Shown here piece after piece: positions 1 through 64,000 of a stretch of 64,000 nt of DNA. A program made the position numbers and the translations under genes. This DNA is from an uncultured Verrucomicrobiota bacterium (GTDB lineage Bacteria > Auribacterota > JABMQX01). Below the pieces are notes generated by a model. It was not told the DNA's origin and ran no database searches. It was given only the letters and a program-made list of their open reading frames with translations. How positions within the stretch are numbered: the first letter of the stretch is position 1; the number at the start of each line of letters is the position of its first letter. Location: contig CAZXGF010000007.1 of assembly GCA_964640185.1 (NCBI GenBank), positions 43,452 through 107,451 on the forward strand, read 5' to 3'.

Positions 1-127
1 TGGACCATCGTCCGCTACCGCCGTCGGGGCGTTCGCGCACAAACAGAAACACCCAATTAACAAGAGAACGGCGGCAAAGGTTTTTATCGAGCTCATCTTT
101 CGCTCCTTTCTTCCTTCTCTGTTTCTG

Positions 128-1444
128 TTACAGCTTCCACGGCGAACGCATCGGCCTGCTGAGCATCCGGTCAGCCTCCGGGTCGTTGACGAAGCGTTCG
201 GTCTTCGGATTCCATTTGAGTTTGCGTCCGAGCATCATGGCGATGTTGCCTATGTGGGCGATGGTGATGCTTCGATGGCCGATCTCTGCCGGCGCATAGC
301 AGGGCTTGCGAGATTTCACACAGTCGAGGAAATTGCGCTGCTCGCCGCCCGCGCAGGTGTAGAGATGTATCCCGTCGGGGCCGATTTTGGAATCGAGGAC
401 GGACTTGGGACTCGCCCGCAGTGCTCCCCTCCAGGCCGCATTGTCAATCCATCCCTCCGTCCCTTCGAATCGGATGCCCGGCTGGCTCGAGGAGACATTC
501 AGCTCAACGCCGTTGGCATATCTGTAATTGATGTTGTAGTCCGTTGGCGTGTTGTACAGCCCGCCTTTCGGGAAGACACCTTTTCCCTCGACCTCCACGG
601 GGCCGGTGTGCTCGGTGTTGTTGCCCCATTGTGCGAGGTCAATGATGTGCGCACCCCAGTCGGTCAACTGCCCGCCGGAGTAATCGAGAATCCAGCGAAA
701 ATTCCAATGGCACCGGGCGGCGCAGTAGGGTGCCCACGGGGCCTGTCCGAGCCACATGTCGTAATCGAAGCCCTTCGGAGGGGGACCGAATTTCATACTG
801 GCGGGACGAATGGAGTGGCCCCTCGGCAATGTCACCTTGATTCTCCGGAGCTTGCCGATGCGCCCGTTGCGAACCAGTTCACACATGCGATGGTACACGT
901 CCACCGACCGATTTTCCGAAGCCGTCTGGAAAATGCGGTTGTGACGCTTCACAGTGTCGCTGAGGACGCGGCCTTCGGCGACGGTCAACGTCAGCGGTTT
1001 CTCGCACATGACGTCCTTGCCGGCCCTCGCTGCCATCAGGGAGGGAATCACGTGCCAGTGGTCGGGAGTGGAGTTCATCACGGCATCAATGTCCTTGCGA
1101 GCAATGATCTCGCGGAAATCATTGTAAGCCGCACATCCCTTATATTTCCCCTTAGACATCGCCTCGGCGTAATGTTTTTCCACGAGCTTCCGGGCGCCTT
1201 CCCGCCGGGTGGAATCCACATCGCACACGGCGAGGACGTGAGCGTCCGGTTCACTGAGGAATCTCCGGAGGTTGCGGCCAACCCCGTGTTCGCCCGTGCC
1301 GATAAAGCCCAGCGTGATACGGTCGCTGGGGGCTACGGTTCGGTCAGCTCCCAGGGCGGAGGAGGGAATGATGTGCGGCGCCGCTACGGCTGTCGCTACG
1401 CCCTTGAGAAAACTTCGGCGTGTGATGCGCTTGTCTTGAAGCAT
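128..1444 (-). CDS. Gfo/Idh/MocA family oxidoreductase with twin-arginine (TAT) signal
   Basis: 438 aa. N-terminal RRSFLKGVATAVAAP TAT motif, then a Rossmann GFIGTG..H start. The HW..PEKP-like region (DHWH, CEKPL) is typical of Gfo/Idh/MocA. Confidence 0.9.
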   Translation of the reverse strand: MLQDKRITRRSFLKGVATAVAAPHIIPSSALGADRTVAPSDRITLGFIGTGEHGVGRNLRRFLSEPDAHVLAVCDVDSTRREGARKLVEKHYAEAMSKGKYKGCAAYNDFREIIARKDIDAVMNSTPDHWHVIPSLMAARAGKDVMCEKPLTLTVAEGRVLSDTVKRHNRIFQTASENRSVDVYHRMCELVRNGRIGKLRRIKVTLPRGHSIRPASMKFGPPPKGFDYDMWLGQAPWAPYCAARCHWNFRWILDYSGGQLTDWGAHIIDLAQWGNNTEHTGPVEVEGKGVFPKGGLYNTPTDYNINYRYANGVELNVSSSQPGIRFEGTEGWIDNAAWRGALRASPKSVLDSKIGPDGIHLYTCAGGEQRNFLDCVKSRKPCYAPAEIGHRSITIAHIGNIAMMLGRKLKWNPKTERFVNDPEADRMLSRPMRSPWKL

Positions 1445-1601
1445 GGCATTATCTCCTTATCGTTGGAAAACGGGACCAAGTTACGTATTTTGCATGTGTC
1501 TTGGCTTTCGAGCGCCTTTTCCCCGTAACGCATTTCCGTCATAGAAGTTGTTTCAATTCTGGTGTCAGAACAGGGAGTTTTCCTTGACCCACGACACTGT
1601 C

Positions 1602-1835
1602 CTAAACGGCGATCTCAAGTGTCTTGATTCCCACAACTTCGGGATACCGTGTTTCGATAGCCTTCCCATCCTCGCGCATTTCCTGAATGCACATCCCGAT
1701 GACTTCCCGTATGTTCCCCAGCGCTTCCTCGAAGGTTCTGCCCTGCGTATGGCAGCCGGTTAGCGCCGGCACATCTGCCACATAAGAACCGTCCTCGTCC
1801 TGCTCAACTATCACTTGAAAGCGATACGTTTGCAT
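1602..1835 (-). CDS. HicB-like (UPF0150) antitoxin-family small protein, orphan
   Basis: 77 aa from the internal ATG (MQTYRFQVIVEQDEDGSYVADVPALTGCHTQGRTFEEALGNIREVI...). An AGGAGA SD lies 5 nt upstream. The longer 141-aa ORF has an Arg/Cys-rich junk extension. Confidence 0.6.
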   Translation of the reverse strand: MQTYRFQVIVEQDEDGSYVADVPALTGCHTQGRTFEEALGNIREVIGMCIQEMREDGKAIETRYPEVVGIKTLEIAV

Positions 1836-1968
1836 CACAGTCTCCTTACGCAATGAGCGTCCCGGGCGCCAACACAACCATGATGAATGATAATACTGAA
1901 GTCCGCTGGCTATATCAACAGAGACGAAGTTGCAGTCCCGGCGTCTCCTTGACCAAATCCTCTCAACT

Positions 1969-3255
1969 TTACAGGCGCCAGGGGCGCCGCATCTTGCGCG
2001 AGAGCAACTTGTCGGCCTCCGGGTCATTCACAAAGCGTTCCTTATCGGGATCCCACTTCAGTTTGCGTTTCAGCAATATGGAGATGTGACCGAGATAAGC
2101 AATAGTGGTGGATCGCTGCGCGAGCTCGATGGGCGAGCACGTTTCTTTGCGAGACTTGACGCATTCAAGGAAACAGTGGCCGTCGCTATCGGTTTTGTAC
2201 AGGTGAATCTCGTTGGGGCCGATGGCGGAATCCAGAAGTGATTTCGGATTCGCCTGAGCCGGCTTGCCATAGGCTTTGAAAATCCATCCTTCCGTCCCCT
2301 CGAAGCGGACGCCTTCCGGGTTCTGCGACATGTCCGTGAAAATCATCCTCACACCGTTGGCATACTTGTACTCGATGCGCCAGGTCAGGGGCGTATCGGA
2401 GAGGCTGCCTTTTTTCGGGAAAGTGCCGCGTCCGTCTATCTCCACCGGGCCGGTCACATCGGTGCCGTTCGCCCACTGGGCAACGTCGAGGTGATGGACA
2501 CCCCAACCGGCGACAAATCCACTGGAGGCATAATCGGAAATGAAAAAATGAAAGGGCGATTTGCAGCGCATCGCGTTGTAGGGCGCCAACCGCGCCGGCC
2601 CCAACCACCGGTCGTAATCGAACCCCTTCGGCACTGGTATCTCGGGCTGCGGCCCGATTTCCTCGCCGCCGGGGCATGCTACCGTGATAGTATGCAGTTT
2701 GCCGATGCGCCCATTGCGAACCAGCTCGCACATTTTGCGCACGTCGGGCATACCCCGCTGCTCGGTGCCGTGCATGAACACGCAATTACTTTCCTGAACC
2801 GCCTTCCTCATGGCCTTGCCTTCTTCGATGGTGATTCCCAGAGGCTTTTCCAGGTACACGTCTTTTCCGGCTTTGACCGCAGCGACCCCAATGAGAACAT
2901 GCCAATGGTCAGGAGTCGCGATCAACACGGCGTCAATGTCTTTGCGAGCCAGCAGTTCGCGGAAATCGTCGTAAGCGGCGCTCTCCGGTACGTTGGCCAG
3001 CTTCCTCGCTCGTTCGCGCACGTCAGGCTTGACGTCGCACACCGCCACGATTTGACCGCCATATTTCATAAGCTGCCGCATGTCGTACTGGCCCCTCCCA
3101 CCCACGCCGATGCAACCGAGCGTCACCCGATTACTCGGAGCGGTCGTCCCCTTTAGACCCAGGGCTGACGACGGGATGATGTACGGCGTACCAACCACGA
3201 CAGCCGTCGCTCCCTTCAGGAAATCACGACGTGTGATGCCTTTGTCTCGAAGCAT
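1969..3255 (-). CDS. Gfo/Idh/MocA family oxidoreductase with TAT signal (paralog of 128..1444)
   Basis: 428 aa. RRDFLKGATAVVVG TAT motif. Clear paralogy to the first oxidoreductase along the whole length (IPSSALG, ARKDIDAV, TPDHWHV, ELVRNGRIGKL). Confidence 0.9.
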   Translation of the reverse strand: MLRDKGITRRDFLKGATAVVVGTPYIIPSSALGLKGTTAPSNRVTLGCIGVGGRGQYDMRQLMKYGGQIVAVCDVKPDVRERARKLANVPESAAYDDFRELLARKDIDAVLIATPDHWHVLIGVAAVKAGKDVYLEKPLGITIEEGKAMRKAVQESNCVFMHGTEQRGMPDVRKMCELVRNGRIGKLHTITVACPGGEEIGPQPEIPVPKGFDYDRWLGPARLAPYNAMRCKSPFHFFISDYASSGFVAGWGVHHLDVAQWANGTDVTGPVEIDGRGTFPKKGSLSDTPLTWRIEYKYANGVRMIFTDMSQNPEGVRFEGTEGWIFKAYGKPAQANPKSLLDSAIGPNEIHLYKTDSDGHCFLECVKSRKETCSPIELAQRSTTIAYLGHISILLKRKLKWDPDKERFVNDPEADKLLSRKMRRPWRL

Positions 3256-3762
3256 TGTCTCTTCTCCTTATCGTTGCGAAACGTTTCCCTTTCCAGCTAA
3301 AGAAGACGCTGCGGGGCATACTCTTCTTCCCCGTCATAGTCGAACTATCCTTTCATCATCCGCTTGAGGCACACGGTCGCTCTGCTGCAAAATAGTATAT
3401 TCACAATGGACAAGGTTATCATGCAATATTTTTGAGGGTTAATCCGGAGGAGCTGTTCGGACACCTTCGGCGAGGCGTTCACGGCTCTCGTTCTTCCGGC
3501 TCTGCGGCCGACCGGCAGACACCATCAACGTATGAGACAAGCGCCGCCGAAACGCAGCCTTATCCAATTTGGACTTTTCAAAGCATCGCGGATGGAGTAC
3601 AAGGGACGCTGGAAGTTAAGGTGCATTCTCGCGTTCGGCGCCGTCGTGGGTCGTTCGGGAAGTGACCTGATGCTCCAATGCTATTGTAAAGGCTGGAATG
3701 GGATAAACATTCTCCGGGCTTTGGGTTCGCTAATTAACGTCTGCAAGAAGGGTGAGAAAACG

Positions 3763-6363
3763 ATGCGGAATTGTTTCGTACGAGCAGTTGCGGCGACGGC
3801 AACGGCATTCCTGGCCACGGGGGCAATGTCAGAGAGTCCTCGGGGCGAGCAGCTCTTCTACCGGATGCTGGGTTCGAGAACGAATGCCCCGCTGCTTCCC
3901 AAGTCGCGCACGGCGTGCACGCGAGAAGGGGCCGAAAGAACGGGCTCAACCGGTATGTCGGACAGCGGATTCACGGAGTATCCATTCTGTTCTGGGAAGG
4001 TGAGCTACACGTTCGTCGAGAAATACGCATACTTCCCCCGCATCGCGTCGGGCATCGCCATCGCCCCGGGTCGCGTCAATGCCGGCGACATCCTCATTGA
4101 TCACGTCTATGAGCCGGACGGGTGCGTGTGGGGTCCTTCGGGGCGGGAGTTCATTCAGACGTTTGTGGCCTCGGGGCGGGAACTCGTCAGCGTGACGCTG
4201 TTAGTGGCTTCCGAGCCGGGAGCGTTCCGTGCGGCCCCGATCGAAGGCGGCCCCGACGGGCGGCAGGTCGGTCCCGCGAAAACATTCTACTCGGGCCATT
4301 CGCTGGAGACGGGGACGGCTCGCTGGACAGCGGGCGAGGCGCCCCTTGCCCCTGGCGGGAGCTACGCTATCCGGCTGTGGCGTGAAGACGGTCAGTCGTG
4401 GAAACCCTATCTTCACTCGACGGGGAACGCTTACGATGACGGTCTCCTGTACGTTGACGGAGTGGCGCGGCCGGAAAGCGACCTGGCTGCCTGGATCATC
4501 GAAGAACCGCCCGGCCTTTCGCGAGCCATCATCGAGAACGCCGACGGCGATGGTTGGGTTTACGATACGACCGGCATCGTGCTCATTCCCCGCACACCGA
4601 ACGTGCGGTTAGTCTCGGTTCGCGTTTCGCCAGTCGCGGGAAAGGCCTGCGACATGGTTCTACGCATCTGGTCAACCGGTTCGGAGCCCGGTCTCGTCGC
4701 GGGCCCGAAACGGTGTCTGTCAGGGGGAGGCAAGGATGAACCTCATCCGGCCCACTTCCTTTTCGCGGCAGATGAATTGAAGGTCGTGGCGGGTGAGCCG
4801 TATCGGATGGAGCTGTTCACGGTTCCATACAAAGCGAAGTTACCTGACCCGAAGAAGGTGCAAATCGTTCCACGCGATATTCAGGTGAGAGTGTACGGCG
4901 AGCCGGAGCCCGGCGCGCTGCCGGCAATCGCCAATCTTGCGGCCCGCTTCGACGAAGAGAAGTTACTTCGGCTTTCCTGGGTCGTCTCCTTTCCGTGTCC
5001 AACGCACATCGAGATCTCTCGCGTCGGTTCGTCGGACCGCGAGGCGTTCGACCTGGAGTCCGGGGCATCGGAAGCGGTCATCCCCAAGCTGTGGCCCGGG
5101 CACGACTACGATTTTCGACTCGAAGCGACAGGGCCGACGGGCCTTCGCTGGAAGACGCCGGTTTATCGCGTGAGAGTGCCGGGCGGCCCTCATCCGCCGC
5201 CGCCTCCGTACATGTATCCGGAACATCCGCACGCGCTCGTGCACCTGGCGCCGCCGCCGCTCCCTCATCCGCCGGATTGGGGTGTCATCCGATTCCGCGA
5301 GCGAGTTGCGGTCGCCAACGCCGATTTCGAAAACGGGCTGGAGGGATGGAGTGTTGATCCGAAGGGGGTGATTTACGCCGCTGGAAACGAGCACGGTATC
5401 TCGCCGCCGGTTGGTCGAAAGATGGCCGGTTGGTCTCATCAGGCGGGTGAAAAGCGGGAACAGGTCTTTGAAACGAGCAATCTCTACCAGAAGGTCGCGA
5501 CGAAACCCGGTCACCAATATCTTTTGTCCGCCCGGGCTTGTACCGCGGTGGGAAAAGGCGGGCCGCGTGGCGACACCCGCATGCGGTTTTTCGCCGACCC
5601 CAACGGCGGAACCGATTTCGGCGACGCGAATTCAAGCCAGTGGTACTGGACGGACGGGCGGTGGCTTCGCTTCCAGCACCGCTGGGTCGCGACGTCGGAG
5701 CAGGCGACAATCGGCGCTGGTTTCTTCCGCTGGCGCGACCTGGACATTGCCAGCGCGTATGTGGACCACGTACTTGTGTTCGACCTCGGTTTCGTTCCAA
5801 AGACGGCGGCTGAGCCGCCCGCGCGAGCCAGGGGCGTACCCGGAGTTGTTCTGTCCGGCTCTCGGGTCGAAGCGAGCGAGCGAGTCGAGGCGGAGCTATC
5901 GGCGCCGCCCGGCTACGTCATCACGGGCCTGGGTGCGCGTGCCGCCGGCGATAACATCACGACGATGAGAATTCGCATTTGTCCGCTGTTGCCTGATGGA
6001 AGTTTGGGCGAGCCGGAGGAAATGCTGAGCGGTTGGGAGCCAGATGCGGGTTTGGAGGCCAATATTGACCTCCCAGAAGGCTACGTTGCGACCGGGTTTG
6101 GCGGGCGAATCGCCCCGGAGTGGGATGTGAAAACCTTTGCCGTGTGGGGGCGGCCGCTGCTGCCTGGAGGCGCCCTGGGCGAGGAGAAGGAGTTCCGCGC
6201 GGGCATCGAACCTAACGGGGGACTTGAGCGAAAGGTCCGCCTTGAGGAAGGCCGCGTGCTCATCTCCGCAGGCCTCCGCTGCGCGTTCAACGATGTCGCC
6301 GGCATCAGCGCCCGGTCTGCGAAAATCCTTCGTACCGCGACGGCCCGGCGCGATTCCAGGTGA
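3763..6363 (+). CDS. Large secreted hypothetical protein with CBM4/9-like carbohydrate-binding domain and C-terminal tandem repeats
   Basis: Start chosen at internal ATG 3763 (MRNCFVRAVAATATAFLATGAMS, signal-peptide-like). Contains the ADFENGLEGWS...YVDHVLVFDL jelly-roll CBM signature, a poly-Pro linker (PHPPPPPYMYPEHPH...APPPLPHPP), and two ~40-aa tandem repeats (PGYVITGLGARAAG... / EGYVATGFGGRIAP...). Confidence 0.55.
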   Translation: MRNCFVRAVAATATAFLATGAMSESPRGEQLFYRMLGSRTNAPLLPKSRTACTREGAERTGSTGMSDSGFTEYPFCSGKVSYTFVEKYAYFPRIASGIAIAPGRVNAGDILIDHVYEPDGCVWGPSGREFIQTFVASGRELVSVTLLVASEPGAFRAAPIEGGPDGRQVGPAKTFYSGHSLETGTARWTAGEAPLAPGGSYAIRLWREDGQSWKPYLHSTGNAYDDGLLYVDGVARPESDLAAWIIEEPPGLSRAIIENADGDGWVYDTTGIVLIPRTPNVRLVSVRVSPVAGKACDMVLRIWSTGSEPGLVAGPKRCLSGGGKDEPHPAHFLFAADELKVVAGEPYRMELFTVPYKAKLPDPKKVQIVPRDIQVRVYGEPEPGALPAIANLAARFDEEKLLRLSWVVSFPCPTHIEISRVGSSDREAFDLESGASEAVIPKLWPGHDYDFRLEATGPTGLRWKTPVYRVRVPGGPHPPPPPYMYPEHPHALVHLAPPPLPHPPDWGVIRFRERVAVANADFENGLEGWSVDPKGVIYAAGNEHGISPPVGRKMAGWSHQAGEKREQVFETSNLYQKVATKPGHQYLLSARACTAVGKGGPRGDTRMRFFADPNGGTDFGDANSSQWYWTDGRWLRFQHRWVATSEQATIGAGFFRWRDLDIASAYVDHVLVFDLGFVPKTAAEPPARARGVPGVVLSGSRVEASERVEAELSAPPGYVITGLGARAAGDNITTMRIRICPLLPDGSLGEPEEMLSGWEPDAGLEANIDLPEGYVATGFGGRIAPEWDVKTFAVWGRPLLPGGALGEEKEFRAGIEPNGGLERKVRLEEGRVLISAGLRCAFNDVAGISARSAKILRTATARRDSR

Positions 6364-6481
6364 GACACTCCCCGGTTGCTACGCCCGGGGCTCGGGAGAC
6401 GAGTAAGTTTGTTTTGGCTGTGAATGTTTGAAGGCCGTGCACGTTACGAAACATCTATAATAGAGAAAACCGAGAGAGCCA

Positions 6482-7924
6482 ATGATGAGAACTATCGCGA
6501 CGCTGATTTTTGTTGTCGGCATACTGCATGCCGTGAACTGTGCCTCAGCCGCAGACGGTAAGGAAAGTTTTGTTCGGGTCAGCGAGGATGGGCAGGGTTT
6601 CACTGTTGATGGGAAACCGTGGCATCCGTTCGGGTGCAACTATTTCGACCCACATGTGGGTTGGGCGCCGAAACTATGGCAGAAGTTCGATGCGGAAGAA
6701 GTGGAGTCTCATTTCCGTGTGATGCGGGAGCTCGGCGTGAACGTAGTGCGTGTGTTCCTTACGGCGGAGAGTTTTTTTTCTCGGCCGCCGAATCTCGAAC
6801 CAGCCGCACTCGAAAAGTTCGACAAAATGCTCGACATCGCTCGCCGATACGGGATTCGACTCCATCCCACAGGCCCTGACCACTGGGAAGGCTCCCCGCC
6901 ATGGCGGAGAACGGACTTTATGGCTGAGCCGAAAGCGCTCGATGCACAGGTGGCTTTCTGGAAAGCGTTTGCCTCGCGATACCGCGACGAACCAGCGATT
7001 TTCGCGTACGACATTTTGAACGAGCCGCAGGTGCGCTGGAACACATCGGCAATGAAAATACAGTGGCCCGTTTGGCTTCGCGAGCAGTACGGCACAGTGA
7101 AGACTCTGCGCGACGCGTGGGGCGGCGAGGCGCAGGATATTCGCTCGTTTGACAAGGTCGCAATCCCGCCGGATGCGCCAGCGACGAAGTCGCGTGCGCT
7201 GTTAGATTACCAGCGATTCCGGGAATGGGTGGCGGATCGCTGGGTCAGGGTGCAGGCGGAAGCGATACGTGCGGAAGCTCCGAACCACTTAGTAACCGTC
7301 GGCTTGATTCAATGGGCAATTCCGGCGTTTCAGGGCAAGCCTTCGCGGTACTCGGCGTTTCGCCCCTCGCGGATTGCGCCGATGCTGGACTTCCTTTCGG
7401 TCCACTTTTATCCCCTCTACGCCGGTGACCCGTTGGCCTCCGAGGAGAATTTCGACAGAAACCTCGCGTCTCTTGAACTTGTGCTTCGTTACGTAAAAGC
7501 GGGTGCGCCGCGAAAACCTATCTTAGTCGGTGAGTTTGGCTGGCACGGCGGCGGGAGGCCAGACCGTTTAGAAGAACGCTCCGCTGAAGGTCAAGCGCGG
7601 TGGTGTCGGGCGGCGGTTCTTCAAGGGCGAGGGATTGCGGCGGGCTGGCTGAACTGGGCGTACGCGGACACGCCCTCCGCCCGGGATGTGACCAAGTTTT
7701 CCGGCTTGGTCACTGAAGACGGAAAGCCGAAGGCCTGGGGCTTAACGTTTCGTGAAATGGCAAGGCGCCCCGATTTCTGGGCCACGGCGAGGAGAAAGCC
7801 TCAGTCCAGTGTGGTTTTCGATGTTGACCGAGCAATCTGCGATCCCAGAGCCGGCGATGCAGTGCTTCGGCGTTATTATGAAAAATGGAAAACCGAGAGA
7901 GGTTGTGAGCTAATCGTTCGCTGA
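6482..7924 (+). CDS. Glycoside hydrolase family 5-like (TIM-barrel; mannanase/cellulase type), secreted
   Basis: Signal peptide MMRTIATLIFVVGILHAVNCASA. Acid/base motif ILNEPQ and nucleophile motif VGEFGWHG at the expected spacing. Confidence 0.8.
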   Translation: MMRTIATLIFVVGILHAVNCASAADGKESFVRVSEDGQGFTVDGKPWHPFGCNYFDPHVGWAPKLWQKFDAEEVESHFRVMRELGVNVVRVFLTAESFFSRPPNLEPAALEKFDKMLDIARRYGIRLHPTGPDHWEGSPPWRRTDFMAEPKALDAQVAFWKAFASRYRDEPAIFAYDILNEPQVRWNTSAMKIQWPVWLREQYGTVKTLRDAWGGEAQDIRSFDKVAIPPDAPATKSRALLDYQRFREWVADRWVRVQAEAIRAEAPNHLVTVGLIQWAIPAFQGKPSRYSAFRPSRIAPMLDFLSVHFYPLYAGDPLASEENFDRNLASLELVLRYVKAGAPRKPILVGEFGWHGGGRPDRLEERSAEGQARWCRAAVLQGRGIAAGWLNWAYADTPSARDVTKFSGLVTEDGKPKAWGLTFREMARRPDFWATARRKPQSSVVFDVDRAICDPRAGDAVLRRYYEKWKTERGCELIVR

Positions 7925-8047
7925 CGGGCAATGTCGCAGGCGTAAGGGAGCGCCGAGATATTGTTATTCTCCCACATTGCGGGGGCAAGTTGCGGTTGGT
8001 GCAAGGGAAACCGCGACGAGAAACATCACTCGAAAAGGAGGATTGTC

Positions 8048-10348
8048 GTGAAAACATTTCATAGTTTCCTTTGTCCGGCCTTGCTGGCATGCACGTTTTT
8101 TCTTTCACCGCTGAGGCATGCCGAACCCGCAGAGGGCGAGTGGGTCCTCTGGTATCGCCAGCCGGCCGAAAAATGGGTCGAAGCGCTGCCCCTCGGGAAC
8201 GGGCGCTTAGGCGCGATGGTTTTCGGCGGCGCCGAAAGCGAGCGCATCCAGTTCAACGAAGACACCCTCTGGCGGGGCGAACCGCACGACTACTCGCACA
8301 ATGGCGCCGCGAAGTATTTGCCGACTATCCGCAAGCTGCTCTTCGAAGGGAAACAGAGAGACGCCGAACGTCTTGCGATGGACCGCTTCATGAGCGTGCC
8401 GTTGCGGCAGACAGCGTATCAGCCCTTCGGCGACCTGCTGTTGGACTTCCCCGGCCACGGCAAAGCAAGTGACTATCGTCGCCAGTTGGACATTGACTCT
8501 GCGGTCGCAGCGGTCCGCTATCAGGTTGCTGGTGTGACGTTTCAGAGGAAAGTGTTCGCCAGCGCACCGGATCAGGTCATCGTCGTTCGGATCACCGCCG
8601 ACAAGCCCGGGCACATAAGCTTCACCGCGAGACTGACGACTCCCCATCCGGGTTCAAAGACGCGTGCCGTGGGCAACGACCAGATCGCGCTCTCCGGCGG
8701 TGTGAAGGGTGGAGCGATTGCGTTCGAGGCCCGCCTTCTCGCGTCCGCAGACGGAGGCGAGGTGAAGGTCAGCGACAAGAGCATCCAGGTCAGGGATGCC
8801 AACGCGGCAATGCTTCTGCTGGCAGGCGCCACGAATCACGTGAACTTCAAAGACGTCGGCGCCGACCCGGCGCAGCGCTGCCAGAAGGTGATGAAGGCCG
8901 TGGAGGGGAAGAGGTACGATGTCCTGCGCAAAGCTCATGTCGCCGACCATCAACGCCTTTTCCGACGAGTCGGTCTCGACCTGGGTTCCACCGAAAGGTC
9001 GAAATTGCCGACCGACGAACGAATCAAAATGTCGGCCGAAGGCAATGACCCGCAGTTGGCGGCTCTCTACTTCCAGTTCGGCCGGTACCTGATGATAGCC
9101 AGCTCGCGCCCGGGCTCTCAGCCCGCAAACTTGCAAGGAATCTGGAACGAAAGCATGCGCCCGCCCTGGGACAGCAAGTGGACGGTGAATATCAACACCG
9201 AGATGAACTACTGGCCTGCCGAGCCGTGTAACCTTGCCGAGTGCCATCAGCCGCTGTTTGATATGCTCAAAGAAGTAATGATTTCCGGCCGCGACACCGC
9301 GAAGGCGCATTACAACTGCCACGGTTGGGTTCTCCACCACAACACCGACCTCTGGCGCGGCACGGCGCCGATCAACCACTCAAACCACGGCATCTGGCCG
9401 ACCGGCGGCGCGTGGCTGTGCCAGGACCTTTGGTTGCATTACCAGTACGGTGGCGACAGGAAATTCCTCGAGACGCGGGCGTACCCAATCATGAAGGACG
9501 CGGCGCTGTTCTTCACCGATTTCCTGATTGAGGACCCACGCAGCGACAGGGGATGGCTCATAAGCACGCCCAGCAACTCGCCGGAACAAGGCGGGTTGGT
9601 AGCGGGGCCGACGATGGATCACGAGATCATTCGCAATCTGTTCGGCAACGTAATCGAAGCGAGCAAAATCCTCGGCGTGGACGAAGAACTTCGCGACAAA
9701 CTCACCGAGATTCGCAACCGAATTGCCCCGAACCAGATCGGCCGACACGGTCAGTTGCAGGAATGGCTCGAGGACAAGGACGACCCGAACAACCACCACC
9801 GTCACCTTTCACATCTCTGGGCCGTGTACCCCGGCGACGAGATAACTCTTCGCGGCACGCCCAAGCTCGCGGCAGCCGCAAGAAAATCGCTCGAGTTTCG
9901 GGGCGACGGCGGAACCGGGTGGAGTACGGCGTGGAAGGTGAACCTCTGGGCGAGGTTCGAGGATGGCGAAAGAGCGTACAAAATCATCCGCCGGCTCCTG
10001 GCGGTTTGCACACTGCCGAACATGTTCGACAACCATCCGCCGTTTCAGATTGACGGCAACTTTGGCGGCTCCGCGGGGATCGCCGAAATGCTTTTGCAGA
10101 GCCACGCCGGCGAGATCAACTTGCTGCCAGCTCTCCCGAAAGCCTGGCCGAAGGGGTTCGTGAAAGGGCTGCGGGCACGCGGCGGGTTTGAAGTGGACAT
10201 CAACTGGGAAGGCGGCAAGCTGACCAAAGCTGTGGTCCGGTCGCAGCTCGGGAACATTTGCAAAGTCCGCTATGGCGAGAAGGTGGTTGAGCTCAAAACC
10301 CGCGCCGGTAAGGCGTATCGCCTGAACCGTGAACTCGAGCAGATGTGA
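8048..10348 (+). CDS. Glycoside hydrolase family 95 (alpha-L-fucosidase-like), secreted
   Basis: GTG start at 8048 with an AAAGGAGG SD 6 nt upstream and a signal peptide. GH95 N-terminal signature [38 protein letters not shown]. The 7961 ORF start is an upstream extension. Confidence 0.85.
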
Positions 10349-10559
10349 GGGGCTGACGAGAAGCTTTCTGAGTCGGAGTGGAGAGAAAAGTCTTCGCGAC
10401 GAAGCGAGTGTGTTTCTTCCTCGCGCTCCTGAACGCGAGTTCTGCCGTAATCGCACGTAACGCGATTGCTTCGCAAGGCGCCGACCGTTGGTTTGCGCCT
10501 TTGTTCAATGGCAAGAACCTCGACGGTTCGGTGAATGTCAATTGCGCGCCGGAAACCTT

Positions 10560-12629
10560 TTACGGCCGGCCTTTGGACACCGGCCAGGTGGCGCGAAACT
10601 CGTCCTGATAGAGGCCAATTTTATCAAAGCGAATCTTTTTGAACACGGGGATTTTCCGGTAAACGATGGAATCATCTTTCAGTTGGAAATTCATCTTCGC
10701 GGCGTCCACAAACCCCGGGTCCTCGTCGGTAATGAAATTATCTGCGACCTTGATATATTTCCTGTCCGGATCGTGCCAACTGCTCCGGTAGGACACATTG
10801 TTCACGACGACGTTGCCGAGCGGCGCCTGCGGGTGCTCCTCCAGAATGCGCGCCAGTTTCGGATACCTCATGCTCCAGGGCGGTTGCTTAATCCTGAACC
10901 GCTTGAGCGGCTCGTACATGGGCCCGCCAGGACGGAAGTGGTCCCAGGTCAACCCTCGCGTGTCGAGATGCACAGGCTGTTCGCACTCGATAAAGATGTT
11001 ATTCTGCACGATGTTGTCTCGCCCGCCCCCGATAAACGCCGACTCTCTCGTTTCATAAAAGACGTTGCCGAAAATCTCCGTCGAGCTGGCGCAGTCGTCA
11101 AGGTAAACCACCTTCGAGCCGAAGCCCGGCCTGAAGGGAATATGATGTATGAAGTTGTATCGCACCACGTTCCCCCGAAACGTCCAGTCGCGCCCAGTGT
11201 AGAGAACCCCCGCATCGCTCGACTCTAAGACAACATCGTGAATCTCGTTGAGCTCGATGAGGTGGTCGTTGCCGTCATACCCTATCGCCTGATGGGGGGC
11301 ATCGTGAATCAAGTTATGTGCGACCCGGTTGCCCACGCCCTGAATTTTCACCCCCGGGTACCAGGTTTTCAAGCACCTTGCGTAATGATGAATGTGATTA
11401 TTGATCGCACAAAGCCCCGCCGGAGCGAGCGTTTTCCGGTCCCCGCCCGACATGCGAATCCCCATCGCATCCAGATCGTAGATGTCGCAGCCCACAACGC
11501 CGTTCTCCTTTCCGCCGGCCAAGATGACCCCCTGACTCGCGTGGCGGATGACGCATCCGGCGATGCGGTTGTGCTGGCCCGCTCCTACCACTATTGCCAG
11601 CCCGCGCATCACTTCCAGAGTCAAACCCCGGATAGTGATGTACGATGTGTTATCCAGCGACACCATTGCTTCCTGCAACATTGAAGCCAGCAGCGGGCCT
11701 TTCCGAAAATCCTCCGGAGGCAGGAAGTACAAGATGCCTTTCTTGCGGTCGAGATACCACTCCCCGGGCTGATCTACCTCCTCCAGCACATTCACGGCGA
11801 AGAAACGCCGCCACGTCTGCAAATGAGGAGGGGCACGCCAGCCCAGAAGGATTTCCCGCCTCTCCCGGTCGAAGCCGACCGGATTCCAGCCGTCATATTG
11901 ATACTCCTGCTGCCAGTAGCCGCGAAGCCAAACCGCCTCCAGAGTGCCCCAGAGGTTCGGAGAATCTCCGCTATACTTGAACGCCAAAATCTTGCCCAGC
12001 TTGCCTTGCTTTGCTAATCGCGCCGCCGCATCCTCATCGAGGCCGACCGCCTTGGCGCTGCGAGCCAGCGCCCAACCTTCATTGGGCCAGCGAGCCAATT
12101 GCATTCGCTTCCCGTTGCGAAATAATTTCAGCCCACCCGCCAGGCTTCCCAGTTCGCCGTAATCTGTGATCCCATGCTCTCTCAGATTGACCTGGAGCAC
12201 TTTGCCGCGAACCCCTTTCTCCAGGCGTCTGAGAACGCCGGGGTCCTTCACCGGCTCAAACCACGACGCTGGCAGTTCTTCCCCGCCCACCAGGCGCACT
12301 GTTTCCTTGCCGTACGCACGATATGTTACCGGCGACTCTTTCGTCCCCGAATCCTCCTGCGTCAATTGAAACGTGTGCGTGCGATGGTACAGCCCGCCCC
12401 TGATCCAAACCGTAACCGGTTCCTTCAACGAGCCAGCCTCCTTTAGCCTGCGGATTGCATCGCGCGCGCCCTCAAGGCTCCGGAAAGGACTCTCTTCTGT
12501 CCCGGCGTTGGCATCACTTCCGTTCGTCGCGACATAGAGCTCGACGCCCCTGCCCATATCGACCGCTGACACCTGCAGGAAAACCACAAATGCAATGGCC
12601 GCCGTAAGAGTCACCTGCTTCGCTAGCAC
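10560..12629 (-). CDS. Right-handed parallel beta-helix (pectin-lyase fold, DUF1565-like) secreted protein, paralog A
   Basis: 689 aa with signal peptide. DUF1565-type N-terminus (LYVATNGSDANAGTEESPFRSLEGARDA). The C-terminal ~260 aa are near-identical to the paralog at 13575..15716. Confidence 0.75.
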   Translation of the reverse strand: MLAKQVTLTAAIAFVVFLQVSAVDMGRGVELYVATNGSDANAGTEESPFRSLEGARDAIRRLKEAGSLKEPVTVWIRGGLYHRTHTFQLTQEDSGTKESPVTYRAYGKETVRLVGGEELPASWFEPVKDPGVLRRLEKGVRGKVLQVNLREHGITDYGELGSLAGGLKLFRNGKRMQLARWPNEGWALARSAKAVGLDEDAAARLAKQGKLGKILAFKYSGDSPNLWGTLEAVWLRGYWQQEYQYDGWNPVGFDRERREILLGWRAPPHLQTWRRFFAVNVLEEVDQPGEWYLDRKKGILYFLPPEDFRKGPLLASMLQEAMVSLDNTSYITIRGLTLEVMRGLAIVVGAGQHNRIAGCVIRHASQGVILAGGKENGVVGCDIYDLDAMGIRMSGGDRKTLAPAGLCAINNHIHHYARCLKTWYPGVKIQGVGNRVAHNLIHDAPHQAIGYDGNDHLIELNEIHDVVLESSDAGVLYTGRDWTFRGNVVRYNFIHHIPFRPGFGSKVVYLDDCASSTEIFGNVFYETRESAFIGGGRDNIVQNNIFIECEQPVHLDTRGLTWDHFRPGGPMYEPLKRFRIKQPPWSMRYPKLARILEEHPQAPLGNVVVNNVSYRSSWHDPDRKYIKVADNFITDEDPGFVDAAKMNFQLKDDSIVYRKIPVFKKIRFDKIGLYQDEFRATWPVSKGRP
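10575..11360. repeat. ~0.78 kb near-identical direct repeat, copy 1 (3-prime part of beta-helix gene A); partner at ~13618..14400
   Basis: Direct reading: the DNA is almost base-for-base identical between the two tracts. Identity stops abruptly at ~11340/14380, although both genes continue as diverged paralogs. Confidence 0.85.
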
Positions 12630-12662
12630 TGCGCCTCCCTTCGCCTGTTCACACGGGCCGCA

Positions 12663-13433
12663 CTATGCCTCGCCAAGGTGAAATTTCCTTCTGAACTTGT
12701 TCATCACATCCAGGTATTCTTTGGGCTTATGCTTCCTCAGCGCCTTCCACAGCGTGGGGTCCGCTTCAGGTTCGTTAACGAAATGACTGACCTTAGCCAC
12801 GCAGTCCAGGACATCTTCAACCCCCGTTTGCGCGGGTTTCCCGCCTACCATCCTTTGCGTGTAGTCCATCGACGTTGTCACATACTCTGACCCAAAGCAG
12901 CACACCTCAAAGTGGTTCTCCACCGAGTCGTACAGTCGGCGCAATTCCGTGACCGATACCCCAGGGACGTTCCTTGACGGTAAGCCGGTGCGGTCATCCA
13001 GGAGCCTGTGAGCTATGATCTTGTCGCGGAGTTCCTTCACCTTCTTGCGAATCGGTCCGAGCGCTGTGTCCAACTTGCTTTGTCGCAAGCGCGTCTGATA
13101 CGCTTTCTTTTGTTGAGGGTCCAGCCAATGCAGTTGCAGCAGCCTATTTCTGAACCTGGGCAGTGTGTGGGCGTTTTCTCCTCGGTCTTCAACTAACCCG
13201 TGAGCAAGGATGACCGCGGCATAAGTGAAATTCCAGTACAGGGTGTACCAAAAGGTCATCTTGTTAGGGCCATAGAAGTAATCAAAAGGGAATTCCGTGA
13301 TTTTCTCGAGGGTGATAATCGTGTCATTAAGATGAACCAGCCTGTGCCAAATGTTCGTATGGAGGTCATAGTAAGCTTCAAGCGACTCTTGTTTGAGGAG
13401 ATCCTCAGGCCTTTTATCGTTGATATTCGTCAC
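12663..13433 (-). CDS. Low-GC hypothetical protein (probable horizontally acquired gene) between the two beta-helix paralogs
   Basis: GTG start at 13433 with a GAAGGAGG SD 9 nt upstream (VTNINDKRPEDLL...). AT-rich codon usage clearly unlike the flanks. No recognisable enzymatic family. Contains an R-x5-H motif (RDKIIAH). Confidence 0.55.
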   Translation of the reverse strand: MTNINDKRPEDLLKQESLEAYYDLHTNIWHRLVHLNDTIITLEKITEFPFDYFYGPNKMTFWYTLYWNFTYAAVILAHGLVEDRGENAHTLPRFRNRLLQLHWLDPQQKKAYQTRLRQSKLDTALGPIRKKVKELRDKIIAHRLLDDRTGLPSRNVPGVSVTELRRLYDSVENHFEVCCFGSEYVTTSMDYTQRMVGGKPAQTGVEDVLDCVAKVSHFVNEPEADPTLWKALRKHKPKEYLDVMNKFRRKFHLGEA

Positions 13434-13574
13434 CGTTTGGTTCCTCCTTCGAGGTGAATAGCGGCGCCATCGCCGCCTCCAGGGACAACACTGTTTACAG
13501 GACCGCTCAAATACGCCCAATGTTACGGCGGCCGTTGTCAGTCGGGTCAGTGGTGCGCGCCAGTTGTGACGACC

Positions 13575-15716
13575 CTACATGCCGCCGCGCCGAAGGCCGG
13601 TGTTGCCGCCTGCGTTCGACACCGGCCAGGTGGCGCGAAACTCGTCCTGATAGAGGCCAATTTTATCAAAGGGAATCTTTTTGAACGCGGGGATTTTCCG
13701 GTAAACGATGGAATCATCTTTCAGTTGGAAATTCATCTTCGCGGCGTCCACAAACCCCGGGTCCTCGTCGGTAATGAAATTATCTGCGACCTTGATATAT
13801 TTCCTGTCCGGATCGTGCCAACTGCTCCGGTAGGACACATTGTTCACGACGACGTTGCCGAGCGGCGCCTGCGGGTGCTCCTCCAGAATGCGCGCCAGTT
13901 TCGGATACCTCATGCTCCAGGGCGGTTGCTTAATCCTGAACCGCTTGAGCGGCTCGTACATGGGCCCGCCAGGACGGAAGTGGTCCCAGGTCAACCCTCG
14001 CGTGTCGAGATGCACAGGCTGTTCGCACTCGATAAAGATGTTGTTCTGCACAATGTTGTCTCGCCCGCCCCCGATAAACGCCGACTCTCTCGTCTTGTAA
14101 AAAACGTTGCCGAAAATCTCCGTCGAGCTGGCGCAGTCGTCAAGGTAAACCACCTTTGAGCCGAAGCCCGGCCTGAAAGGAATATGATGTATGAAGTTGT
14201 ATCGCACGACGTTCCCCCGAAACGTCCAGTCACGCCCAGTGTAGAGAACCCCCGCATCGCTCGACTCGAGGACTACATCGTGGATCTCGTTGAGCTCGAT
14301 GAGGTGATCGTTGCCGTCATACCCTATCGCCTGATGGGGGGCATCGTGAATCAAGTTATGTGCGAGCCGGTGGCCGACGCCGTAGATTCTCACCGCCGGC
14401 TGATAGACCTTCTTTCGCTGCGAGTAATGATGAATGTGACAGTTCACCACATAATTCCCCGCCGGAGTCAGTGTCGAGCGGTTTCCGCCGGTCATGCGAA
14501 CGGCCGTCGAGCCCACCTCGTGAATATCACACCCGAGGACGCCGTTGTTCGTCCCGCCGTCCAAAACGACAGCATGAGAGCCTATGCAGCGGACGACGCA
14601 TCCCGCGAGGCAGTTATGTGTCCCGCCTCCCACAACGGCCCCCACGCCGCGCGTCACTTCGAGAGTCAGTCCTCGAATTGCGACGTAGGAAGTGTTGGCC
14701 AGCGTCACTAACGGCTCCTTCAAGCTGGAGCAGTATAATGTGTGCTTCCGAAAATCCTTTGGAGGCCAGAAGTACAATACGCCTTTCTTGCGGTCGAGGA
14801 ACCATTCCCCCGCCCGGTCTATCTCCTCCAAAAGGTTCAGCGCATAGAACCACTGCCCGCTTTTAATCCCGCCACCCGGAGTCGAGACGAGCGTGATTTC
14901 CCTCTTTTCCGTATCAATGCGCTCAATCCCGACGTGCTGATCCATCCAGCCGTACCACCAGAAGCCGTGCAATACAACTTCCTCGGCATTGACCCAGCGT
15001 TTCGGGCGGTCGCCGCTGTACCTGAACGTCTTGCCCTGCTTGTTTCCATCCACCAGCCGCCGCGCCGAATCCTCACCGATTTCGATGACCTTGCCGATAT
15101 GAGCCCAGCCTTTATTGGGCCAGCGCGCAAGTTGCATCCGGCTGCCGTTCCAAAACAGCTCCAGCATCGGCCCGGAAATCGAAAGCTCACCGTAATCGGT
15201 GATGCCGCGAGCCTTCAAATCCACCTGCAACACTTTGCCGCGAGCGTCCCTATCCAAACGGCTCAGAACCGCTGTGTCTTTCACCGGCTGGAGCCACGAC
15301 GGCTTTATCTCCAGCCCGCCCACGAGACGCACGTTTTCCTTCCCGTAAGCCCGATAGAGCACCGGCGCCTCTTTCGTCCCCGAATCCTCTTTGGTCAACT
15401 GAAACGTCTGCGTGCGATAGTAAACGCCGTCCCGAATCCAAACCGTAACGGCGCCCTTCAGCGGCCCGGACCGCTTCAGGCGGCGGACGGCGTCTCGCGC
15501 ACCCTCCGGGCTCCGGAAAGGTTTTCCTTTCGTCCCGGGATTGGTGTCGCTTCCATCGCTCGCGACGTAGAGCTCAACAGTTTCTGCTGCGGCCGCCGGC
15601 AGATGCGGAGCGGCAGGGGACAGCAAAGCGGACTGAGCCATTGCAGCGTAACCGGCGGGAACGAGGCACGCCGAAAACAGTAAAACCGTAACTTGCTCAC
15701 GACGGAAGAAATTCAT
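13575..15716 (-). CDS. Right-handed parallel beta-helix (DUF1565-like) secreted protein, paralog B
   Basis: 713 aa with signal peptide. N-terminus ELYVASDGSDTNPGTKGKPFRSPEGARDA. The C-terminal third is near-identical to paralog A. Confidence 0.75.
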   Translation of the reverse strand: MNFFRREQVTVLLFSACLVPAGYAAMAQSALLSPAAPHLPAAAAETVELYVASDGSDTNPGTKGKPFRSPEGARDAVRRLKRSGPLKGAVTVWIRDGVYYRTQTFQLTKEDSGTKEAPVLYRAYGKENVRLVGGLEIKPSWLQPVKDTAVLSRLDRDARGKVLQVDLKARGITDYGELSISGPMLELFWNGSRMQLARWPNKGWAHIGKVIEIGEDSARRLVDGNKQGKTFRYSGDRPKRWVNAEEVVLHGFWWYGWMDQHVGIERIDTEKREITLVSTPGGGIKSGQWFYALNLLEEIDRAGEWFLDRKKGVLYFWPPKDFRKHTLYCSSLKEPLVTLANTSYVAIRGLTLEVTRGVGAVVGGGTHNCLAGCVVRCIGSHAVVLDGGTNNGVLGCDIHEVGSTAVRMTGGNRSTLTPAGNYVVNCHIHHYSQRKKVYQPAVRIYGVGHRLAHNLIHDAPHQAIGYDGNDHLIELNEIHDVVLESSDAGVLYTGRDWTFRGNVVRYNFIHHIPFRPGFGSKVVYLDDCASSTEIFGNVFYKTRESAFIGGGRDNIVQNNIFIECEQPVHLDTRGLTWDHFRPGGPMYEPLKRFRIKQPPWSMRYPKLARILEEHPQAPLGNVVVNNVSYRSSWHDPDRKYIKVADNFITDEDPGFVDAAKMNFQLKDDSIVYRKIPAFKKIPFDKIGLYQDEFRATWPVSNAGGNTGLRRGGM
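13618..14400. repeat. ~0.78 kb near-identical direct repeat, copy 2 (3-prime part of beta-helix gene B)
   Basis: See copy 1. Identity begins at ACACCGGCCAGGTGGCGCGAAACTCGTCCTG in both copies. Confidence 0.85.
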
Positions 15717-15794
15717 GCTGAACCTCCTTTTGAAGAGAGTCCGACAAGCTGACGAGGGCGGATGAGATGCAGCGGCTCGAGCCGAGGACTTATC

Positions 15795-16790
15795 TCAGGC
15801 GCGCTGTGGCGCGCTCCCGAAGTCTCTTCCCCTGTGCCGGCGGAGTATGGTCGCCTTGCTGGACTTGGAGCGAGCCATCTCCTCGCCCACACGGATGGTC
15901 TCTTGCATCTCGGTGTCGGTAAAAGGGCGAAATCCTTTTGCGGCGCGAACGGCGCGCTCTACCTCGGGGACGTTTCTCGCGCCGATGAGGGCACAGGCCA
16001 CCCCCGGCACGCTCAGCGCGTAGCGGAACGCCCTGTCGTAGTCGTCGGCCATCTTTCCCGGGTAACCGCCGAGCACCTTCATCCCCACTATGCCGAGCTT
16101 GTCCCGACGTGCCCGCTGGAGGAGTTCCTCTTTTACCCTCTCCGCCTTTTCCTGGGCGCGGGCCACATAATTCACGAACGGCATGATGACGTCCCACTCA
16201 GCGGACTCGTCGAGCAGTTGCATTGCGGCTGAGTGCGGCGAGTGAACGCTCATCCCGAGAAAGCGAGTCAAGCCTTGCCTTTTCGCCTTGCGAAGGAACT
16301 CCAGCGACCCGCCCCTTCCGAGAATCTGACGGTTCGTGGAAATCGGTTTTATGCCGACGGCGTGCTGTAGGAAAAGGTCAACGTGGTCGGTCTTGAGCTG
16401 CTTGAGCGCTTTGGTCAGGTCCTTTTCGGCGTTCGCGGCGTCGAGGGCATAGGTCTTTGTAACAAGGAAGACCTTGTCTCGGACAGGGGCGATGACGGGG
16501 CCCAGGCGTTCCTCTGCCCGTTCGTAGTCCGGGGCAGCATCGAAGTAACGGACTCCGCCTTCCACCGCCGCTTCGATGATGGCCCGCGTCTGCGCCTCCT
16601 TTATCCCCCTGCCGATATGAGCGCAGCCCAGGCCGAGGATTGTCACGGATTCCTTCGTCCGGCCAAGGACACGTCGAGGCATGGCGTCGGGGCTGGCCGC
16701 TTCGGAGCTTATCATTGAAGATCCGGCGAACTTCGCCGCCGCACCCGCCGCCAGGGTAAACTTCAAAAAAGACCGTCGTGTCTGTCGCAC
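15795..16790 (-). CDS. Aldo/keto reductase with TAT signal
   Basis: GTG start at 16790 with a GGAGG SD 7 nt upstream gives MRQTRRSFLKFTLAAGAAA. AKR core LGCAHIGRG...YFDAAPDY...DHVDLFLQHA. Confidence 0.8.
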   Translation of the reverse strand: MRQTRRSFLKFTLAAGAAAKFAGSSMISSEAASPDAMPRRVLGRTKESVTILGLGCAHIGRGIKEAQTRAIIEAAVEGGVRYFDAAPDYERAEERLGPVIAPVRDKVFLVTKTYALDAANAEKDLTKALKQLKTDHVDLFLQHAVGIKPISTNRQILGRGGSLEFLRKAKRQGLTRFLGMSVHSPHSAAMQLLDESAEWDVIMPFVNYVARAQEKAERVKEELLQRARRDKLGIVGMKVLGGYPGKMADDYDRAFRYALSVPGVACALIGARNVPEVERAVRAAKGFRPFTDTEMQETIRVGEEMARSKSSKATILRRHRGRDFGSAPQRA

Positions 16791-16963
16791 GGCATTTCCT
16801 CCTTCGCTATTCGACAACCGAGCGATCTGCGAAACCGATCCGTGGGCGATAATATACTCCCGTCGCTCGCAAATACAAGGCCGGGCTTCGGCTCTATTTG
16901 CCCGGGAATTGACACAGGGCGGACAGGGCAAGGAGCTGCGTTATCTGTCGCATTTGCCCCGGC

Positions 16964-18295
16964 TCATTGACCGGTATTCAGCAGCTTCTCATTGTCTGCG
17001 ACGACATACGTGCAGACAAGGTCTCCGGTTATGTTGTTCATTGTCTCGAACATGTCCAGTATCGGATTGATGCCGAGGGCAAGCGCGACGATCACGGCAA
17101 CCTGCTGGTCGTTCAATCCCATCGTTCCGAGGATGATGAAAAGCAGCATGAGGCTGCCTCCCGGTACACCCCCCGCCCCGACGGATGCCAGGACTGTAGT
17201 CATCACCAACACGATGAGGCCGAATGCGCTCAGGTGCAGTCCAAACATGTTTGCAGCCAATACGGCGAACATGGGAAGGTGAACGCAGACGCCGTCCATG
17301 TTGATGGTGGCGCCGAGAGGTAGCGAAAAACTGGCGAGCTCACTGCGAACCTTGAGGTGCTCTTCGGCGACTTTTAGAGAAACGGGGAGAGTCGCGGCGC
17401 TGCTGCGAGTCATAAACGCCATGATCATTGCTTCTTGGATTTTCCTGAAAACACGGAAGGGATTGGCTTTCGTCACTACCCGAAGGAGTATCGAATATAC
17501 GACAAGCACCATGACCAGTATGCCGCCCACGACGCCAAGCGTCACGCTGACGTACGGCCCGACGATCTTGGGCCCGTACAGGCCGAAATTCACAATGGAA
17601 AGCGCCAGCACCCCAACGGGAGAATACTCAAGAATCCAGTCAACCAACTTGAACACGCCATCGCGCGCCGCGGTAAGAAGCCCCACCAGGCTCCGTATGT
17701 GGGATGCCTGTTGAGCGTTCTTGCTCGTCTCGGCAATCACGCTTATTGCCAGGCCGAACATGATAGAAAAGACAATGATGGGCAGAAAATTCCCGCTTGC
17801 GAGCGCCCCAAACGGATTCTCAAACATTGATAGCAGCAATTGCCTGAATGTGCCTTCCGTAGCTGCTTGCGTCTCAAGCTCGGCCGCCTGGGCTTTTTGG
17901 ATACCACCGGCTATAGATTCCCACCGGTGAAGAGCTGTCCCGGAGCCGGGATTGATCGCCAGCGCCAGCAACACGCCCACGCCCGCCGCAAGAACGGAAC
18001 AAAAGAAATACCAGCCGATGACTTTCAGCCCGATTCGCCCAAACTTTTTGATTGGCAGGCTTGCCGAACCGACAATCAGCGAAAAGAATATGACGGGGAT
18101 GACAATCATTTTCAGCATGTTCACGAAGACGGCGCCGAACGGTTCAATATAGGTCTTCCATGTCGGCTCTGCGGCATAACCCATCCTGCCGGAGCTCGAC
18201 CACAGCACGATTCCGATAATCGAACCCACTATGAAACCGGAGAGAATTCTAAGCACTAATGGCGTCCGAAAGTACCATCTGAAAACTCTTCTCAT
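16964..18295 (-). CDS. Dicarboxylate/amino acid:cation symporter (DAACS/GltP-SstT family)
   Basis: ~443 aa multi-pass membrane protein (MRRVFRWYFRTPLVLRILSGFIVGSIIG...). Typical DAACS hairpin regions (SSAATLP, GATINMDG). Confidence 0.8.
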   Translation of the reverse strand: MRRVFRWYFRTPLVLRILSGFIVGSIIGIVLWSSSGRMGYAAEPTWKTYIEPFGAVFVNMLKMIVIPVIFFSLIVGSASLPIKKFGRIGLKVIGWYFFCSVLAAGVGVLLALAINPGSGTALHRWESIAGGIQKAQAAELETQAATEGTFRQLLLSMFENPFGALASGNFLPIIVFSIMFGLAISVIAETSKNAQQASHIRSLVGLLTAARDGVFKLVDWILEYSPVGVLALSIVNFGLYGPKIVGPYVSVTLGVVGGILVMVLVVYSILLRVVTKANPFRVFRKIQEAMIMAFMTRSSAATLPVSLKVAEEHLKVRSELASFSLPLGATINMDGVCVHLPMFAVLAANMFGLHLSAFGLIVLVMTTVLASVGAGGVPGGSLMLLFIILGTMGLNDQQVAVIVALALGINPILDMFETMNNITGDLVCTYVVADNEKLLNTGQ

Positions 18296-18386
18296 ATTCG
18301 TGCCCTTGCGAGTTGTGTATTGTGCATGAGCGAGGCAAAGCACTCAGTTATTACTCCGAGCGCTATCCAGTTCACAGCATCCTTAG

Positions 18387-18899
18387 GGCTCCGGTTCATA
18401 AATTCGGTGACGTATTTGCTGGGACAGGATAACAGGATGGACATGATTCTTGGAATCCTGTTTTATCCTTTGCGAAATGTCCTTGGCCTTTCGCTTTACC
18501 TCAACTTCTCACGTACTGGCTTACCGGCGGCAACGAGCGGGTTAATGAGTTGTGGCTCCTGAGCCACCACAATGACCGGCTCGACCCCGCGGCACGCGGG
18601 CCTCGACGATGACCATATCTCTTTTGACCCAACCATGACTGACCCGGAAGGTCTGGAGCAACGTGGCACGGGCGTCTCGCCCGTGGTCTCGCCCGTGGAA
18701 GGTCATGGGCAGGATGCCCATGCCACGTCTTCTCCGACGATTCCTTGCCGTTCGTGCTCTTTGACCCGGCGGCCCGCCGGCCTGTGATTTACTGGATGCT
18801 TCACGTCTCCAGAACAATCCCGTTCACGCCGATGGCGTGATTATCCCGTCAAAATAGCTCCTTTCACGACACCATCATACGTCACCCGATTTGCGAATC
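18387..18899. mobile_element. MITE-like non-coding element, copy 1 (imperfect ~25-30 bp terminal inverted repeats, TA target duplication)
   Basis: Left end TA|GGGCTCCGGTTCATAAATTCGGTGACGTATTTGC. Right end ATACGTCACCCGATTTGCGAATCCATGTACT|TA. The termini are reverse complements (GGTGACGTAT / ATACGTCACC). A second copy lies at 54928..55379. This copy contains an internal fragment of the R1 hairpin. Confidence 0.6.
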
Positions 18900-18906
18900 C
18901 ATGTAC

Positions 18907-19521
18907 TTAGGCAGCGGCATAAACGACATGTTCTTCTCGAAAGTGACTTGTGACGATGTCCGGTCGGTGCCGGGTGCTGCGGAGGTAGGCCCGAACCTGC
19001 CCTATCATTTCTTTCGGGTTGTGGGGACGCTGACGGCCAACCGCATTGGTCTTGACATCTTGATTGACAAGCTCGTCCGGATTCAGTTCCGGACTGTAAG
19101 AGGGCAGGAGGAACATACGGATGCAGTCGGACTGGCGAACCAGCCGGCGCTCGAGCTCGCCGGAGCGATGGACGGGATGGTGATCCACGATGAGGAACAT
19201 CTTCCGTCTCGTATGCTTCAGTAAGCGGCGAAGGAAGCGCATCATCACCTTGGAGCTGAACCGGTCCTCGAAAACCATAAACGCCAGTTGGCCCCTGCTG
19301 GTGATGGAGGACATCATGTCACAACCAATGCGTTGACCGGCCCCAGGAATGACCGGCGTCCGACCGCGTTTCCCGTACGAGCGACCCGCTTCATCCAGCC
19401 GTTGACCGCAACGCGAGAAACTTAGAACACCCGCGCCACCACGCTGTGACTCATGTTCTGTTGCGGGACCGCCGCCGCCACCCGACGGCGGAGGCCTTCC
19501 TGCGCTTCCGGAGAAAGGCAC
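18907..19521 (-). pseudogene. IS630/Tc1-family transposase remnant (C-terminal DDE region only)
   Basis: Hallmark motif FLLPSYSPELNPDE plus LIVDHHPVH. The N-terminal HTH and first catalytic Asp are missing, and upstream sequence is replaced by the R1 repeat. Lies directly next to the MITE right end. Confidence 0.7.
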
Positions 19522-19694
19522 CGTGCATCTTTAATAATCATACATAGAACTAACCTCCTCGTCAATTATATAATGCCCCCGTTAGTAATCCCTCAGTCTC
19601 GGGCGGGACATGGGGACTTTGGGGTAAGAGTCATGCGCAAACATCAACATCCCGCGGGACGCGGGACCCCAGGTCAGGCTCTGCGCCTCACGGC

Positions 19695-19906
19695 CAAAAG
19701 AACAGCCGTCCCCCCATGTGGCATCCCGCTGGGGGCGGGACCCGTGGAAATCATGGGCAAGATGCCCATGCCACGGCAGGCGACCACGGAGTCTCTCTCA
19801 TTCTCCTCTCTGCGCCTCTGCCCCGCGTCTCGCGGGGTTACCCTCCTCCTCCCTTTTTCCCTCCGCCGCCTTGGCGGCGTATCGGCCTGAGACTGAGGCA
19901 TTACGG
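19695..19906 (+). repeat. R1 structured repeat, copy A
   Basis: Two hairpins (CCCGC-TGGGG-GCGGG and CATGGGCA-AGA-TGCCCATG), then a CT-rich tract ending GAGACTGAGGCATTAC. Homologous copies at 45040..45247 (-), 52198..52403 (+) and 56465..56640 (+). Confidence 0.8.
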
Positions 19907-19923
19907 GAGCGGGGGATTTTTTG

Positions 19924-19952
19924 TTGACACTTGAGGGGCAATGGAATATAGT
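19924..19952 (+). promoter_or_regulatory. Near-consensus sigma70-type promoter (TTGACA-17-TATAGT) upstream of tRNA-Val
   Basis: TTGACA at 19924-19929, exact 17-nt spacer, TATAGT at 19947-19952. Predicted TSS ~19959, 40 nt before the tRNA 5-prime end. Confidence 0.5.
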
Positions 19953-19998
19953 TACAAAAGAAAGAAGATAGTTTCCCACTCAGCGGTTTGTGTTGGGC

Positions 19999-20075
19999 GG
20001 GCGATTAGCTCAGATGGTTAGAGCGTTAGCTCGACACGCTAAAGGTCACTGGTTCAAGTCCAGTATCGCCCACCA
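19999..20075 (+). tRNA. tRNA-Val (anticodon GAC), CCA encoded
   Basis: Cloverleaf by hand: acceptor GGGCGAT/ATCGCCC, D-arm GCTC/GAGC, anticodon stem TTAGC/GCTAA with loop TCGACAC, T-arm ACTGG-TTCAAGT-CCAGT. C at loop position 33 is unusual. Confidence 0.8.
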
Positions 20076-20135
20076 TAGCGTTAAAGGAGCAACCTAAATG
20101 GTATTCCCGTCTGGAAAGCCCTTTGGGTTGCCAAA

Positions 20136-21899
20136 ATGTACGGGAAGGGACGTCCGATTACGATAGATTTCAATAAGAAACAGGAGCGGGATAGGTACCG
20201 CCACAGCGTTTCACATATAATGGCTCACGCGGTCAAGAGCCTCTTCCCCGATGCGAAACTGGCCATAGGTCCGCCCATCGAAGACGGCTTCTACTACGAT
20301 TTCGACCTGCCGCAGCCTCTCACACCGGACGTTCTCGGCAAGATCGAGCAGCGGATGGAGGAAATCGTAGCTCAAAACCGCCCGTTCGTGCGAGAGGAGA
20401 TGTCGCGTGAGGGGGCGACGGAGCTGTTCAAGCACCTGGACCAGCCGTACAAGGTGGAGCTCCTTGAGGACATCAGCGATAACATTGTCTCAGTCTATCG
20501 CGAGGGGGATTTCGTTGACCTGTGCCGGGGGCCGCACATGGAAAGCACCGGGCAGCTCAAGGCGTTCAAGCTGCTGAGTGTGGCGGGCTCGTACTGGCGG
20601 GGCGACGAGCGAAACAAGATGCTCCAGCGAATCTACGGCACGGCGTTTCCGGACAAAAAAATGCTGCGGGAGCATCTCCGCAAGCTCGAGTCGGCGAAGA
20701 AACGCGACCACAGAAAGCTGGGGAAGCAACTTGACCTTTACAGCATGCACGACGAAGCTGGCAGCGGGCTGGTCTATTGGCATCCTAAGGGCGCCATAAT
20801 CAGGAGAGTCATCGAAGACTTCTGGCGAGAGGAGCACCGCAAGAACGGCTACGAATTGGTCTATACGCCACACATCTTTCGGTCTGACCTTTTGAAAATC
20901 AGCGGGCACCTCGATTTTTACAGGGACAGCATGTATCCGCCCATGGATGTGGACGGAATTGACTACTACGTCAAGCCGATGAATTGTCCGGGGCACATCC
21001 TCATTTACGCCAACCGGACTCGCAGTTACCGGGAGCTTCCCATCCGCCTGGCTGAGCTGGGAACGGTTTATCGGTACGAGAGGGGAGGGACCCTTCACGG
21101 AATGCTTCGTGTGAGGGGATTCACGCAGGACGACTCGCATATCTTCTGCACCCCAGAGCAGTTGAAGGAGGAGGTCGTCGGCGTGATGAAGTTCGCGGAC
21201 TTCATGATGAAAACGTTTCACTACGACTACGCGATCTATCTGGCGACGCGGCCGGAGAAATCGGTCGGTAGCGACGAGATATGGGAGATGGCCGAGACAC
21301 GCCTGAAGGAGGCGCTCGAGGAGTTCGGAAAGGAATACGACATAGACGAGGGCGGCGGAGTTTTCTACGGCCCCAAAATTGACATCAAGGTCTATGACGC
21401 TCTCGGTCGGGAATGGCAGGGGCCCACGATTCAGGTAGATTTCAATTTCCCGGAGCGATTCAAGCTGACGTTTGTCGGTGCTGACGGCGAACATCACACG
21501 CCGGTGATGATTCACAGGGTGGTATTGGGAGCCATGGAGAGGTTCATCGGAGGGCTTATCGAACATTACGAGGGATACTTTCCTCTTTGGCTGGCCCCGG
21601 TGCAGGTGCGAATTCTCACGGTCACGGAAGCCCATGTAACCCATGCCCGCAAGATGAAGTCACAAATGGAGGAGAAGGGAATCCGTGTCGAGCTCGATGA
21701 CCGCAACGAGACCATGGCTCTGAAGATAAGGGAGTCGCAGCTCCAAAAAATACCCTATACTTTAGTTATTGGCGACAGAGAAGTAGCGGACAACACCGTC
21801 GCGGTGAGGAAGTTCAGAGAGGGTCCTCGCGGCAGCATGGGGAGCGGTGACTTCGTTCAAAAGGTTCTTGAGGAAATCGCCAGTAAGGCGAGAGGTTAG
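20136..21899 (+). CDS. thrS: Threonyl-tRNA synthetase, N-terminally short form lacking most of the TGS domain
   Basis: 587 aa. Editing-domain HxxxH (RHSVSHIMAH). Class II motifs KPMNCPGH, GFTQDDSHIF. C-terminal anticodon-binding domain. Confidence 0.95.
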   Translation: MYGKGRPITIDFNKKQERDRYRHSVSHIMAHAVKSLFPDAKLAIGPPIEDGFYYDFDLPQPLTPDVLGKIEQRMEEIVAQNRPFVREEMSREGATELFKHLDQPYKVELLEDISDNIVSVYREGDFVDLCRGPHMESTGQLKAFKLLSVAGSYWRGDERNKMLQRIYGTAFPDKKMLREHLRKLESAKKRDHRKLGKQLDLYSMHDEAGSGLVYWHPKGAIIRRVIEDFWREEHRKNGYELVYTPHIFRSDLLKISGHLDFYRDSMYPPMDVDGIDYYVKPMNCPGHILIYANRTRSYRELPIRLAELGTVYRYERGGTLHGMLRVRGFTQDDSHIFCTPEQLKEEVVGVMKFADFMMKTFHYDYAIYLATRPEKSVGSDEIWEMAETRLKEALEEFGKEYDIDEGGGVFYGPKIDIKVYDALGREWQGPTIQVDFNFPERFKLTFVGADGEHHTPVMIHRVVLGAMERFIGGLIEHYEGYFPLWLAPVQVRILTVTEAHVTHARKMKSQMEEKGIRVELDDRNETMALKIRESQLQKIPYTLVIGDREVADNTVAVRKFREGPRGSMGSGDFVQKVLEEIASKARG

Positions 21900-21993
21900 A
21901 GTCGCTGTCGGGACAGAGGGAATGTCGGGATAAGGGAGACAGCCCAAGCTGCGCCTAAAGCGACATCAAAAAGCGGAAAGGAGGTGAGCGCTA

Positions 21994-22512
21994 ATCCTTC
22001 GTAATGTCCGTGTTAACTCGCAGATTCGCGCTGCCGAAGTGCGAACTATTGACAGTACCGGCAAGCAAGTGGGGATACTTCCTCGGGAGGAGGCGCTGTC
22101 GTTGGCGCGGATGAGCAACCTTGACTTGGTGGAGGTGGCCGCGAACGCGGATCCGCCGGTTTGCCGCATCATGGATTACGGGAAGTACCGTTACGAGCAA
22201 ACCAAAAAGGAGAAGGTTGCCAAAAAGCACCAGCACGCCACCCGGCTCAAGGAAATCAGGCTGCGACCCAACATAGACGAGCATGACCTCGCGGTCAAAG
22301 AAAAGCGAGCGAGAGAGTTCCTGGAGCACGGATTCAAGGTCAAAGTGAGCCTTCGATTCAGGGGAAGGGAAATTACCCATCTCCATTTGGGCAAGGAAGT
22401 TCTGGATAAGCTGGCCGCCAACGTGCAAGATGCTGGGGCGGTGGAAATGACGCCCAAACTCGTGGGGCGTTTCTTGACGATAGTCATCGGCCCCATTAAG
22501 AGCGGGGAGTAG
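21994..22512 (+). CDS. infC: Translation initiation factor IF-3; probable non-AUG (AUC) start
   Basis: Conserved N-domain begins upstream of the first ATG/GTG (…NSQIRAAEVRTIDSTGKQVGI…), and the reading frame is open back to 21988. A GGAGGTGA SD lies 8 nt before ATC at 21994. IF3 genes classically use an AUU/AUC-type start. The ORF track starts at GTG 22039. Confidence 0.8.
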   Translation: MLRNVRVNSQIRAAEVRTIDSTGKQVGILPREEALSLARMSNLDLVEVAANADPPVCRIMDYGKYRYEQTKKEKVAKKHQHATRLKEIRLRPNIDEHDLAVKEKRAREFLEHGFKVKVSLRFRGREITHLHLGKEVLDKLAANVQDAGAVEMTPKLVGRFLTIVIGPIKSGE

Positions 22513-22739
22513 GAAAGCACAGCCAGCTCAATGCTGCCTTTGACTGACAAGGGTTGCCCAGGAAAACAGGGTGGGTTGGACTTGTCCGGTCTAAAAACGG
22601 GGTGTCATGTTGTGCACCGGCGAGGCGCAGGACATGGCCGCGGCAAGACTCGTTTTGTCATAACTCCCAGGCACGAGTGGTATCGCATTCATCTTTTTTC
22701 TTTTTGACACTGACTTTGCATTGAAGGGAGGCGGCTTTC

Positions 22740-22937
22740 ATGCCGAAGATAAAGACAAACAGGAGCGCTGCGAAGAGGTTCACGTTCACCAGGAAAGGAA
22801 AGATCAAGAGAAGGCAATCCTTCGGACGGCATCTCGCCACCAGCAAGAGCGCCAAGAGGAAAAGACAGTTGCGCCGCGTAGCTCTGGTGGATAAAGCGGA
22901 CGCTAAGAGGATAAGAAAGCTGTTGCCCTACGGTTGA
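22740..22937 (+). CDS. rpmI: 50S ribosomal protein L35
   Basis: 65 aa. [14 protein letters not shown]... Confidence 0.95.
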
Positions 22938-22990
22938 TCCCCTCCTATCCTGCTGCTCACATAGGTGTGGAAAAAACGGAGTAAACGAGA

Positions 22991-23344
22991 ATGGTAAGAG
23001 TCAGCAACGCTGCGGCAAGAAAAAAAAGGCACAAGAGAACTCTCCGGCAAGCCAAGGGGTATCGCGGGCTGAGGGGCAAGAGCTACCGTAGAGCCCGAGA
23101 GACAATCCTGAGAGCTATGGCTTACGCCTACCGCGACAGAAGAGTCCGCAAGAGAGATTTCCGGAGGTTGTGGATCGTCCGCATCGGAGCTGCTGCGAAG
23201 CTCAATGGGCTATCCTACAGTCGTTTCATTGCGGGCTTGAAGAAGGCGGGCGTGCAGCTCAATCGAAAGATCCTGGCTGACATCGCCGTCAGAGATTCGG
23301 ACGCTTTCGCCGCTCTCGTCGAGCTGTCCCGGGGCTCGGCGTAG
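22991..23344 (+). CDS. rplT: 50S ribosomal protein L20
   Basis: 117 aa. [26 protein letters not shown]... Confidence 0.95.
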
Positions 23345-23400
23345 TGTCGGGGACGTGTCGTCGGAGAACGAACACGCCGGAAAGAAAGGCGCGCCGGGGA

Positions 23401-23432
23401 GAGTCTGCCGGAGGCGGACTCTTTCATTTTTG
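23401..23432 (+). terminator. Intrinsic terminator/attenuator hairpin between rplT and pheS
   Basis: GAGTCTGCC-GGA-GGCGGACTC (9-bp stem with one G-U pair) followed by TTTCATTTTTG. Confidence 0.5.
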
Positions 23433-23462
23433 CGCGACTTGAGGGAAAAAGCGAATATTTCA

Positions 23463-24482
23463 ATGCGCGAAGAAATTGAGAAAGCCAAAGAACAGGCGCG
23501 GGACGAAGCGGCTGCTTGTCAGCGCCCGGAACAGATCGAAGAAGTCCGCATCAAGTTCCTGGGGCGTAAGGGAATAATAACATCTCTGATGAAGCGAATC
23601 CCCACATTGCCTCAGGAAGAAAGGAGGGAGGTCGGACTGCTTTTGAACCAGACGAAAGCGGAGGTCTCCCGCCTCGTCGAAGAGAAATCGTCTCAGCTTG
23701 AAGCGGCGGACGCCGAGGCTTCCGTGAGGGCGGAAAGGATTGACATCACCTTGCCCGGGAGAAAGCCAATCCGTGGAAAAAAACATATCATCACCCAGAC
23801 GCTGGAAGAAATCATCGAGATTCTCGCCTACCACGGTTTCACGGTGGAGTACGGGCCCGAGCTTGAGACGGACTATTATAACTTCGGGGCGCTGAATTTC
23901 CCCCCCGACCATCCCGCGAGGGATATGCAGGACACGTTCTATATCACCGACACGCTTCTTCTGAGGACACACACCTCGCCGACGCAAATCCACGTGATGG
24001 AGAAATACAAACCGCCGGTGAGGGTGTGCATGCCGGGGAAATGCTTTCGCAACGAGGCAATAAACGCCCGCAGCCACATCCTCTTTCACCAGATCGAAGG
24101 GCTGTATGTGGATGAGGGCGTGACCTTCGGAGACCTGAAGTCCACTTTGTACGCTTTCTTGAGCAGCTACTTCGGCCGCAAGGTCACGCTGCGGTTCCGG
24201 CCGAGCTATTTCCCTTTCACGGAGCCGAGCGCGGAGGTTGACGTCTCGTGCTTTCTGTGCGCCGGGAGGGGATGCAGCGTGTGCAAGCACACCGGCTGGC
24301 TGGAGCTTCTCGGGTCGGGGATGGTCCACCCCAATGTCTTCAGAGCGGTGGGCTACGACCCGGAGAAATACACCGGCTTCGCCTGGGGCCTGGGAATCGA
24401 GCGGCTGATAATGCAAAAATACGGAATTGACGATATCCGCTTGTTTTTCGAGAACGACCTGAGGTTTCTGGAGCAATTCTGA
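23463..24482 (+). CDS. pheS: Phenylalanyl-tRNA synthetase alpha subunit
   Basis: Start at the internal ATG (MREEIEKAKEQ...), 339 aa. Class II motifs FRNE and GLGIERL. Confidence 0.95.
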   Translation: MREEIEKAKEQARDEAAACQRPEQIEEVRIKFLGRKGIITSLMKRIPTLPQEERREVGLLLNQTKAEVSRLVEEKSSQLEAADAEASVRAERIDITLPGRKPIRGKKHIITQTLEEIIEILAYHGFTVEYGPELETDYYNFGALNFPPDHPARDMQDTFYITDTLLLRTHTSPTQIHVMEKYKPPVRVCMPGKCFRNEAINARSHILFHQIEGLYVDEGVTFGDLKSTLYAFLSSYFGRKVTLRFRPSYFPFTEPSAEVDVSCFLCAGRGCSVCKHTGWLELLGSGMVHPNVFRAVGYDPEKYTGFAWGLGIERLIMQKYGIDDIRLFFENDLRFLEQF

Positions 24483-24543
24483 GCCCGGCGAATCCGCGGG
24501 GTCCGGAAGCAGAATCGCAAAAAAGTAAATCGCTGGTTTCGAT

Positions 24544-26967
24544 ATGAGAGTTTCCTTCAACTGGCTCAAGGAAATGGTTGAGACGGCTCTTCCCCCGGAA
24601 GAGCTCGCCGAAAAGCTCACCATGGCGGGCGTGGAGGTCGAGAAGATCGAGCGTCCGGGGGAGAAGCTGAACGACGTCGTCGTCGGGAAGGTCCTTTCTG
24701 TCGAGCGCCATCCGAATGCCGATAAACTGACCCTTTGCCGGGTTGACTCCGGGCGGGGGGAGTTTCAAATCGTGTGCGGCGCCCCGAACGTCAGAGACGG
24801 GGCTAAGGTGGCTGTGGGGCTGGTAGGAGCGGTTTTGTCGGACGGCAGCACTTTGCGGAAGCTCCGAAAAGCCCGAATTCGCGGCGTTGATTCGGAAGGT
24901 ATGATTTGCTCGGAGATGGAGCTGGGGCTTGGCGAAAATGCCGCAGGAATCATAATCCTCCCCGACGAGTACGAGGTCGGGCAAAGCCTGGCCTCGGCTC
25001 TGGGGCTTGATGACGCGATATTCGTCATAGACGTGACCCCCAACAGGCCGGACTGCCTTTCCATTCTCGGTGTGGCGAGGGAAGTCGCCGCCATTCTCGA
25101 CACGGAAGTCAAACCCCTTTCCCGTGAGATCGTTGAGTCCGAGGAGCACTCCTCGAAGTACGCGTCGGTGGAGACGAGAGACCTCGATCTGTGCCCGAGG
25201 TATTGTGCGAGGGTGCTGACGGGCATACGGGTCGGGCCCTCTCCCGCATGGCTGAAGCAGAGAATAGAACTGTGCGGCGTCAGGGCGATCAATAACATCG
25301 TGGACGCGACGAATTACGTTATGCTGGAGATGGGGCAGCCGCTGCACGCTTTCGACATGGAGAAGCTCAAGGAACAGCGCGTCGTGGTGCGGACGGCTGG
25401 CAATGGCGAGACAATCGTCACCCTCGACGGCCAGCAGCGGACACTCACCTCGGACATGCTCGTCATAGCTGACGCCCAAAAAGCCATCGCTATTGCAGGA
25501 GTGATGGGCGGAGCCAACACGGAGGTGGACGAGCGGACGACATGCGTGCTTCTGGAAAGCGCGTATTTCAAGCCATCGTCCGTTCGGCGAACGTCCAAGA
25601 AGCTGGGGCTTTCGACGGAGGCGTCCTATCGTTTCGAGCGAGGGGCGGACCCCGAGGCTCAAGCCCTCGCCGCTACGCGCGCCGCGGAACTCATGCGAAG
25701 CATCGCAGGAGGGGATGTCAAAAGAGAGGTCATAGAGGTCTCGGGGGAAGTTCCTCCAAGGCCGGAAGTGCGTGTCCGCAGCAGCCGGGTCAATCTGGTT
25801 CTGGGGACATCGCTGCCTGAGAAGCAAATCGAGAATATCTATCGCCGGCTCGGTCTGCAAGTTCTGAAAAAGGAAGAGGACGCGGTCCTCCTCCGCCCCC
25901 CCTCGTTCCGCAGAGACCTCGTTGAAGAAATTGATTTCGTCGAGGAAGTTGCCCGCATCTTCGGGTACGACCGGCTTCCGACGCCAGTGACGCGAGCCAG
26001 GGTGGGCGTCGCAAAGCGCGAGCCGTGGCAAGCTTTCGAGAAGCTGACGAAAAACGTATTGACAAGCTTCGGCTTCTTTGAAATAATCTGCTCCGATCTA
26101 ATCAGCGAGCGGCGCTGTCGTCACATCGTTGATTTGCTCTTTGACGTACCGGTGGAAGTCTTGAGGGTGCTCAACCCAGTCAGCTCGGAGAGGGACGTGC
26201 TCCAACCAAGCCTCTTGCCAGGGCTTCTGGAAAGTATGGCGAGAAACCAAACCCAGAAGCGAGAGAGCATCAGGCTTTTCGAGGTGGGGCGCGTTCGGCG
26301 ACGAGGGGAGAACCGCGAAGGGATAGAAAAGGCTTCGCTTTCTCTCGGAATGAGCGGGTCCTCGCGGCAGAACGTCTGGGACCTTTCGCCTCGAGAGGCC
26401 GATTTCTACGACATGAAAGGAGTCGTGGAAGTTTATCTTTCCCGCCTGGGCATCAAGCGGGTAGCCTTTCGGGAGTTCGAGAAAGGTCTGTTCCAGCCGG
26501 GCAGGAGCGCCTCGATTCTCGCTAACGGCAAGGAAATTGGGCAGTTAGGGGAGTTGAGCGCTGGCGCCTATGAGGCTTTCGACTTGAAACCGAGGGTCAT
26601 CGCCTGCGAGATGAGCGCGGAGGCGCTCGTGCGGCTGATGAACTTCTCGGTCAAGTTCCAGAAGCTTGCGGTGTTTCCGGCTTCCTCGAGAGATATAGCC
26701 ATAATTGTGGCCGAGGAAACGACGTGGGAAGAGGTCGTTTCTGCTGTGAGGAAGAAAAGGCCGAAGATACTCGAGAGCATCGAGCTTTTCGACATTTATC
26801 GCGGCGAGCAGATCGGGCCGGGGAAAAAGAGCATGGCTTTTTCGCTGAAGTACCGTTCAAAACTTGGCACTTTAACAGATGAGGAGGTAGAAACGGCCCA
26901 TTCAGGGATTAAGGCGGGCCTGGCAAGGGAGTTGGCTTGTGAAGTCAGGGAGAACGAAGGACATTAA
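24544..26967 (+). CDS. pheT: Phenylalanyl-tRNA synthetase beta subunit
   Basis: 807 aa. N-terminal MRVSFNWLKE, tRNA-binding and B3/B4 domains, C-terminal FDIYRGEQIGPGKKSMAF. Confidence 0.95.
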   Translation: MRVSFNWLKEMVETALPPEELAEKLTMAGVEVEKIERPGEKLNDVVVGKVLSVERHPNADKLTLCRVDSGRGEFQIVCGAPNVRDGAKVAVGLVGAVLSDGSTLRKLRKARIRGVDSEGMICSEMELGLGENAAGIIILPDEYEVGQSLASALGLDDAIFVIDVTPNRPDCLSILGVAREVAAILDTEVKPLSREIVESEEHSSKYASVETRDLDLCPRYCARVLTGIRVGPSPAWLKQRIELCGVRAINNIVDATNYVMLEMGQPLHAFDMEKLKEQRVVVRTAGNGETIVTLDGQQRTLTSDMLVIADAQKAIAIAGVMGGANTEVDERTTCVLLESAYFKPSSVRRTSKKLGLSTEASYRFERGADPEAQALAATRAAELMRSIAGGDVKREVIEVSGEVPPRPEVRVRSSRVNLVLGTSLPEKQIENIYRRLGLQVLKKEEDAVLLRPPSFRRDLVEEIDFVEEVARIFGYDRLPTPVTRARVGVAKREPWQAFEKLTKNVLTSFGFFEIICSDLISERRCRHIVDLLFDVPVEVLRVLNPVSSERDVLQPSLLPGLLESMARNQTQKRESIRLFEVGRVRRRGENREGIEKASLSLGMSGSSRQNVWDLSPREADFYDMKGVVEVYLSRLGIKRVAFREFEKGLFQPGRSASILANGKEIGQLGELSAGAYEAFDLKPRVIACEMSAEALVRLMNFSVKFQKLAVFPASSRDIAIIVAEETTWEEVVSAVRKKRPKILESIELFDIYRGEQIGPGKKSMAFSLKYRSKLGTLTDEEVETAHSGIKAGLARELACEVRENEGH

Positions 26968-27021
26968 CTGTGTGGTCCTTCGCTCCCGTCCGGACCGATT
27001 CACGAGAGAGTGCTAATTCTC

Positions 27022-27357
27022 ATGGGCATGCAGGAAAAGGGCGTTGTAACAGTTCAGATTTTTGGCAAAGAATACCCGGTAGCGAGCGACCAGAATCGCG
27101 AGTACATTCAGAAACTGGCTGATTACGTGGACACGAAAATGAGCGAGATCGCGGCCGGAGGTGACACGCTTGCTTCGGGGAGGATCGCCGTTCAGGCTTG
27201 TTTGAACATTGCCGATGATCTTATGAGGACGAAGAACGAAAAAGAGCAACTGATCAGAACCGTACAGGGGAGGATTTCAACCATTGCGAAGATGATCGAA
27301 GACAGGCTGGAAAACAAGAGGGCCTGTTCGGAGGTCAAAAAGAGCCACAATGGATGA
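27022..27357 (+). CDS. zapA: Cell division protein ZapA
   Basis: ~110 aa. VTVQIFGKEYPVASDQNREYIQKLADYVD... Start is ambiguous among 27010, 27022 and 27028. Confidence 0.7.
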   Translation: MGMQEKGVVTVQIFGKEYPVASDQNREYIQKLADYVDTKMSEIAAGGDTLASGRIAVQACLNIADDLMRTKNEKEQLIRTVQGRISTIAKMIEDRLENKRACSEVKKSHNG

Positions 27358-27369
27358 GCTGAGACATAT

Positions 27370-27560
27370 ACCCTACCGTGCCCGTAGCACAACGAAGAAT
27401 CTTTGAGCCAACAGTACCGAATCGGGAGCCATGATTGGGTCGCTTTTGCAAGTACGCTCAGGAAAGCATACAGCATCCTTGAGGGCACCCACTTTGACAA
27501 ACAAGCGTTCAAAGATCTCGTTGATACGGCATTAAGGTAGGGTTTTTTTATGTCCTCGGG
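27370..27560 (+). ncRNA. Candidate 6S RNA (ssrS) locus - hypothesis from synteny and end-pairing
   Basis: A 223-nt non-coding gap after zapA, with rarA and a 5-formyl-THF cyclo-ligase next. 5-prime CCCTACC(GTGCC) can pair with 3-prime (GGCAT-taa-)GGTAGGG, and a T7 run follows. Confidence 0.25.
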
Positions 27561-27580
27561 GGTCGCGGGAAGGTAGTTCG

Positions 27581-28939
27581 TTGGACCTGTTTGACTCGCA
27601 AGACCCGCAACTTCAGAAGGATTTTCCCGGCGTTGCGCCGCTGGCGACGCGCATGAGGCCGACGTCCTTCGAGGAGTTCGCCGGGCAGGAGCACATCCTC
27701 GGCCGCGGCAAGTTGCTCAGAAGGGCTATCGAATCGGGGAAGATAGGCTCCGTAATCTTCTATGGCCCGCCCGGAACCGGCAAAACAAGCCTCGCCAAGA
27801 TCATCGCCACAACCACCGATAGCGCCTTCATTCAGATTTCGGCGGTTACCTCCGGCGTCGGCGAAATCAGGTCCACCGGCCACTCGGCTGCTCAAAGGCT
27901 CCGCAGCAGCGCGAAGCGGACGATTCTTTTCGTTGACGAGGTGCATCGTTTCAACAAGTCCCAGCAGGACGTGCTGCTGCCCTACGTCGAAAAAGGCACC
28001 CTCTCTCTCATAGGCACGACAACCCACAATCCCTTCTTCTACCTCAGCGCGGCGTTAGTGTCTCGCTCGCGGCTCTTCGAGTTTCGCCCCCTCTCCGAGG
28101 ATGAGGTGAGAACGATCCTCCTGCGAGCGCTCAACGACCGCGAGAGAGGGTTGGGGAAATACAACGTCAGGCTTGCGGAACCGGCTCTGAAACACATCAT
28201 CTCCGTTTCGGACGGCGATGTCAGAAAGGCGCTCAACGCCCTCGAGCTCGCGGTGGTTACCACGCCCACAGGGGGGAAGGCGGCGGTCGAAGTCGGGCTG
28301 GAGGCCGCAGAGGATTCCATTCAGAAAAAGGCTGTTGTTTACAACGGGGACGGGGATGCCCATTACGATACCATCTCCGCCTTCATCAAAAGCATGCGCG
28401 GGTCGGACCCCGACGCCGCTCTCTACTGGCTCGCCAAAATGCTCTACGCGGGGGAGGACACCCGGTTCATCGCCCGAAGAATCGTCATCTGCGCCGCGGA
28501 GGACGTGGGGAACGCCGACCCTCAAGCGCTGATTCTCGCCAACGCTGCTCTTCAAGCCGCGGAGTTTGTGGGGATGCCGGAGGCGCAACTTCCCCTGGCA
28601 CAAGCAGCGATTTACGTCGCGACGGCGCCCAAAAGCAATTCCACCTTCAAAGGCATCTCCAGAGCCATGTCCGATGTCAAGCAGGAAAGAACTGAGGTTG
28701 TTCCCCAGCATCTGCGGGATGCAAGTTACCCGGGGGCCAAGAGATTGCGGCACGGCAACGGATACAAGTATCCCCATGACTATCCGGGGCATATCGTAGA
28801 TCAATCCTATCTACCCCGCGGGGCGGCCTATTACAAACCGTCCGATCAGGGGTATGAGAACGAAATCGCCAGGAGAATCGAACACTGGAAACAAAAGCTG
28901 AAATCCGAAACAGAATCCGCCTTCAACGGAGACACTTGA
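27581..28939 (+). CDS. rarA: Replication-associated recombination protein A (RarA/MgsA AAA+ ATPase)
   Basis: Walker A GPPGTGKTS, Walker B ILFVDEVHRF, C-terminal MgsA domains. Confidence 0.9.
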   Translation: MDLFDSQDPQLQKDFPGVAPLATRMRPTSFEEFAGQEHILGRGKLLRRAIESGKIGSVIFYGPPGTGKTSLAKIIATTTDSAFIQISAVTSGVGEIRSTGHSAAQRLRSSAKRTILFVDEVHRFNKSQQDVLLPYVEKGTLSLIGTTTHNPFFYLSAALVSRSRLFEFRPLSEDEVRTILLRALNDRERGLGKYNVRLAEPALKHIISVSDGDVRKALNALELAVVTTPTGGKAAVEVGLEAAEDSIQKKAVVYNGDGDAHYDTISAFIKSMRGSDPDAALYWLAKMLYAGEDTRFIARRIVICAAEDVGNADPQALILANAALQAAEFVGMPEAQLPLAQAAIYVATAPKSNSTFKGISRAMSDVKQERTEVVPQHLRDASYPGAKRLRHGNGYKYPHDYPGHIVDQSYLPRGAAYYKPSDQGYENEIARRIEHWKQKLKSETESAFNGDT

Positions 28940-29475
28940 CCTGGGACGAGGTCGAGTCAAACAGCAGGGAAATCATCGAACGCTTGATTGCCCTGCCGGA
29001 ATACCTTCGCTCGAGGTGCATAATGCTGTACTGGTCGTGCCACAACGAGGTGCGAACACACGAGCTCGTGCGAAGCGCTCTGAAAGAAGGAAAAAAGGTG
29101 GTCCTGCCCAGGTGCGACACGAAGCAGCGGCAGATATATCCGTGTCGGATAAGGGATGTCGCCCGGGACCTGGAGCCGGGCGCCTTCGGCATCCTCGAAC
29201 CGAAGGATGAAGCGGGAGGATTAGTTAATCTTTCAGAAATAGAAGTGTGCGTAATGCCGGGGGTCGCTTTTGACCCGGAAGGCAACAGAGTGGGCAGAGG
29301 ATTGGGGTATTACGACCGTTTTCTTGGAGGGCTCGACGAGAAGGCTACGAAGATCGGACTGGCATACGCATTTCAAATAGTGAACAAAATATGCCCCACC
29401 GACCGCGATGCCAGCATGGACAAGATAGTCACACAAAAAGGAACGCTGGCGGCATGCCCGTCGGTGATTAAATAG
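28936..29475 (+). CDS. 5-formyltetrahydrofolate cyclo-ligase
   Basis: 179 aa. TTG start overlaps the rarA stop. Motifs MPGVAFDPEGNRVGRGLGYYDRFL. Confidence 0.85.
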   Translation: MTWDEVESNSREIIERLIALPEYLRSRCIMLYWSCHNEVRTHELVRSALKEGKKVVLPRCDTKQRQIYPCRIRDVARDLEPGAFGILEPKDEAGGLVNLSEIEVCVMPGVAFDPEGNRVGRGLGYYDRFLGGLDEKATKIGLAYAFQIVNKICPTDRDASMDKIVTQKGTLAACPSVIK

Positions 29476-29487
29476 AGGAGGAAAAGG

Positions 29488-31101
29488 ATGATGATAGTCA
29501 ACACCGTAGTGCTGGCTGCATGGGCAGCGTCGCTCTCGAGCGCGATCGGCAACGCTTACCTCGCCGGTGGGCTGGCTCTCGCAGCGGGGATAGTTATCGG
29601 TTATTGTGGGGGGCGGCTCATCGCCAAAAACAACCTGCGCTCCGCGGAGGAACAGGCGAAAAGAATCGTGGCAGACGCCGTTCGGGAAGCCGACCAGGAG
29701 AAGAAGAGACGTATCCTGGAAATCAAAGATGAAGAGTTAAGGGCTCGCGCTGGGTTCGAAAGGGAGACGCGGGAGAGTCGCCGCGAAATAAGGAAACTGG
29801 AAAAGCGCATCCAACAGAGGGAGGAGATCCTCGATAGAAAGGTGGACGTCCTTGAGAAGAAGGAAGAAACCGCAGCAAACAAGAACAGGGCTCTCCGGCA
29901 AAAGGAGTTGGAGCTGTCCAAAAGCGAGGAAGAACTGAAGCTTCTCCGGGAAAAGGCGAGCAAACAGTTGCAGAGGTTATCGGGATTGAGCCGGCAGGAG
30001 GCTCGAGAGATCCTTCTGTCGCGGATAAGGGAAGAGGTGCAGTCCGACGCCGCGACTCTCGTTCGCCGCATCGAAACCGAGGCCAGAGAGAAAGCCGACA
30101 AGGAGGCAAAGAATATCATCGCGCAAGCGATTCAGAGGTCTGCCTCCGACTTTGTGAGCGAGGCGACCGTCTCCACTGTCACCCTCCCGAACGACGAGAT
30201 GAAAGGGCGGATCATCGGCCGAGAAGGAAGAAACATCAGATGTCTGGAAGCGACAACCGGAATAGACATCATCATAGACGACACGCCAGAGGCGGTGGTT
30301 CTGTCAGGTTTTGATCCCGTCCGAAAACAGATCGCCAAAATATCTCTGGAGAGGCTCATGCTCGACGGCAGAATCCACCCCGCCCGCATCGAGGAGATCG
30401 TCGAAAAGGTCAAGAAAGAAATGGACACCACCATCCGCGAGGCGGGAGAGCAAGCCGCCTTCGATGTGGGTATCCACAATCTTCACCCGGAGTTGATAAA
30501 GCTGTTGGGGAAGCTGAAGTTTCGCACCAGCTATGGCCAGAATGTCCTTCACCATTCCATTGAAGTGGCCCGCCTCATGGGAATGATGGCCGCGGAACTG
30601 AACATAGATCCCCACATGGCGAAAAGAGCGGGGCTTCTTCACGACATCGGCAAGGCGGCCTCGCACGAAGTGGAAGGAGCCCACGCCCAAATAGGCGCTG
30701 ACTTCGCCAAGCGGTATCGAGAACATGCCACCGTGGTCAACGCCATCGCCGCCCACCACATGGAGGAGGAAGCAAAAAGTGTCATCGCCGTCCTGGCGCA
30801 GGCGGCTGACTCGCTGTCCGCCGCCAGACCGGGCGCCCGTTCAGAGACCCTCGAAATCTACGTGAAGAGACTCGAGAAGCTCGAGGAGATCGCCAACGCG
30901 TACCCGGGGATCGAGAGGGCTTACGCCATCCAGGCGGGCCGCGAGGTTCGCGTAATGGTCCAACCCAATAAGGTGGGCGATGACCAGATCGTCTTGATCT
31001 CGAGGGAGCTGGCCAAAAGGATCGAGAAGGAACTCGACTATCCCGGCCAGGTAAAAGTGACAGTTATCAGGGAAACGCGAGCCGTGGAGTTCGCGCGATG
31101 A
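29488..31101 (+). CDS. rny: Ribonuclease Y
   Basis: N-terminal TM helix and coiled-coil, KH domain ([12 protein letters not shown]), HD domain (HSIEVARL...HDIGKA). Confidence 0.95.
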
Positions 31102-31213
31102 GCTTCCGCTGCGCGCTCGGATAGGGAGACACGCAATCTCGTCGGCAGGGCCGACATGAAGGCGTGCAAAAACGGCGTGTGCTGCATCATTTTTCTTTAG
31201 ACTGAGAGGTGAA

Positions 31214-32038
31214 ATGAATATCCTTTTCGCGGGAGATATTGTCGGGAAGCCGGGAAGAAGAGCCATCGAATCGCTCTATGCGGGCATTAAGGAGCAGCAC
31301 TCCATTGACCTATTCATTGCCAATGGCGAAAATGCCGCTGGCGGCTCGGGCATAACCGCTGACATAGTCTGGCGGCTTCACTCTTTCGGCGTTGATGTCA
31401 TTACCATGGGCGACCATGTCTGGAGAGAAAAGAACATTCTGGAGGTCATTGACGAGGATTTCCGGCTGGTCAGGCCCGCCAATTTCCCCCCGGGAACGCC
31501 GGGGCGGGGGAGCACCGTCGTGGACGTCCCCGGACGAGGTAAAGTCGGCGTAATTAACGTCCTCGGACGAACACTTATGCTTCGCCTACCCCTGGATTGC
31601 CCTTTCCGGGCCGCGGAGAGAGAGCTCGAGCAGATAAGGAATGAAACGAAGGTCATCATCGTTGATGTCCACGCGGAGGCGACGTCTGAGAAGCTGGCTT
31701 TCGGCCGGTTTCTGGAAGGCAGAGTATCTGCTGTGATAGGAACGCACACGCACGTTCAAACCGCCGACGAGGTTGTCCTCGAAGGGGGCACTGCCTATAT
31801 CACCGATTGCGGCATGACCGGGCCGTTCCGTTCCATCCTGGGAAGGGAGATTGAGCCGGTCCTGAAGAGTTTTGTGACCAGGATGCCCGCCTACTTTAGG
31901 GTGGCAAAAGAAGACGTGCGGTTGACGGGAGTGATTTTGGAAATTGATGAGACCACCGGCAAGGCTCGTCGAATCGAGAGAATCCAGGTGAGGCAGGAAG
32001 AACAAGCAAAAGGCGTCGCGGAGAATCGGAAATCATGA
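31214..32038 (+). CDS. ymdB: YmdB-like metallophosphoesterase (TIGR00282 family)
   Basis: MNILFAGDIVGKPGR...GENAAGG...DVHAEATSEK. The conserved rny-ymdB pairing is a known arrangement in Firmicutes and others. Confidence 0.85.
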   Translation: MNILFAGDIVGKPGRRAIESLYAGIKEQHSIDLFIANGENAAGGSGITADIVWRLHSFGVDVITMGDHVWREKNILEVIDEDFRLVRPANFPPGTPGRGSTVVDVPGRGKVGVINVLGRTLMLRLPLDCPFRAAERELEQIRNETKVIIVDVHAEATSEKLAFGRFLEGRVSAVIGTHTHVQTADEVVLEGGTAYITDCGMTGPFRSILGREIEPVLKSFVTRMPAYFRVAKEDVRLTGVILEIDETTGKARRIERIQVRQEEQAKGVAENRKS

Positions 32039-33333
32039 CGCGGCAACGCATCAGCGGCCAAAAGGGGGCGGCGAAAATCTACTCCGTCTCCGAATTGACC
32101 CGCGATATAAAGGTTTTGCTGGAGACAAGGTATCCGACGGTCTGGGTGGAAGGAGAAATATCGAATTTCCGCGTTTCGCCGACCGGGCACGGGTATTTCA
32201 CCCTCAAAGACGAGTTCAGCCAGATCGCCGCGGTGGCCTTCAGGTCACAGCTCCGCCGCCTCCCCGTCGCTTTGAAAGACGGCATGAGGGTTGTCGTCTC
32301 CGGCAGCATAGGCGTTTACGAGAGGCGAGGGGAGTATCAGATCATCGTATCGAAGGTCGAGGAAAAGGGCGTCGGCGCCCTGCAAATCGCCTTCGAAAAG
32401 CTGAAAAGGAAATTGTTCGAGGAAGGGCTGTTCAGTCCTGAGCACAAAAAAGCTATTCCGCTCTTTCCGCAGCGGATAGGCGTGGTGACCTCCCCGACGG
32501 GGGCCGCAATCCGCGACATTCTCAACGTCCTCGAGAGAAGGTTCTCGAATCTGCATATCATCCTCCATCCGGTAAGAGTGCAGGGCGACGAAGCCGCCGG
32601 TGCGATCGCCTCCGCCCTTGCCGATTTCAATGGCGCCGCGGCGCCAAATGTTGATGTCATCATCGTCGGAAGGGGAGGCGGAAGTCTGGAGGACCTGTGG
32701 GCTTTCAACGAGGAAATCGTTGCCCGCGCGATATTCGCTTCGGAACTGCCCGTCATCTCCGCCGTGGGACATGAGATAGACTGGACTATAAGCGATTTCG
32801 TCGCCGACGTCAGGGCGCCGACTCCCTCGGCCGCGGCGGAGCTCGTTATAGGACGGAAGGAGGAAATCGCCGGGCGGATCACCGCTTTGCGGGAGAGGCT
32901 TTATCATTACGCCTCAGCTCTTGTGGGGGAGTACCGCAGAAGGGTTGACGTGGCGAAACAGAGCTACGTCTTTCGTGAGCCGGGCAATTTGATCAAACAA
33001 TACCAGCAGCAGGTTGACGAGCTTCTGGGGAGATTGAGCCTCCTCTCCCGCCACCGCCTTGAGATGTCCGCCCAAAGGGTGAGGAGTCTGACCGGCCGTC
33101 TGGAATCGCTCAATCCGGAGGGCGTCCTCGCCAGAGGATATAGTATAACCGTCAATGTCGCCGATGGCGCCGTAGTATCGCGTGTGGCCGGTGCCAGAAT
33201 GGGCGCACAAGTCAAGACGCTTGTCACAGACGGCTCGTTCACTTCCCGCGTGACAAACGTTCGCCCGGGACATGTCAGCCGGAGAACAAAGAGCAATGAA
33301 AACTCACAGCGACAAGGAAGAGAAAAGCTTTGA
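32035..33333 (+). CDS. xseA: Exodeoxyribonuclease VII large subunit
   Basis: N-terminal OB-fold (VWVEGEISNF...GHGYFTLKD), catalytic core, C-terminal coiled-coil. Confidence 0.9.
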   Translation: MTRQRISGQKGAAKIYSVSELTRDIKVLLETRYPTVWVEGEISNFRVSPTGHGYFTLKDEFSQIAAVAFRSQLRRLPVALKDGMRVVVSGSIGVYERRGEYQIIVSKVEEKGVGALQIAFEKLKRKLFEEGLFSPEHKKAIPLFPQRIGVVTSPTGAAIRDILNVLERRFSNLHIILHPVRVQGDEAAGAIASALADFNGAAAPNVDVIIVGRGGGSLEDLWAFNEEIVARAIFASELPVISAVGHEIDWTISDFVADVRAPTPSAAAELVIGRKEEIAGRITALRERLYHYASALVGEYRRRVDVAKQSYVFREPGNLIKQYQQQVDELLGRLSLLSRHRLEMSAQRVRSLTGRLESLNPEGVLARGYSITVNVADGAVVSRVAGARMGAQVKTLVTDGSFTSRVTNVRPGHVSRRTKSNENSQRQGREKL

Positions 33334-33625
33334 GGCAGCCCTCAAAAGACTGGAGGAGATTGTCTCCGAGATGGAGCGGGGAGAACTCAAACTTGACGCC
33401 ATGCTCAAGAGGTTCGATGAAGGAATGCGGCTGGCCAAGTTTTGTTCCGGGAAACTTGAAGAAGCGGAGAAGAAAATCGAAATCCTCGTAAAGAAGGAGG
33501 ATGGAAGCTTCGAGGCTCGCGAGTTTTTGCCATCCGGGGAAGCTGCGCCCGCCGACGAAGGTTCACAAGAAGCTCCGAGCCGTGGCCAGGAAGATTCGGA
33601 TAAAGAGGAAGAGCCCTTGTTCTGA
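33296..33625 (+). CDS. xseB: Exodeoxyribonuclease VII small subunit (with acidic C-terminal tail)
   Basis: SFEAALKRLEEIVSEMERGELKLD...LEEAEKKIEIL. ATG at 33296 has a GGAGAA SD 9 nt upstream. Overlaps the xseA end. Confidence 0.8.
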   Translation: MKTHSDKEEKSFEAALKRLEEIVSEMERGELKLDAMLKRFDEGMRLAKFCSGKLEEAEKKIEILVKKEDGSFEAREFLPSGEAAPADEGSQEAPSRGQEDSDKEEEPLF

Positions 33626-33689
33626 GCGCAGAGGCGGGCAGCGTGCGCAACAATACCGCACCGGCCCCTTTGGGGAAGGGAGGGCACAA

Positions 33690-35591
33690 ATGGCTGGATA
33701 CTTGAACATGATAGATTCCCCCCAAGACCTGAAAAAACTGCACCCCAACCAACTCGAACGTCTCGCTCAGGAGATAAGAGAGAAGATTATTCGGGTTGTG
33801 TCTCGCACCGGCGGCCACATTTCCTCCAACCTCGGATGCGTGGAGTTGGCCATCGCCATTCACTACGTTTTCAACGCTCCCAATGACAAGATCATTTGGG
33901 ACGTCGGGCACCAAGCTTACGCGCACAAACTTATCACCGGGCGCAGAGAATCGTTTGCCACCATTCGTCAGTACGGAGGAATATCCGGCTTTCCACTGCG
34001 GGAGGAAAGCGACTACGATGCTTTTGGGACGGGACACAGCGGCACCGCCATATCCGCGGCCGTGGGAATGGCTCTGGCAAGAGACCTGAGGGGGAGCGAC
34101 GAGAATATCCTCGCAGTCGTGGGGGACGCGTCGCTGTGCGCGGGGCCCTCATTCGAAGCGTTGAACCACGCCGGCGGGGACGCCCGAAAGCTGATCGTTA
34201 TCCTCAACGACAACGAGATGTCCATTTCCCGGACGGTGGGTGCTCTGCCAGCTTATCTCAACAGGCTTATCACCACGCCCATCTACAACAAAATAGTCGC
34301 GGAGACCGATTATATCTTAGAGAAGATTCCCAATATCGGGCCGAGGATGATCCGTACCCGGAAAAGAATTCTGGAGAGTATAAAGAGGTTGATTGTTCCG
34401 GGAGCTTTCTTCGAGGAGATGGGGTTCCGCTATTTCGGGCCGGTTCACGGGCACGAACTCCGTTCCCTCATCCACATGCTCCAGCGGATAAAAGATAACA
34501 CTGGCCCGGTGCTCCTTCACGTCATCACCCGCAAGGGTAAAGGCTACAAATCCGCCGAGGAGAGACCGGAGGAGTTCCACAGCGCCGTCCCCTTCGACGT
34601 GGCTACGGGAAAAAAGAAGTCCGTCAGCGAAGAGCAATCTTTCTCGGAGGTTTTTGGAGAAACAGCCATAGAGCTCGCCGAGAAAGAGCCGAGCGTCGTG
34701 TGCATAACCGCTGCCATGGCAAAGGGGACGGGTCTGAACAGATTTCGGAAGCGCTTTCCTCAAAGGTTCGTTGACGTGGGCATCGCCGAGGAACACGCCG
34801 TCATCCTCGCAGCGGGTTTGGCAGCGTCCGGGTTCCGCCCGATCGTGGCAATCTATTCCACGTTTTTGCAGCGAGCCTTCGACCAGATTATTCACGATGT
34901 GTGCCTTCAGAAATTACCGGTGGTTTTTGCGATAGATCGAGCAGGCCTTTCTGGCGAAGACGGCCCAACTCACCACGGCGTCTTCGACCTTTCGTATCTG
35001 GGAATGATGCCGCAGATGACGGTAGCCGCCCCCAAGGATCGAAAAGAACTCAGGGATATGCTTCACTTCGCCGTGAAGCAGAAGGGGCCCGTTGCCATCC
35101 GATATCCGAAGGGGTCTGGCATGCCGGTCGAGGCCAGCGGCGAGGTCGAGACAATTGAAGCCGGAAAGGCGAAAGTCGAGAGAGAAGGCAGGGACCTCGC
35201 CATCGTTGCCCTGGGCAGCATGGTCGAGCACGCGCTCGCTGCCGCCACAGCCTTGCAACAGGGGGGCGTCTCGGCTATGGTCGTCAATGCCAGGTTTGCC
35301 AAGCCGCTCGACAGGGAGCTCCTCCGGCAAATCGCGGAAAAGATGGGCTATTTGGTTACAGTGGAGGAAAATGTTCTTGCGGGAGGCTTCGGCAGTCGCG
35401 TGGCGGAGCTTCTCGAAGGGGAGGGGCTTCGCTCGGCGAGGTTGCTGAGAATCGGCCTCCCCGATAAGTTTATCAAGCATGGCTCGCGGGCAATCCTCCT
35501 GGAGAAGGCGGGGCTGACCTCCTCGGGCATCGTCGAGAAAATCAAGGCAGCCTTTCCCATCAGAGGGCGGGTCGCTTCGCTGGGCTCATAA
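33690..35591 (+). CDS. dxs: 1-deoxy-D-xylulose-5-phosphate synthase
   Basis: Start at internal ATG 33690 (MAGYLNMIDSPQDLKKL). TPP motif GDG...NDN, WDVGHQAYAHK, transketolase C-domain. Confidence 0.95.
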   Translation: MAGYLNMIDSPQDLKKLHPNQLERLAQEIREKIIRVVSRTGGHISSNLGCVELAIAIHYVFNAPNDKIIWDVGHQAYAHKLITGRRESFATIRQYGGISGFPLREESDYDAFGTGHSGTAISAAVGMALARDLRGSDENILAVVGDASLCAGPSFEALNHAGGDARKLIVILNDNEMSISRTVGALPAYLNRLITTPIYNKIVAETDYILEKIPNIGPRMIRTRKRILESIKRLIVPGAFFEEMGFRYFGPVHGHELRSLIHMLQRIKDNTGPVLLHVITRKGKGYKSAEERPEEFHSAVPFDVATGKKKSVSEEQSFSEVFGETAIELAEKEPSVVCITAAMAKGTGLNRFRKRFPQRFVDVGIAEEHAVILAAGLAASGFRPIVAIYSTFLQRAFDQIIHDVCLQKLPVVFAIDRAGLSGEDGPTHHGVFDLSYLGMMPQMTVAAPKDRKELRDMLHFAVKQKGPVAIRYPKGSGMPVEASGEVETIEAGKAKVEREGRDLAIVALGSMVEHALAAATALQQGGVSAMVVNARFAKPLDRELLRQIAEKMGYLVTVEENVLAGGFGSRVAELLEGEGLRSARLLRIGLPDKFIKHGSRAILLEKAGLTSSGIVEKIKAAFPIRGRVASLGS

Positions 35592-35747
35592 GAAAAAGGC
35601 GAAGTGGCTGCCGACGGCTCGTTCCATTATCGAATTTCCGGCGGGACGCGGCGTGGAGGTCACCATCAAACCTGAGCAAGCGGGGGCTGCGTTTCTTCGC
35701 GAAAAAAAGAAACCAGTGGCTGCGAGAGAGCTGAATAGGTGAACCGA

Positions 35748-35951
35748 ATGGCAAGAGTGGTCGTCCAGCGAGACCGGTGCAAGGCCTGCGGCTACTGCGT
35801 CGCCTTTTGTCCGAAGAGTGTGCTGGCGATGTCCAATGACCTCAACATACGCGGCGTGCATTACGCTTGTGTGGTTGATAAAGACGCGTGTACGGGCTGC
35901 GCGATTTGCGGGATGGTCTGTCCCGACGTCGCCATAGAGGTGTACAGGTGA
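35748..35951 (+). CDS. 2x[4Fe-4S] ferredoxin (delta-type subunit of 2-oxoacid:ferredoxin oxidoreductase)
   Basis: Two CxxCxxCxxxCP motifs (CKACGYCVAFCP, CTGCAICGMVCP). ~67 aa. Confidence 0.8.
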   Translation: MARVVVQRDRCKACGYCVAFCPKSVLAMSNDLNIRGVHYACVVDKDACTGCAICGMVCPDVAIEVYR

Positions 35952-37009
35952 ATCCAAGAGTCCTGATGTGCGGCAACGACGCGATGAGTGAAGCCGCTGT
36001 GCGGGCGGGCTGCCGGTACTACTTCGGCTACCCCATTACCCCGCAGAACGAGGTCACCGCGTACATGGCGAGGCGGATGCCGGAGGTAGGCGGGACGTTC
36101 ATCCAGGCGGAGAGCGAAATTGCGGCGATAAACATGGTCTTTGGGGCGGCTGCGGTCGGGGCTCGCGCTATGACGTCCTCCTCAAGCCCGGGCATCAGCC
36201 TCAAGCAGGAAGGCATCTCCTATCTGTGCGGGTGTGAGCTGCCCGCCGTCATAGCGAACGTCGTCAGAGGCGGTCCCGGCCTCGGCAGCATCGGCCCGTC
36301 TCAGGCGGATTATTTCCAGGCGACACGCGGCGGAGGCCACGGGGATTATCGGACCATCGCTCTCGCTCCTTCCACTGTGCAGGAGCTGGTGGACCTGACC
36401 TTCCTCGCCTTCGGTCTGACCGAAAAGTATAGAAATCCCGCGCTCATTCTCTCCGACGGAATCCTCGGGCAGATGATGGAACCCGTCACTCTCCCCGATA
36501 TGGCAGATGCCGAACCGCCCCCGAAAGAATGGGCGTTGACAGGCGCCAAAAACCGCTCCCCGAGAGTGATTAAGTCTCTATACCTCGATGTCACCCGCCT
36601 GGAGAAGCACAACTTCAAGCTGAGGGAGAAATATCGTCGCATCGAGGAGGAGGAAACGCGGTTTGAGGAGTTCCGTATGAGGGACGCCGAGGTGGTGCTT
36701 GTCGCTTACGGGAGCGTGGCTCGCATCTGCCGCGCCGCTGTCCGCCAGGCAAGGGAAGCCGGAGAGAAGGTCGGTCTGTTCCGCCCCATCACGGTCTGGC
36801 CTTTTCCCTACGAGGCTCTGGCGCGCGCCGCCGATACTGCCCGACTGTTCCTCTCCCTTGAGATGAGCTTGGGGCAAATGGTCGAGGACGTGAAACTCGC
36901 TGTCGCAGGACGCAGACCTGTGCGGTTCTACGGCAGGACCGGCGGCTGCGTCATCGCCCTCGAAGAAGTAGTCAAAGAAATAAAAAAGCTCAGGGAAGAG
37001 ATTTCATGA
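35948..37009 (+). CDS. 2-oxoacid:ferredoxin oxidoreductase alpha subunit (KorA/PorA-like)
   Basis: The GTG at 35948 overlaps the ferredoxin stop, with a GAGGTG SD. Motifs GNDAMSEAAVRAGCRYYFGYPITPQNEV... Confidence 0.8.
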   Translation: MNPRVLMCGNDAMSEAAVRAGCRYYFGYPITPQNEVTAYMARRMPEVGGTFIQAESEIAAINMVFGAAAVGARAMTSSSSPGISLKQEGISYLCGCELPAVIANVVRGGPGLGSIGPSQADYFQATRGGGHGDYRTIALAPSTVQELVDLTFLAFGLTEKYRNPALILSDGILGQMMEPVTLPDMADAEPPPKEWALTGAKNRSPRVIKSLYLDVTRLEKHNFKLREKYRRIEEEETRFEEFRMRDAEVVLVAYGSVARICRAAVRQAREAGEKVGLFRPITVWPFPYEALARAADTARLFLSLEMSLGQMVEDVKLAVAGRRPVRFYGRTGGCVIALEEVVKEIKKLREEIS

Positions 37010-37794
37010 TGGAAGAAGGGAATGAGCGTTCACGGCGGGAACGACCTCAAGACAGCCCCGAGCGAAATGTACTCGGTAGGACGCCCTCGCTCAAAGACGT
37101 GCCGACGCATTTTTGTGCGGGATGTGGGCACGGCATCGTCCATCGGATGATCGCAGAAATCGTTGACGAGCTCGGCATCAGAGAGCGTGTCGTGGGAATA
37201 TCCCCGGTGGGGTGCGCGGTCATCGGATACGATTACTGGGATTTCGACGTCAGCGAAGCCGCCCACGGGCGCCCTCCTGCCGTAGCGACCGGCATGAAGC
37301 GAGCGCGTCCCGACCTTATCATTTTCACTTACCAGGGGGATGGCGACCTCGCCGCCATCGGGACTGCGGAGCTGATTCACACCGCTAACCGGGGCGAGAA
37401 CATTACCATCGTCTTCGTCAACAACGCAGTTTATGGTATGACCGGCGGCCAGATGGCGCCGACGACCCTGGAAGAACAGGTCACGAAAACGACCCCCGTC
37501 GGAAGAATCGTCTCGGACTGCGGGGCGCCGCTGAAAGTCCCCGAGATGATCTCGCCGTTTCCCGGCACGAAATATCTCGCCCGAACCGCCCTCAACAGCC
37601 CTAAGAACATCATGACCGCAAAGCGCTGTGTCAAAAAAGCTTTCAAGTGCCAGATAGATGGTGTCGGCTTCTCTCTCGTCGAGATCCTTTCGCCCTGCCC
37701 CACTTACTGGAGAGTCTCACCTCTGGATGCTCTGAAGTGGATTGAGGAAAAGATGATCCCCTATTTCCCCCTCGGCGAGATCAAGACACCGTAG
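37006..37794 (+). CDS. 2-oxoacid:ferredoxin oxidoreductase beta subunit (TPP-binding)
   Basis: CAGCGHG...GDGDLAAIG...NNAVYGMTGGQ. Start overlaps the alpha stop. Confidence 0.85.
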   Translation: MMEEGNERSRRERPQDSPERNVLGRTPSLKDVPTHFCAGCGHGIVHRMIAEIVDELGIRERVVGISPVGCAVIGYDYWDFDVSEAAHGRPPAVATGMKRARPDLIIFTYQGDGDLAAIGTAELIHTANRGENITIVFVNNAVYGMTGGQMAPTTLEEQVTKTTPVGRIVSDCGAPLKVPEMISPFPGTKYLARTALNSPKNIMTAKRCVKKAFKCQIDGVGFSLVEILSPCPTYWRVSPLDALKWIEEKMIPYFPLGEIKTP

Positions 37795-37859
37795 TGAAGC
37801 TTCGCGTAGCCGCCCTTGTGCTTCGCCGGCGCCCCGAGATCACCTGTCCTCCAGCTCGC

Positions 37860-38915
37860 TCATTGGCTGTTCGTCCCTCGAAAAAGGTGAATTGCCTGAG
37901 GTGACAGAAAGGCGGCTACCTCGGCGCCTTCCTTCAGCGAGAGTGCCTGCGCCTGAGCACGCGGAACCTCGGCACGAAACAGAGTTCCGCCAGCTCTAAG
38001 ATCAACGCGCATTGTCGAATCTCGCCGCAGAATTGACTCGACCCGCGCCACGACCTGTCCCTGTTGCGAAGAGGGCGGGGCAAGCCGCACTTCTGCCGCG
38101 CGAATGAGGACGCGGACGTCTCCTTCCGCAGGCTGGCTGGCCCGGAGGGTGAAGCCCCCGAATTCGAGGCGAGACCCGCTGCCTTCGGCCCTGGCTGTGC
38201 CGGTGAGGATTGTTCCCAAGCGGAACAACCTCGCCACACCGACGTCGGCGGGGGATTGGCAAACCTCCTCAGGAGTGCCCACCTGCACGAGGCGACCCTC
38301 TCGGAGGATGCCAACGCGGTCGGCGACTGCGCGCATTTCATCGAGGTCGTGGCAGACGTGGATTGTAGTGGTTTCCGTTTGATGCTGGATTCGCCTCAGT
38401 TCCGTGAGGATTACCTCGCTGGTCTCGTGGTCGAGCGCGCTGACCGGCTCGTCCAGCAGGAGAATCTTTGGCCTCCCTGCCAGCGCCCGGGCGAGTGCGA
38501 CACGCTGCCGCTCGCCCCCCGACAGCCCCTCAATACCCCGCCGCAGGAGACGTCGAATGCCAAGCATATCCGCGAGTTCGTTTACTCGTGTATTTCTCTG
38601 CAAGGGTCGGAAGCGCTGCACGCGAAGGGCGAACTCGATGTTTCTGCGAACCGTCCTCGCTGAAAAGAGCGCGTAGTCCTGGGGCACATAGCCGATGCCT
38701 CGGGCGCGTGGCTCGGAGCGCTCGACGCGTCGGCCATCAATCTCGATGTTACCACTTGAAAGACGGTTCAGCCCTGCAAGGCATTCCAGCAGCAGCGTCT
38801 TGCCGCTGCCCGGCTTGCCGAGCAGCACGAAATATTCTCTTCGCTCGACGTGCAGCGTCACGTCCCGAAGGGCGAAGTCGCCAACGACGAAGTTCAGCCC
38901 GTTTATTCCAATCAT
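37860..38915 (-). CDS. ABC transporter ATP-binding protein with C-terminal TOBE domain (ModC/molybdate-tungstate type)
   Basis: Walker A GKPGSGKT, signature LSGGERQRVALARAL, Walker B LLLDEP. A ~100-aa C-terminal TOBE-like domain. Confidence 0.8.
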   Translation of the reverse strand: MIGINGLNFVVGDFALRDVTLHVERREYFVLLGKPGSGKTLLLECLAGLNRLSSGNIEIDGRRVERSEPRARGIGYVPQDYALFSARTVRRNIEFALRVQRFRPLQRNTRVNELADMLGIRRLLRRGIEGLSGGERQRVALARALAGRPKILLLDEPVSALDHETSEVILTELRRIQHQTETTTIHVCHDLDEMRAVADRVGILREGRLVQVGTPEEVCQSPADVGVARLFRLGTILTGTARAEGSGSRLEFGGFTLRASQPAEGDVRVLIRAAEVRLAPPSSQQGQVVARVESILRRDSTMRVDLRAGGTLFRAEVPRAQAQALSLKEGAEVAAFLSPQAIHLFRGTNSQ

Positions 38916-38919
38916 TCCC

Positions 38920-39726
38920 TCACCACAACCTCTCTCCGCCGAAGAGGCGAATCAGAATGAGGGCAATGGTCGCCATCACTATCATGACCAGAGACACCGC
39001 AAGGGCAACCTCGATTCTCCCAATGGAAGTTTCGAGGTAAATGGTGGTGGGGAGGACTTCCGTTTTCATTCTGACCGCTCCGACAAAGACCAACATTGGC
39101 CCGAACAGGCCGAAGGCGCGAGCCCAGGTAAGGATCCCTCCCGCGATGACGCCGCCGCGAGCGTTTCTCAACGCCACACGCCGGAAAGCTTGGCCGCGAG
39201 TGCATCCGAGTGTGAGAGCGACATCTTCCTGTCGTTGGTCCACTTCATCGAATGTCGTCTTGACCGCCCGAATGCCGTAGGAAGCCGACACGAAGAACTG
39301 AGCCAGAACGATCCCCCTTCGCTGATAAACAAAATCCAGCCCGAGAGACTCCAGCCACAGACCGACACTCGTCCGGAAAAAAACCAACAGGCTTAACCCG
39401 ACCACCAGCGGCGGAAAAACTATCGGAAGGTCCACTATGGTGTCCGCGAGGATGCGCCCGGGAAACCGATAGCGGCTCAAAGCGTAACCCATGGGCACGG
39501 CAAAGATAATGGCTATCACCGTCGTCAGCGCCGAGGACCACAGGCTCAGAACCACCGCCGCGCGAATTTCCCGCGAGCGGAGCACCTCCCTCAGGGCGCC
39601 GACGTTGCTGTATGACACATCCGCGATAACCAGAGCAAGCACCATGACGAGAAACACAACAAGAAAAGCGAAAACTCCTACGGAGAACAACCGACTTCGA
39701 CGTCCACTGATGGGATGAGATGGCAT
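38920..39726 (-). CDS. ABC transporter permease (ModB-like)
   Basis: Multi-pass membrane protein with the EAA-loop region typical of ModB/CysT-type permeases. Confidence 0.75.
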   Translation of the reverse strand: MPSHPISGRRSRLFSVGVFAFLVVFLVMVLALVIADVSYSNVGALREVLRSREIRAAVVLSLWSSALTTVIAIIFAVPMGYALSRYRFPGRILADTIVDLPIVFPPLVVGLSLLVFFRTSVGLWLESLGLDFVYQRRGIVLAQFFVSASYGIRAVKTTFDEVDQRQEDVALTLGCTRGQAFRRVALRNARGGVIAGGILTWARAFGLFGPMLVFVGAVRMKTEVLPTTIYLETSIGRIEVALAVSLVMIVMATIALILIRLFGGERLW

Positions 39727-39747
39727 GGCGCGGCAATTCGCCCGCGG

Positions 39748-40560
39748 TTAGCGAGGCGCCTCCGTCGTGTAGTGATGTTTGGCGAAGATGGCCCGCCCTT
39801 CTTCAGACAGGAGGAACTCCTGGAAGGCAGCAGCCTCTTTCGGATGCTTTGAAGAGCGCAGCACGGCGACCGGAACCGTCGAGACCACGTTCTTATCCTT
39901 CGGGATGGGAACGATCTCGCCCTCCTTCGGATAATGCGCGGCGATGGCGTCCCAGACAATGGTCGCGTCAATCTTACCCACTTTGATGTGCACGCCCAGC
40001 TCGTTTACCGTCAACGAACGAAAAACGACGTTCCTTTCGATGTCGCCCGGTTTGACGCGATTCCGTCGGAGAATCTCGGTTGTGACCCTCCCTACGGCGC
40101 AGGCTTTAGGGTCGCCAAAGCCAAGGCGAAGACCCTCTCGCGCGAGGTCTGCCACGCTGTGAATCTTTTTCGGGTTGCCTCTCCGAACGAGGATGACCGG
40201 AACGAAATAGCAAGCCTCCCGCGACGAGGCAATCAGCCCCTCGCCGTCTGCCTGCTGGACGTAGCGAACGTCGCCCGGCATGTAAAGGTCGCCCCGCTTC
40301 GTCAACTTTATCCGGCTAAGCAGGATGTTTGCGCCCGCATAATCCGGTTCGATAGTCACATTATTCTTCTTTTCGAAAGCTTCGATAATCTCAGCCACAG
40401 CGGGGCGAATTCCGGCGCCGCAGTACAGCAGAAGCTTTGGCTTCGTCGCCGATTTGCCTTGTCCATTCCCCTTCTCCCGATGACAACCCGCGCAGAGCAG
40501 ACCGCCCGCTGCTACGCTTCCAAGAAGAACAACTGTCAAGCATCGTCGTAAAAGAGCCAT
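39748..40560 (-). CDS. ModA-like molybdate/tungstate substrate-binding lipoprotein, copy 1
   Basis: Lipobox LLCAGC. Periplasmic-binding fold segments LLLYCGAGIRPAVAEIIEAFEKK.... Confidence 0.7.
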   Translation of the reverse strand: MALLRRCLTVVLLGSVAAGGLLCAGCHREKGNGQGKSATKPKLLLYCGAGIRPAVAEIIEAFEKKNNVTIEPDYAGANILLSRIKLTKRGDLYMPGDVRYVQQADGEGLIASSREACYFVPVILVRRGNPKKIHSVADLAREGLRLGFGDPKACAVGRVTTEILRRNRVKPGDIERNVVFRSLTVNELGVHIKVGKIDATIVWDAIAAHYPKEGEIVPIPKDKNVVSTVPVAVLRSSKHPKEAAAFQEFLLSEEGRAIFAKHHYTTEAPR

Positions 40561-40583
40561 TTCCTTTCCTACAACACTACCTG

Positions 40584-41378
40584 TCATTTTACATAACCAA
40601 ACTCCGCGAAAATCATCTTACCGTCGCTACGGCAGAAGTCGAGGAACTTCTCCACGAGCTGCCTCTTCTCGCTGTACTTCAGCCCGATGACCCACACGCC
40701 AATCACCTTGTCGTACTCGTAAGACGTGGGGACAATCTCTATCGCGTCGAGGAAGTTGTGAGCTATGCCGTTCCACATCACACCGGCGTCTCGCGTGCCA
40801 AGTTTGAGGGCGTTTCCGATGAGAGAATGGGTGCGAAAAAGCGCGTTGCCAGCGTTTTTGACCACAGGCTCCTTGATTCCCTTTTTCTCCAGCAGCGCGA
40901 AGAGCATCTCCCCGCACGTGGCGAATTCCGGGTTCGGCAGAGCCACCCTCACCCCCGGCTTGGCGAGGTCTTCGATGGATTTCACGCCAGCCGGGTTTCC
41001 CTTGCGAACAACAAGCACCGGCGCAACAAAGCCCACCTGCTCTGCCCTCAACAATGCTCCTGCTTCTCTCGTGTAATCAAGAAACGGATCGTGCGCCACA
41101 TACACATCGCCGGTCTTTCCGATTTTCACTTGCGGGAGAAGGTCCTCGCACTGGCCGAACGAGACGTAAACTTTGACGCCCGTTTTCTTCTCGAACGCCG
41201 TTACGAGCTTCTCCATCGGCGGCCGGAATGAGCCACCACAGAGGACGAGAATCTCCTGACGCCCTCCCTTTTCTTGGGCTGACTCGCCTTGCCGGCTGGC
41301 TGGCTCTTTTTTGGTTTCCTTACAGCCCGACGCCAGCACCGCCACAAGCACGGTCAACAGCATAACTCGCCACTTCAT
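40584..41378 (-). CDS. ModA-like substrate-binding lipoprotein, copy 2 (diverged paralog)
   Basis: Lipobox LASGC. ILVLCGGSFRPPMEKLVTAFEKKTGVKV... is collinear with copy 1. Confidence 0.7.
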   Translation of the reverse strand: MKWRVMLLTVLVAVLASGCKETKKEPASRQGESAQEKGGRQEILVLCGGSFRPPMEKLVTAFEKKTGVKVYVSFGQCEDLLPQVKIGKTGDVYVAHDPFLDYTREAGALLRAEQVGFVAPVLVVRKGNPAGVKSIEDLAKPGVRVALPNPEFATCGEMLFALLEKKGIKEPVVKNAGNALFRTHSLIGNALKLGTRDAGVMWNGIAHNFLDAIEIVPTSYEYDKVIGVWVIGLKYSEKRQLVEKFLDFCRSDGKMIFAEFGYVK

Positions 41379-42482
41379 TCAAGACTCCTTTCTCCTTTTG
41401 ATTATCATCAATCCAATGCCTACCACTATCACCGAGGCGATTCCAATCGCCGCCCCCCACCTTGCGAGCGTCGCCGTTCCGAAAAGCGGCGGCACTGTCC
41501 TATCCCGCCCGTCCTCGAGTTTTCGCCGAGGAACCTCCTGACAAGTTTCCTCCGAGTCATCAAAACCCAGGAGCACCGATTGCAGCGGCTCGAGCGTGAC
41601 CGGGGGGAGACTCGCGATAGCCCTCTCCCAGTCCCAGTCCGTCAGGAGGTCCATCCCCGCGCCCTGAAATCTGAGGTCGCAGGAGCAATCGCCGTTCATG
41701 ATGCCCACGCACTCGACGATGTTCCTGCGGGTGATTCCCTCGCCGATGCAAGCCGTGAGGACTCTGCCGCGGCCGCAAATCCCGAAAACCATGCATTGTT
41801 TCTTGTCCGGCGCCTCTTCCACAACGTCCAATAGCGAGCGGACGAGCCATTTTTCCCTCGCCCCTCCCCGAGAGAGCCGCACGAAGCCCACGTCGAGGCC
41901 GTACTCCCGCTTGCCCGTCGCCAGCACCCAGCGCACGTCCTCCCCGGCCTTTTTGTTTTCCTCGTGATCCGGCCCGGCGAGTAGAAACAATAGACCGCCT
42001 TTCCCTGCACACAGTTCGCGAGCGATACGGGTCTTCATCGGCGAATGAACGATCGCTTTCGCCGTGGGCAAATCCAGCCGCCCCCGAAATAGCACCGTGC
42101 CCCGGGGGCTGAGGATGAGATGGAAAGGCAGCTTGTCCGAGCGATGTTCGCTCAGGACCTCTCGGTCCTCCACCGCGACAGCCTCGCCAGTCACCGCACT
42201 TACCTCCGCGGCTCGGAAAGTAAGGTTAACGTGGCTGCCGAAACTGCTCCCTGCATCTTCGAGAAAGTCGTTCACCTTGCGGTCGCCGTCGTCCTCCTCG
42301 CCGCGATAGAAGTAGTACGTCCGATAAAAGTCTCTTTCCCACCTTTCAAGCATGTAACGATACACCGGTACGGCGCAAGCTCTTACCGGAGCAAACGGGG
42401 CAGACCCAACCGCCATGAGACACAGCGCGGCGACCAGGGCGCGGGGATTGACCGAAACGCCTTTTGGCAACTTGACAGTCAC
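41379..42482 (-). CDS. Exported hypothetical protein with C-terminal membrane anchor (unknown family)
   Basis: N-terminal signal peptide. Cys-rich segment CIGEGITRRNIVECVGIMNGDCSCD. C-terminal hydrophobic helix plus KRRKES. Embedded between two ABC systems on the same strand. Confidence 0.5.
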   Translation of the reverse strand: MTVKLPKGVSVNPRALVAALCLMAVGSAPFAPVRACAVPVYRYMLERWERDFYRTYYFYRGEEDDGDRKVNDFLEDAGSSFGSHVNLTFRAAEVSAVTGEAVAVEDREVLSEHRSDKLPFHLILSPRGTVLFRGRLDLPTAKAIVHSPMKTRIARELCAGKGGLLFLLAGPDHEENKKAGEDVRWVLATGKREYGLDVGFVRLSRGGAREKWLVRSLLDVVEEAPDKKQCMVFGICGRGRVLTACIGEGITRRNIVECVGIMNGDCSCDLRFQGAGMDLLTDWDWERAIASLPPVTLEPLQSVLLGFDDSEETCQEVPRRKLEDGRDRTVPPLFGTATLARWGAAIGIASVIVVGIGLMIIKRRKES

Positions 42483-42687
42483 GTACGCGATTCTCCCAAA
42501 CAGTCCCTTTCGATTAGCGACCGAACCCGCTCAGGCCGGAAAAACTCCCCGGCACAAGCCAGGGAAAAAAGGCACACTCACAAAAGCTGGCCTCCGAAAA
42601 GGTCTTGTGTCACACCGGTTTGTCCGCCCCGTACATTCCCGCGCCGGGGAAGAACTACGGGAGTCGGCCTCGGGCCGCGACACTTTT

Positions 42688-43380
42688 TCACGGGGTCGGA
42701 GGCTTCCGCCGATTCTCCTCGGGGAGCCGGATGCGCCCCCTGTGGAGCAGCACGACTCGTCCGGCATATTCCTCGGCGGATTCATCGTGCGTCACGAGAA
42801 GGACCGTCCCGCCAGCTTTGCGAAAATCGCTCAGATGCTCCAGCACCTCTGCGCCGTTTTCGGGATCGAGATTGCCGGTTGGCTCATCGGCGAGGACGAG
42901 GCTCGGCCGGTTGAGGAGCGCACGCGCAAGCGCGACCCGCTGCCGCTCGCCGGTGCTGAGCTGAGACGGGCGATGGTAAAGGCGCTCGGTCATCTGTAAC
43001 CGCTGCAATATGTCCGTCGCTTCCTTGTGAGCTGAACGCCTCGCTCCCGGAATCGTCGGAACGAGCACGTTTTCCAGCACGTCGAGGTACGGCAGCAGGT
43101 GAAACATCTGGAAGACAAAGCCGACATTCTCCGCGCGGAACGCCGCTCGCTCGCCGCCGGACATCTCGTACAGGTCCCTGCCTGCCACGACCACCTTGCC
43201 CCGCGTCGGCCTCACCAGCCCGCCGATTGTCAACAGCAGCGTTGACTTGCCGCTGCCGCTCGGGCCGCGAATGACGACGAACTCCCCGCGCGCTACGGAA
43301 AGATTGACGTCGTCGAGGGCACGGACATCGCCACCACGCCCGAGGTAGGTCTTGCTGACATTTTGTAGCTCAATCATCAT
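42688..43380 (-). CDS. ABC transporter ATP-binding protein (LolD/MacB family)
   Basis: Walker A GPSGSGKST, signature LSTGERQRVALARAL, Walker B LVLADEPTGNLD. Confidence 0.9.
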   Translation of the reverse strand: MMIELQNVSKTYLGRGGDVRALDDVNLSVARGEFVVIRGPSGSGKSTLLLTIGGLVRPTRGKVVVAGRDLYEMSGGERAAFRAENVGFVFQMFHLLPYLDVLENVLVPTIPGARRSAHKEATDILQRLQMTERLYHRPSQLSTGERQRVALARALLNRPSLVLADEPTGNLDPENGAEVLEHLSDFRKAGGTVLLVTHDESAEEYAGRVVLLHRGRIRLPEENRRKPPTP

Positions 43381-43383
43381 TTT

Positions 43384-44530
43384 CTATTCTTCCATCAGAG
43401 TCACTGCCGGGTCCTGCGTGACTGCGACAATCGCCGGCAGGTAGCTTGCAAGGGCACATATCGCCGGGGCGCCGACCGCAGACCAGCCCAGAAGACGAAA
43501 GACCGGCTCGATTTTACCGGCTGTCACTCGAAATATCTCCGGCCCGAACTGAAGCGCAAGCCCCGTTCCCACAGCGAAACCTATCGCGGCGCCGATTAGC
43601 CCGAGAAGAACCGCCTTTCCGAGAAAAAGCGAGGCGATTCGCCCTGACCCAAAGCCCAACGCCCGCAGAATGCCGATTTCCTGCCGGCGCTCTCGGACGT
43701 TGCTGAGCGACAACAGACCGACCCACACCGCGGATACAAGAAAAACCGTTGGAATAATGAACGCCGCGTACTTCTCAACCATCTTGCGGGTCTCCGCTCG
43801 CGCCACGGCTATCGAGCCTCGCTCCGTAACGTTCGTTTCCGGCAGCACTTCGGCTATGGTCTCGCGGACGTTGCCAAGCTGCGCTCCCTGGCAAAGACAC
43901 CGCAGCGCCTCGATGGCATTGATTTTCCCCGGCTTGCCCAAAACCTCCTGGACATCGTGCAAGTCTCCGTAGATGCGGATGTCGTCCTTGCTGCCTGTCT
44001 CCTGTAGACACCGTTCGACCACAAAATCTTTGCCGAGGAGGGTAATGGTGTCCCCCTCGTTGAGCTTCAAGACCCGAGCCAGTTCGAAGCCGACATAGAC
44101 TTTCCCTCTCGGAATACTGTAGCCCATGTCGGGCTTCTTTTCTTTCCCTCTGACGGGCGTTTCCGGCAGAACGCCGGTCAGGAGAACCTTCTGGTTGCTC
44201 AATGTGATTTTCTTTTGAAGGGTCGCCACAAGATGCCGGATGGTGATGATGCCTGAGTTTGCGAGCTTGTGCACGTAATCCTCCGACATCTCCTCCGTGG
44301 CAAAATCCTCGCTCCAGAAATCGGTCATGTTGGTGTTCTTCGGCACTATCAGGACGTTGAAGCCGAGGTCACGCATCAGCTGCACGGTCTCCCGTTCGGA
44401 AGCGTTGCTCATGGTCAGCACCGCCACAAACAGCGCCACCGCCGCTACGACCGACACAAGCCCCAGCAGAAAATTCAACTTCCTGTGGGCCATTTCTTTG
44501 AAAAGCAATCTCAGCATAGACATTCCTCGC
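43384..44530 (-). CDS. ABC transporter permease, FtsX/MacB-LolE family
   Basis: Start at ATG 44530 (MSMLRLLFKEMAHRKLNF) with a G-rich SD. 4-TM FtsX-type C-terminus. The longer 620-aa ORF is a read-through of upstream repeats. Confidence 0.8.
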
Positions 44531-44595
44531 CCCCTTTGCAGACGATAAACGCTTTCATCATAAGTATAGCCAAAAACGTTGCGAATTCCCATAAT

Positions 44596-45035
44596 AATAT
44601 TGATGTGGCTCCATTTCAGTGGCGGAACTGTCCTTGGACCTAACCCGTGCCGGAATCTCGACCCCATCCCAACACTCACCTTTACGAAGAGGAGAAAACG
44701 CCGGGCCATTCGAACTGGACTCGAGGAATCTTTCGAGTCGTGACGCACATATCTCGCCCTTTCAGGGCTCATCATTCTTGAACCGGGGCCCTTTCTCAGG
44801 GCGTTGCCCTGAGCTTTATTAAGTCTGCCCTTACAGGGCGACCCGAAAGCAATCTTCAGCCCTGAAAGGGCGCAATATTTTAGCCCAGGGCAACGCCCTG
44901 GGGAAATATCACGTGGTAAAATACAAAAGCCCTGAAGGGGCGTAATAGGCTCATCCCCAATACACGGTTCGCACCAGACACACGACAGCGGACCCGCGTG
45001 CCACTGAAATGGAGCCACACCCAATAATATGGATG
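44596..45035. repeat. Cluster of nested palindromes bounded by inverted copies of TGGCTCCATTTCAGTGG
   Basis: Inverted motif copies at 44603-44628 and 45003-45030. Inside: GCCCTTTCAGGGC / AGCCCTGAAAGGGC and the perfect palindromes CAGGGCGTTGCCCTG and CAGGGCAACGCCCTG. Confidence 0.6.
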
Positions 45036-45039
45036 AGAG

Positions 45040-45247
45040 TGTAACGCCTCCGTCTGGGGCGGGTACGGAGCTGCGGGCGAGAACAAGGGAAAAGGAGGGT
45101 AACGCAAAGGCGCAGAGTCGCAGAGAGGAGCATGAGAAGGACTCTGTCGTCGCCTGCCGTAGCATGGGCATCTTGCCCATGATTCCTCCACGGGTCCCCC
45201 GCCAGACGCGGGGGATGCCGCGTGGGCGACGGCTGTTCTTTTTCACC
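45040..45247 (-). repeat. R1 structured repeat, copy D (minus orientation, upstream of the minus-strand ABC operon)
   Basis: Hairpin 1 is extended (CCCCCGC-GTCTG-GCGGGGG). Hairpin 2 is CATGGGCAAGATGCCCATG. CT-rich tract follows. Confidence 0.8.
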
Positions 45248-45793
45248 TGAAAGGCGCAGCCCGAGCCGGCGTCCCGCGTCCCGCGGGATGTTCATGCTTT
45301 CGCATTGCTCTTGCCGCAAAGTCCCCCTATCGCACCCGCAACTGAGGGATTACAAAAAGAATCTTACGCTCGGGCGAGCGCTCCCCAATGGACCGGGGGC
45401 GACCGCAGCACACGTCGGCCCCGGCTCTCACACCAGAGGGAGAAAAGAATTTTTCGCTTGGGGGCGTAATGCCTATGCGATACGATAGGTGCGTTATGCA
45501 AAGAAGCCCCATTCAAAATCTGCCGGGTCACAGCACACCCAATAGCAATTCTGTCGAGCATCTATTCCATGACGAAGAGTGGCAGTTCGGGGGGGATGGC
45601 TAAATCCGGCACACCGCTGCTACCGGGGCGTACGCCCCTGGCGGCGCCGGAGCTCGGAATGCGATTCAGTTTGTTCCGCGGCTCGTGCAAAGGGGCCGCG
45701 ACGTGTGATTGACAACCGCGCTCCGCCGCAGAAAAGAGTTAGAATGGGAAATGCTGGCGTCGAGCTCGAAGACGTGGGAAAAGGAAACGAGAC

Positions 45794-48346
45794 GTGAAAC
45801 GTGCTGCTGTAGTCATCGCGTGGTTTCTGGTTGCCTTGGCGGCGGCATCCGGAGCTGAGCAGAAACCGCAGAAGCAAATTCTCACCTGGCGAGCTCTCCC
45901 CGACATGCCCCAGGCGGTATCCGGACATTTCGCCGGCGTGAGCAATAATGTGCTCATTGTCGCCGGTGGCGCTCACTTCCCTGTGCCGTTATTCGAAGGG
46001 GGCAAGAAGGTCTGGGTTGACACGGTCTTTGCGCTCAGAGCCGGCGCGGATGAATGGCAGACCTCACTCAAGCTGCACAATCCCCTCGCGTACGGTGCGA
46101 CGGCCGTCACCGACGACGGAATTGTCTGCATCGGCGGCGGCGACGCGGAGAGAAACTACGCTGAGGTGTTCCGGCTACAGTGGGTCAATGGGCAAATCCG
46201 CCGGACCCCTTTACCTGACCTGCCGAAGCCTTGTGCGATGTGCAGCGCAGCGGTGCTCGAGGATACAATATACGTCGCCGGTGGACAGGACTCGCCCAAG
46301 GCAACCGCCGCTATGAGAAATTTCTGGGCGCTGGACCTCTCAAAAGCTGAGCTCAAATGGGCTGTGCTTGAGCCCTGGCCCGGGGCGCCTCGTATCCTGC
46401 CAGCGGCCGCCGCGCAGGATGGCGCCTTCTATTTGGTCAGCGGCGCCGACCTCCTCGTCGGAGAAGACCGGGAAGTTTTCCGCCGATACCTGAACGACGC
46501 TTATCGTTTCCAGCCCGGGAAAGGGTGGGAGAGAATCGCCGATGTGCCAAGACCGACGGTGGCGGCGCCGGCAATAGCTTACGGTCCCTCTCACATCCTG
46601 GTCTTTGGCGGGGACGACGGCGAGAACGCCAGCCGAGTCTGGGAATTGAAGGAGAAACATCCGGGCTTTAGCCGCGACATTCTCGCCTACCACACCATTA
46701 CCGACACCTGGGCGAGGATGGGAACGTTGCCGGCTGGTCTGGTGACCACAAACGCCGTGCACTGGCGGGATGCCATCGTTATTCCCGGCGGAGAGGACCG
46801 GCCGGGACACCGCTCGGCTGAGGTTCTTGAGGGTCGCCGGTCAGAATCGAAAGCGCGTTTCGGCTTTCTCAACACAGCCGTTCTGCTCGTCTATCTTTCG
46901 GGGATTTTAGTGGTGGGCGTGTACTTCTCTCGGCGGGAAAAGAGCACCGCCGATTTCTTTCTTGCGGGGCGGCGTGTGCCCTGGTGGGCCGCGGGAGTGA
47001 GCATCTTCGGCACGCAACTCAGCGCGATCACCTTCATGGCCATCCCTGCCAAAGCCTATGCGACGAATTGGGTCTATTTCCTGGTCAACATGTGCATCAT
47101 CGCCATCGCCCCGGTTGTCGTTTTCTTTTACCTGCCGTTCTTCCGTCGGCTGGAGATCACCACAGCTTACGAATACCTGGAGAAACGTTTTCATCTTCAC
47201 GTGCGTCTGTTCGGGAGCGTGGCTTTCATACTGTTCCAATTGGGGCGAATGGGCATCGTGCTATTCCTGCCGGCGCTCGCTCTGTCAACGGTAACTGGGA
47301 TTAATATCTATACCGGCATTCTACTCATGGCGGTTTTGTGCACGTTTTACACCGTTCTGGGCGGAATCGAGGCTGTGATCTGGACCGATGTGTTGCAGGC
47401 CATGGTATTGCTTGGAGGCGCGTTGGTCAGCCTACTTATCATTTCAACGAGTCTTGACGGCGGCCTCCGTGGAATCATGGCCATCGGTCAGGCCAACCAC
47501 AAGTTTCATGCGTTCAACTGGACCTGGGATGTCACGATGGCGGCTGTTTGGATTGTCGTTATCGGCAATCTTTTTGCGACCCTTGTCCCCTACACGACGG
47601 ATCAGGCAGTGATTCAGCGCTACCTCACCACGCCGAACGAAAGGGACGCGGCTAAGTCCATCTGGACCAATGCGGTTCTCACGATTCCCGCGACTATCAT
47701 CTTCTTCGGAATCGGCACGGCCCTTTTCGCCTTCTACAAGGCTCGCCCAGACCTTCTCAACCCTGCGCTGCAAACGGACGCCATTTTCCCCTGGTTCATT
47801 GTGCAACAACTGCCGGTGGGCGTCTCGGGTCTGGTCATCGCGGGTCTATTTGCCGCGGCGATGTCCACTCTCGACAGCAGTATGAACAGTGTGGCAACGG
47901 CGATGGTGACCGATTTCTACCGCCGATTCAAGCCCCGCGCCGCGGACAACACTTGTCTGAGAATCGCTCGCGGCCTGACGGTCGTCCTGGGCACAGTGGC
48001 CGCCGCAACAGCACTTCTCATGGCAGCATACAAGATCAAATCGCTCTGGGACCTTTACTTAAGGTTGGTTGGGTTGCTGGGCGGGAGCCTGGCGGGCGTG
48101 TTCGCACTTGGCATCTTTACCCGACGGGCGCACGGGCGCGGCGCTCTGGCGGGAGCGGGCGCCAGCGTGATTGCTCTGTTCCTCGTGCAGCGATATACCC
48201 GACTTCACTTGTTCCTTTACGCGCCGGTGGGCATCATCTCGTGCTTCGTGGTCGGCTACCTTGCCAGCCTGCTGCTCCCCGCAGCTCCAAAACTACTGAA
48301 AGGATTAACAGTATTCACGATGAACAGCCGGAGGGACACGCAATGA
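45794..48346 (+). CDS. Fusion protein: N-terminal NanM-like Kelch beta-propeller (sialic acid mutarotase family) + C-terminal sodium:solute symporter (SSS)
   Basis: GTG start, signal peptide. The ~350-aa N-terminal region has Kelch-type repeats like YjhT/NanM. From ~residue 370 there is a 13-14-TM SSS core (LAGRRVPWWAAGVSIFGTQLSAITFMAIPA...). Confidence 0.75.
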   Translation: MKRAAVVIAWFLVALAAASGAEQKPQKQILTWRALPDMPQAVSGHFAGVSNNVLIVAGGAHFPVPLFEGGKKVWVDTVFALRAGADEWQTSLKLHNPLAYGATAVTDDGIVCIGGGDAERNYAEVFRLQWVNGQIRRTPLPDLPKPCAMCSAAVLEDTIYVAGGQDSPKATAAMRNFWALDLSKAELKWAVLEPWPGAPRILPAAAAQDGAFYLVSGADLLVGEDREVFRRYLNDAYRFQPGKGWERIADVPRPTVAAPAIAYGPSHILVFGGDDGENASRVWELKEKHPGFSRDILAYHTITDTWARMGTLPAGLVTTNAVHWRDAIVIPGGEDRPGHRSAEVLEGRRSESKARFGFLNTAVLLVYLSGILVVGVYFSRREKSTADFFLAGRRVPWWAAGVSIFGTQLSAITFMAIPAKAYATNWVYFLVNMCIIAIAPVVVFFYLPFFRRLEITTAYEYLEKRFHLHVRLFGSVAFILFQLGRMGIVLFLPALALSTVTGINIYTGILLMAVLCTFYTVLGGIEAVIWTDVLQAMVLLGGALVSLLIISTSLDGGLRGIMAIGQANHKFHAFNWTWDVTMAAVWIVVIGNLFATLVPYTTDQAVIQRYLTTPNERDAAKSIWTNAVLTIPATIIFFGIGTALFAFYKARPDLLNPALQTDAIFPWFIVQQLPVGVSGLVIAGLFAAAMSTLDSSMNSVATAMVTDFYRRFKPRAADNTCLRIARGLTVVLGTVAAATALLMAAYKIKSLWDLYLRLVGLLGGSLAGVFALGIFTRRAHGRGALAGAGASVIALFLVQRYTRLHLFLYAPVGIISCFVVGYLASLLLPAAPKLLKGLTVFTMNSRRDTQ

Positions 48347-50628
48347 ATTCCATAATCGGAGACCTCGAGACCGAATGGAAACGAAAGGCAGCACGTCTTA
48401 TTGCCTCAGTGCTCCTGTGCAGCAGTGTGACTGCGGCGACTGCCACAGAACGACCCACATCAGCGCTACCGCGATATTACACTATTCCCATCATTGATCT
48501 TTCGCAGGAAACTCACCGCCAGGTCATCGTTGACAAGGAGCCCGGCCAGTACCTCGGCCATCCCAGCACGGTTCTTCTCAGGGACAACAAGACCATCCTC
48601 GCGGTTTATCCCAAAGGCCACGGGCGCGGCGCCCTTGTAATGAAAAAGAGCACTGACGGCGGCTTGACCTGGAGCGGGCGCCTGCCCGTGCCCGAAAACT
48701 GGGCGACATCGAAAGAGACGCCCACGCTCCACCGTGTGACCGACCCGCAGGGTGTCGAGCGGCTGATTATGTTCTCCGGGCTTTACCCGATACGCATGGC
48801 GGTCTCAGAGGACAATGGCGACACATGGACACCGTTCAAACCTATCGGCGATTTTGGCGGAATCGTCACTATGGGGAGCGTCGTGCGGCTCAAAGATGGG
48901 ACTTACATGGCCATGTTTCACGACGACGGACGCTTCCTCCGCAAAGAGCGCAGCCGCTCGTCATTCAAGGTCTATAAAACCCTTTCCACCGATGGCGGTC
49001 TGACGTGGAGCGAACCCGAGGTCGTCACCCAGCACCCGACCGCTCACCTGTGCGAGCCGGGGGTCGTCCGCTCGCCTGACGGCAACCAACAGGCCTGCCT
49101 CCTGCGGGAGAACAGCCGTCAATTCAACTCGATGGTCATCTTCAGCAACGACGAGGGAAAGAGCTGGACAAAACCGGTTGAACTGCCCGCCAGCTTGACG
49201 GGCGACCGCCATGTTGCCCGCTACGCGCCCGACGGCCGGCTGGTCATCGTCTTCCGCGACACGACTCACATCAGCCCGACAAAGGGCGATTTTGTCGCCT
49301 GGGTCGGCGCCTACAAGGACATCATCCGCGGCCGCGAGGGCCAGTACCGCGTCCGCCTGCTGGACAACAAGAGAGGGGCGGACACCGGCTATGCGGGCCT
49401 GGAATTGCTCCCCGACGGCACATTCGTCGCCACAACATATTGCCATCTTGAAGAAGGCGAATCGCCCCTGGTTGCCAGCGTCCGCTTCAAGCTGGACGAG
49501 CTCGACGCCAAAGCCCCCCGGTTGCTGCCCCAGCAGACCGCCCTATTCGTTAGCGGCGCCGACGGCTACCATACCTACCGCATCCCTTCGCTGATTGTTA
49601 CAAAAAAGGGAACGGTACTGGCGTTCTGCGAGGGGCGTAAAAGCAGCCGAAGCGACAGCGGCGACATTGACCTGCTTGTCAAAAGGTCCACTGACGGCGG
49701 GCGGATATGGAGCGAGCAGAAGATCGTCTGGGACGACGGCGCCAACACCTGCGGCAACCCCTGCCCCGTCGTGGACACGGAAACTGGCACTCTCTGGCTG
49801 CTGATGACACACAATCTCGGTGTTGACCACGAAGGCCAGATCCTCGCAGGCGCCAGCAAGGGCACACGCACGGTCTGGGTCACTAAAAGCGACGACGACG
49901 GCCTGACGTGGGCGGCGCCCGTCGAAATCACCGGGGACGTCAAGAAACCGAACTGGAGCTGGTACGCGACTGGTCCCGGGGTGGGTATTCAACTCAGCGC
50001 CGGTCCCCACAATGGCCGCCTTGCTATCCCATGTGACCATAAGACTCTCGGCGACAAGGTCGGTTACTACTCCCACGTTTTCTACTCCGACGACCTCGGT
50101 AAAACCTGGAGGCTCGGCAGCTCGACCGAGAATGGCGTCAACGAATGTCAGGTCATCGAGCGAAGCGACGGGTCGCTGCTGTTGAACATGCGCCGCTCGC
50201 ACACCAACAAGGCTCTTTGGCGAGCCATCGCCACCAGCACTGACGGTGGGACGAGCTGGTCGAAGCTATCCTACGACAAAACGCTGATAAGTCCCCGCTG
50301 CCAGGCGAGTCTTCTGCGTTACGACCCCCCCGAAAAGTCGGAAAAACCGCTGGTACTGTTTTCCAACCCAGCGGACACGAAACAGCGAATCAAGATGACA
50401 GTACGGCTCAGCTATGACGAAGGGCGCACGTGGCCGGTCGCAAAGCTTCTGCACGCGGGTCCTTCCGCCTACTCCTGCCTCACCGTTCTGGCGGATAGGA
50501 GCATCGGCTGCCTGTACGAACGGGGCGACAAAGGCGCTTACGAAACGATTACCTTCGCGCGATTCAGGCTACCATGGCTGACAGATGGAGCCGAGACGCC
50601 GGAACGAAAAAAAAGTCCGGCGTTATAG
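48343..50628 (+). CDS. Exo-alpha-sialidase (GH33) with two BNR-repeat domains, secreted
   Basis: Nine Asp-box motifs (STDGGLTWS, SEDNGDTWT, SNDEGKSWT, STDGGRIWS, SDDDGLTWA ...). The start ATG overlaps the upstream stop (ATGA). Confidence 0.9.
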   Translation: MNSIIGDLETEWKRKAARLIASVLLCSSVTAATATERPTSALPRYYTIPIIDLSQETHRQVIVDKEPGQYLGHPSTVLLRDNKTILAVYPKGHGRGALVMKKSTDGGLTWSGRLPVPENWATSKETPTLHRVTDPQGVERLIMFSGLYPIRMAVSEDNGDTWTPFKPIGDFGGIVTMGSVVRLKDGTYMAMFHDDGRFLRKERSRSSFKVYKTLSTDGGLTWSEPEVVTQHPTAHLCEPGVVRSPDGNQQACLLRENSRQFNSMVIFSNDEGKSWTKPVELPASLTGDRHVARYAPDGRLVIVFRDTTHISPTKGDFVAWVGAYKDIIRGREGQYRVRLLDNKRGADTGYAGLELLPDGTFVATTYCHLEEGESPLVASVRFKLDELDAKAPRLLPQQTALFVSGADGYHTYRIPSLIVTKKGTVLAFCEGRKSSRSDSGDIDLLVKRSTDGGRIWSEQKIVWDDGANTCGNPCPVVDTETGTLWLLMTHNLGVDHEGQILAGASKGTRTVWVTKSDDDGLTWAAPVEITGDVKKPNWSWYATGPGVGIQLSAGPHNGRLAIPCDHKTLGDKVGYYSHVFYSDDLGKTWRLGSSTENGVNECQVIERSDGSLLLNMRRSHTNKALWRAIATSTDGGTSWSKLSYDKTLISPRCQASLLRYDPPEKSEKPLVLFSNPADTKQRIKMTVRLSYDEGRTWPVAKLLHAGPSAYSCLTVLADRSIGCLYERGDKGAYETITFARFRLPWLTDGAETPERKKSPAL

Positions 50629-50764
50629 GATAGATGCGACAACAACATCGTGGCGGTGGCCCGCAAAGGGCCGGTGCGTTGAAGGACTTATGTGACCGAC
50701 GCCGCAGAGCGCTATGAGATGTTTTTCAAAGCGGGAACACAAAACTGATAGGAAGACGCATAAA

Positions 50765-51691
50765 ATGAGACGACAACATCTGACTGGCTTGATTGCGGCG
50801 CCGCACACCCCCATGCACCCCGACGGAAGTGTCAATCTTGACATGATCGAAAAGCAAGCGGAATTGCTTGCGGGCGGGGCTCTGAGCGGTGTCTTTATTT
50901 GCGGCACGACAGGGGAGAGCGTGTCGCTTACTATCTCCGAGCGGCTCGAGGTCGCGGAACGCTGGCAAGCTGTCGCCGGGCGTGATTTCCCTATCATCGT
51001 CCACGTCGGGCATCTCTGTCTCGGTGATTGCAAAGTCCTCGCAGCGCACGCCCAGAAGATCGGCGCCCACGCCATAGCCGCCATGGCGCCGTGCTTTTTC
51101 AAGCCTGCCGATGTAGAAGACCTCGTCCTGTTCTGTGCCGAAATTGCCGCCGCGGCGCCGGAGTTACCCTTCTATTATTATCACATCCCTGCCTTGAGCG
51201 GCGTCAGCATTCCCATGCTCGATTTTCTAAAGGAAGCCTCAGGGCGAATCCCGACGCTTGCCGGCGGGAAGTTCACTCATGAGGACTTAATGGATTTTGG
51301 CCGCTGTCTCACCTTCGAGGGAGGGAGATTTGACATAGTATTCGGCCAAGACGAGATTCTGCTATCGGCGTTGGCTCTGGGGGCTCGCGGCGCCGTGGGC
51401 AGCACATACAACTTTGCGGCGCCCCTCTATCAAAGGATTATAGAAGCCCACAAAAGTGGCGACATCGCTGCCGCCCAGAAAGAGCAGGCCAGGGCTATGG
51501 AGTTAGTCCACGTTTTGAAAAGCTATGACGTTCTTCCAGCGGGCAAGTCCGTCATGAAAATGATCGGCCTCGATTGCGGCCCCGTTCGCGTTCCCCTGCG
51601 TACGCTTACGGACGAACAATGCGATGAGCTGCATGCTGAGTTGCAGCGCATCGGCTTTTTCACTTATTCCCTGCGGTGCGGGCCCTCGTGA
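50765..51691 (+). CDS. N-acetylneuraminate lyase / DapA-family aldolase
   Basis: Class I aldolase motifs GTTGE and a Schiff-base Lys region. Sits next to the sialidase. Start at internal ATG 50765. Confidence 0.8.
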   Translation: MRRQHLTGLIAAPHTPMHPDGSVNLDMIEKQAELLAGGALSGVFICGTTGESVSLTISERLEVAERWQAVAGRDFPIIVHVGHLCLGDCKVLAAHAQKIGAHAIAAMAPCFFKPADVEDLVLFCAEIAAAAPELPFYYYHIPALSGVSIPMLDFLKEASGRIPTLAGGKFTHEDLMDFGRCLTFEGGRFDIVFGQDEILLSALALGARGAVGSTYNFAAPLYQRIIEAHKSGDIAAAQKEQARAMELVHVLKSYDVLPAGKSVMKMIGLDCGPVRVPLRTLTDEQCDELHAELQRIGFFTYSLRCGPS

Positions 51692-52197
51692 CCCTCGAGA
51701 CTCGCCGTTAGGCGCAATCTCGGTTTGTCCGAACCCTTGCTTTCTGCCTCACCACCGCCGCAACGTAAAACCGGCGGCCGACTTACATCGAAAAGATGTC
51801 CGCCGGCGAAATGCGGACTCGGCGCCCTGATTTCCTTTTCCGCGAGCGTATTTGATATGAAGCTTTATCGCCCCTTTGGTCTGTCGAAACCTCGCCCAAT
51901 CGAAAACACTTAAACACAATCTTCTGGTACTGGAATCCCATGTGAATATCTTGTTCCTGATACGAATTGGATTACTACGTTTCAGTCCCTGGAACCTGTT
52001 CGGCGTACCGAGAAACGATTGCATGTACATTTGACACAGTCCCTTTTCATTGGCGTCAGCAGAAATGGAACTACGAACCTCCGAAACTCCCAGATGGTAG
52101 CCCACGTTCGTCGCTTGTTATCGTAAGTCCCTGATTTGCAAGGGGCCGATTTTTCAGTTTGTCATTACATCGCCCTTTCAGGGCTGTACCCTTCGCG

Positions 52198-52403
52198 GCA
52201 AAAAAAGCCGCTCCCCACGTGGCATCCCGCCGGAGGCGGGACCCGTGGGAATCATGGCCAAGATGGCCATGCCACGGCAGGCGAAGACGGGTTCCCTCTC
52301 ATCCTCCTCTGTGCGACTCTGCGGCTTTTGCGTTACCCTTCTCTTCTCTTTCTCCCTCCCCCGCCGTGGCAGGGCATCCGCCCAAGACTGAGGCCATACA
52401 CGC
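52198..52403 (+). repeat. R1 structured repeat, copy B
   Basis: Hairpin 1 is CCCGCC-GGA-GGCGGG. Hairpin 2 is CATGGCCAAGATGGCCATG, a double compensatory change versus copies A and D. It is preceded by a GCCCTTTCAGGGC motif. Confidence 0.8.
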
Positions 52404-52418
52404 CCTTCGTAATTGTCT

Positions 52419-52447
52419 TTGACAAGCGCCGCACGGCGCGGTACACT
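52419..52447 (+). promoter_or_regulatory. Near-consensus sigma70-type promoter (TTGACA-17-TACACT) upstream of gatB
   Basis: TTGACA at 52419-52424, 17-nt spacer, TACACT at 52442-52447. About 95 nt before the gatB GTG. Confidence 0.5.
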
Positions 52448-52546
52448 GCATTTTTGCGGCTTGATGTCCGGGCGGGACAAGTTCCGCTGGACGGCGAGCG
52501 CGCATTGCCGCAAGTATCTTCTTCCATAGTAGCAGGAGGAAAAGTC

Positions 52547-53974
52547 GTGGAATACGAAAGCGTCATCGGACTGGAGGTCCACGCGGAACTGAAGACCGAC
52601 ACGAAGATTTTCTGCGGTTGCTCGACCGAGTTCGGCGCCGAGCCCAACACGCAGACGTGCCCGGTGTGTTTAGGTCTGCCGGGCGTTCTGCCGGTCTTGA
52701 ACGAAAAGGCGCTTCGATATACAGTGAAGGTTGGTCTGGCTCTCGGATCCGAGATTTCCTCGTTCAGTAAGTTTGACCGGAAAAACTATTTCTATCCGGA
52801 CCTGCCGAAGGACTTTCAAATCTCGCAGTACGACAAGCCGCTGTGCCGAGGGGGCGCCGTGGAGTTCTCCTGCAACGGCGAGAAGCGGAAAGTCGCGCTG
52901 ACCCGTGTGCATCTGGAGGAGGATGCCGGAAAGCTGATACATTTCCCTGACGGGGAAAGCGGCGTGGATTTCAACCGGGTCGGGATTCCTCTCCTGGAAA
53001 TCGTGAGCGAGCCGGAGATACGCTCGCCGGACGAGGCCTATTTCTATCTTCTGGAGTTGAAGCTGTTGCTGAAATACCTCGATGTCAGCGATTGCAACAT
53101 GGAGGAGGGTAGCCTGAGGTGCGACGCGAACGTGTCCGTGCGTCCAAAGGGGCAAAAGAAGCTGAGCACGCAAGCGGAAATCAAGAATATGAACAGTTTC
53201 ACCGGAGTCCGCCGGGCCCTGGCCTACGAGATCGAGCGCCAAATCGGAGTGCTGGAGGGCGGGGGGAGAATCGTTCGGGAGACGCGGCGGTGGGACCCGG
53301 ATTCGCAAAGGACAGCTTCCATGCGAAGCAAGGAATGGTCACATGATTACCGCTATTTCCCTGAGCCGGACCTCGTGCCTTTTGTCCTCGAAAAAGCCTG
53401 GATTGACGAAGTGCGCGCCACCATACAGGAGCTGCCGGAAGCTCGCAAGGGACGGTTCATGGAGCAATACGGGCTTTCGGAGTACGACGCCGGAGTCCTC
53501 ACCGCCCAGAAAGCTTTCGCCGATTATTACGAGGAATGCGCGCACCTCCATGACAATTACAAGGCGATCTGCAACTGGGTCATGGGTGGTGTCCTCCAAG
53601 AATTGAATGCGAGAAAGATTTCTATCGGAGACCTCCCGATCTCCCCGAAGATGCTGGCGAACATGGTCCGCATGATAGACGATGGTAGAATTACCAGCAA
53701 TATCGCCAAGGAGGTTTTCGCGGAAATGTCGGAAACCGGCAAGCCTCCGGACAGAATCGTCGAAGAAAAAGGGCTGTCACCGATAACGGACGCGGGGGAA
53801 ATCGAGCGGGTTGTCGAGGAGGTCATCGAAAACAACCCCAAGCCTGTCCGGGATTTCCGCTCCGGTAAAGAGAGAGTTATCGGCTTTCTCGTGGGGCAGG
53901 TGATGAAAGCTGTCGGAGGAAAAGCTGACGCCCGGTTGGTCAACAAGATATTGAGAGAAAAGCTGAAACAGTAA
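52547..53974 (+). CDS. gatB: Asp-tRNA(Asn)/Glu-tRNA(Gln) amidotransferase subunit B
   Basis: GTG start with an AGGAGGA SD. YESVIGLEVHAELKT...FDRKNYFYPDLPK. C-terminal GatB/YqeY domain. Confidence 0.95.
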   Translation: MEYESVIGLEVHAELKTDTKIFCGCSTEFGAEPNTQTCPVCLGLPGVLPVLNEKALRYTVKVGLALGSEISSFSKFDRKNYFYPDLPKDFQISQYDKPLCRGGAVEFSCNGEKRKVALTRVHLEEDAGKLIHFPDGESGVDFNRVGIPLLEIVSEPEIRSPDEAYFYLLELKLLLKYLDVSDCNMEEGSLRCDANVSVRPKGQKKLSTQAEIKNMNSFTGVRRALAYEIERQIGVLEGGGRIVRETRRWDPDSQRTASMRSKEWSHDYRYFPEPDLVPFVLEKAWIDEVRATIQELPEARKGRFMEQYGLSEYDAGVLTAQKAFADYYEECAHLHDNYKAICNWVMGGVLQELNARKISIGDLPISPKMLANMVRMIDDGRITSNIAKEVFAEMSETGKPPDRIVEEKGLSPITDAGEIERVVEEVIENNPKPVRDFRSGKERVIGFLVGQVMKAVGGKADARLVNKILREKLKQ

Positions 53975-53979
53975 CAATC

Positions 53980-54819
53980 ATGCCACTTTTTGGAAAACCG
54001 AAATACTCCGCCGTAAAAGTCAAGAAAGTTCAGATTCCCAGCGGGCGGTGGATGAAATGCACCAATTGCCGGGAAATCATTGACGCCAAAGCGTTTCAGA
54101 ACGCGTACAAGACCTGCCCGAAGTGCAAGTTCCACTACAAGATGAGCGCCCGAGAAAGGATTGACTTGCTCCTCGACGAGGAAAGTTTCGACGAGATGGA
54201 CAGCCAGATGCTTCCGCAGGACCCCTTGGGCTTTGTGGACTCCAAGAAATACACCGACCGACATAAGCAGGCGCAGAAGAAATCTCAGTTGAACGAGGCA
54301 ATCCTGACCGGGATGGGGTCCGTCGCAGGGCGCCCCGTCGGCTTCGGGGTGATGGATTTCAATTACATCGGCGGAAGTATGGGTTCCGTCGTCGGGGAGA
54401 AGGTTACCCGGCTGACAGAGCGCTGCCTCGACGAGCGGTGCGCTTTGGTTATCGTGACCTCTTCCGGCGGCGCCCGGATGATGGAGTCCACCTACAGCCT
54501 AATGCAGATGGCAAAAACCTCGGGGGCCTTGTCGCGATTCCACAAGGCGGGATTGTTCTACATAGCCGTGCTCTGCAATCCGACCACCGGCGGCGTCACC
54601 GCGAGTTTCGCGTCTCTGGGAGACGTCATCATAGCCGAGCCGGGGGCGCTAATCGGCTTCGCGGGGCCGAGGGTCATCGAGCAGACCATCCGGCAGGAGC
54701 TGCCGCAGGGGTTCCAGCGGTCGGAGTTCCTCCTCGACCACGGCATGATAGATATGATTGTCCCTCGTAAAGAGCTCCGGACAAAGCTTCAAGAGCTGGT
54801 CGCCTTTTTCTCCGAATAG
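53980..54819 (+). CDS. accD: Acetyl-CoA carboxylase carboxyltransferase beta subunit
   Basis: Zn-ribbon CTNC...CPKC and a carboxyltransferase domain. Confidence 0.95.
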   Translation: MPLFGKPKYSAVKVKKVQIPSGRWMKCTNCREIIDAKAFQNAYKTCPKCKFHYKMSARERIDLLLDEESFDEMDSQMLPQDPLGFVDSKKYTDRHKQAQKKSQLNEAILTGMGSVAGRPVGFGVMDFNYIGGSMGSVVGEKVTRLTERCLDERCALVIVTSSGGARMMESTYSLMQMAKTSGALSRFHKAGLFYIAVLCNPTTGGVTASFASLGDVIIAEPGALIGFAGPRVIEQTIRQELPQGFQRSEFLLDHGMIDMIVPRKELRTKLQELVAFFSE

Positions 54820-54927
54820 GCTCCCATTGTCTTTGCGCAACTGTCCACTCCTCCGATAGCCCTCCGACCGACTGCCTCCCCGCACACTTTCATCTTCCCC
54901 CCGAAATATGGGATGGCCCTGCTTAAT

Positions 54928-55379
54928 GCTCCGATTCATAAGTTCGGTGACGTATTTGCCTCGACAGGATAACAGGATGGACATGATTCTTGGAATCCTG
55001 TCTATCGTTGCGAAAGGTTCTTGGCGTTTCGCTTTACCCCAACTTCTCACGTACTGGCTTACCGGTGGCAACGACTTCTGCTAACGAGTTGTATCTCCTG
55101 AGCCGCCACAACAACCTCGTTGATACACTTCCGCTCGACGATGACTGTGTGACTTTCGACTCCGCCATGGCTGTGCAGGAAGGTCTCGAACAACTTCGCC
55201 GCCAATTCCTTGCGCTTCGTCGTCTTTCACCAAGCGGCCTCTCCGGCGTGTGATTTACTGGATGCTTCACGTCTCTGGAACAATCCCGTTCACGCCGATG
55301 GCGTGATTATCCCGTCAAAATAGCTCCTTTCACCAGACCATTATACGTCACCGTATTTGCGGATCGATGTACTTAACCT
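54928..55379. mobile_element. MITE-like element, copy 2
   Basis: Left TA|ATGCTCCGATTCATAAGTTCGGTGACGTATTTGC. Right ATACGTCACCGTATTTGCGGATCGATGTACT|TA. The ends are ~85-90% identical to copy 1 and the internal region diverges. Confidence 0.6.
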
Positions 55380-55500
55380 TTCTCCTGAAGGGGGCTTCTG
55401 GTGAATCGTGACAGCAGAGCCCGCCCCTTGCGACCGACTCAACCAGCCCATTTCGTGCAGAAGAGTCGCAGAATCTCAAGCTGGTGTAAAATAGCGCCCT

Positions 55501-56043
55501 CTACTTCTGCTCGAGGAACTCTCCGGTCAACATGCGCACCCCGTCGTCCTGGATGAGGTTGCGGGTCGTTTTGTCCCACCGGCGAGTTCGGTACGCGAGG
55601 CGGTGCTCGCCGTGGCAATCGGTGCAGTATTTCTTCTCCGTGGCCGCGCCCGCGAGGAAGGGCTTGTGCATCTTACTGAGCTTATTCCCAGCGTGGCACT
55701 TCAGGCAAAATGGATTGTTCTTCTCGTTCGCGTACATGATGTCGGGCGGCGTGATGTTGTCCTCGTCGGAGCAGTGCGGGGTGGAATCCCCGTGGCAATC
55801 CTCGCAGCCGACGTTGGCTTTCGCGTGGAGCACGGCAAGCTCCTCTTCTTCGTAGTTCATATGGCAAACGTGGCAGCGGCTGTTGTCGGCGACGGAGCCT
55901 TCTGGCATATTGGCAGCCTTTTCAGCCTCGCCCGGCTCCTTCAGCAATAACGGCGGCTCCTCCTCGGCCTTAGGATTGTGACTGCATGATGTAGTGACAA
56001 AGAGCACCGTCGCGACCAGCAACAGCCATAGACAATACCTCAT
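55501..56043 (-). CDS. Tetraheme c-type cytochrome, probable lipoprotein
   Basis: Four CxxCH motifs (CHVCH, CEDCH, CLKCH, CTDCH). Signal peptide ending TTSC. Confidence 0.85.
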   Translation of the reverse strand: MRYCLWLLLVATVLFVTTSCSHNPKAEEEPPLLLKEPGEAEKAANMPEGSVADNSRCHVCHMNYEEEELAVLHAKANVGCEDCHGDSTPHCSDEDNITPPDIMYANEKNNPFCLKCHAGNKLSKMHKPFLAGAATEKKYCTDCHGEHRLAYRTRRWDKTTRNLIQDDGVRMLTGEFLEQK

Positions 56044-56464
56044 GTCCGATCCTTTCACGAAGAATAGGTTAACCGCGGCTCAAACTGCGTCACGCGCACT
56101 GCCCGAAGCCTCGCCCGCGCCTTCCGCGTGAGCTGTCGTTAAACCGGTCTAACCTGTTTTCTACACGTATTCCCAGTCCTTTAGCCACTGATATTCCTGG
56201 GGCAACTTCGTCCACATCTCGTCGGTGGCCTTCTTCAGTTCGGCAGCCTCCGCGATGTCGAGCTGCCGCCACACCACAAAATCATGTCAATTCAACGTAT
56301 CACAAAGCTCACCAAAACGCCAACGGGGCCATTCACGGGGGTATGGCTCCATTTCAGTGACACGCGGGCCACCTTTCGCTCGCTTGGCGCAGGCGGCGTG
56401 TTTCCGAGGGACGAACCGGGAGGGTGACGCAAATCCCTTCCCTCACCTCCCTGTGTGCGGATAG

Positions 56465-56640
56465 GCGTCGCACGGGCGTCCCGCCCGTGAAGCATCATGA
56501 ACAAGATGCCCCTCCCACGGCAGGCGACGACGGAGTCCTTCTCATCCTCCTCTCTGCGACTCTGCGCCTTTGCGTTACCCTCCTTTTCCCTTGTTCTCTC
56601 ACGCAACTCGGTATCCGCCCGAGACTGAGGCCATACGCCG
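56465..56640 (+). repeat. R1 structured repeat, copy C (hairpins degenerate, CT tract intact)
   Basis: ...CATCATGAACAAGATGCCCCTCCCACGGCAGGCGACGACGGAGTCCTTCTCATCCTCCTCTCTGCGACTCTGCGCCTTTGCGTTACCCTCC... Flanked by TGGCTCCATTTCAGTG-type motifs. Confidence 0.7.
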
Positions 56641-56938
56641 CACCCACTTTTTTAGGGGTGTGGCTACATTTGAGTGGGTGATCTTGCCAAGTGCAACGCC
56701 ACCCCGCCATGGCGGGGCGGTCTCGAGGGCGTCTCGCCCTCGATTCTTTCTTATATCCTTTGCGTCTTCGCGTCTTTGCGAGAGGTCTCCCCCGTCCCAT
56801 TTCTCCCGCTAAGAAGCCAAGCGTCCTGTCCATCTTGTTTTTGACTTGCGGTTCTTCACTCCGAGTTCTGCGACGCGGAACAAACAAACCAAGGGCGAGT
56901 TCTCTACCACTTAAACGTAGCCGCACCCACTTTTTTAG

Positions 56939-56966
56939 TTGCGGTTTTTTTGGGACGGGCTATAAT
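56939..56966 (+). promoter_or_regulatory. Candidate promoter (TTGCGG-16-TATAAT) upstream of the DUF1559 gene
   Basis: Perfect -10 TATAAT at 56961-56966. The -35 is weaker. ~120 nt before ATG 57088. Confidence 0.4.
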
Positions 56967-57087
56967 GATTTTTGTACTTCAATATTCTCGGTGTCTGCCT
57001 GAAAAGGCGGCGCGACGAACAAGCACGATGGTGGGGGAATGGGTGGTGTTTTGTCTCCGCAAGCATCAGCATGAGGAGGGAGTATCC

Positions 57088-57840
57088 ATGAAAACCCGAC
57101 ATGTCAAGGGATTCACACTCATAGAACTTCTCGTTGTCATGGCGATTCTTTCAATATTGATGGCGCTTCTGCTGCCGGCTATCCAAACCGCCAAGGAAAA
57201 GGCGAGATGGAGTCGTTGTATCTCGAACATGCGTCAGCTCGGTCAGGCGATGATGATGTACGCCGGCGACAACGACGGGCACCTGCCGGCATCGGGCTCA
57301 GAACACAACCAGGGAAGATTCGATTACGTTTGCGGTGGAACGGGGAATTCGTTCCCGCAGACGGACCCTGCCTCCATGAAAAGGATCAAGATCGAAGAAG
57401 GGACACTATGGCCTTACATGACGACCCTCCCACGGTGCGGACCCTACGGAAGCGCCACGAAAGGAATGACGGAGAAATGGTACGCCTCACCGGACAAAAA
57501 CCCGTACCTCTGTCCTTCTTCGGGACCGGTGGGAAGAAAAGCCGGATTGAGCTATTCGATGAACGCTGCTCTGGATGACAGAACCAGCGGCGGCAGCGGT
57601 ATCGGAATCCAAATATCGCGAATCAGAACCCCAAGCAGGACTATCCTGTTAGTTGACGAGAGCGAGCTGAAGCTCAACGACGGGCGCTTTGTGCCCCCCG
57701 GCGAAGCCGCCCACCTGATGATCAAGCATAACGATGGCGGCAATCTCCTCTTCTGCGACGCGAGCGTGAAGTGGGTCGCACAGGAAACGTTCATGAAAAT
57801 GATACAATCGGACTCGGGCTGCTGGGACCCCCTCCGGTGA
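57088..57840 (+). CDS. DUF1559 / prepilin-type N-terminal cleavage-methylation domain protein (Planctomycetota-typical)
   Basis: [31 protein letters not shown], then the H-X9-DG-type C-terminus. A GAGGAGG SD lies 7 nt upstream. Confidence 0.9.
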
Positions 57841-58134
57841 GTTTATCCTGACTTTGCAGTTCTGGGTCTCTCCTTGGGCAAGCTCCTTTTCCCGCAAGCC
57901 CTTTCGCTGACCCGCCGCGAGCTTCCACAAACGCGCAGCCTCCGCCCTTGTGCCCGCGTGTCGCATTATCTCATTTTCAAGCGATAAAACGCGAGGAAGC
58001 GCTCGCCGCGCTCTGCTACCCGAGCGCCTGAATAAAAGTGCGGGGCCGCGCAAGAAGGAGGGAGAGGTTCCTTGGCGCCCGCCCAGGGAGCGCACATGCA
58101 TCAGCAGGCTGGAGAGAACGCGATACCGAATGTT

Positions 58135-58950
58135 TCACTCAATGACAATGCCAGCGTAGCCGACTACATAGCTGTAATCCCCGGTCACGTCGAAACTTGT
58201 GACGTAGGACACGAGGTGGGTTTTCTGCGCTCCGAGCAGTTTCGCCGCCGCTATCGCTGTGGCAACAGCAGCCCAACCACACATCGTCACGCGTTGTTCC
58301 CTGACCAGCCGCAGAAGCCTGCCTGCGTCGAGTTGGAGAATGGCATCAATCGCCATCATATCTTTCCGGCGTACCTCCGCCTGCCGGGCAGGGTTGGAGC
58401 GCTCAGTGTGCGACATGTCAGTGCTGGCGACGATGAGAATCTCTTTGCCGAGGTTCTTAGTCGTTTCGGCGATGCTTTTGCCGAGCGCCTCAAACTTCAC
58501 TTCGTCCGTGGAAACGATGCAAATCGGCACAATCTGCACGTTCGGATTTACGTACTGGAGAAACGGAACCTCCACTTCAAGAGAATGTTCGCTCTGATGT
58601 GCCGCGGCATCTTCCCTGAGGACCTCAAAGGCCTCCTTCAACGAAGTGGCGACCTCGGAGTCAATCTTCACCTCGCCGAAGGGCATCTCCCAGGCCCCCT
58701 CACTCATGATTGCGAAGTCGCTGCCGATTCCCCAGTGATTGGGGCCGAGTATGATAGCTGTCCCGGGAACCCTCACCTCGGAAAACGTCGCCCCCGCTGT
58801 CCGACCTGAGAAGTCATACCCCGCATGGGGGGTGACCACCGCAATAGCTTTCCTGTCCCCTTTGACGGGTACAAACTCTTCGATTTGCCTTCGAAGAGCA
58901 GCTTCGTTCATCGGGTAAAATCTGCCACAAGCCGCCGGTTTTCTTTTCAT
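58135..58950 (-). CDS. Memo1-like protein (AmmeMemoRadiSam system protein B family), orphan
   Basis: CGRFYP, TPHAGYDFSG, GPNHWG, EHSLEVEVPFL. No AMMECR1 or radical-SAM partner is adjacent. Confidence 0.7.
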   Translation of the reverse strand: MKRKPAACGRFYPMNEAALRRQIEEFVPVKGDRKAIAVVTPHAGYDFSGRTAGATFSEVRVPGTAIILGPNHWGIGSDFAIMSEGAWEMPFGEVKIDSEVATSLKEAFEVLREDAAAHQSEHSLEVEVPFLQYVNPNVQIVPICIVSTDEVKFEALGKSIAETTKNLGKEILIVASTDMSHTERSNPARQAEVRRKDMMAIDAILQLDAGRLLRLVREQRVTMCGWAAVATAIAAAKLLGAQKTHLVSYVTSFDVTGDYSYVVGYAGIVIE

Positions 58951-59180
58951 GGCGAGTGCCCTCCCCTCCGTCGTTTGGCTGCGAGCTGGCGGCAGCGAGC
59001 CAATCCTCACCTTCCAAGCGTCGTCCGTTTGCGAGCGCCGGCATACGGCAAGGAGATGGGAAGTTGTCCATCCCGGTCCCTGTCCCGGACAGGATGCGCC
59101 GCTTACTCACAGTCCCCACTACCTTTTTCAGTTGACAACTGGTGCCTATGTTTGTATTGATTTACTCCGGCTTCATCGAA

Positions 59181-59252
59181 GGCGGCATAGCCAAGTGGTT
59201 AAGGCAGAGGATTGCAAATCCTTTATCCTCGGTTCGAATCCGGGTGCCGCCT
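59181..59252 (+). tRNA. tRNA-Cys (anticodon GCA)
   Basis: Acceptor GGCGGCA/TGCCGCC, anticodon stem GAGGA/TCCTT with loop TTGCAAA, T-arm CTCGG-TTCGAAT-CCGGG. CCA not encoded. Confidence 0.9.
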
Positions 59253-59399
59253 CTCTCCCTTTCCCACTGGCACCACGCCGGTTGCGAAGCGACCCTGTGA
59301 AGCTCTGTCGAGGTCGCCAACTGTCAGTGGCCTTATGTTTGACGAGTTCTCTCGGATTTTTCCCCGCCCTTCGCGCTCCCACTCTACCATAAGGCTCTG

Positions 59400-59603
59400 T
59401 CAATGGATACCGCAAAACGTGTGCTCCTTCAGAAAGTCTTCGATGTCCCTCTCCTTGACCAGCACCCTTGCGGCCCGCTCGCCGCTGCCCGGATACCTTA
59501 TCACCGGCAATTCCCCCCGCCGGACCATGCGCAGAATGCCGTTGCGGGAAAGTCTGAGCGCCTTTCCGGCCTCTGCCACTGTCAATAATCGGGGGATCGC
59601 CAT
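59400..59603 (-). CDS. Excisionase-family HTH DNA-binding protein (AlpA/Xis-like)
   Basis: LLTVAEAGKALRLSRNGILRMVRRGELPVIRYPG matches the excisionase-family HTH pattern. First gene after the tRNA-Cys 3-prime end. Confidence 0.75.
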   Translation of the reverse strand: MAIPRLLTVAEAGKALRLSRNGILRMVRRGELPVIRYPGSGERAARVLVKERDIEDFLKEHTFCGIH

Positions 59604-59609
59604 GTTAAA

Positions 59610-59795
59610 TTAAGCCTCGTTTTCACCCTTCAAAACGCCGACAAGCTCCGTGTCCTCTGTCGCCATCGCTGCCCAGAACGCCTCCTGTCCTTTCGCCGTC
59701 GGTGTCACTGCTGCAAGTTCTTCTCGGGTCCGGTGGCAGATCTCCTCAAGCATCGCCACAACCCTTGCCTCAGTCTCAGAATCGCCTTTGCTCAC
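59610..59795 (-). CDS. Small acidic hypothetical protein upstream of the Xis-like gene
   Basis: 61-aa ORF with a 4-nt gap to the Xis-like gene. No recognisable domain. Confidence 0.3.
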   Translation of the reverse strand: MSKGDSETEARVVAMLEEICHRTREELAAVTPTAKGQEAFWAAMATEDTELVGVLKGENEA

Positions 59796-60026
59796 CGTCT
59801 CTCCCTATGCGGGCGGGGGCCGGAGAGGTGATGACGGAAACAGAGACCCGGCCCCCGTAGCTGAAATGTAAAGGCAAGCCCCCGAAGGGGAGGCACTGAC
59901 ATGCTTCCCGGACAGCCAGGCCAAAGCCGCTGCCAGGCGGACTCTCGCAAGGCACGCTCGACAGAATTGCCATCCCGTCTTTGCGCGCCCCAGGTTGTCC
60001 TGTCGGGAGCTTGCCATCGTTTTCAC

Positions 60027-61751
60027 TCACCGGTTTTTGAGGTCGTCTCCCAGCGTGTCTACTCGTCGCGTAGTTCCCAAAAGCATATTGGCCATTAGAG
60101 TCATCGCCCCCTCTATAGAAAGTTGCTGACGTTCCACCGCCATCAGAAGTTTGTTAACCGTGGACGCCTGCTTTGGGTGAAGCAATTTGGCTGCCCAAGC
60201 GCGCAACATCAGGTTCGCGGGCTCGACTGTCGCAAGTTCAGGGACACCCGCCGTTCCGGGGAACATCGGCCTCGCCGGGGTTATCCCCGCCATCTGCAAT
60301 CGGGCTTGTGCCTTCACGCCCTCTCGCCGTTCTCGTATAGATTCCCGATAGGCTGTTCGCTCCGCCTGCCGTCGTGCCCTGAAATCACCAGGGGCCTCGC
60401 CAGGCATCATTCGCAGGCTTGGAAGCACCGCCTCACGGATAGGCCGAGTGAGCTTCTCTGCAATGGACTCTGCCTTTTGAAATGCCTTGCCAACAGCCTG
60501 GGCTGCACCGAACAACGAATTCGCGGCATTTACTCCCCACTGAAAAGCCGTTTTGAACTTGTCCGCGACGGAGTCCTGCTTCTCGCCGGCCTTGCCCAAG
60601 TCCTCTATGGGCTTCCGAGACGAGTCTATTGCCAGTTGCCAAAGCCGCGCGCCCTCGCCCGTCTCCTTGAACGCCGAGAGCATTTCAGGCGTCTTCCATT
60701 CCTCCTCAGTAACAGGAGGTCTGCCTACCGCACCCATGTGGGGTACATATCTCGTCTGCGGTTTGCGCTTTGCCTGCGCTTTCCCCCAAGTTTCAAACTC
60801 TTCCCAAAACTTCTGATAAGCCTCGGTACCGACCTTGACCTCCTTCACTGCCAGGCCAGCCCACCCCGACAGCGCCCGAAACACCGGACTTGCGCCTATC
60901 TCCTCGACCTTCTCGGCAACCATGCTCAAGGCATTGACCACTGACTGAGCCCATTCTTGCGCCTTGCCGGACTCCATCCACTTGCCAAGCTTCTCGGCCC
61001 ACTCCTGCATTTTCGGAATGAGCACCTTAGCCAGCACGCCCCACACACCCATCATGCCGTACTTCAGCTTTGTCATGACATCATCATAGGCTTTCGACAT
61101 CGCGGCGAGCTTGCCCATGCCCGGCGACAGCCGTTCCACTTCGTCACCCATCAGTTGGAAATACTCGCGGCCCAGTTTCAGAACAGGAATCAGGTCTTTT
61201 TGTCGAGTGCCCAGAAGACTCAAAACAAGAGCCATCTTTTGCTGCTCAGGAATGGCCTTGTTCGCCATGTAATCTACCAATCGCATGAAGACCTCGGCGA
61301 GGTCTGTAAGCCCTCGTTTCATTTCCTCATCGGTATAACCCAGCTTCTTGAATTCGCGCGTGTAGGTCGCTAACCCGTACTTGGCTTGCTCCATGTTTTT
61401 TGCAAGCAGCGGGAAGGACTTAGCAAGCAGCTCGAAGCTTCCGTGCTCCTGCTCGACCGCGTACCGGAGCCGGTGAAGGTCCCTGACCGTTATGCCCGTG
61501 ACCTTCGACAGCTTGTGCAGCTCGAGCGCATAGGCCATCGTGGACTTGACACCCTTCACCGCGATAGCCGTCCCCACAGCCGCCATCGCCGCCCCCGCCA
61601 TCGCTCCGAATTTGGCGAAGGCTTTGCCATAACGCATGACATTCTGGGACATGGTGCGCATGCGCTTGTCCGCCTTGTCTATCCCTCTCATAAAATTTGT
61701 GATCTTTGAGTTCAGGCCGATCCACGCCTCACCTATGTTAGCTTTCGCCAT
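60027..61751 (-). CDS. Phage tail tape-measure-like protein (alpha-helical, Ala/Gly-rich hydrophobic segments)
   Basis: 574 aa. A strong SD (GGGAGGTGA) precedes the ATG. AMAGAAMAAVGTAIAV segments and helical repeats are typical of tape-measure core regions. Assignment by composition and pattern only. Confidence 0.4.
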   Translation of the reverse strand: MAKANIGEAWIGLNSKITNFMRGIDKADKRMRTMSQNVMRYGKAFAKFGAMAGAAMAAVGTAIAVKGVKSTMAYALELHKLSKVTGITVRDLHRLRYAVEQEHGSFELLAKSFPLLAKNMEQAKYGLATYTREFKKLGYTDEEMKRGLTDLAEVFMRLVDYMANKAIPEQQKMALVLSLLGTRQKDLIPVLKLGREYFQLMGDEVERLSPGMGKLAAMSKAYDDVMTKLKYGMMGVWGVLAKVLIPKMQEWAEKLGKWMESGKAQEWAQSVVNALSMVAEKVEEIGASPVFRALSGWAGLAVKEVKVGTEAYQKFWEEFETWGKAQAKRKPQTRYVPHMGAVGRPPVTEEEWKTPEMLSAFKETGEGARLWQLAIDSSRKPIEDLGKAGEKQDSVADKFKTAFQWGVNAANSLFGAAQAVGKAFQKAESIAEKLTRPIREAVLPSLRMMPGEAPGDFRARRQAERTAYRESIRERREGVKAQARLQMAGITPARPMFPGTAGVPELATVEPANLMLRAWAAKLLHPKQASTVNKLLMAVERQQLSIEGAMTLMANMLLGTTRRVDTLGDDLKNR

Positions 61752-61918
61752 TTCTCACCTCCCGTGCCTTCCCTTGAGCACGCGAACAGTGGGCAGTAAG
61801 GACGGATAGTCTGAGGACCTTTCCTCAAGCGCCTCGACCCGCCGCTCCAACGGTTCAAGTGCCTTCTCGGCCGCTTGTGTTGCCCTGCTTTCTATGCGCT
61901 TTTTCTCCGCTTGATCAA

Positions 61919-62218
61919 TCACCTCGCACCTCCTTCAGTTCCCTGTTCGACTTGCCCTTCGCCCGGATTCATCCTCACGTATTCGACGATAACCTTCAGC
62001 CCCTCGCCGAGGTCGGCCTTGAGCTCTCGTGGAAGCAGTTGCCCCAGAAGCCTCAAGAAGTCGCGTGGCGACTCTTTCCCGATGTTGACGAGGTCTTCTT
62101 TCCCGCCAAGCTCATCAAACGCCTCAAGGATGGTCTGCTTGAGCAGCGTGTACTTATTTTGGCTCCCCTTCGGGCGTCCGGCATTGCCCGGTTTGAACTG
62201 TGTATCCTGGCTCGGCAT
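61919..62218 (-). CDS. DUF5681-like phage protein (GNAGRPKG motif)
   Basis: FKPGNAGRPKGSQNK...LLPRELKADL. Paralogous to 62239..62610. Confidence 0.5.
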   Translation of the reverse strand: MPSQDTQFKPGNAGRPKGSQNKYTLLKQTILEAFDELGGKEDLVNIGKESPRDFLRLLGQLLPRELKADLGEGLKVIVEYVRMNPGEGQVEQGTEGGAR

Positions 62219-62238
62219 GTCCCTAATCTGTCCCTTCT

Positions 62239-62610
62239 TTACGGGTTCGCCGCCTCACGCAATCTGTTTGCGATGCGCTCCCGTGTTTCACTATCTGTAA
62301 CCTCCTGCAAGACTATGATTTCAAACTGCTTGAACATTGTCCGGGCATCCTCTATCGTCAAGTCCGCCCTGATTTCTCGTGGCAAAAGACTGACAATCGC
62401 CCGCAGCAATCCCACCGGGTCCTTTTTCCCCGCCTTCTCGATCAACCCTTTGACGAAGCCCTCAAGCCCTCCGCCGCCTTCGGCCTCGTCACCAAGCGCC
62501 TCCAGGCTCTTGAGAATCGCGTCCCGCAAAGCCCAGACTTTAGTTTTCTGCCCTGGCAACCGTCCTCTCGGATTGCCGGACTCGCCCTTTTTCCACAATC
62601 GCTTCGCCAT
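62239..62610 (-). CDS. DUF5681-like phage protein, paralog (GNPRGRLPG motif)
   Basis: Start at internal ATG 62610 (MAKRLWKKGESGNPRGRLPGQK) with a CAGGAG SD. Shares LLPREIRADL with the neighbour. Confidence 0.5.
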   Translation of the reverse strand: MAKRLWKKGESGNPRGRLPGQKTKVWALRDAILKSLEALGDEAEGGGGLEGFVKGLIEKAGKKDPVGLLRAIVSLLPREIRADLTIEDARTMFKQFEIIVLQEVTDSETRERIANRLREAANP

Positions 62611-62827
62611 TTCAAAACTCCTGGTACGTCCTGTTATAAGCACATGCTTTCTTACCCCATACCCGAAATAGGAGAAGGCGAGTCCCCGGGGGCAACGAGC
62701 TGGCCTTCGTTGCAGAGAATGAGACGAGGGCCGGCGACCAGCACAGACTCTCGCAAGGCACGCAGAATGAAACTGCCGCTCCTTACTGCACGCCCCACAT
62801 CCTCCATTCGGGGACTCGCGCAAATAC

Positions 62828-63406
62828 TCATTTTGTTACAATCTCCTTCGCCCCCACGAGGGGACGCACACTCTCCGGCAAATCGCATAGCCGTCGAACC
62901 TCCGTTTCCTTGAGCCGTTTGAGCAGCATCTCTCGCGTGCCGAATAGGGGCAGATACTCTGTTTCGCATAGCTCTCGTAAGCTGCGTGTGGGCAGCCGTC
63001 CGAGTTGGCTTTTCGACGGGTGCATTCTCGTTGTCTGGGCCCGAGCAAAACGTAAGGCCAAAAGTGCCTCCTTGAAATGGCGCACTTTGGGTGTTTTCGC
63101 CAACGGTCCGAAGCCAGCACCCCAAAAGTCCAGTTGACGAGCCTCACCGTTGAACGTGTAGAAAACCCGTGCCTGTGCGCGACTCAGGCGTGCGAAAACA
63201 TCCAACCGGTACTCGGTCCGCAACGGCTCTTTTTCTTTTGCGGGCTGCCCTTCCTTCTTGGCCTTCAGGGCTGCCCAACCCTGAGCCTCGGCGACACGGC
63301 GGACTTGCGCATAGGTGACGCCACGCTTCTCACTCAAGGCGCGCATGGAGACGCCGCCCGCGAGGTATTCTGTCCTGATGGACGTCCAGTCAATTTCCAT
63401 TTTCAT
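62828..63406 (-). CDS. Terminase-small-subunit-like HTH protein
   Basis: N-terminal IDWTSIRTEYLAGGVSMRALSEKRGVTYAQVRRVAEAQGW resembles the HTH of phage TerS/Terminase_5-type proteins. Start taken at internal M (MKMEIDW). Confidence 0.4.
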   Translation of the reverse strand: MKMEIDWTSIRTEYLAGGVSMRALSEKRGVTYAQVRRVAEAQGWAALKAKKEGQPAKEKEPLRTEYRLDVFARLSRAQARVFYTFNGEARQLDFWGAGFGPLAKTPKVRHFKEALLALRFARAQTTRMHPSKSQLGRLPTRSLRELCETEYLPLFGTREMLLKRLKETEVRRLCDLPESVRPLVGAKEIVTK

Positions 63407-63710
63407 CAGTAGGATCCTCCGTGTTCTCCTTCCCAAGTTCCTTCCGCGCGAGCTTCAGGGCCGCCTCGAGCTGCGAAATATTGTCATCAGTCGCCTCCAG
63501 GCAAATGCCCTTTTTTGTCGGCAGAAGCATGCCACTGCCCGGATCCCAGTGCCGCCGCATGTCGAGTAGGCGCTTTCCCTTATACGTCCGCAGGCTCACC
63601 CGCGTCCGCCAAACATGAGTGCTGCCCCACTCCGCGAGCACCGTCCCGTTGTCTCCGGTCGGCTTGTCGCCCGGGCCGGGGGCTGTCTTCGGTTTGTCTG
63701 TATCAGTCAT
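63390..63710 (-). CDS. PC4/YdbC-like ssDNA-binding protein
   Basis: RVSLRTYKGKRLLDMRRHWDPGSGMLLPTKKGICL matches the bacterial/phage PC4-like domain pattern. Confidence 0.45.
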   Translation of the reverse strand: MTDTDKPKTAPGPGDKPTGDNGTVLAEWGSTHVWRTRVSLRTYKGKRLLDMRRHWDPGSGMLLPTKKGICLEATDDNISQLEAALKLARKELGKENTEDPTDENGN

Positions 63711-63827
63711 CCCATTCCTGCCTTTCGCTAACGTGAAAATCAGGGCCTGTTTTATTTCCCCCTTTGGGGTAGAATTGCGCTAACGCGGAGAAGAGGAGGG
63801 GAGGGGAGCCTGGTAGAATTATAGAAG

Positions 63828-63953
63828 TGGGTCGGTTCCACCCCTTATAGCAGCTCCCCAAAATGCCGTTATAGGGGTAGGTTCCACCCCTTATAGGCTG
63901 CTCCATAGGGGTAGGTTCCACCCCTTGATAAGGGTCGGTTCCGACCGTTAGGG
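63828..63953. repeat. Four direct 21-23 bp repeats (GGGT[CA]GGTTCCACCCCTTATAG), iteron or arm-site-like
   Basis: Copies at 63828-63850, 63874-63897, 63908-63931 and a degenerate one at 63932-63953, separated by TATAGG-containing spacers. Lies in non-coding sequence at the distal edge of the phage-like island. Confidence 0.7.
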
Positions 63954-64000
63954 TCTGTTTTAATAGTGGTTCATTTCCGGCCACCATCGCGCTCCTTTCG

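Follow-up and report, generated by a model that had tools for sequence, protein, structure and literature searches.

At the locus described here a gene of 256 codons is placed between two tandem genes for right-handed beta-helix proteins, all three on the reverse strand, in a window (the whole stretch of DNA that was analysed) of 64 kb. The genes and features, in order of position, are:

10560..12629, reverse strand: bhA, beta-helix paralog A, 689 aa, GH141-like (Pfam Beta_helix 4e-14, NosD 4.9e-9 and a weak match to GH141_M)
10573..11344: gene-converted tract, copy in bhA, 772 bp, 96.9% identical to 13615-14386
12663..13433, reverse strand: gene for a divergent HEPN_AbiU2-family protein, with the HEPN core at about residues 15-178 and a conserved helical C-terminal extension at about residues 200-256
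13008..13028, reverse strand: codons of R136-D-K-I-I-A-H142, the predicted Rx4-6H motif of HEPN RNases, placed by conservation and model
13185..13187, reverse strand: codon of D83, just after the helix formed by residues 60-81
13434..13574, reverse strand: spacer of 141 bp from the bhB stop to the start of the HEPN gene
13443..13448, reverse strand: Shine-Dalgarno sequence AGGAGG, read from the sequence
13575..15716, reverse strand: bhB, beta-helix paralog B, 713 aa (Pfam Beta_helix 6.8e-12), upstream of the HEPN gene
13615..14386: gene-converted tract, copy in bhB, in the 3' part of the paralog

The reading frame of the HEPN gene is real, opens with GTG and encodes a protein that reads VTNINDKRPEDLL...KFHLGEA. 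The strong Shine-Dalgarno sequence that had been attributed to it is indeed present, nine nucleotides before the GTG at 13433, and the start that yields 256 aa is also the one used by gene callers in public assemblies. A longer reading frame of 285 aa, opening with TTG at 13520, was rejected because its extension, rich in R, C and W and judged to be non-coding, has no counterpart in the aligned homologues of the short form, and because the Shine-Dalgarno sequence precedes the GTG. All 11 independent copies of the gene in public metagenomes (11/11) were intact and 100% identical in DNA, which makes a strain-level dN/dS estimate impossible. Neither an ORF of antitoxin size nor tandem repeats nor a credible RNA family was found in the 141-bp spacer upstream, and no ORFs were present in either this spacer or the 33-bp spacer on the other side of the gene. 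The sole Rfam match in the spacers was to a eukaryotic IRES model, at chance level and below threshold. The start of bhA lies 33 bp past the HEPN stop on the same strand, with no terminator-like site found between them.

The surroundings are chromosomal and devoted to the use of glycans, harbouring GFO/IDH/MocA oxidoreductases, GH5/42-like and GH95 genes, an aldo-keto reductase (AKR) and an SDF symporter in addition to the beta-helix pair; the locus of the HEPN gene is a glycan-degradation cluster and not a defence island. A 943-aa ORF on the forward strand of this cluster (3532-6363) had no Pfam match at E <= 1e-5. Past the SDF symporter a DDE_3 transposase-like ORF is followed by thrS and pheT, and in the co-linear contig L011 infC, rpmI and rplT are found between thrS and pheT. 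The transposase-like ORF (18907-19521, reverse strand) is situated ~5.5 kb from the HEPN gene and is surrounded by short dispersed repeats, 81-88% identical (18382-18909 / 54922-55375; 19585-19899 / 45109-45353 / 52193-52394; 45001-45194 / 56484-56677). These repeats are probably IS remnants or MITE-like elements.

In the Pfam collection the window protein matched HEPN_AbiU2 (PF18734) partially, over residues 122-173, with 17.9 bits and E = 0.0023, below the gathering cut-off of 26.8 bits. The first homology search returned the protein itself and a single full-length relative (P0002), 39% identical over 99% of the query. This relative matched PF18734 above the cut-off with 35.1 bits over profile positions 4-169 of 193, and the match ended near residue 193 of its 270, short of the C-terminal extension. 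A profile search then yielded 69 homologues, most of them of 250-280 aa and aligned over nearly their full length, the few named relatives among them belonging to MAGs of Phycisphaerae or Sedimentisphaerales. An exhaustive HMMER search recovered 650 cluster representatives at E <= 1e-3, 461 of these at E <= 1e-10, and the family thus comprises at least 650 clusters at 50% identity. PF18734 was matched by 50 of the 63 aligned members (E <= 0.01), with a best E of 6.9e-13. Since its own score is below the threshold, the window protein is assigned to PF18734 through its homologues, by transitivity. The closest of these (P0046) is 51% identical, and no nearer relative was found.

Other collections contributed little. 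The window protein had no match in PADLOC or NCBIfam scans, neither of which holds a model for this HEPN family, and a PADLOC scan of the 63 family members returned just three single CARF matches at chance level. A sequence profile search of the PDB gave chance matches only (E > 0.07). The fold comparison that had been proposed as a check was carried out by Foldseek with a predicted model against PDB and BFVD, and nothing significant was returned at E <= 0.001. No relative was found in a scan of genome contigs with a two-sequence alignment, nor any homologue in a scan of viral contigs or by tblastn against plasmid and phage collections.

The original prediction had drawn attention to RDKIIAH as an R-x5-H motif and had guessed from it that the protein is of the HEPN type. 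The motif is present as R136-x5-H142 and the guess holds, being upheld by Pfam through the homologues, by the invariant R/H pair and by the correct placement of the motif in a confident model. As evidence, a motif this short is uninformative alone, as four R-x4-6-H strings occur in the protein; what gives it weight is that R136 and H142, the only conserved pair among the four, are each invariant in 63/63 family members. The residue that follows the arginine, position 137, is H (24), D (20) or N (11) in 55 of the 63 members. [quoted passage not shown] 2013, PMC3710099), and the window protein carries both the Rx4-6H spacing and the polar residue. In the alignment of 63 sequences the invariant residues are F61, W62, D83, R136, H142 and F175, and every invariant and nearly invariant residue of the family is retained in the window protein. 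D83 (63/63) is a candidate for the second acidic residue of the HEPN active site.

An AlphaFold2 model computed from the alignment of the family (pLDDT 91.7, pTM 0.87) is all-helical, with helices at residues 15-47 and 60-81, an insert at 91-118 (91-100 and 106-118), helices at 123-140 and 161-178, and a helical C-terminal extension at ~204-250. R136 is modelled in the last turn of the helix 123-140 and H142 at the start of the loop that follows, a placement that, as far as the model goes, agrees with that of the motif in solved HEPN structures. The HEPN call is strongly supported by sequence conservation and by the placement of the motif, with the fold search in a supporting part. We conclude that the window protein belongs, as a divergent member, to the AbiU2 branch of the HEPN superfamily. 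In annotations the gene can be labelled as encoding a HEPN_AbiU2-family putative RNase or abortive-infection protein, and it is an ordinary, orphan addition to an already known family of defence and toxin proteins.

The gene had also been described as low in GC and AT-rich in codon usage and, on these grounds, as foreign. The first part is correct: with a GC content of 0.512 against 0.578 for the window it ranks last among 46 ORFs (z = -3.0), and a value this low is reached by only 0.5% of 771-bp windows. The codons, on the other hand, are host-typical when the proposed check of GC3 and codon adaptation is made against the genes of the window, with a GC3 of 0.65 (z = -0.4; as low or lower in 16 of the 45 other ORFs) and a CAI of 0.728 (z = +0.05, with the window's own genes as reference). 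GC at codon positions 1 and 2 was 0.54 and 0.35, respectively, and the deficit lies at these two positions, so that it reflects amino-acid composition and not a choice of AT-rich codons. The homologous genes lie on average 5.3 GC points below their host loci, with a negative difference at 20 of the 24 loci compared; low GC characterises this HEPN family as a whole and does not serve as a sign of recent foreign origin. Host-like codon usage implies either that the acquisition was not recent or that the donor was similar in composition.

Near-identical direct repeats in the 3' parts of the two paralogs had been reported correctly and correspond to the 772-bp tract, which includes a fully identical core of 355 bp at 10646-11000. 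Outside this block bhA and bhB are 45-85% identical. In a relative with the same tandem pair (L019) the paralogs are not homogenised and are at most 78% identical, and the homogenisation of the 3' ends of these old tandem paralogs is recent and specific to the window lineage. Public assemblies repeatedly break within the repeat. The HEPN gene does lie between the two copies, as had been stated, but not exactly so, its ends being 181 bp from the copy in bhB and, across the 5' part of bhA, ~1.3 kb from the copy in bhA.

A scan of species-representative genomes with bhB identified two relatives in which the local gene order is kept. In the first, an unclassified MAG (L018, JABMQX01) with a short contig, AKR, bhB and bhA are 83%, 80% and 73% identical to those of the window, and in the second, an uncultured Planctomycetales MAG (L019), the corresponding values are 60%, 60% and 50%. 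In both, bhB is directly followed by bhA, with spacers of ~185 and ~60 bp, respectively, and neither syntenic locus contains a HEPN ORF or a tblastn match to one. The presence of the bhB-bhA tandem in both relatives shows that the duplication preceded the HEPN gene here. The presence and absence of the gene across relatives had been put forward as a test of its insertion, and the outcome agrees with a foreign, inserted gene, as does the patchy distribution of a family associated with mobile elements and R-M genes. A single gain in the window lineage, after its split from the nearest sampled relative, is most likely on the sequence comparison, given that AKR, bhB and bhA are syntenic without the HEPN gene in two relatives and that one gain is the most economical account.

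It might instead be argued that the HEPN gene stood between the paralogs from the outset and disappeared from the relatives. The comparison includes only two syntenic relatives, one of them on a short contig, and the host-like GC3 and CAI are what long residence would produce. Two independent losses would nevertheless be needed in place of one gain, the family is patchy, linked to R-M genes and transposons and without any relative above 51% identity, and the nearest homologues occupy unrelated contexts; ancestral presence is therefore improbable.

Arrival or retention of the gene through recombination between the paralogs, as suggested in the original prediction, is not supported. The tandem pair predates the insertion, and unequal recombination between the tracts would delete both the HEPN gene and the 5' part of bhA. 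No junction signature of paralog recombination was found at the locus, and nothing links the arrival of the HEPN gene to the gene conversion of the paralogs. The nucleotide match to L018 breaks off at 13615 and is picked up again at 12544; as the spacers cannot be aligned to those of L018, the insertion junctions are not definable. An inverted repeat of 15 nt with 14/15 matching positions (12593-12607 and 13523-13537) was considered as a transposon end and rejected; it is treated as a chance occurrence because its downstream arm falls in signal-peptide codons of bhA that are apparently conserved in L018, a conservation judged by eye from two sequences. Codon usage apart, the observations in the original prediction were largely correct, and its readings of a HEPN protein and of a foreign, inserted gene are supported.

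The short distance to bhA raises the question of whether the host has recruited the protein as an RNA-processing or regulatory factor for the beta-helix/glycan operon, in a non-toxic role. The two genes share a strand and are separated by 33 bp that contain no terminator-like site, and the codon usage of the HEPN gene is like that of the host. The gene is, however, absent from the same operon in the relatives, and no homologue was found between or beside beta-helix genes in the loci examined; the nearest approach is a GH106 gene in L007, ~3 kb from a HEPN homologue and on the opposite strand. Such recruitment is very improbable, and a functional link between the HEPN gene and the beta-helix genes was rejected in view of the homologues lying elsewhere and the syntenic relatives lacking the gene.

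For the genomic contexts of the relatives, the alignment of 63 sequences was too diverse for locus scans, and an alignment of 10 sequences of the nearer, short-form subfamily was therefore used; ORFs were called and neighbours clustered in 56 metagenome loci. Of the non-redundant loci, 27 extended 1 kb or more upstream, and 17 of these had an R-M gene upstream on the same strand. The dominant neighbour is a large protein encoded immediately upstream of the HEPN gene, whose domains (HSDR_N, Eco57I/N6_Mtase/MmeI_Mtase and TaqI_C) identify it as a type IIG R-M enzyme. A fusion of an N6_N4 methylase with an Mrr-like endonuclease also recurs as a partner; most of the R-M partners are type IIG, and three are such methylase-endonuclease fusions. 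Several loci leave no space in front of the HEPN gene, which abuts the preceding ORF or overlaps with it (gaps of -13 to 0 nt). A type IIG gene directly upstream, often overlapping the HEPN start, was seen in L036, L043, L045, L049, L067, L068, L072, L073, L077 and others. Other relatives adjoin IS110/DDE transposases, DUF4258, a PD-(D/E)XK nuclease, T5orf172 or a variable TIR gene, and some stand next to small genes reminiscent of toxin-antitoxin (TA) systems, such as DUF4258 with a 77-aa ORF. Some homologues are orphans with housekeeping neighbours, such as P0046 adjoining trpE and P0058 adjoining a gene for a glutamate-synthase-like oxidoreductase. No small partner is conserved across the ~40 loci, the only recurrent partner being the R-M gene.

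AbiU2 has previously been described as a HEPN family with a conserved Rx4-6H motif that is linked to R-M operons (PMC3710099), and the R-M coupling of the present subfamily is a useful by-product that was already foreshadowed there. The type IIG enzyme and the HEPN protein look like a two-gene module, the HEPN component of which has no PADLOC model. We would only tentatively suggest that the ~255-aa subfamily and its translationally coupled type IIG enzyme form an uncatalogued defence module in which the HEPN protein is a suicide backup for when restriction fails. If so, orphans such as the window copy, P0046 and P0058 would show that the effector can sense infection and act alone. The window copy, 33 bp upstream of a glycanase gene and between recombining repeats, might in addition be an addiction element that guards the tandem array against collapse.

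No homologue of the R-M partner was detected in the 64-kb window (tblastn, E <= 1e-6), and the absence of the usual partner from this whole stretch would fit an orphan effector that is no longer used, its R-M gene having been lost or left behind. Decay of this kind has precedent in L009, L010 and L055, in which the R-M gene is reduced to a fragment of ~100 aa beside an intact HEPN gene. A functionless leftover is at odds with the full-length ORF of the window copy, its complete set of invariant residues, the strong Shine-Dalgarno sequence, the host-adapted codon usage and the 11/11 identical and intact metagenome copies, and the orphans P0046 and P0058 within the subfamily suggest that the gene can function alone. 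We consider loss of function to be quite unlikely, and the reading of the window gene as a working, stand-alone effector is preferred.

The effector may be compared with several known systems. It resembles PF18734 HEPN_AbiU2 in having homologues above the threshold, in the Rx4-6H motif with a polar residue, in being a stand-alone domain and in its R-M-linked relatives, as in Table 1 of PMC3710099; it differs in its own sub-threshold score, in the C-terminal extension of ~60 residues and in having neither an R-M nor a Sel1 neighbour. The R-M-linked HEPN module of its own subfamily likewise differs from the window copy, which lacks the upstream same-strand R-M gene. In the AbiU system of L. lactis (AbiUi and AbiUii), AbiUii is the eponymous HEPN protein of PF18734, whereas the window gene has no adjacent AbiUi (an AbiU1/AIPR-type nuclease) and both its neighbours are beta-helix genes. 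The resistance of Lactococcus comes from AbiUi alone, whose activity is reduced by AbiUii (Dai et al. 2001, reviewed in PMC13064643); as AbiUii does not itself determine resistance, the eponym offers no positive functional precedent. A solo HEPN-AbiU2 integron cassette of V. mimicus, HNPBCG_15845, has on the contrary been reported to form a dimer and to give resistance to T4 and T7 (bioRxiv 10.64898/2026.03.17.712381). By description, this cassette is like the window gene in being a lone, single-gene HEPN-AbiU2 insertion, and it lends plausibility to the single-gene abortive-infection or toxin role that had been proposed, but no integron context is seen at the window gene, as far as a Pfam scan of its neighbours goes, and the 33-bp spacer downstream is too short for an attC site and contains no suitable inverted repeat. 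Functional precedents for AbiU2-type defence are accordingly mixed, HNPBCG_15845 speaking for it and AbiUii against it, and no demonstrated RNase activity was found for the AbiU2 family in the literature consulted.

HEPN domains are also common as toxins of TA systems (PDB 7ae2, 8xdj, 5yep), and the window gene could be a selfish toxin or addiction gene without any antiviral role, held by an antitoxin that has escaped recognition, be it a protein, an RNA or autoinhibition by the C-terminal extension, and serving only to maintain itself or the locus. Some relatives stand beside TA-like small genes (DUF4258 and the 77-aa ORF), and direct repeats whose recombination deletes the gene are a setting in which an addictive gene could resist loss. 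The HEPN-MNT toxins named above (type II/VII TA) are, however, only 8-13% identical to the window protein, which is about twice as long, they carry Rx4HxY in place of Rx5H, and there is no MNT antitoxin gene here. Type III TA/Abi systems (ToxIN, AbiQ type) depart from the locus in another way, as their tandem-repeat antitoxin RNA is absent from the window spacers. Nothing that could serve as an antitoxin, be it a small ORF, an MNT gene, a tandem-repeat RNA or an RNA of a credible Rfam family, lies next to the gene in the window, and among the relatives the R-M gene is the one partner that recurs. Addiction is on balance an unlikely explanation.

The reading we favour, with a probability of roughly 0.6, is that the window gene encodes an orphan, probably active HEPN RNase that serves as an abortive-infection or toxin effector. 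We infer RNase activity, dimerisation, a trigger and a defence role for the protein. The protein is predicted to fold into a HEPN core of four helices, in which a helical insert separates helix 2 from helix 3 and the putative catalytic Rx5H motif (R136, D137, H142) is placed at the end of helix 3; a helical extension of ~60 residues follows the core. Characterised HEPN enzymes usually form dimers in which the active site is composite, and by analogy with them the protein would most likely be a metal-independent endoribonuclease in which H142 may act as the general base, aided by R136, D137 and probably D83. The enzyme would remain latent until phage infection or stress and, once activated, would cleave cellular or phage RNA and so arrest the cell, with abortive infection or a toxin effect as the result. 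That the family-specific C-terminal extension is a regulatory or sensor module is speculation. The window copy would have been gained as a single gene in the spacer of pre-existing tandem glycanase-like genes, and would act without an R-M, MNT or AbiU1 partner.

A guess of one line, made from a motif, thus proved verifiable and led to a real member of a HEPN family. The tight coupling of the subfamily to type IIG R-M enzymes, seen in sediment Planctomycetota-like genomes, is more useful than the window gene itself. Copies linked to R-M genes and lone insertions in housekeeping or glycan loci constitute a natural series with and without partner, which lets the autonomy of R-M-linked HEPN effectors be tested. 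L032 (7868-8956) and L033 encode the same HEPN protein (P0059) and differ in the presence or absence of a downstream gene of 362 aa that is TIR_2-like, which suggests a variable defence hotspot. L009 and L010 share one cassette (7278-9670) composed of an N-terminal R-M fragment, a 145-aa ORF overlapping the HEPN start, the HEPN gene and a T4 endonuclease IV-like gene, and its position after different upstream genes in the two assemblies suggests that it moves as a unit.

Follow-up and report, generated by a model that had tools for sequence, protein, structure and literature searches.

A MITE family with ends phased to predicted sigma-70-type -35 boxes, and its probable choice of promoter-upstream target sites

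Copies of the repeat R1 lie beside near-consensus promoter sequences, raising the question of whether the repeat brings promoters with it, is retained where it helps them, or lands next to promoters that were already there. Three hexamer pairs following R1 copies had been reported in the initial annotation of the window, by which we mean the whole 64-kb stretch of DNA analyzed here, together with the proposal of a promoter-associated or promoter-delivering element. All three pairs are present in the sequence (Table 1), and the first does lie 46 nt before tRNA-Val; the second is upstream of gatB as described, at 99 nt from the GTG start rather than the ~95 nt given. Both R1-A and R1-B had been described as immediately followed by promoters; the promoters do follow, at the end of a non-conserved linker that measures 19 nt in each case (R1 ends at 19904 and 52399). 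The predicted position of the element end is thus ~19 nt upstream of the -35 box, or roughly -55, and not the approximately -40 first suggested. The TTGCGG-N16-TATAAT site was correctly placed ahead of the DUF1559 gene, yet it lies 302 nt from R1-C with an insertion of a second miniature inverted-repeat transposable element (MITE) family, MITE2, in between. A fourth copy in the window, R1-D, had been overlooked.

Table 1. Positions of R1 copies, MITE2 copies, predicted promoters and neighboring genes in the window
Feature	Position	Strand	Remarks
R1-A	19585..19904	+	Full-length, 320 bp
R1-A left inverted repeat	19585-19600		GTAATCCCTCAGTCTC
R1-A right inverted repeat	19889-19904		GAGACTGAGGCATTAC
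R1-B	52178..52399 (left boundary approximate)	+	5' side truncated or rearranged
R1-C	56456..56636 (left boundary approximate)	+	3' part only
R1-D	45041..45353	-	Full-length, 313 bp; outside the 19-nt rule
MITE2 insertion (273 bp)	56656..56928	+	ACTTTTTTAG at 56646-56655 and 56929-56938
MITE2-D	44602..45022	-	ATATTATT at 45030-45023 and 44600-44593
Outward promoter-like site TTGACG-N17-TATGAT	19537..19565	-	Left end of R1-A
Linker of host DNA, R1-A end to -35 (19 nt)	19905..19923	+	
Predicted promoter of tRNA-Val (thrS-infC-rplT), TTGACA-N17-TATAGT	19924-19952	+	-35 at 19924-19929, -10 at 19947-19952
tRNA-Val(GAC)	19999..20075	+	46 nt downstream of the -10 box
thrS	20136-21899		After tRNA-Val(GAC)
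Predicted gatB promoter, TTGACA-N17-TACACT	52419..52447	+	-35 at 52419-52424, -10 at 52442-52447
gatB	52547-53974		GTG start at 52547, 99 nt past TACACT
Promoter-like site TTGCGG-N16-TATAAT	56939..56966	+	TTGCGG at 56939-56944, TATAAT at 56961-56966
DUF1559/prepilin-type gene	57088-57840		Downstream of TTGCGG-N16-TATAAT

The sites at 19924 and 52419 match TTGACA/TATAAT at 11 and 10 of 12 positions, respectively, both with 17-nt spacers, and are the only TTGACA-N17-TAnnnT sites on either strand of the window, in agreement with the earlier remark that such sites are rare by chance. Only five sites on both strands reach at least 10 of 12 matches, one of which is the outward TTGACG-N17-TATGAT site at the other end of R1-A, and every intergenic near-consensus promoter-like site in the window adjoins an R1 end. 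The TTGACG of the outward site (19565, minus strand) starts exactly 19 nt from the R1-A left end at 19585, and its TATGAT shares bases with the ATG start of a remnant IS630-type transposase gene. Having near-consensus hexamers that are conserved in orthologous loci, the sites at 19924 and 52419 are assigned here to predicted sigma-70-type promoters.

The terminal inverted repeats and 8-bp target-site duplications of R1 identify it, from its sequence, as a MITE, a non-autonomous and putatively non-coding DNA transposon. R1 measures 278-354 bp, apart from one 597-bp variant, and full-length copies carry a left inverted repeat, GTAAYGCCTCAGT (also given as GTANNGCCTCAGT), paired with ACTGAGGCNNTAC on the right; they start with GTAATCCCTCAGT and finish with ACTGAGGCNNTAC, and the motif of an R1-type end repeat is GTAAYGCCTCAG. 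When left and right ends were paired in metagenome loci, eight distinct copies spanning 292-597 bp displayed perfect 8/8-bp duplications that abut the inverted repeats directly and are unrelated in sequence to one another (TGCTCGCC, AGCGCGTC, AAAATGAA, TGCAACGG, CTCCTGAC, CCTTTTCC, CTCGTGAA, and CCCCAGGA). Such a duplication has not survived at R1-A (1/8 positions match); the right end of R1-B (...AAGACTGAGGCCATAC) terminates at 52399. Open reading frames across the copies are only short, of low-complexity composition, and overlapping on both strands. R1 is multi-copy and dispersed, with four copies in 64 kb and, from 45 loci detected with a conserved core pattern in one group of JGI metagenomes, ~24 distinct copies. 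The same pattern gave no match among 185,579 species-representative reference genomes, so R1 in this form is absent from those representatives. A scan of reference genomes with the ThrRS found a best match of only 62% identity, indicating that the host lineage is not represented among them.

A search for pairs of R1-type ends spaced by 0.7-4 kb and bearing a matching duplication gave none in the ~425 kb examined, and we infer the transposition machinery of R1, since no transposase or autonomous element with R1 inverted repeats was found there. The only transposase near R1 within the window is a frameshifted IS630-type (Pfam DDE_3) remnant at 18907-19541 on the minus strand, directly to the left of R1-A. 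The IS630 family duplicates TA, and this transposase was rejected as the R1 partner given the 8-bp duplications of R1. The same neighborhood contains one member of a ~530-bp repeat pair (18382-18909 and 54922-55375; blocks 74-93% identical) located 0.7-1 kb upstream of R1-A and R1-C, and an isolated R1 hairpin fragment lies at 18703-18727 within the first of these two copies. Elsewhere in the window, two pairs of tandemly duplicated minus-strand genes (10560-12629/13575-15716 and 128-1444/1969-3255) form repeat families ~3040 bp and ~1850 bp apart, with one 300-nt block 99% identical between its two copies.

A check for -35/-10 matches beside other R1 copies was positive and confirmed that R1 is promoter-associated, across independent copies and at both end types. 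In 40 non-redundant R1 ends, with flank offsets of 0-49 and at least 5/6 matches to TTGACA required, hexamer starts accumulated at offset 19 (nine ends) and offset 20 (three ends), with one each at 18 and 17, while every remaining offset held between zero and two. Fourteen of the 40 ends thus had a -35-like hexamer at 17-20 nt (binomial P = 8e-15). These phased hexamers are nearly always followed by a -10 of the TA...T form; when such pairs were counted with 16-18 nt between the two elements, 11 lay at offsets 19-20 against three elsewhere (Poisson P = 3e-18). Left and right ends showed the 19-20-nt phasing alike, and two elements, R1-A and the L005 copy, are flanked on either side by outward promoters. 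The pattern used to find copies matches a stretch within the 3' half of R1. The copies all come from one set of related metagenomes, so that the independent events number perhaps 12-20. The arrangement was also visible relative to the duplications, as seven of the eight duplication-bearing copies have the form [8-bp duplication]-N11-TTG on one flank (P = 2e-10), four of them with a perfect TTGACA (L001, L006, L014, and L045). The flanks are T-rich at positions 13-15 outside the R1 ends, and the R1-A linker ends in a T-tract, ATTTTTTG, that is conserved in orthologous loci. Linkers and spacers of different copies are otherwise unrelated sequences, upholding the earlier statement that hexamers and spacers are not part of the conserved repeat. 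Co-oriented genes of unrelated function, including DUF1559 pseudopilins, gatB, tRNA-Val, and secreted proteins with an N-terminal signal-like segment, begin 80-200 nt downstream, an arrangement that speaks for genuine promoters.

About one-third of R1 elements break the 19-nt rule. Offsets of 11-12 nt are seen for L042 and for one of the L025 copies, another offset is 41 nt, and two further exceptions (L012 and L013) abut another MITE. For R1-D, the nearest promoter-like site (TTCGCA-N17-TATGAT, 44585-44557) is 25 nt away after removal of MITE2-D, which is located between R1-D and the promoter of an FtsX-like permease gene. R1-C falls in line once the MITE2 insertion and one ACTTTTTTAG copy are removed, with TTGCGG then exactly 19 nt away. 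In another locus (L027), a sigma-54-like GG-N10-GC sequence, TGGCACGTTCCGAGCA, occurs ~21 nt past the R1 end at 14118, about where TTGACA is usual; the locus ends shortly past it.

MITE2, a family unrelated to R1, has the inverted repeat GGGTGYGGCTNCATTTCAGTGG and 8-10-bp flanking repeats. One MITE2 element separates R1-C from its promoter and was inserted later than R1-C, which is itself enclosed in an older MITE2-type element (56339-56645, plus strand). The GGGTGTGGCTCCATTTCAGTGG module found after both R1-C and R1-D was considered as a sigma-54 site and rejected for misfitting spacing and -12 element; the module is the inverted repeat of MITE2. Promoter-like sites begin 10-16 nt from MITE2 ends, and in one relative (L047) a MITE2 (~905-1207) occupies the gatB promoter in the place of R1, ending 11 nt from the -35 box. 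This clustering of MITE2 near -35 boxes hints at a tether to a host factor shared by the two families, as opposed to two independently evolved DNA specificities. An Rfam match to Acido-Lenti-1 (44858-44902, minus strand) falls within MITE2-D, and similar GCCCTGAAAGGGC/GCCCTGGGC hairpins are found in the MITE2 of L047 and immediately to the left of R1-B (52160-52185). The Acido-Lenti-1 "RNA motif" may therefore, at least here, be carried by a MITE.

Comparison with orthologous loci, located via GatB and ThrS homologues, provided evidence on the age of the promoters. In four relatives with GatB 78-87% identical (L046-L049), the gatB locus retains TTGACA-N17-TA(TGC/CGG/AAC/ATG)T, with "gcgcgg" ahead of the -10 and the start-codon distance unchanged, and R1 is absent upstream of gatB in all four. 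The tRNA-Val/thrS loci of four relatives with ThrS 82-86% identical (L050-L053) all display TTTTTTG-TTGACA-N17, followed by TATAGT or TAAAGT. One of them (L051) has no R1 upstream of tRNA-Val and has kept the promoter, while the others contain a strongly diverged R1 in the same orientation (L050), an R1 fragment in the opposite orientation (L053), and a remnant (L052). R1-family insertions at this promoter occur in both orientations in different lineages. At the L045 locus, a newer R1 has inserted on the promoter side of an older R1, reusing the same 8-bp target, CCCCAGGA; one site can be hit repeatedly by R1. The L045 promoter recurs without R1 in L135, the best orthologue, which is only 78% identical; the promoter is recognizable there, but the 8-bp target is not alignable. 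These comparisons show that the predicted tRNA-Val, gatB, and L045-type promoters predate R1 and represent host DNA, not DNA delivered by R1. As the duplications directly abut the R1 ends, the linker, -35, spacer, and -10 are all target DNA outside the mobile unit. In L046 (1890-4428), downstream of the conserved gatB promoter come, in order, a fragment encoding 36 residues of the GatB N terminus, a toxin-antitoxin pair of the MNT/HepT type, and full gatB, which looks like an insertion with duplication of the gene 5' end.

The inverted repeats, 8-bp duplications, and 19-20-nt phasing bear out one of the earlier suggestions, a mobile element landing near promoters, and we consider it probable that R1 comes to lie there through target-site choice, with the transposase cutting 11 bp before the -35 box. 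R1 would be mobilized in trans by a transposase whose 8-bp staggered cut falls about one turn of the helix (11 bp) ahead of a sigma-70-type TTGACA, leaving the R1 end 19 bp from the -35 at about -55. This position corresponds roughly to the upstream edge of the DNA under promoter-bound RNA polymerase. R1 would thereby have inserted beside the hosts' own tRNA-Val, gatB, and, originally, DUF1559-gene promoters. The phasing would then reflect a choice made during insertion and not later selection. Promoter-upstream sites could serve as safe havens that spare genes from disruption, given that insertion leaves both the core promoter and the proximal T-tract undamaged. The determinant may be the -35 hexamer, read directly or through bound sigma-70/RNA polymerase; that the transposase reads promoters in one of these ways (the -35 itself or docking on sigma-70/RNA polymerase) and cuts one helical turn upstream is a tentative proposal, which we would stop a little short of calling probable. 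The near-universal -10 and the occurrence of MITE2 at 10-16 nt lean slightly toward a host-factor tether, with neither of them settling the matter. R1-A and L005, with promoters at both ends and no duplication, may be products of recombination between two same-orientation copies at divergent promoters.

Since all R1 copies have passed through natural selection, a retention bias is formally possible: R1 could insert at random, with selection then retaining or improving copies at the right distance from a (proto-)promoter. Class I activator sites lie near -62 in CRP-type activation, and the R1 end, at about -55 to -70, would occupy the position of such sites; centered near -62, it could bind a factor or serve as an upstream element. 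The few copies at other offsets (11-12 and 41 nt) also fit this explanation, as do the many 5'-truncated copies that retain the promoter-proximal end, although the latter is partly a sampling artifact due to the placement of the search pattern. We nevertheless regard both random insertion followed by selection and a factor-binding or upstream-element role of the R1 end as unlikely. The phasing is already seen in seven of the eight copies with intact duplications, and the promoters are older than R1 in relatives without it. Random insertion would also predict more neutral insertions elsewhere in intergenic DNA than phased ones, and such an excess was not seen. Furthermore, R1 at the orthologous tRNA-Val locus has decayed far more than the adjoining promoter and linker, which argues against a host function constraining R1.

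Another possibility is that the host keeps R1 as a functional RNA or DNA structure, such as a non-coding RNA, an array of regulator-binding sites, or a terminator or insulator that shields the promoter from read-in transcription. In its favor are the GC-rich hairpins within R1, a compensatory change in one hairpin, which reads CATGGGCA/TGCCCATG in copy A and CATGGCCA/TGGCCATG in copy B, and the co-orientation of all four window copies with the downstream gene. This possibility appears very improbable. The RNAalifold covariation term over 20 copies was +0.15, with almost no compensatory pairs, and the structured-RNA idea was dropped for this lack of covariation. R1-A had no Rfam match at E <= 1, no hairpin plus T-run was seen at the R1 3' end, R1 is found in either orientation with respect to the promoter once copies beyond the window are included, and orthologous copies decay. 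The regulator-binding, DNA-structure, insulator, and terminator roles entertained in the initial annotation likewise found no support. Two further RNA ideas, a guide-RNA scaffold of the TnpB/IscB kind and a bridge RNA of the IS110 kind, were also considered and dropped, as there was no covariation and the inverted repeats and 8-bp duplications argue against both. At gathering thresholds, Rfam matches in the window comprised only tRNAs, 6S RNA, and Acido-Lenti-1, none of them within R1; the 6S RNA gene (RF00013, 52.4 bits) is located at 27367-27547 on the plus strand. Finally, the promoter-delivering reading, in which R1 would be a Correia-like "putative mobile promoter" with -35 and -10 in the mobile unit, has near-consensus promoters at a fixed distance from R1 in its favor, along with precedents in promoter-carrying MITEs (PMC10969869) and propagated promoter sequences (PMC3488235), but retains almost no credibility and can be taken as refuted at the level of sequence by duplications that leave the promoter outside the mobile unit and by identical promoters at empty orthologous sites, with linkers and spacers unrelated among copies.

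Target-site choice by R1 would have practical and regulatory implications. R1 ends would flag predicted strong promoters in a lineage without a cultured representative, which could be used for annotation. An insertion would push the DNA upstream of about -55, including activator sites, distal upstream-element DNA, and divergent promoters, ~320 bp away, so that R1 could rewire regulation with core promoters untouched. The targeting factor, if found, could be developed into a means of placing DNA beside promoters. The locus also illustrates that a repeat adjoining a promoter is not the same as a repeat carrying one, correcting a tempting reading.

Bacterial MITEs such as Correia/CREE, ERIC, RUP, BOX, and MITEAba12 resemble R1 in their small size, their lack of coding capacity (putative for R1), and their many intergenic copies. 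They also have terminal inverted repeats and duplicate their target sites, and they often lie upstream of genes and often nested in one another. Correia and several other MITEs alter expression by carrying -35 and -10 boxes themselves (PMC10969869), whereas R1 carries neither and sits at a fixed 19 bp from a pre-existing host -35. In "putative mobile promoters," the promoter likewise lies inside the repeat (PMC3488235); the hexamers were found outside the R1 mobile unit, in contrast to both Correia-type elements and these. A 2024 review of prokaryotic MITEs describes only a general intergenic preference and no such phasing (PMC10969869, section 3.3). According to PMC11946415 (citing Ross 2021), the IS66 family has a 20-30-bp inverted repeat starting with GTAAGCG and 8-bp direct repeats; the GTAA-initiated inverted repeat and the 8-bp duplication of R1 are reminiscent of that family. 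R1 differs in starting with GTAA(T/C/G)GCC (GTAAGACC in L014) and in being clearly inverted over 13-16 bp only. No candidate tnpA, tnpB, or tnpC gene for R1 was found, a literature search on IS66 target specificity gave no report of promoter-directed targeting, and the IS66 link of R1 is only a lead.

Our search of full-text literature on promoter- or -35-directed targeting by bacterial transposons found no precedent, which is not proof of absence. Special targets are used by IS1397 and ISKpn1 (REP sequences), class C group II introns (after terminators), and Tn7 (attTn7), which, like R1, choose non-coding and non-disruptive landmarks. What they recognize, however, is a palindromic repeat, a terminator, or a single unique site, and to our knowledge, none of these elements uses sigma-70 -35 boxes genome-wide. 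Insertions of IS5 and IS1 upstream of bgl, flhDC, glpFK, and fucAO have regulatory consequences (PMC2753651, PMC11894529) and likewise place an element upstream of a promoter, but each of them is a single event recovered under selection, at a site determined by DNA structure, and they do not amount to a base-precise phasing of a whole family to the -35. Base-precise integration upstream of sigma-70 promoters, if true, would constitute a new mode of target selection for bacterial transposons and a safe-haven strategy of a kind so far known mainly from eukaryotic retroelements. The retrotransposons Ty3, Ty1, and Dictyostelium TRE target Pol III promoters, to which they are tethered by contacts that the integrase makes with TFIIIB or with subunits of Pol III (PMC5911963). 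They resemble R1 in integrating a short, constant distance ahead of a promoter or transcription complex, in the use of a safe haven, and in the repeatedly hit sites that give rise to tandem or nested insertions. They are eukaryotic retroelements, whereas R1 is a predicted bacterial DNA transposon and not of the same class; should its transposase indeed read promoters, R1 would be a bacterial counterpart of Ty3-type promoter-directed integration.

Follow-up and report, generated by a model that had tools for sequence, protein, structure and literature searches.

A 64-kb stretch of DNA (64,000 nucleotides, hereafter the window) contains one long open reading frame that raises the question whether a sialic acid mutarotase and a sodium/solute symporter (SSS) are truly joined in one polypeptide, and what such a protein would do at the head of a sialic acid locus. 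The original prediction, made from the DNA letters, had described an exported propeller of the NanM/YjhT mutarotase type followed by a complete SSS transporter. The 850-aa frame, here called siaF, is a complete coding sequence with a GTG start at positions 45794-48346 of the forward strand, as claimed and as found from the open reading frame list and domain searches; the other features described below lie on the same strand. Its start differs between gene callers, some of which begin at M38 (813 aa, P0001), whereas a JGI record has the full 850 aa (P0121). We prefer the GTG start over M38 because it gives a signal-peptide-like N-terminus and because equivalent signal-peptide-like N-termini align in the homologues. 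The predicted signal peptide (aa 1-20, MKRAAVVIAWFLVALAAASG, 45794-45853; cleavage site inferred) is followed by AEQ and combines a K/R n-region, a 15-residue hydrophobic core and an ASG/A site on inspection of the sequence, and the AF2 model places a helix at residues 2-19, with residues 18-26 modelled at low confidence. The same features and the homologue N-termini support the export signal that had been proposed for the fusion. Automatic annotation names genes of this type merely “sodium/solute symporter”, and the signal peptide is sometimes trimmed off.

The two domains of siaF are joined by a short linker of 8 residues (aa 350-357, 46841-46864) that, according to the secondary structure of the model, leads from the last propeller strand to the first transmembrane (TM) helix. 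The region around this junction (~46830-46870) had been singled out as a place to check for frameshifts, and none was found, since the identical gene is present in the same 850-codon frame in four independent assemblies (two from JGI and two from Logan) and the spacing from R340 to F356 amounts to 15 residues in 119 of 120 homologues. Both domains are present in every one of the top 120 homologues, whose lengths are 813-923 aa. A frameshift or lost stop codon, introduced by sequencing or assembly, that merged separate nanM and SSS genes might be suspected from the disagreement between gene callers, some of which start at M38, and from the commonness of standalone cyclically permuted mutarotases of ~350 aa (95 of the best 150 representatives). 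We give such a merger next to no chance and regard it as effectively refuted by the independent assemblies and by the constant junction length in two-domain homologues; the architecture has also been published. For the 850-aa protein the AF2 model reaches a pLDDT of 85.9 and a pTM of 0.84, the latter being an indirect sign which suggests that the arrangement of propeller and transporter is defined.

The N-terminal domain (aa 30-349, 45881-46840) was delimited as a six-bladed NanM-type beta-propeller with Pfam NANM, TIGR03548 and an alignment to doubled NanM. The NANM profile (PF24996) matches aa 141-352 with 112.7 bits (cut-off 45), above the generic Kelch models, and the NCBIfam profile TIGR03548 (“cyclically-permuted mutarotase”) matches the propeller with 116 bits, which is under its full-length cut-off of 243. 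The blades are permuted with respect to E. coli NanM, the segment that matches NanM 248-343 coming first (aa 30-115) and the one that matches NanM 22-240 second (aa 140-346), and a doubled E. coli NanM sequence gives a single contiguous alignment with the propeller (E=3.9e-22). Approximately 25 strands make up this domain in the AF2 model, and its Foldseek matches are six-bladed Kelch domains; E. coli NanM itself (2UVK) is absent from the top 50 Foldseek matches of the model, probably since circular permutation defeats sequential alignment. A helical insert at NanM residues 122-177, presumably the dimerisation hairpin of the E. coli protein, is ~22 residues shorter in siaF (aa 250-283), where the model has only one 10-residue helix (279-288). 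Besides the permutation and the shorter insert, the domain differs from NanM/YjhT, a soluble homodimer, in being covalently anchored to a transporter, whereas the six-bladed Kelch-type fold, a Glu/Arg pair within a GE..PG.R motif and periplasmic export (predicted for siaF) are common to both.

This motif, GGEDRPGHR in siaF (aa 332-340, 46787-46813), aligns with NGEAKPGLR of E. coli NanM in such a way that E334 and R340 fall exactly on Glu209 and Arg215 in NanM numbering. We take these two residues (mature numbering) to be the catalytic pair of E. coli NanM, which reportedly goes back to work by Severi and colleagues in JBC in 2008. The Glu is kept in 120 of 120 close homologues and the Arg in 113 of 120 (94%), and both residues are present in 20 of 22 diverse representatives of the fusion. 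The two exceptions (P0469 with A/K and P0364 with E/P) would fit a non-catalytic propeller that, tethered to the transporter, captures substrate, acts like a lectin or gives the sialidase a place to dock. Mutarotase activity is not known from any cyclically permuted NanM or SiaF, which would fit such a propeller as well. Given the conservation of the pair in close homologues and a NANM score that clears its cut-off by a wide margin and exceeds those of the generic Kelch models, such a role appears very improbable. We assign the N-domain to the NanM-type mutarotase propellers, cyclically permuted relative to E. coli NanM and with a predicted mutarotase activity, in agreement with the original prediction; a generic Kelch domain is ruled out by the NANM score, the permuted NanM alignment and the kept catalytic pair.

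The remainder of the protein forms an SSS (SLC5/LeuT-fold) domain of the SiaT-like type (aa 358-835, 46865-48298; phmmer and Foldseek) with 13 membrane helices in the AF2 model. Pfam SSF (PF00474) covers aa 388-787 with 160 bits and the NCBIfam profile TIGR00813 (sss) scores 258 bits. By sequence comparison, the closest solved relative is the sialic-acid symporter SiaT of Proteus mirabilis (5NV9/5NVA; Wahlgren et al. 2018, PMC5931594), with which siaF aligns almost gap-free across SiaT residues 6-483 (phmmer against 5NV9, E=1.4e-121). Foldseek superimposes the model on 5NVA/5NV9 with a TM of 0.93-0.94, an rmsd of 2.1-2.6 Å and 41-42% identity, and TM1 of the model is broken exactly at L409/S410, the equivalent of SiaT L59/S60. 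The first cytoplasmic loop, which follows the first TM helix, is positively charged (SRREKST...GRR) and is consistent with an N-out/C-in topology. A complete transporter had been proposed for this part of the protein and is borne out by both profiles, the SiaT alignment and the 13-helix model, and the proposal that a periplasmic propeller would sit on a periplasmic SSS N-terminus, giving a self-consistent topology, agrees with the predicted helices and the charge of the first loop.

The similarity to SiaT is strongest in the core of the binding site. In SiaT, Ser60, Thr63 and Arg135 bind the carboxylate and mutating any one of them abolishes transport, Gln82 and Thr58 contact the glycerol tail and C2-OH, Phe78, Gly81 and Phe243 make up the N-acetyl pocket, the hydroxyls of Ser342/Ser343 contribute to the Na2 site, and Asp182, Ser345 and Ser346 to the Na3 site (PMC5931594). 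The carboxylate triad is kept in siaF as S410/T413/R485, with Ser and Arg in 120 of 120 and Thr or Ser in 119 of 120 close homologues, and is near-invariant in the 22 diverse fusions. The Na2 site corresponds to S691/T692 (Ser343 being replaced by Thr) and the Na3 site to D532/S695; SiaT S345 is replaced by D694, a position with Asp in 98 of the 120 close homologues. Outside the carboxylate/Na+ core the SiaT pocket is not retained: T58 is replaced by Q408, F78 by Y428, G81 by V431, Q82 by N432, F243 by N592, Q250 by P599 and N247 by Thr, and a Gln at the Thr58 position is found in all 120 close homologues. The siaF transporter is thus like SiaT in its 13-helix LeuT fold (42% identity, TM 0.94), carboxylate triad and Na2/Na3 residues and unlike it in carrying a periplasmic domain, which SiaT does not have, and in the substitutions listed above. 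Because the residues for the glycerol tail, C2-OH and N-acetyl group differ, it is no strict SiaT orthologue. The differing pocket has no bearing on membership in the SiaF family.

That family accounts for one of the two points of the original prediction that did not hold, namely that the fusion is not a standard described architecture: it is abundant in public data and was published in 2021 as SiaF, a clade of ST5 transporters characterized as “CPM+TMD (13 TMH)”, with a leader peptide, a periplasmic NanM and a nan-cluster context (Severi et al. 2021, Microb Genom, PMC8461474). The substrate is given there as “Neu5Ac(?)” and not characterised, and neither this survey (PMC8461474) nor later literature reports an assay of any SiaF. 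siaF shares with the published family (PMC8461474) the leader peptide, the permuted NanM propeller, the 13-TMH SSS domain in N-out/C-in orientation, the location in a sialocatabolic gene cluster and the proposed role of feeding beta-Neu5Ac to the transporter. The published propellers have a helical insert that is much reduced, which the shorter insert of siaF may match if the two correspond. We assign it to SiaF on architecture, homology and locus. Another combination of an exported N-terminal NanM-like domain with a sialic acid transporter is the NanM-NanZ (ST4 MFS) fusion of Akkermansia muciniphila and A. glycaniphila (Severi et al. 2021), but NanZ belongs to the MFS, has an additional helix at its N-terminus and is unrelated to SSS, and NanM-NanZ and SiaF are independent fusion events.

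The genes downstream place siaF at the head of a short sialic acid cluster. A secreted two-propeller sialidase of 761 aa (48343-50628) begins with an ATG at 48343 that overlaps the siaF TGA (48344-48346), so that the predicted start-stop overlap is present as ATGA at 48343-48346. The sialidase has two sialidase-fold propellers, in keeping with the two-domain enzyme foreseen: a canonical GH33 C-domain (aa ~398-750) with a YRIP motif and 202 bits to 1EUR, and an N-domain (aa ~35-395) with a divergent sialidase fold, an extra propeller that is highly conserved. It is followed by a nanA-type N-acetylneuraminate lyase (NAL) gene (50714-51691; Pfam DHDPS, NCBIfam PRK04147) of 325 aa from the ATG at 50714, for which gene callers use 50765 (308 aa). 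The best NCBIfam match of the lyase is PRK04147 NanA with 147.9 bits, under the equivalog cut-off of 281, and among solved structures it is nearer to NALs (5AFD with 260, 6H4E with 256 and 6ARH with 221 bits) than to dihydrodipicolinate synthases (at most ~89 bits). Its GTTGE, YHIPALSG and GGKF segments align with the NAL motifs (GxTGE, catalytic Tyr and Schiff-base Lys), which together with these scores upholds the predicted NanA-like lyase. Domain and profile searches found no nanK, nanE, AGE, nagA, nagB or regulator gene within the 64-kb window, and the genes for ManNAc processing must therefore lie elsewhere. The cluster is minimal, consisting of siaF, the sialidase and nanA only, and differs in this from the published SiaF loci. 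Elsewhere in the window there are two GFO/IDH/MocA genes 42 kb from siaF, a DUF1559 + N_methyl protein, an Acido-Lenti-1 RNA and a threonyl-tRNA synthetase (ThrRS) whose best match is 80% identical (one MAG), with at most 66% identity to named phyla. The DUF1559 + N_methyl protein and the Acido-Lenti-1 RNA may point to a lineage of the PVC type.

Taken together, siaF very probably encodes a SiaF-type (ST5, “CPM+TMD”) Na+/sialic-acid symporter in which an exported, permuted NanM propeller is tethered by ~8 residues to the periplasmic N-terminus. We infer a mechanism of four steps. The co-transcribed and translationally coupled GH33 sialidase would free alpha-Neu5Ac from sialoglycans outside the cytoplasm, the tethered propeller would speed alpha-to-beta mutarotation beside the transporter mouth, the SSS domain would take up the beta-anomer with Na+, and the NanA lyase would split Neu5Ac into ManNAc and pyruvate. 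The original idea that release, anomer conversion and uptake are coupled in one polypeptide would apply to the latter two activities, as predicted, and not to the sialidase, which is a separate, translationally coupled protein. As for 2,7-anhydro-Neu5Ac, it is an unlikely substrate of siaF, as a mutarotase would have no role and there is no adjacent NanOx-like gene.

The pocket differences also bear on whether Neu5Ac is the substrate. A SiaF homologue of a non-host sediment or soil lifestyle could take up another carboxylated nine-carbon compound, e.g., KDN, Neu5Gc, O-acetylated sialic acids or legionaminic/pseudaminic-type acids; the carboxylate/Na+ core is kept while the rest of the SiaT pocket differs and varies across the family, the relatives are mostly environmental MAGs, and the sialidase has an extra, highly conserved propeller. 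Set against this, the C-domain of the neighbouring sialidase is canonical GH33 and the lyase has its nearest relatives among proven Neu5Ac lyases, and we consider another substrate improbable. The locus context discriminates poorly between Neu5Ac and KDN or Neu5Gc, which many GH33 and NAL enzymes accept as well. In a further, similarly doubtful scenario, the invariant Gln in place of Thr58, the altered glycerol/N-acyl pocket, the rigid linker length and the abundance in non-host sediment and soil bacteria would mean that the SiaF branch is adapted to KDN, to bacterial Leg/Pse-type sugars or to some nonulosonic acid distinct from Neu5Ac. The propeller might also dock over the outward vestibule and channel the anomerised product. 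If true, sialic acid biology would have its first structurally demonstrated channelling from an enzyme to a transporter.

A survey of relatives, which the original prediction had recommended, found the propeller + SSS architecture, which is abundant in public data and metagenomes, in all of the top 120 database relatives, which come from many phyla. They are largely environmental MAGs of Planctomycetota, Hydrogenedentota, KSB1, Calditrichota and Armatimonadota, with close relatives also in Acidobacteriota and a Nitrospiraceae MAG. The best identity to siaF in a contig scan of genomes was 62% (Sedimentisphaerales and Calditrichota MAGs), and homologues of the same architecture from Bacteroidota and Planctomycetota MAGs are 58-62% identical, compared to 42% for SiaT. 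At least nine related loci have NanA and/or sialidase genes adjoining the homologue (Sedimentisphaerales, Phycisphaerales, Hydrogenedentota, Nitrospiraceae and Blastocatellales MAGs), and one Phycisphaerales locus also has a GlcNAc 2-epimerase. The 2021 survey listed Bacteroidetes, Planctomycetes/Verrucomicrobia and a few Gammaproteobacteria as SiaF hosts (PMC8461474), whereas the close relatives here span more phyla, including Armatimonadota, KSB1, Calditrichota, Hydrogenedentota, Acidobacteriota and Nitrospiraceae.

As an ordinary further SiaF, siaF adds little beyond published work. The analysis bears out the SiaF fusion as genuine and ancient, with a junction of fixed length, and shows that its spread through environmental lineages outside the gut goes far beyond that described in the 2021 survey. 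Any well-behaved SiaF could be used to test the kinetic advantage of a mutarotase tethered to its transporter, and the siaF-sialidase-nanA locus is a compact candidate for this test.

The siaF gene (45794..48346, + strand) is a single open frame of 850 aa with a GTG start, as read from the ORF list and its translation, and the NanM-SSS fusion anticipated by the original prediction is borne out by the presence of both NANM and SSF Pfam domains. Public gene calls differ in the start, which is placed either at M38 (813 aa, database protein P0001) or so as to give 850 aa (JGI, same cluster), and the M38 start (45905 vs 45794) drops the signal peptide in some of them. The N-terminus, MKRAAVVIAWFLVALAAASG followed by AEQ, resembles a Sec signal peptide, and because homologues share equivalent hydrophobic N-termini before the conserved W32-x-x-LPDLP motif, the GTG at 45794 is the better start. 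The gene recurs in identical form, and is followed by identical genes, in two Logan assemblies and two metagenomes from JGI, and the best 120 database relatives (57–80% identity, 813–923 aa; hereafter close homologues) all combine NANM with SSF. The junction at about 46830–46870, where a frameshift had been considered, is a conserved fixed-length linker without a frameshift scar, with 15 residues between the R340 and F356 alignment columns in 119 of these 120 sequences. The recurrence in four assemblies, the uniform domain content and the fixed junction length rule out an artefactual fusion, the chance of which we regard as negligible.

The N-terminal domain matches Pfam NANM (PF24996, N-acetylneuraminate epimerase) over aa 141–352 (112.7 bits; cut-off 45) and again in a stretch nearer the N-terminus. 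It also matches the NCBIfam models TIGR03548 (“cyclically-permuted mutarotase family”), PRK14131 (“N-acetylneuraminate epimerase”) and TIGR03547 (“YjhT family mutarotase”) with E-values of about 1e-30 to 1e-33. With E. coli K-12 NanM (b4310) as reference, siaF aa 140–346 pair with NanM 22–240 and aa 30–115 with NanM 248–343, while a doubled NanM target gives one contiguous alignment of siaF 30–346 with positions 248–589 (E=3.9e-22). At the sequence level this demonstrates that the siaF propeller is a cyclic permutation relative to the E. coli enzyme, which explains the TIGR03548 match. A generic Kelch identity was rejected in view of the NANM match above cut-off and the alignment to E. coli NanM. 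The siaF motif GGEDRPGHR aligns with NGEAKPGLR of E. coli NanM, whose Glu and Arg (mature-protein residues 209 and 215; E334 and R340 in siaF) are reportedly the ones mutated by Severi et al. in 2008. Glu is invariant at the E334 position in the close homologues, Arg occupies the R340 position in 113/120, and both are kept in 20 of a diverse set of 22 fusion representatives; that the propeller is non-catalytic is accordingly very improbable.

The C-terminal domain matches Pfam SSF (PF00474, sodium:solute symporter; aa 388–787, 160 bits) and TIGR00813 “sss” of NCBIfam (258 bits, cut-off 184), and aligns nearly without gaps to residues 6–483 of SiaT from Proteus mirabilis (5NV9; E=1.4e-121), which, judged by sequence comparison, is the structurally characterised Na+/sialic acid symporter to which it is most closely related. 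Binding and ion-site residues of SiaT, as defined in PMC5931594, were mapped onto siaF. In the putative carboxylate triad, Ser60 (siaF S410) and Arg135 (R485) are found in 120/120 close homologues and Thr63 (T413) is Thr or Ser in 119/120. Of the Na2 site, Ser342 (S691) is conserved and Ser343 is replaced by Thr (T692); of the Na3 site, Asp182 (D532) and Ser346 (S695) are conserved and Ser345 corresponds to D694, an Asp in 98/120. The residue in contact with the C2-OH, Thr58 in SiaT, is Gln in all 120 (Q408). Differences occur at the glycerol tail (Gln82 to N432), in the N-acetyl pocket (Phe78 to Y428, Gly81 to V431, Phe243 to N592) and in the hydration layer (Asn247 to T596, Gln250 to P599), and the same pattern of a conserved core and a variable periphery extends across the 22 diverse representatives. 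A shift in substrate specificity, to which the peripheral differences would point, is unlikely.

The AlphaFold2 model, for which 59 aligned sequences were used, is confident (pLDDT 85.9, pTM 0.84) and contains a signal helix (2–19), about 25 beta-strands over 30–349, consistent with six blades and a closure strand, and an 8-residue linker followed by 13 membrane helices from 358. Foldseek matched the N-terminal half to six-bladed Kelch domains (TM-score about 0.8) and the model to 5NVA/5NV9 (TM 0.93–0.94, rmsd 2.1–2.6 Å), and TM1 is broken at 409–410, exactly matching the unwinding of SiaT TM1 at Leu59/Ser60. The strongly basic loop after the first membrane helix, SRREKSTADFFLAGRR, fits an N-out orientation, which together with the odd helix count places the C-terminus inside, so that the topology originally argued for holds.

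The same architecture has been published as SiaF by Severi et al. 2021 (Microb Genom 7:000614, PMC8461474), with an N-terminal NanM mutarotase domain and listed in Table 1 as “CPM+TMD (13 TMH)”, where CPM stands for cyclically permutated mutarotase. The authors describe a leader peptide, a periplasmic propeller without the E. coli dimerisation hairpin, an N-out/C-in topology and gene locations in nan clusters, in a clade comprising Bacteroidetes, Planctomycetes/Verrucomicrobia and a few Gammaproteobacteria, as well as an independent NanM-MFS fusion in Akkermansia; SiaF itself is entered as not characterised, with substrate “Neu5Ac(?)”. A literature search found no later experimental work on SiaF. 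By its architecture, siaF is a further member of this family, and the original prediction was right on identity but wrong in regarding the architecture as undescribed. Named siaF relatives (Planctomycetota including Phycisphaerae and Sedimentisphaerales, Armatimonadota, KSB1, Calditrichota, Hydrogenedentota, Blastocatellales, Cytophagia and one Nitrospiraceae MAG) span more phyla than the published distribution, which is thereby extended incrementally.

An exhaustive HMMER scan of 1.84 billion cluster representatives with the siaF propeller alone retrieved 617 proteins at E<=1e-30 and 1793 at E<=1e-10. Among the best 150 matches, 95 are standalone proteins of ~350 aa, 38 have the SSS directly after the propeller (truncated contig-end fragments counted in) and 17 have other architectures. 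Other permuted-NanM architectures include the database proteins P0363, P0411, P0428 and P0444 (about 715–811 aa), P0364 (1275 aa), P0464 (1096 aa) and P0381 (819 aa); some carry the propeller C-terminal to a ~400-aa domain, one has duplicated propellers before the SSS and one an extra ~270-aa N-terminal extension, and some pair an N-terminal propeller with a non-SSS C-terminal half, possibly as an MFS-type fusion.

The siaF stop codon (TGA, 48344–48346) overlaps the ATG at 48343 of a sialidase gene (48343–50628, +; 761 aa), whose product has a signal peptide of its own and two propellers of the sialidase fold. The next gene encodes a lyase with 220–260 bits to three N-acetylneuraminate lyases of solved structure and at most 89 bits to dihydrodipicolinate synthases; this gene order agrees with the one first proposed. 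The C-terminal propeller of the sialidase, which carries a YRIP motif, is a canonical GH33 domain and scores 202 bits against the enzyme of Micromonospora viridifaciens. The divergent N-terminal domain (48445–49527, +; aa ~35–395), with GHPS replacing the RIP of GH33, belongs to a family of very abundant standalone proteins of about 382 aa, annotated just “sialidase family protein” and unusually conserved (70–80% identity among the best 120 matches); its best structural match is 5HX0, a protein of unknown function (TM 0.69), with true sialidases ranking below. One relative of this domain (P0275) has a GDSL esterase as its fusion partner. In other phyla the two propellers of the sialidase are encoded separately in the vicinity of siaF homologues (loci L009, 5089–6177 and 2206–3207; L011, 12694–14808; L014; L017), by genes that in L011 are adjacent but in reversed order. 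In MAGs of Sedimentisphaerales, Phycisphaerales, Hydrogenedentota, Nitrospiraceae and Blastocatellales, the gene immediately preceding the fusion gene encodes NanA, accompanied in one Phycisphaerales genome by GlcNAc 2-epimerase, and six loci have sialidase genes close by; the link to sialic acid catabolism is thus recurrent. Within the 64-kb window, no nanK, nanE, GlcNAc 2-epimerase, nagA/B or regulator was found. The gatB and accD genes ~850 bp beyond the lyase are unrelated (Pfam, NCBIfam), and a MacB/LolD-like ABC exporter lies upstream of siaF on the opposite strand. Three ORF-list frames are overextended upstream: the FtsX permease (43384–45246, likely start 44523), the sialidase (47953–50628, likely 48343) and GatB (52136–53974, likely 52547).

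In the ~1.27 kb of intergenic sequence that precede siaF lies an element of roughly 416 nt (44604–45019) with perfect 20-nt inverted repeats, TGTGGCTCCATTTCAGTGGC, at both ends, nested palindromic hairpins and an Acido-Lenti-1 match (Rfam RF01687; 44858–44902, −; 49.8 bits, cut-off 37); it is a candidate for either a structured sRNA locus or a MITE-like insertion. In the remainder of the window, genes for glycan degradation (GH95, a GH42/GH5-like protein, beta-helix proteins) are interspersed with housekeeping genes. A glycan-foraging neighbourhood at 6482–10348 (+) and 10560–15716 (−) encodes a GH42/GH5-like hydrolase, an alpha-L-fucosidase-type enzyme of GH95 and two large proteins of the right-handed beta-helix type, and fits an organism that removes fucose and sialic acid as terminal sugars of complex glycans; beside the GH42/GH5-like and GH95 genes lies a 943-aa ORF (3532–6363, +) without a Pfam match at E<=0.1. 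The same holds for a 367-aa ORF (41379–42482, −), and a 574-aa ORF (60027–61751, −) has a sole Pfam match of 13 bits (E about 0.1). RNA genes are 6S RNA (27367–27547, +; 52.4 bits), tRNA-Val(GAC) (19999–20075, +) and tRNA-Cys(GCA) (59181–59253, +). A DDE_3 transposase ORF (18907–19521, −) that may represent the remnant of an insertion sequence is situated ~480 bp from tRNA-Val, with thrS on one side and the gene for a Na+:dicarboxylate symporter on the other. At 56950–57840 (+) lies the gene for a protein that combines DUF1559 with a prepilin-type N-methylation motif, a family that has expanded massively in PVC bacteria, Planctomycetes among them; together with the Acido-Lenti-1 match it is a weak hint at a host of PVC-type lineage.

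The architecture, homology, conserved putative catalytic and binding residues and topology of siaF are established computationally, as are its translational coupling to the sialidase and the recurrent NanA linkage. Retaining sialidases of GH33 free sialic acid as the alpha-anomer, and NanM speeds mutarotation. SiaT binds the beta-anomer together with two Na+ (PMC5931594, PMC10017367), and since these three properties would be combined here, the tethered propeller would anomerise newly released sialic acid beside the transporter, the same rationale of feeding beta-Neu5Ac to the transporter as published for SiaF (PMC8461474). Our likelihoods for this reading and for an artefact, a non-catalytic propeller and a shifted specificity cover readings that may overlap. 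The siaF product is very probably a sialic acid transporter of the SiaF type that broadly follows this proposed scheme, in which the SSS domain would import the anomerised sialic acid with Na+ and NanA would then cleave it.

Follow-up and report, generated by a model that had tools for sequence, protein, structure and literature searches.

R1, a dispersed repeat in a 64,000-nucleotide stretch of DNA (hereafter the window), is the right two-thirds of a MITE of 304-377 bp. It is recognized as part of a MITE by terminal inverted repeats, 8-bp target duplications and orthologous sites that are filled in one place and empty in another. The ends of the element stand in phase with neighboring promoters, the -35 box lying 19 bp outside the element. 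R1 is probably the promoter-facing part of this MITE, the insertion of which would be targeted at a fixed distance from promoters that were already in place. From comparison of the sequences, we infer that the 19-bp phase arose from the choice of target rather than from later selection.

Anatomy of the element

The element is bounded by terminal inverted repeats of 22-24 bp (GTAAYGCCTCAGTTACGGGCGG ... CCGCCCGAGACTGAGGCNNTAC). The end consensus, GTAAYGCCTCAGT(T/C)(A/T)CGGGCGG ... CCGCCCG(AG/TA)ACTGAGGNNNTAC, bounds 40 non-redundant elements; 248 terminal motifs were found in all, and the spacing of their inverted pairs is 304-377 bp, a few excepted (212, 278, 445, and 597 bp). Perfect target duplications flank 13 of the 40 non-redundant complete elements (twelve of 8 bp and one of 9 bp), and all 13 differ in sequence (e.g., TGCTCGCC, CCTTTTCC, and ATAAGGCG); the other 27 complete elements have no perfect duplication. 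A TA duplication, as in elements of the IS630/mariner type, and a GTAC target were considered and rejected in view of the duplication length of 8 bp. The interior is assembled from palindromic modules in a mosaic, the left part of which exists in several alternative versions, and it includes a third hairpin and a polypyrimidine C/T tract of approximately 70 nt.

Hairpins 1 and 2, together with the flanks GTGGCA...TGCCAC, form a nested mini-unit of 55-67 nt at the center of R1. A solo mini-unit of 67 nt (18662-18728, plus strand), organized as CGTGGCA-hairpin 1-hairpin 2-TGCCACG, is inserted in another repeat of the window. The second copy of this host repeat lacks the mini-unit (at 55199/55200), and the two copies are thus a clean filled/empty pair. 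Approximately ten solo mini-units of the form GTGGCA-CGGGCGTCCCGCCCG-...-CATGGGCAAGATGCCCATG-CCAC were also seen in metagenome loci (L013, L021, L048, L052, L054, L056, L059, and L066), and the mini-unit may be a separate REP-like mobile unit.

Four copies of R1 are present in the window, where each of two core patterns gives 4 matches against 0.00 expected from shuffles. The copies (A, B, C, and D) can be aligned over approximately 200 nt and have in common two hairpins, the pyrimidine tract and the terminal GAGACTGAGGCNNTAC. Indels separate the copies and rule out a small protein encoded on the purine-rich strand. Copy A (19585-19904, plus strand) is a complete MITE of 320 bp with 22-bp inverted repeats at 19585-19606 (left) and 19883-19904 (right). 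The reverse complement of the right terminus is found on its upstream side, and when the copy is folded as single-stranded DNA its ends pair (-83.3 kcal/mol versus -58.9 +/- 3.8 kcal/mol for shuffles, z = -6.4). Copy A has no target-site duplication, and a predicted promoter lies 19 nt outside each of its two ends. Copy D (45041-45353, minus strand) is a complete MITE of 313 bp, also with 22-bp inverted repeats (45041-45062 on the pyrimidine-tract side and 45332-45353 on the other); there is no -35 box at 19 nt from it, and another repeat begins 18 nt beyond its end. Copy B (about 52170-52399, plus strand) consists of the right part of the element only, retaining hairpins 0-3, the pyrimidine tract and the right inverted repeat (52378-52399) and lacking the left one. 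Copy C (about 56451-56636, plus strand) is likewise a right part, without the left end and with a different left module; beyond its right inverted repeat (56615-56636) lie other repeat modules (56700-56790) and no -35 box.

A preliminary description of the window had presented R1 as a dispersed non-coding repeat family placed non-randomly upstream of genes, with four copies at these positions, two hairpins followed by a pyrimidine tract and a fixed ending in each, and a fragment lodged inside a different repeat. This picture is borne out by the pattern matches and the alignment, and the fragment proves to be the 67-nt mini-unit at 18662-18728, which is absent from the second copy of that repeat. 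The locations given for the copies were right but their boundaries were drawn too short, as copies A and D are complete to their 22-bp inverted repeats.

Distribution of the family

Among GTDB species representatives, the R1 core pattern is found in one genome only, the MAG JABMQX01 bin.280. This MAG gives its name to the placeholder phylum JABMQX01, or Ca. Tuxefiota, for which 4.1-4.5 Mb and 56-65% GC are reported (PMC11382960). The GC content of the window is 57.8%, and its nearest named protein relatives are only 58-66% identical; the window is thus probably from this phylum or from an uncultured lineage close to it. In JGI metagenomes the core pattern was found in at least 115 stretches, mostly from the sample series that contains the contig of the window. 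A profile search (nhmmer) of approximately 1 Mb of metagenome contigs, which had been selected for carrying the element, returned 188 matches at no fewer than 102 non-redundant places, with 70 copies of full length. Over the right 158 nt the per-column identity is about 85-99%, and similarity ends sharply at ...GAGACTGAGGCNNTAC; conservation inside hairpin 2 is inflated in this comparison because the loci were collected with a pattern that lies inside hairpin 2. The flanks of the copies are unrelated, with 2 close pairs (reaching 60% likeness) among 134 ends. Collections of plasmids and viral contigs contained no match to the element.

Position relative to genes and promoters

Gene orientation was assigned with our own crude codon-usage gene caller. 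By these calls, the element and the gene beyond its pyrimidine-tract end are co-oriented in 50 of 58 non-redundant copies; on the opposite side, the neighboring gene is directed away from the element in 38 of 57. Where both neighbors were called (n = 53), 31 copies lie between divergent genes and 2 between convergent genes.

The -35 box (TTGACA with at most one mismatch) was searched for at offsets 0-59 from the element end. At 134 independent ends, it lies at offsets 18, 19, and 20 in 5, 36, and 4 cases, respectively (45 in total), against a mean of 0.56 for each of the other 57 offsets and no more than 3 at any one of them. For the 77 right ends alone, the counts of TTGACA at the same three offsets are 3, 24, and 4. 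Of these right ends, 29 have a full -35/-10 match versus 3.2 in shuffles. When all ends are taken, outward -35/-10 matches number 32 at offsets 18-20 versus 9 elsewhere in the range 0-200. The flanks have the profile of a promoter: positions 1-12 carry no signal, a T-tract occupies 13-17 and TTGACA 20-25, and TAnnnT follows after approximately 17 nt. The promoters referred to here are consensus matches, that is, predicted sites and not mapped transcription starts. At about 60% of the ends there is no good -35 box 19 nt away; positions 13-17 are still somewhat enriched in T at ends of this kind.

A -35 box is present at 32 of 79 pyrimidine-tract ends versus 13 of 55 other ends. The orientation bias is thus real but partial, and it is attributable to the promoters seen in the flanks of the element. 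Every copy had previously been described as co-oriented with the next gene; the tendency is confirmed by the 50 of 58 copies above, but it is not universal, and either end of the element can face the start of a gene.

Where the duplication is intact, only one side of the element has a promoter, in the order duplication, 11 nt, -35 box. The end of such an element is exactly 19 bp from the -35 box because the 8-bp duplication is followed by 11 nt. No duplication is seen at elements that have a promoter on each side. In the window, an element end lies at exactly 19 nt from three of the five near-consensus sigma-70 sites. Beside copy A, the promoter of tRNA-Val/thrS (TTGACA-17-TATAGT; 19924-19952, plus strand) follows a 19-nt spacer, GGGAGCGGGGGATTTTTTG, that starts at 19905. 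On the other side of copy A, a predicted promoter on the minus strand (TTGACG-17-TATGAT; 19565-19537) is separated from the left end by a spacer of 19 nt that extends to 19584, and this promoter would drive an ORF at 18907-19521 (minus strand). The gatB promoter beside copy B (TTGACA-17-TACACT; 52419-52447, plus strand) follows the 19-nt spacer ACGCCCTTCGTAATTGTCT, which starts at 52400, and gatB itself starts with GTG at 52547. A search of the literature on promoter-phased MITEs found nothing directly comparable. To our knowledge, no bacterial element has been reported whose position is phased to the -35 box of dozens of unrelated promoters.

Promoters older than the insertions

The gatB promoter and the ATTGnCTTTGACA stretch upstream of it are kept in six relatives that are free of the element (L123-L128; GatB 74-87% identical). 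In these relatives the promoter reads aATTGnCTTTGACA-N17(...GGCGCGG)-TAnnnT, with no element upstream of it and no canonical copy nearby. Similarly, the tRNA-Val spacer and promoter (TTTTTTGTTGACA...TATAGT) are kept in L131 (ThrS 83% identical), which is element-free and has unrelated sequence upstream. Another relative, L130 (ThrS 86%), carries a diverged member of the family that ends at the position of copy A, and here too the spacer and promoter are conserved. This is the only diverged element among the relatives L123-L131, in which there are no canonical copies. In the window, L130, and L131, homology at tRNA-Val starts within the spacer.

The promoters of gatB and tRNA-Val predate the element, given that they are kept in relatives without it. 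Since homology among the relatives begins in the spacer, the 19 nt are host sequence, made up of the 8-bp duplication and 11 nt. Furthermore, the relatives run the same promoters without the element, which is therefore not required by them.

Choice of target or selection afterward

The mechanism that we propose begins with a DDE transposase, presumably of the IS66/ISBst12 type, that would move the element in trans. The 8-bp target would be chosen with 11 bp between it and the -35 hexamer, which puts it at about -55 to -48, adjoining the T-tract at about -45 to -40. In E. coli promoters, positions -55 to -48 correspond to the upstream edge of RNA polymerase cover and to the distal UP subsite. 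The guide might be the shape or bend of the UP-like DNA upstream of promoters, or else the polymerase bound at the promoter. Of the two ends, the one with the pyrimidine tract faces the promoter about twice as often, and the palindromes of the element may be sites for the transposase or for host factors. It is a tentative suggestion, and one we hold with some doubt, that the transpososome reads promoter architecture, either via the holoenzyme (the alpha C-terminal domain or sigma) or via the T-tract/UP-like shape. For elements with two promoters and no duplication, a secondary rearrangement has to be assumed. Our conjecture is that these elements, such as copy A, are secondary products of two neighboring insertions, arising for example by deletion between like ends.

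The main rival to targeted insertion is a selected or domesticated promoter-upstream module, dispersed by transposition and then retained, in which the end of the element at about -56 helps the promoter and the phase is a functional spacing. Such a module could be a site for an activator or nucleoid protein, a 'supercoil buffer' or insulator that a cruciform and polypurine-polypyrimidine DNA would form where promoters diverge, or a block to read-through. This would be in keeping with the phase being exact to within 1 bp, with the 31 of 53 copies between divergent genes, and with an element rich in palindromes and endowed with a C/T tract of approximately 70 nt; the position of the element beside three of the five best consensus promoters in the window and the retention of a diverged element at the place of copy A in L130 also fit. 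However, nearly all off-phase insertions would have to be lost, given that only 9 outward promoters lie elsewhere within 200 nt. In addition, the six relatives use the same gatB promoter without the element, about 60% of ends are without a promoter at 19 nt and the hairpins decay freely. Selection alone is a poor fit since it predicts that distances should spread beyond 19 nt, a spread that is not seen. We regard the selected module as unlikely, and targeted insertion as the better account of the phase.

The two readings differ in what they would mean. As a type of element, a MITE is ordinary; the unusual property is single-base precision relative to a functional signal that recurs hundreds of times in each genome. 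Should the phase come from targeting, it would add a new way in which a DDE transposon selects its target, and it would offer a natural tool to mark or perturb promoters as well as a means of computational promoter finding in an uncultured candidate phylum. A transposon that reads promoters would, if true, parallel in prokaryotes the integration of Ty3 and TRE5-A that RNA polymerase III directs, and the element would gain a 'safe harbor' beside the genome's strongest promoters. Should the phase come from selection, the element would amount to a promoter-upstream module in wide reuse.

Hairpins and other interpretations

R1 resembles REP, BIME, and REPIN sequences, which are also arrays of GC-rich palindromes in intergenic DNA at high copy number, and the mini-unit of 55-67 nt that occurs both solo and nested adds to the resemblance. 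In a family of this type, a RAYT (Y1/HUH) transposase would mobilize the palindromes in single-stranded form. REPs, in contrast to R1, have no such terminal inverted repeats and no target duplications, lie mainly after genes and are tied to RAYT. The 8-bp duplications and long inverted repeats of R1 mark a DDE enzyme and not HUH 'peel and paste,' and the element lies upstream of promoters and not at gene 3' ends, with 2 of 53 copies between convergent genes. No RAYT gene was seen in the part of the genome covered. It is very unlikely, then, that R1 is a REP/BIME/REPIN-type repeat.

The hairpins had at first been taken to indicate selection on the structure of RNA or of cruciform DNA, on the grounds that their sequences change between copies while pairing is kept. 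In such a reading, R1 would be a structured non-coding RNA or a cis-regulatory leader, maintained by compensatory substitutions and transcribed with the gene or ahead of it. Hairpins are indeed present in every copy, copies tend to be co-oriented with the downstream gene and hairpin 2 of copy B contains one true double substitution, a G-to-C change matched by a C-to-G change. The differences in hairpin 1 that had been cited beside it do not hold up as compensatory changes, being mostly swaps among alternative palindromic modules such as TCCCGC-TGGAG-GCGGGA, CACGGGCG-TC-CGCCCGTG, and TCCCCCGC-CTCTG-GCGGGGGA.

Pairing was counted over 70 full copies, with G-U taken as pairs on the sense strand and A-C as G-U pairs on the antisense strand. 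Hairpin 2 has 4 compensatory changes versus 48 pair-breaking cells, with 6 G-U and 10 A-C; hairpin 3 has 13 compensatory changes versus 130 pair-breaking cells, with 26 G-U and 22 A-C. The double change in copy B is one of the 4 in hairpin 2, and three other copies have a single-sided intermediate only. The covariation check that had been suggested thus goes against selection on structure, as double changes are rare, most departures from the consensus break pairs, and G-U and A-C are balanced, leaving no asymmetry between strands. On these counts, the hairpins are best described as inherited palindromes that are decaying by mutation, with no functional strand indicated.

The position of the element also argues against a transcribed structure. 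Because a predicted sigma-70-type promoter stands between the element and the gene, R1 would be outside the transcript of the downstream gene, and a consensus scan found no promoter-like site inside copies A or B. For the 31 of 53 copies that lie between divergent genes, neither flanking promoter would read through the element. A comparison of all four copies with Rfam 15 gave no match at the gathering score or at E <= 1, in accordance with the earlier description, in which the repeat could not be matched to a known family. Finally, a structured RNA would leave the inverted-repeat ends and the 8-bp duplications unexplained. We consider this interpretation extremely improbable; hairpins that change and remain paired in a repeat family need not mean RNA.

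No more credible is the idea that the element is a mobile promoter that donates its own -35 and -10 boxes to genes, which would account for the constant distance between the end and a -35 box, with a -10 box 17 nt further on. 'Putative mobile promoters' have been described as highly similar upstream regions of unrelated genes (Matus-Garcia et al. 2012, PMC3488235). In R1, however, the copies are alike only as far as ...TAC, 19 bp short of the -35 box, and the duplication falls between the element and this box. The spacer, the hexamers and the 17-nt gap at gatB and tRNA-Val are orthologous to those of element-free relatives.

Several other candidates were rejected. A Rho-dependent terminator or insulator acting on the upstream gene was suggested by the C-rich, G-poor tract; it is rejected as the main role because that gene diverges from the element in 38 of 57 copies. 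An intrinsic terminator formed by the element end and the T-tract of the spacer is not supported by any terminator-like site at the ends of copies A or B, and in relatives the T-tract is conserved together with the promoter, of which it forms part. The single-strand mechanism of IS200/IS605, considered because 19 nt is like the cleavage distance of IS608, is excluded because the 19 nt are host DNA and duplications exist, and guide-RNA targeting of the IS110/IS1111 kind is excluded because the flanks beside the ends share no sequence. A sigma-54 promoter in the GGGTGYGGCTNCATTT module that follows copies C and D has a spacing that misfits -24/-12, and the module is another repeat.

Relationship to known mobile elements

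The ends of the element begin with GTAA and the duplication is 8 bp, as in the IS66 family/ISBst12 group, and from these features the MITE family, a new one, is probably derived from IS66/ISBst12. Published ends of the IS66 family start with GTAA (GTAAGCGTCCGG... and GTAACCGTCCGGGCA; PMC12888890), and ISDge4, a member of the ISBst12 group, has the ends GTAACTGCTCAGCA and an 8-bp repeat (PMC12898284). The ends of R1, GTAAYGCCTCAG, share with those of ISDge4 the GTAA start, and both elements have an 8-bp duplication. MITEs derived from IS66 are likewise short, non-coding and multi-copy; R1 differs from them in that its interior is a mosaic of swappable palindromic modules and in that no cognate transposase-bearing element was found in approximately 1 Mb of related contigs. 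An autonomous element with R1 ends was not found in these contigs, in plasmids or in viral contigs. Inverted pairs of ends 700-4000 bp apart enclose no transposase, and the sole candidate, of 3.2 kb, contains a sulfatase gene and truA. The approximately 1 Mb of element-bearing contigs has no long multi-copy DNA and no IS66-type transposase was seen in it. The only transposase-like ORF seen is a fragment with a DDE_3 (IS630-type) domain at 18907-19521. We know of no report that IS66-family elements insert at a fixed distance from promoters.

Correia repeat-enclosed elements are MITEs of Neisseria that are intergenic, measure about 100-150 bp and have inverted-repeat ends. They are often near gene starts, affect transcription and fold as long hairpins. 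They duplicate TA and supply their own promoter hexamers and an IHF site, whereas the promoter beside R1 is that of the host, located 19 bp outside the element and beyond the 8-bp duplication. Ty3 and TRE5-A of Dictyostelium integrate upstream of RNA polymerase III genes under the guidance of the transcription machinery, and they are the closest analogue of the possible mode of placement of R1. These are, however, eukaryotic retroelements with known protein tethers; R1 is a bacterial DNA transposon, and its tether is hypothetical.

The IS1202 group (dif/pdif) and the Tn5053/Tn402 'res hunters' likewise keep a fixed distance and a preferred orientation to a short functional DNA site. Members of the IS1202 group are reported 5 bp away from the XerC site in a single orientation (PMC10132070). 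In the case of R1, the site would be a sigma-70 promoter, of which there are hundreds per genome, and not a recombination site, and R1 is non-autonomous. In E. coli, IS5 and IS1 insert upstream of bgl, glpFK, flhDC, and fucAO at preferred sites linked to DNA structure, namely regions of stress-induced duplex destabilization (PMC5493358, PMC8836124). In contrast to R1, IS5 and IS1 have few hot spots, located 100-200 bp upstream, where they activate silent operons, and they have no genome-wide 1-bp phase with the -35 box.

Other repeats and genes in the window and related loci

Other RNA matches in the window (Rfam and tRNA searches) are tRNA-Val at 19999, tRNA-Cys at 59181, 6S RNA at 27367-27547, and Acido-Lenti-1 at 44858-44902 (minus strand). 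The Acido-Lenti-1 match is within a dispersed repeat of approximately 320 nt (44701-45022, minus strand) that adjoins copy D. This repeat is present in at least 9 other loci, among them L061, where it is 92% identical over 322 nt. The distant relative L125 has two copies of the 46-nt core of this repeat, one of them immediately upstream of its gatB promoter. Here the Acido-Lenti-1 motif may belong to a mobile repeat instead of being an sRNA gene in its own right.

Different repeats also lie close to the gatB promoter in relatives without R1. In L125 (9700-9880) and L126 (1090-1210), a repeat of the form GGGGCGCAATA..CCATAGCCCAGGGC..GCCCTGGG is found upstream of this promoter and ends about 10-20 nt before its -35 box. 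The upstream edges of promoters may collect repeats generally in this lineage. In L123 (8880-10000; GatB 82%), the gatB promoter and first 36 codons are duplicated around an inserted nucleotidyltransferase/HepT-like toxin-antitoxin pair.

The repeat termed a 'MITE' in the preliminary description is a further family, with copies at 18382-18910 and 54922-55375. Its first copy abuts the ORF at 18907-19521 (minus strand), which encodes 204 amino acids with a DDE_3 (IS630-type) domain (E = 1e-26) and is without the usual N-terminal part; the predicted promoter of this ORF is 19 nt from the left end of copy A. More short modules are found around the elements in both orientations, at 56640-56790 in the window and in L002, L008, L012, and other loci, examples being GGGCGAGACGCCCTCGGGACTGCC..GGCGTTACATAGATGG, GGGTGYGGCTNCATTTNNGTGGCA, and runs of CGCAAAGG-type octamers. 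Lastly, the window contains two tandem paralogous genes (10573-11785 and 13615-14830) that are 87% identical over 1.2 kb, one of which, in the JGI annotation of the contig that matches, is a Pel9A-like beta-helix protein.
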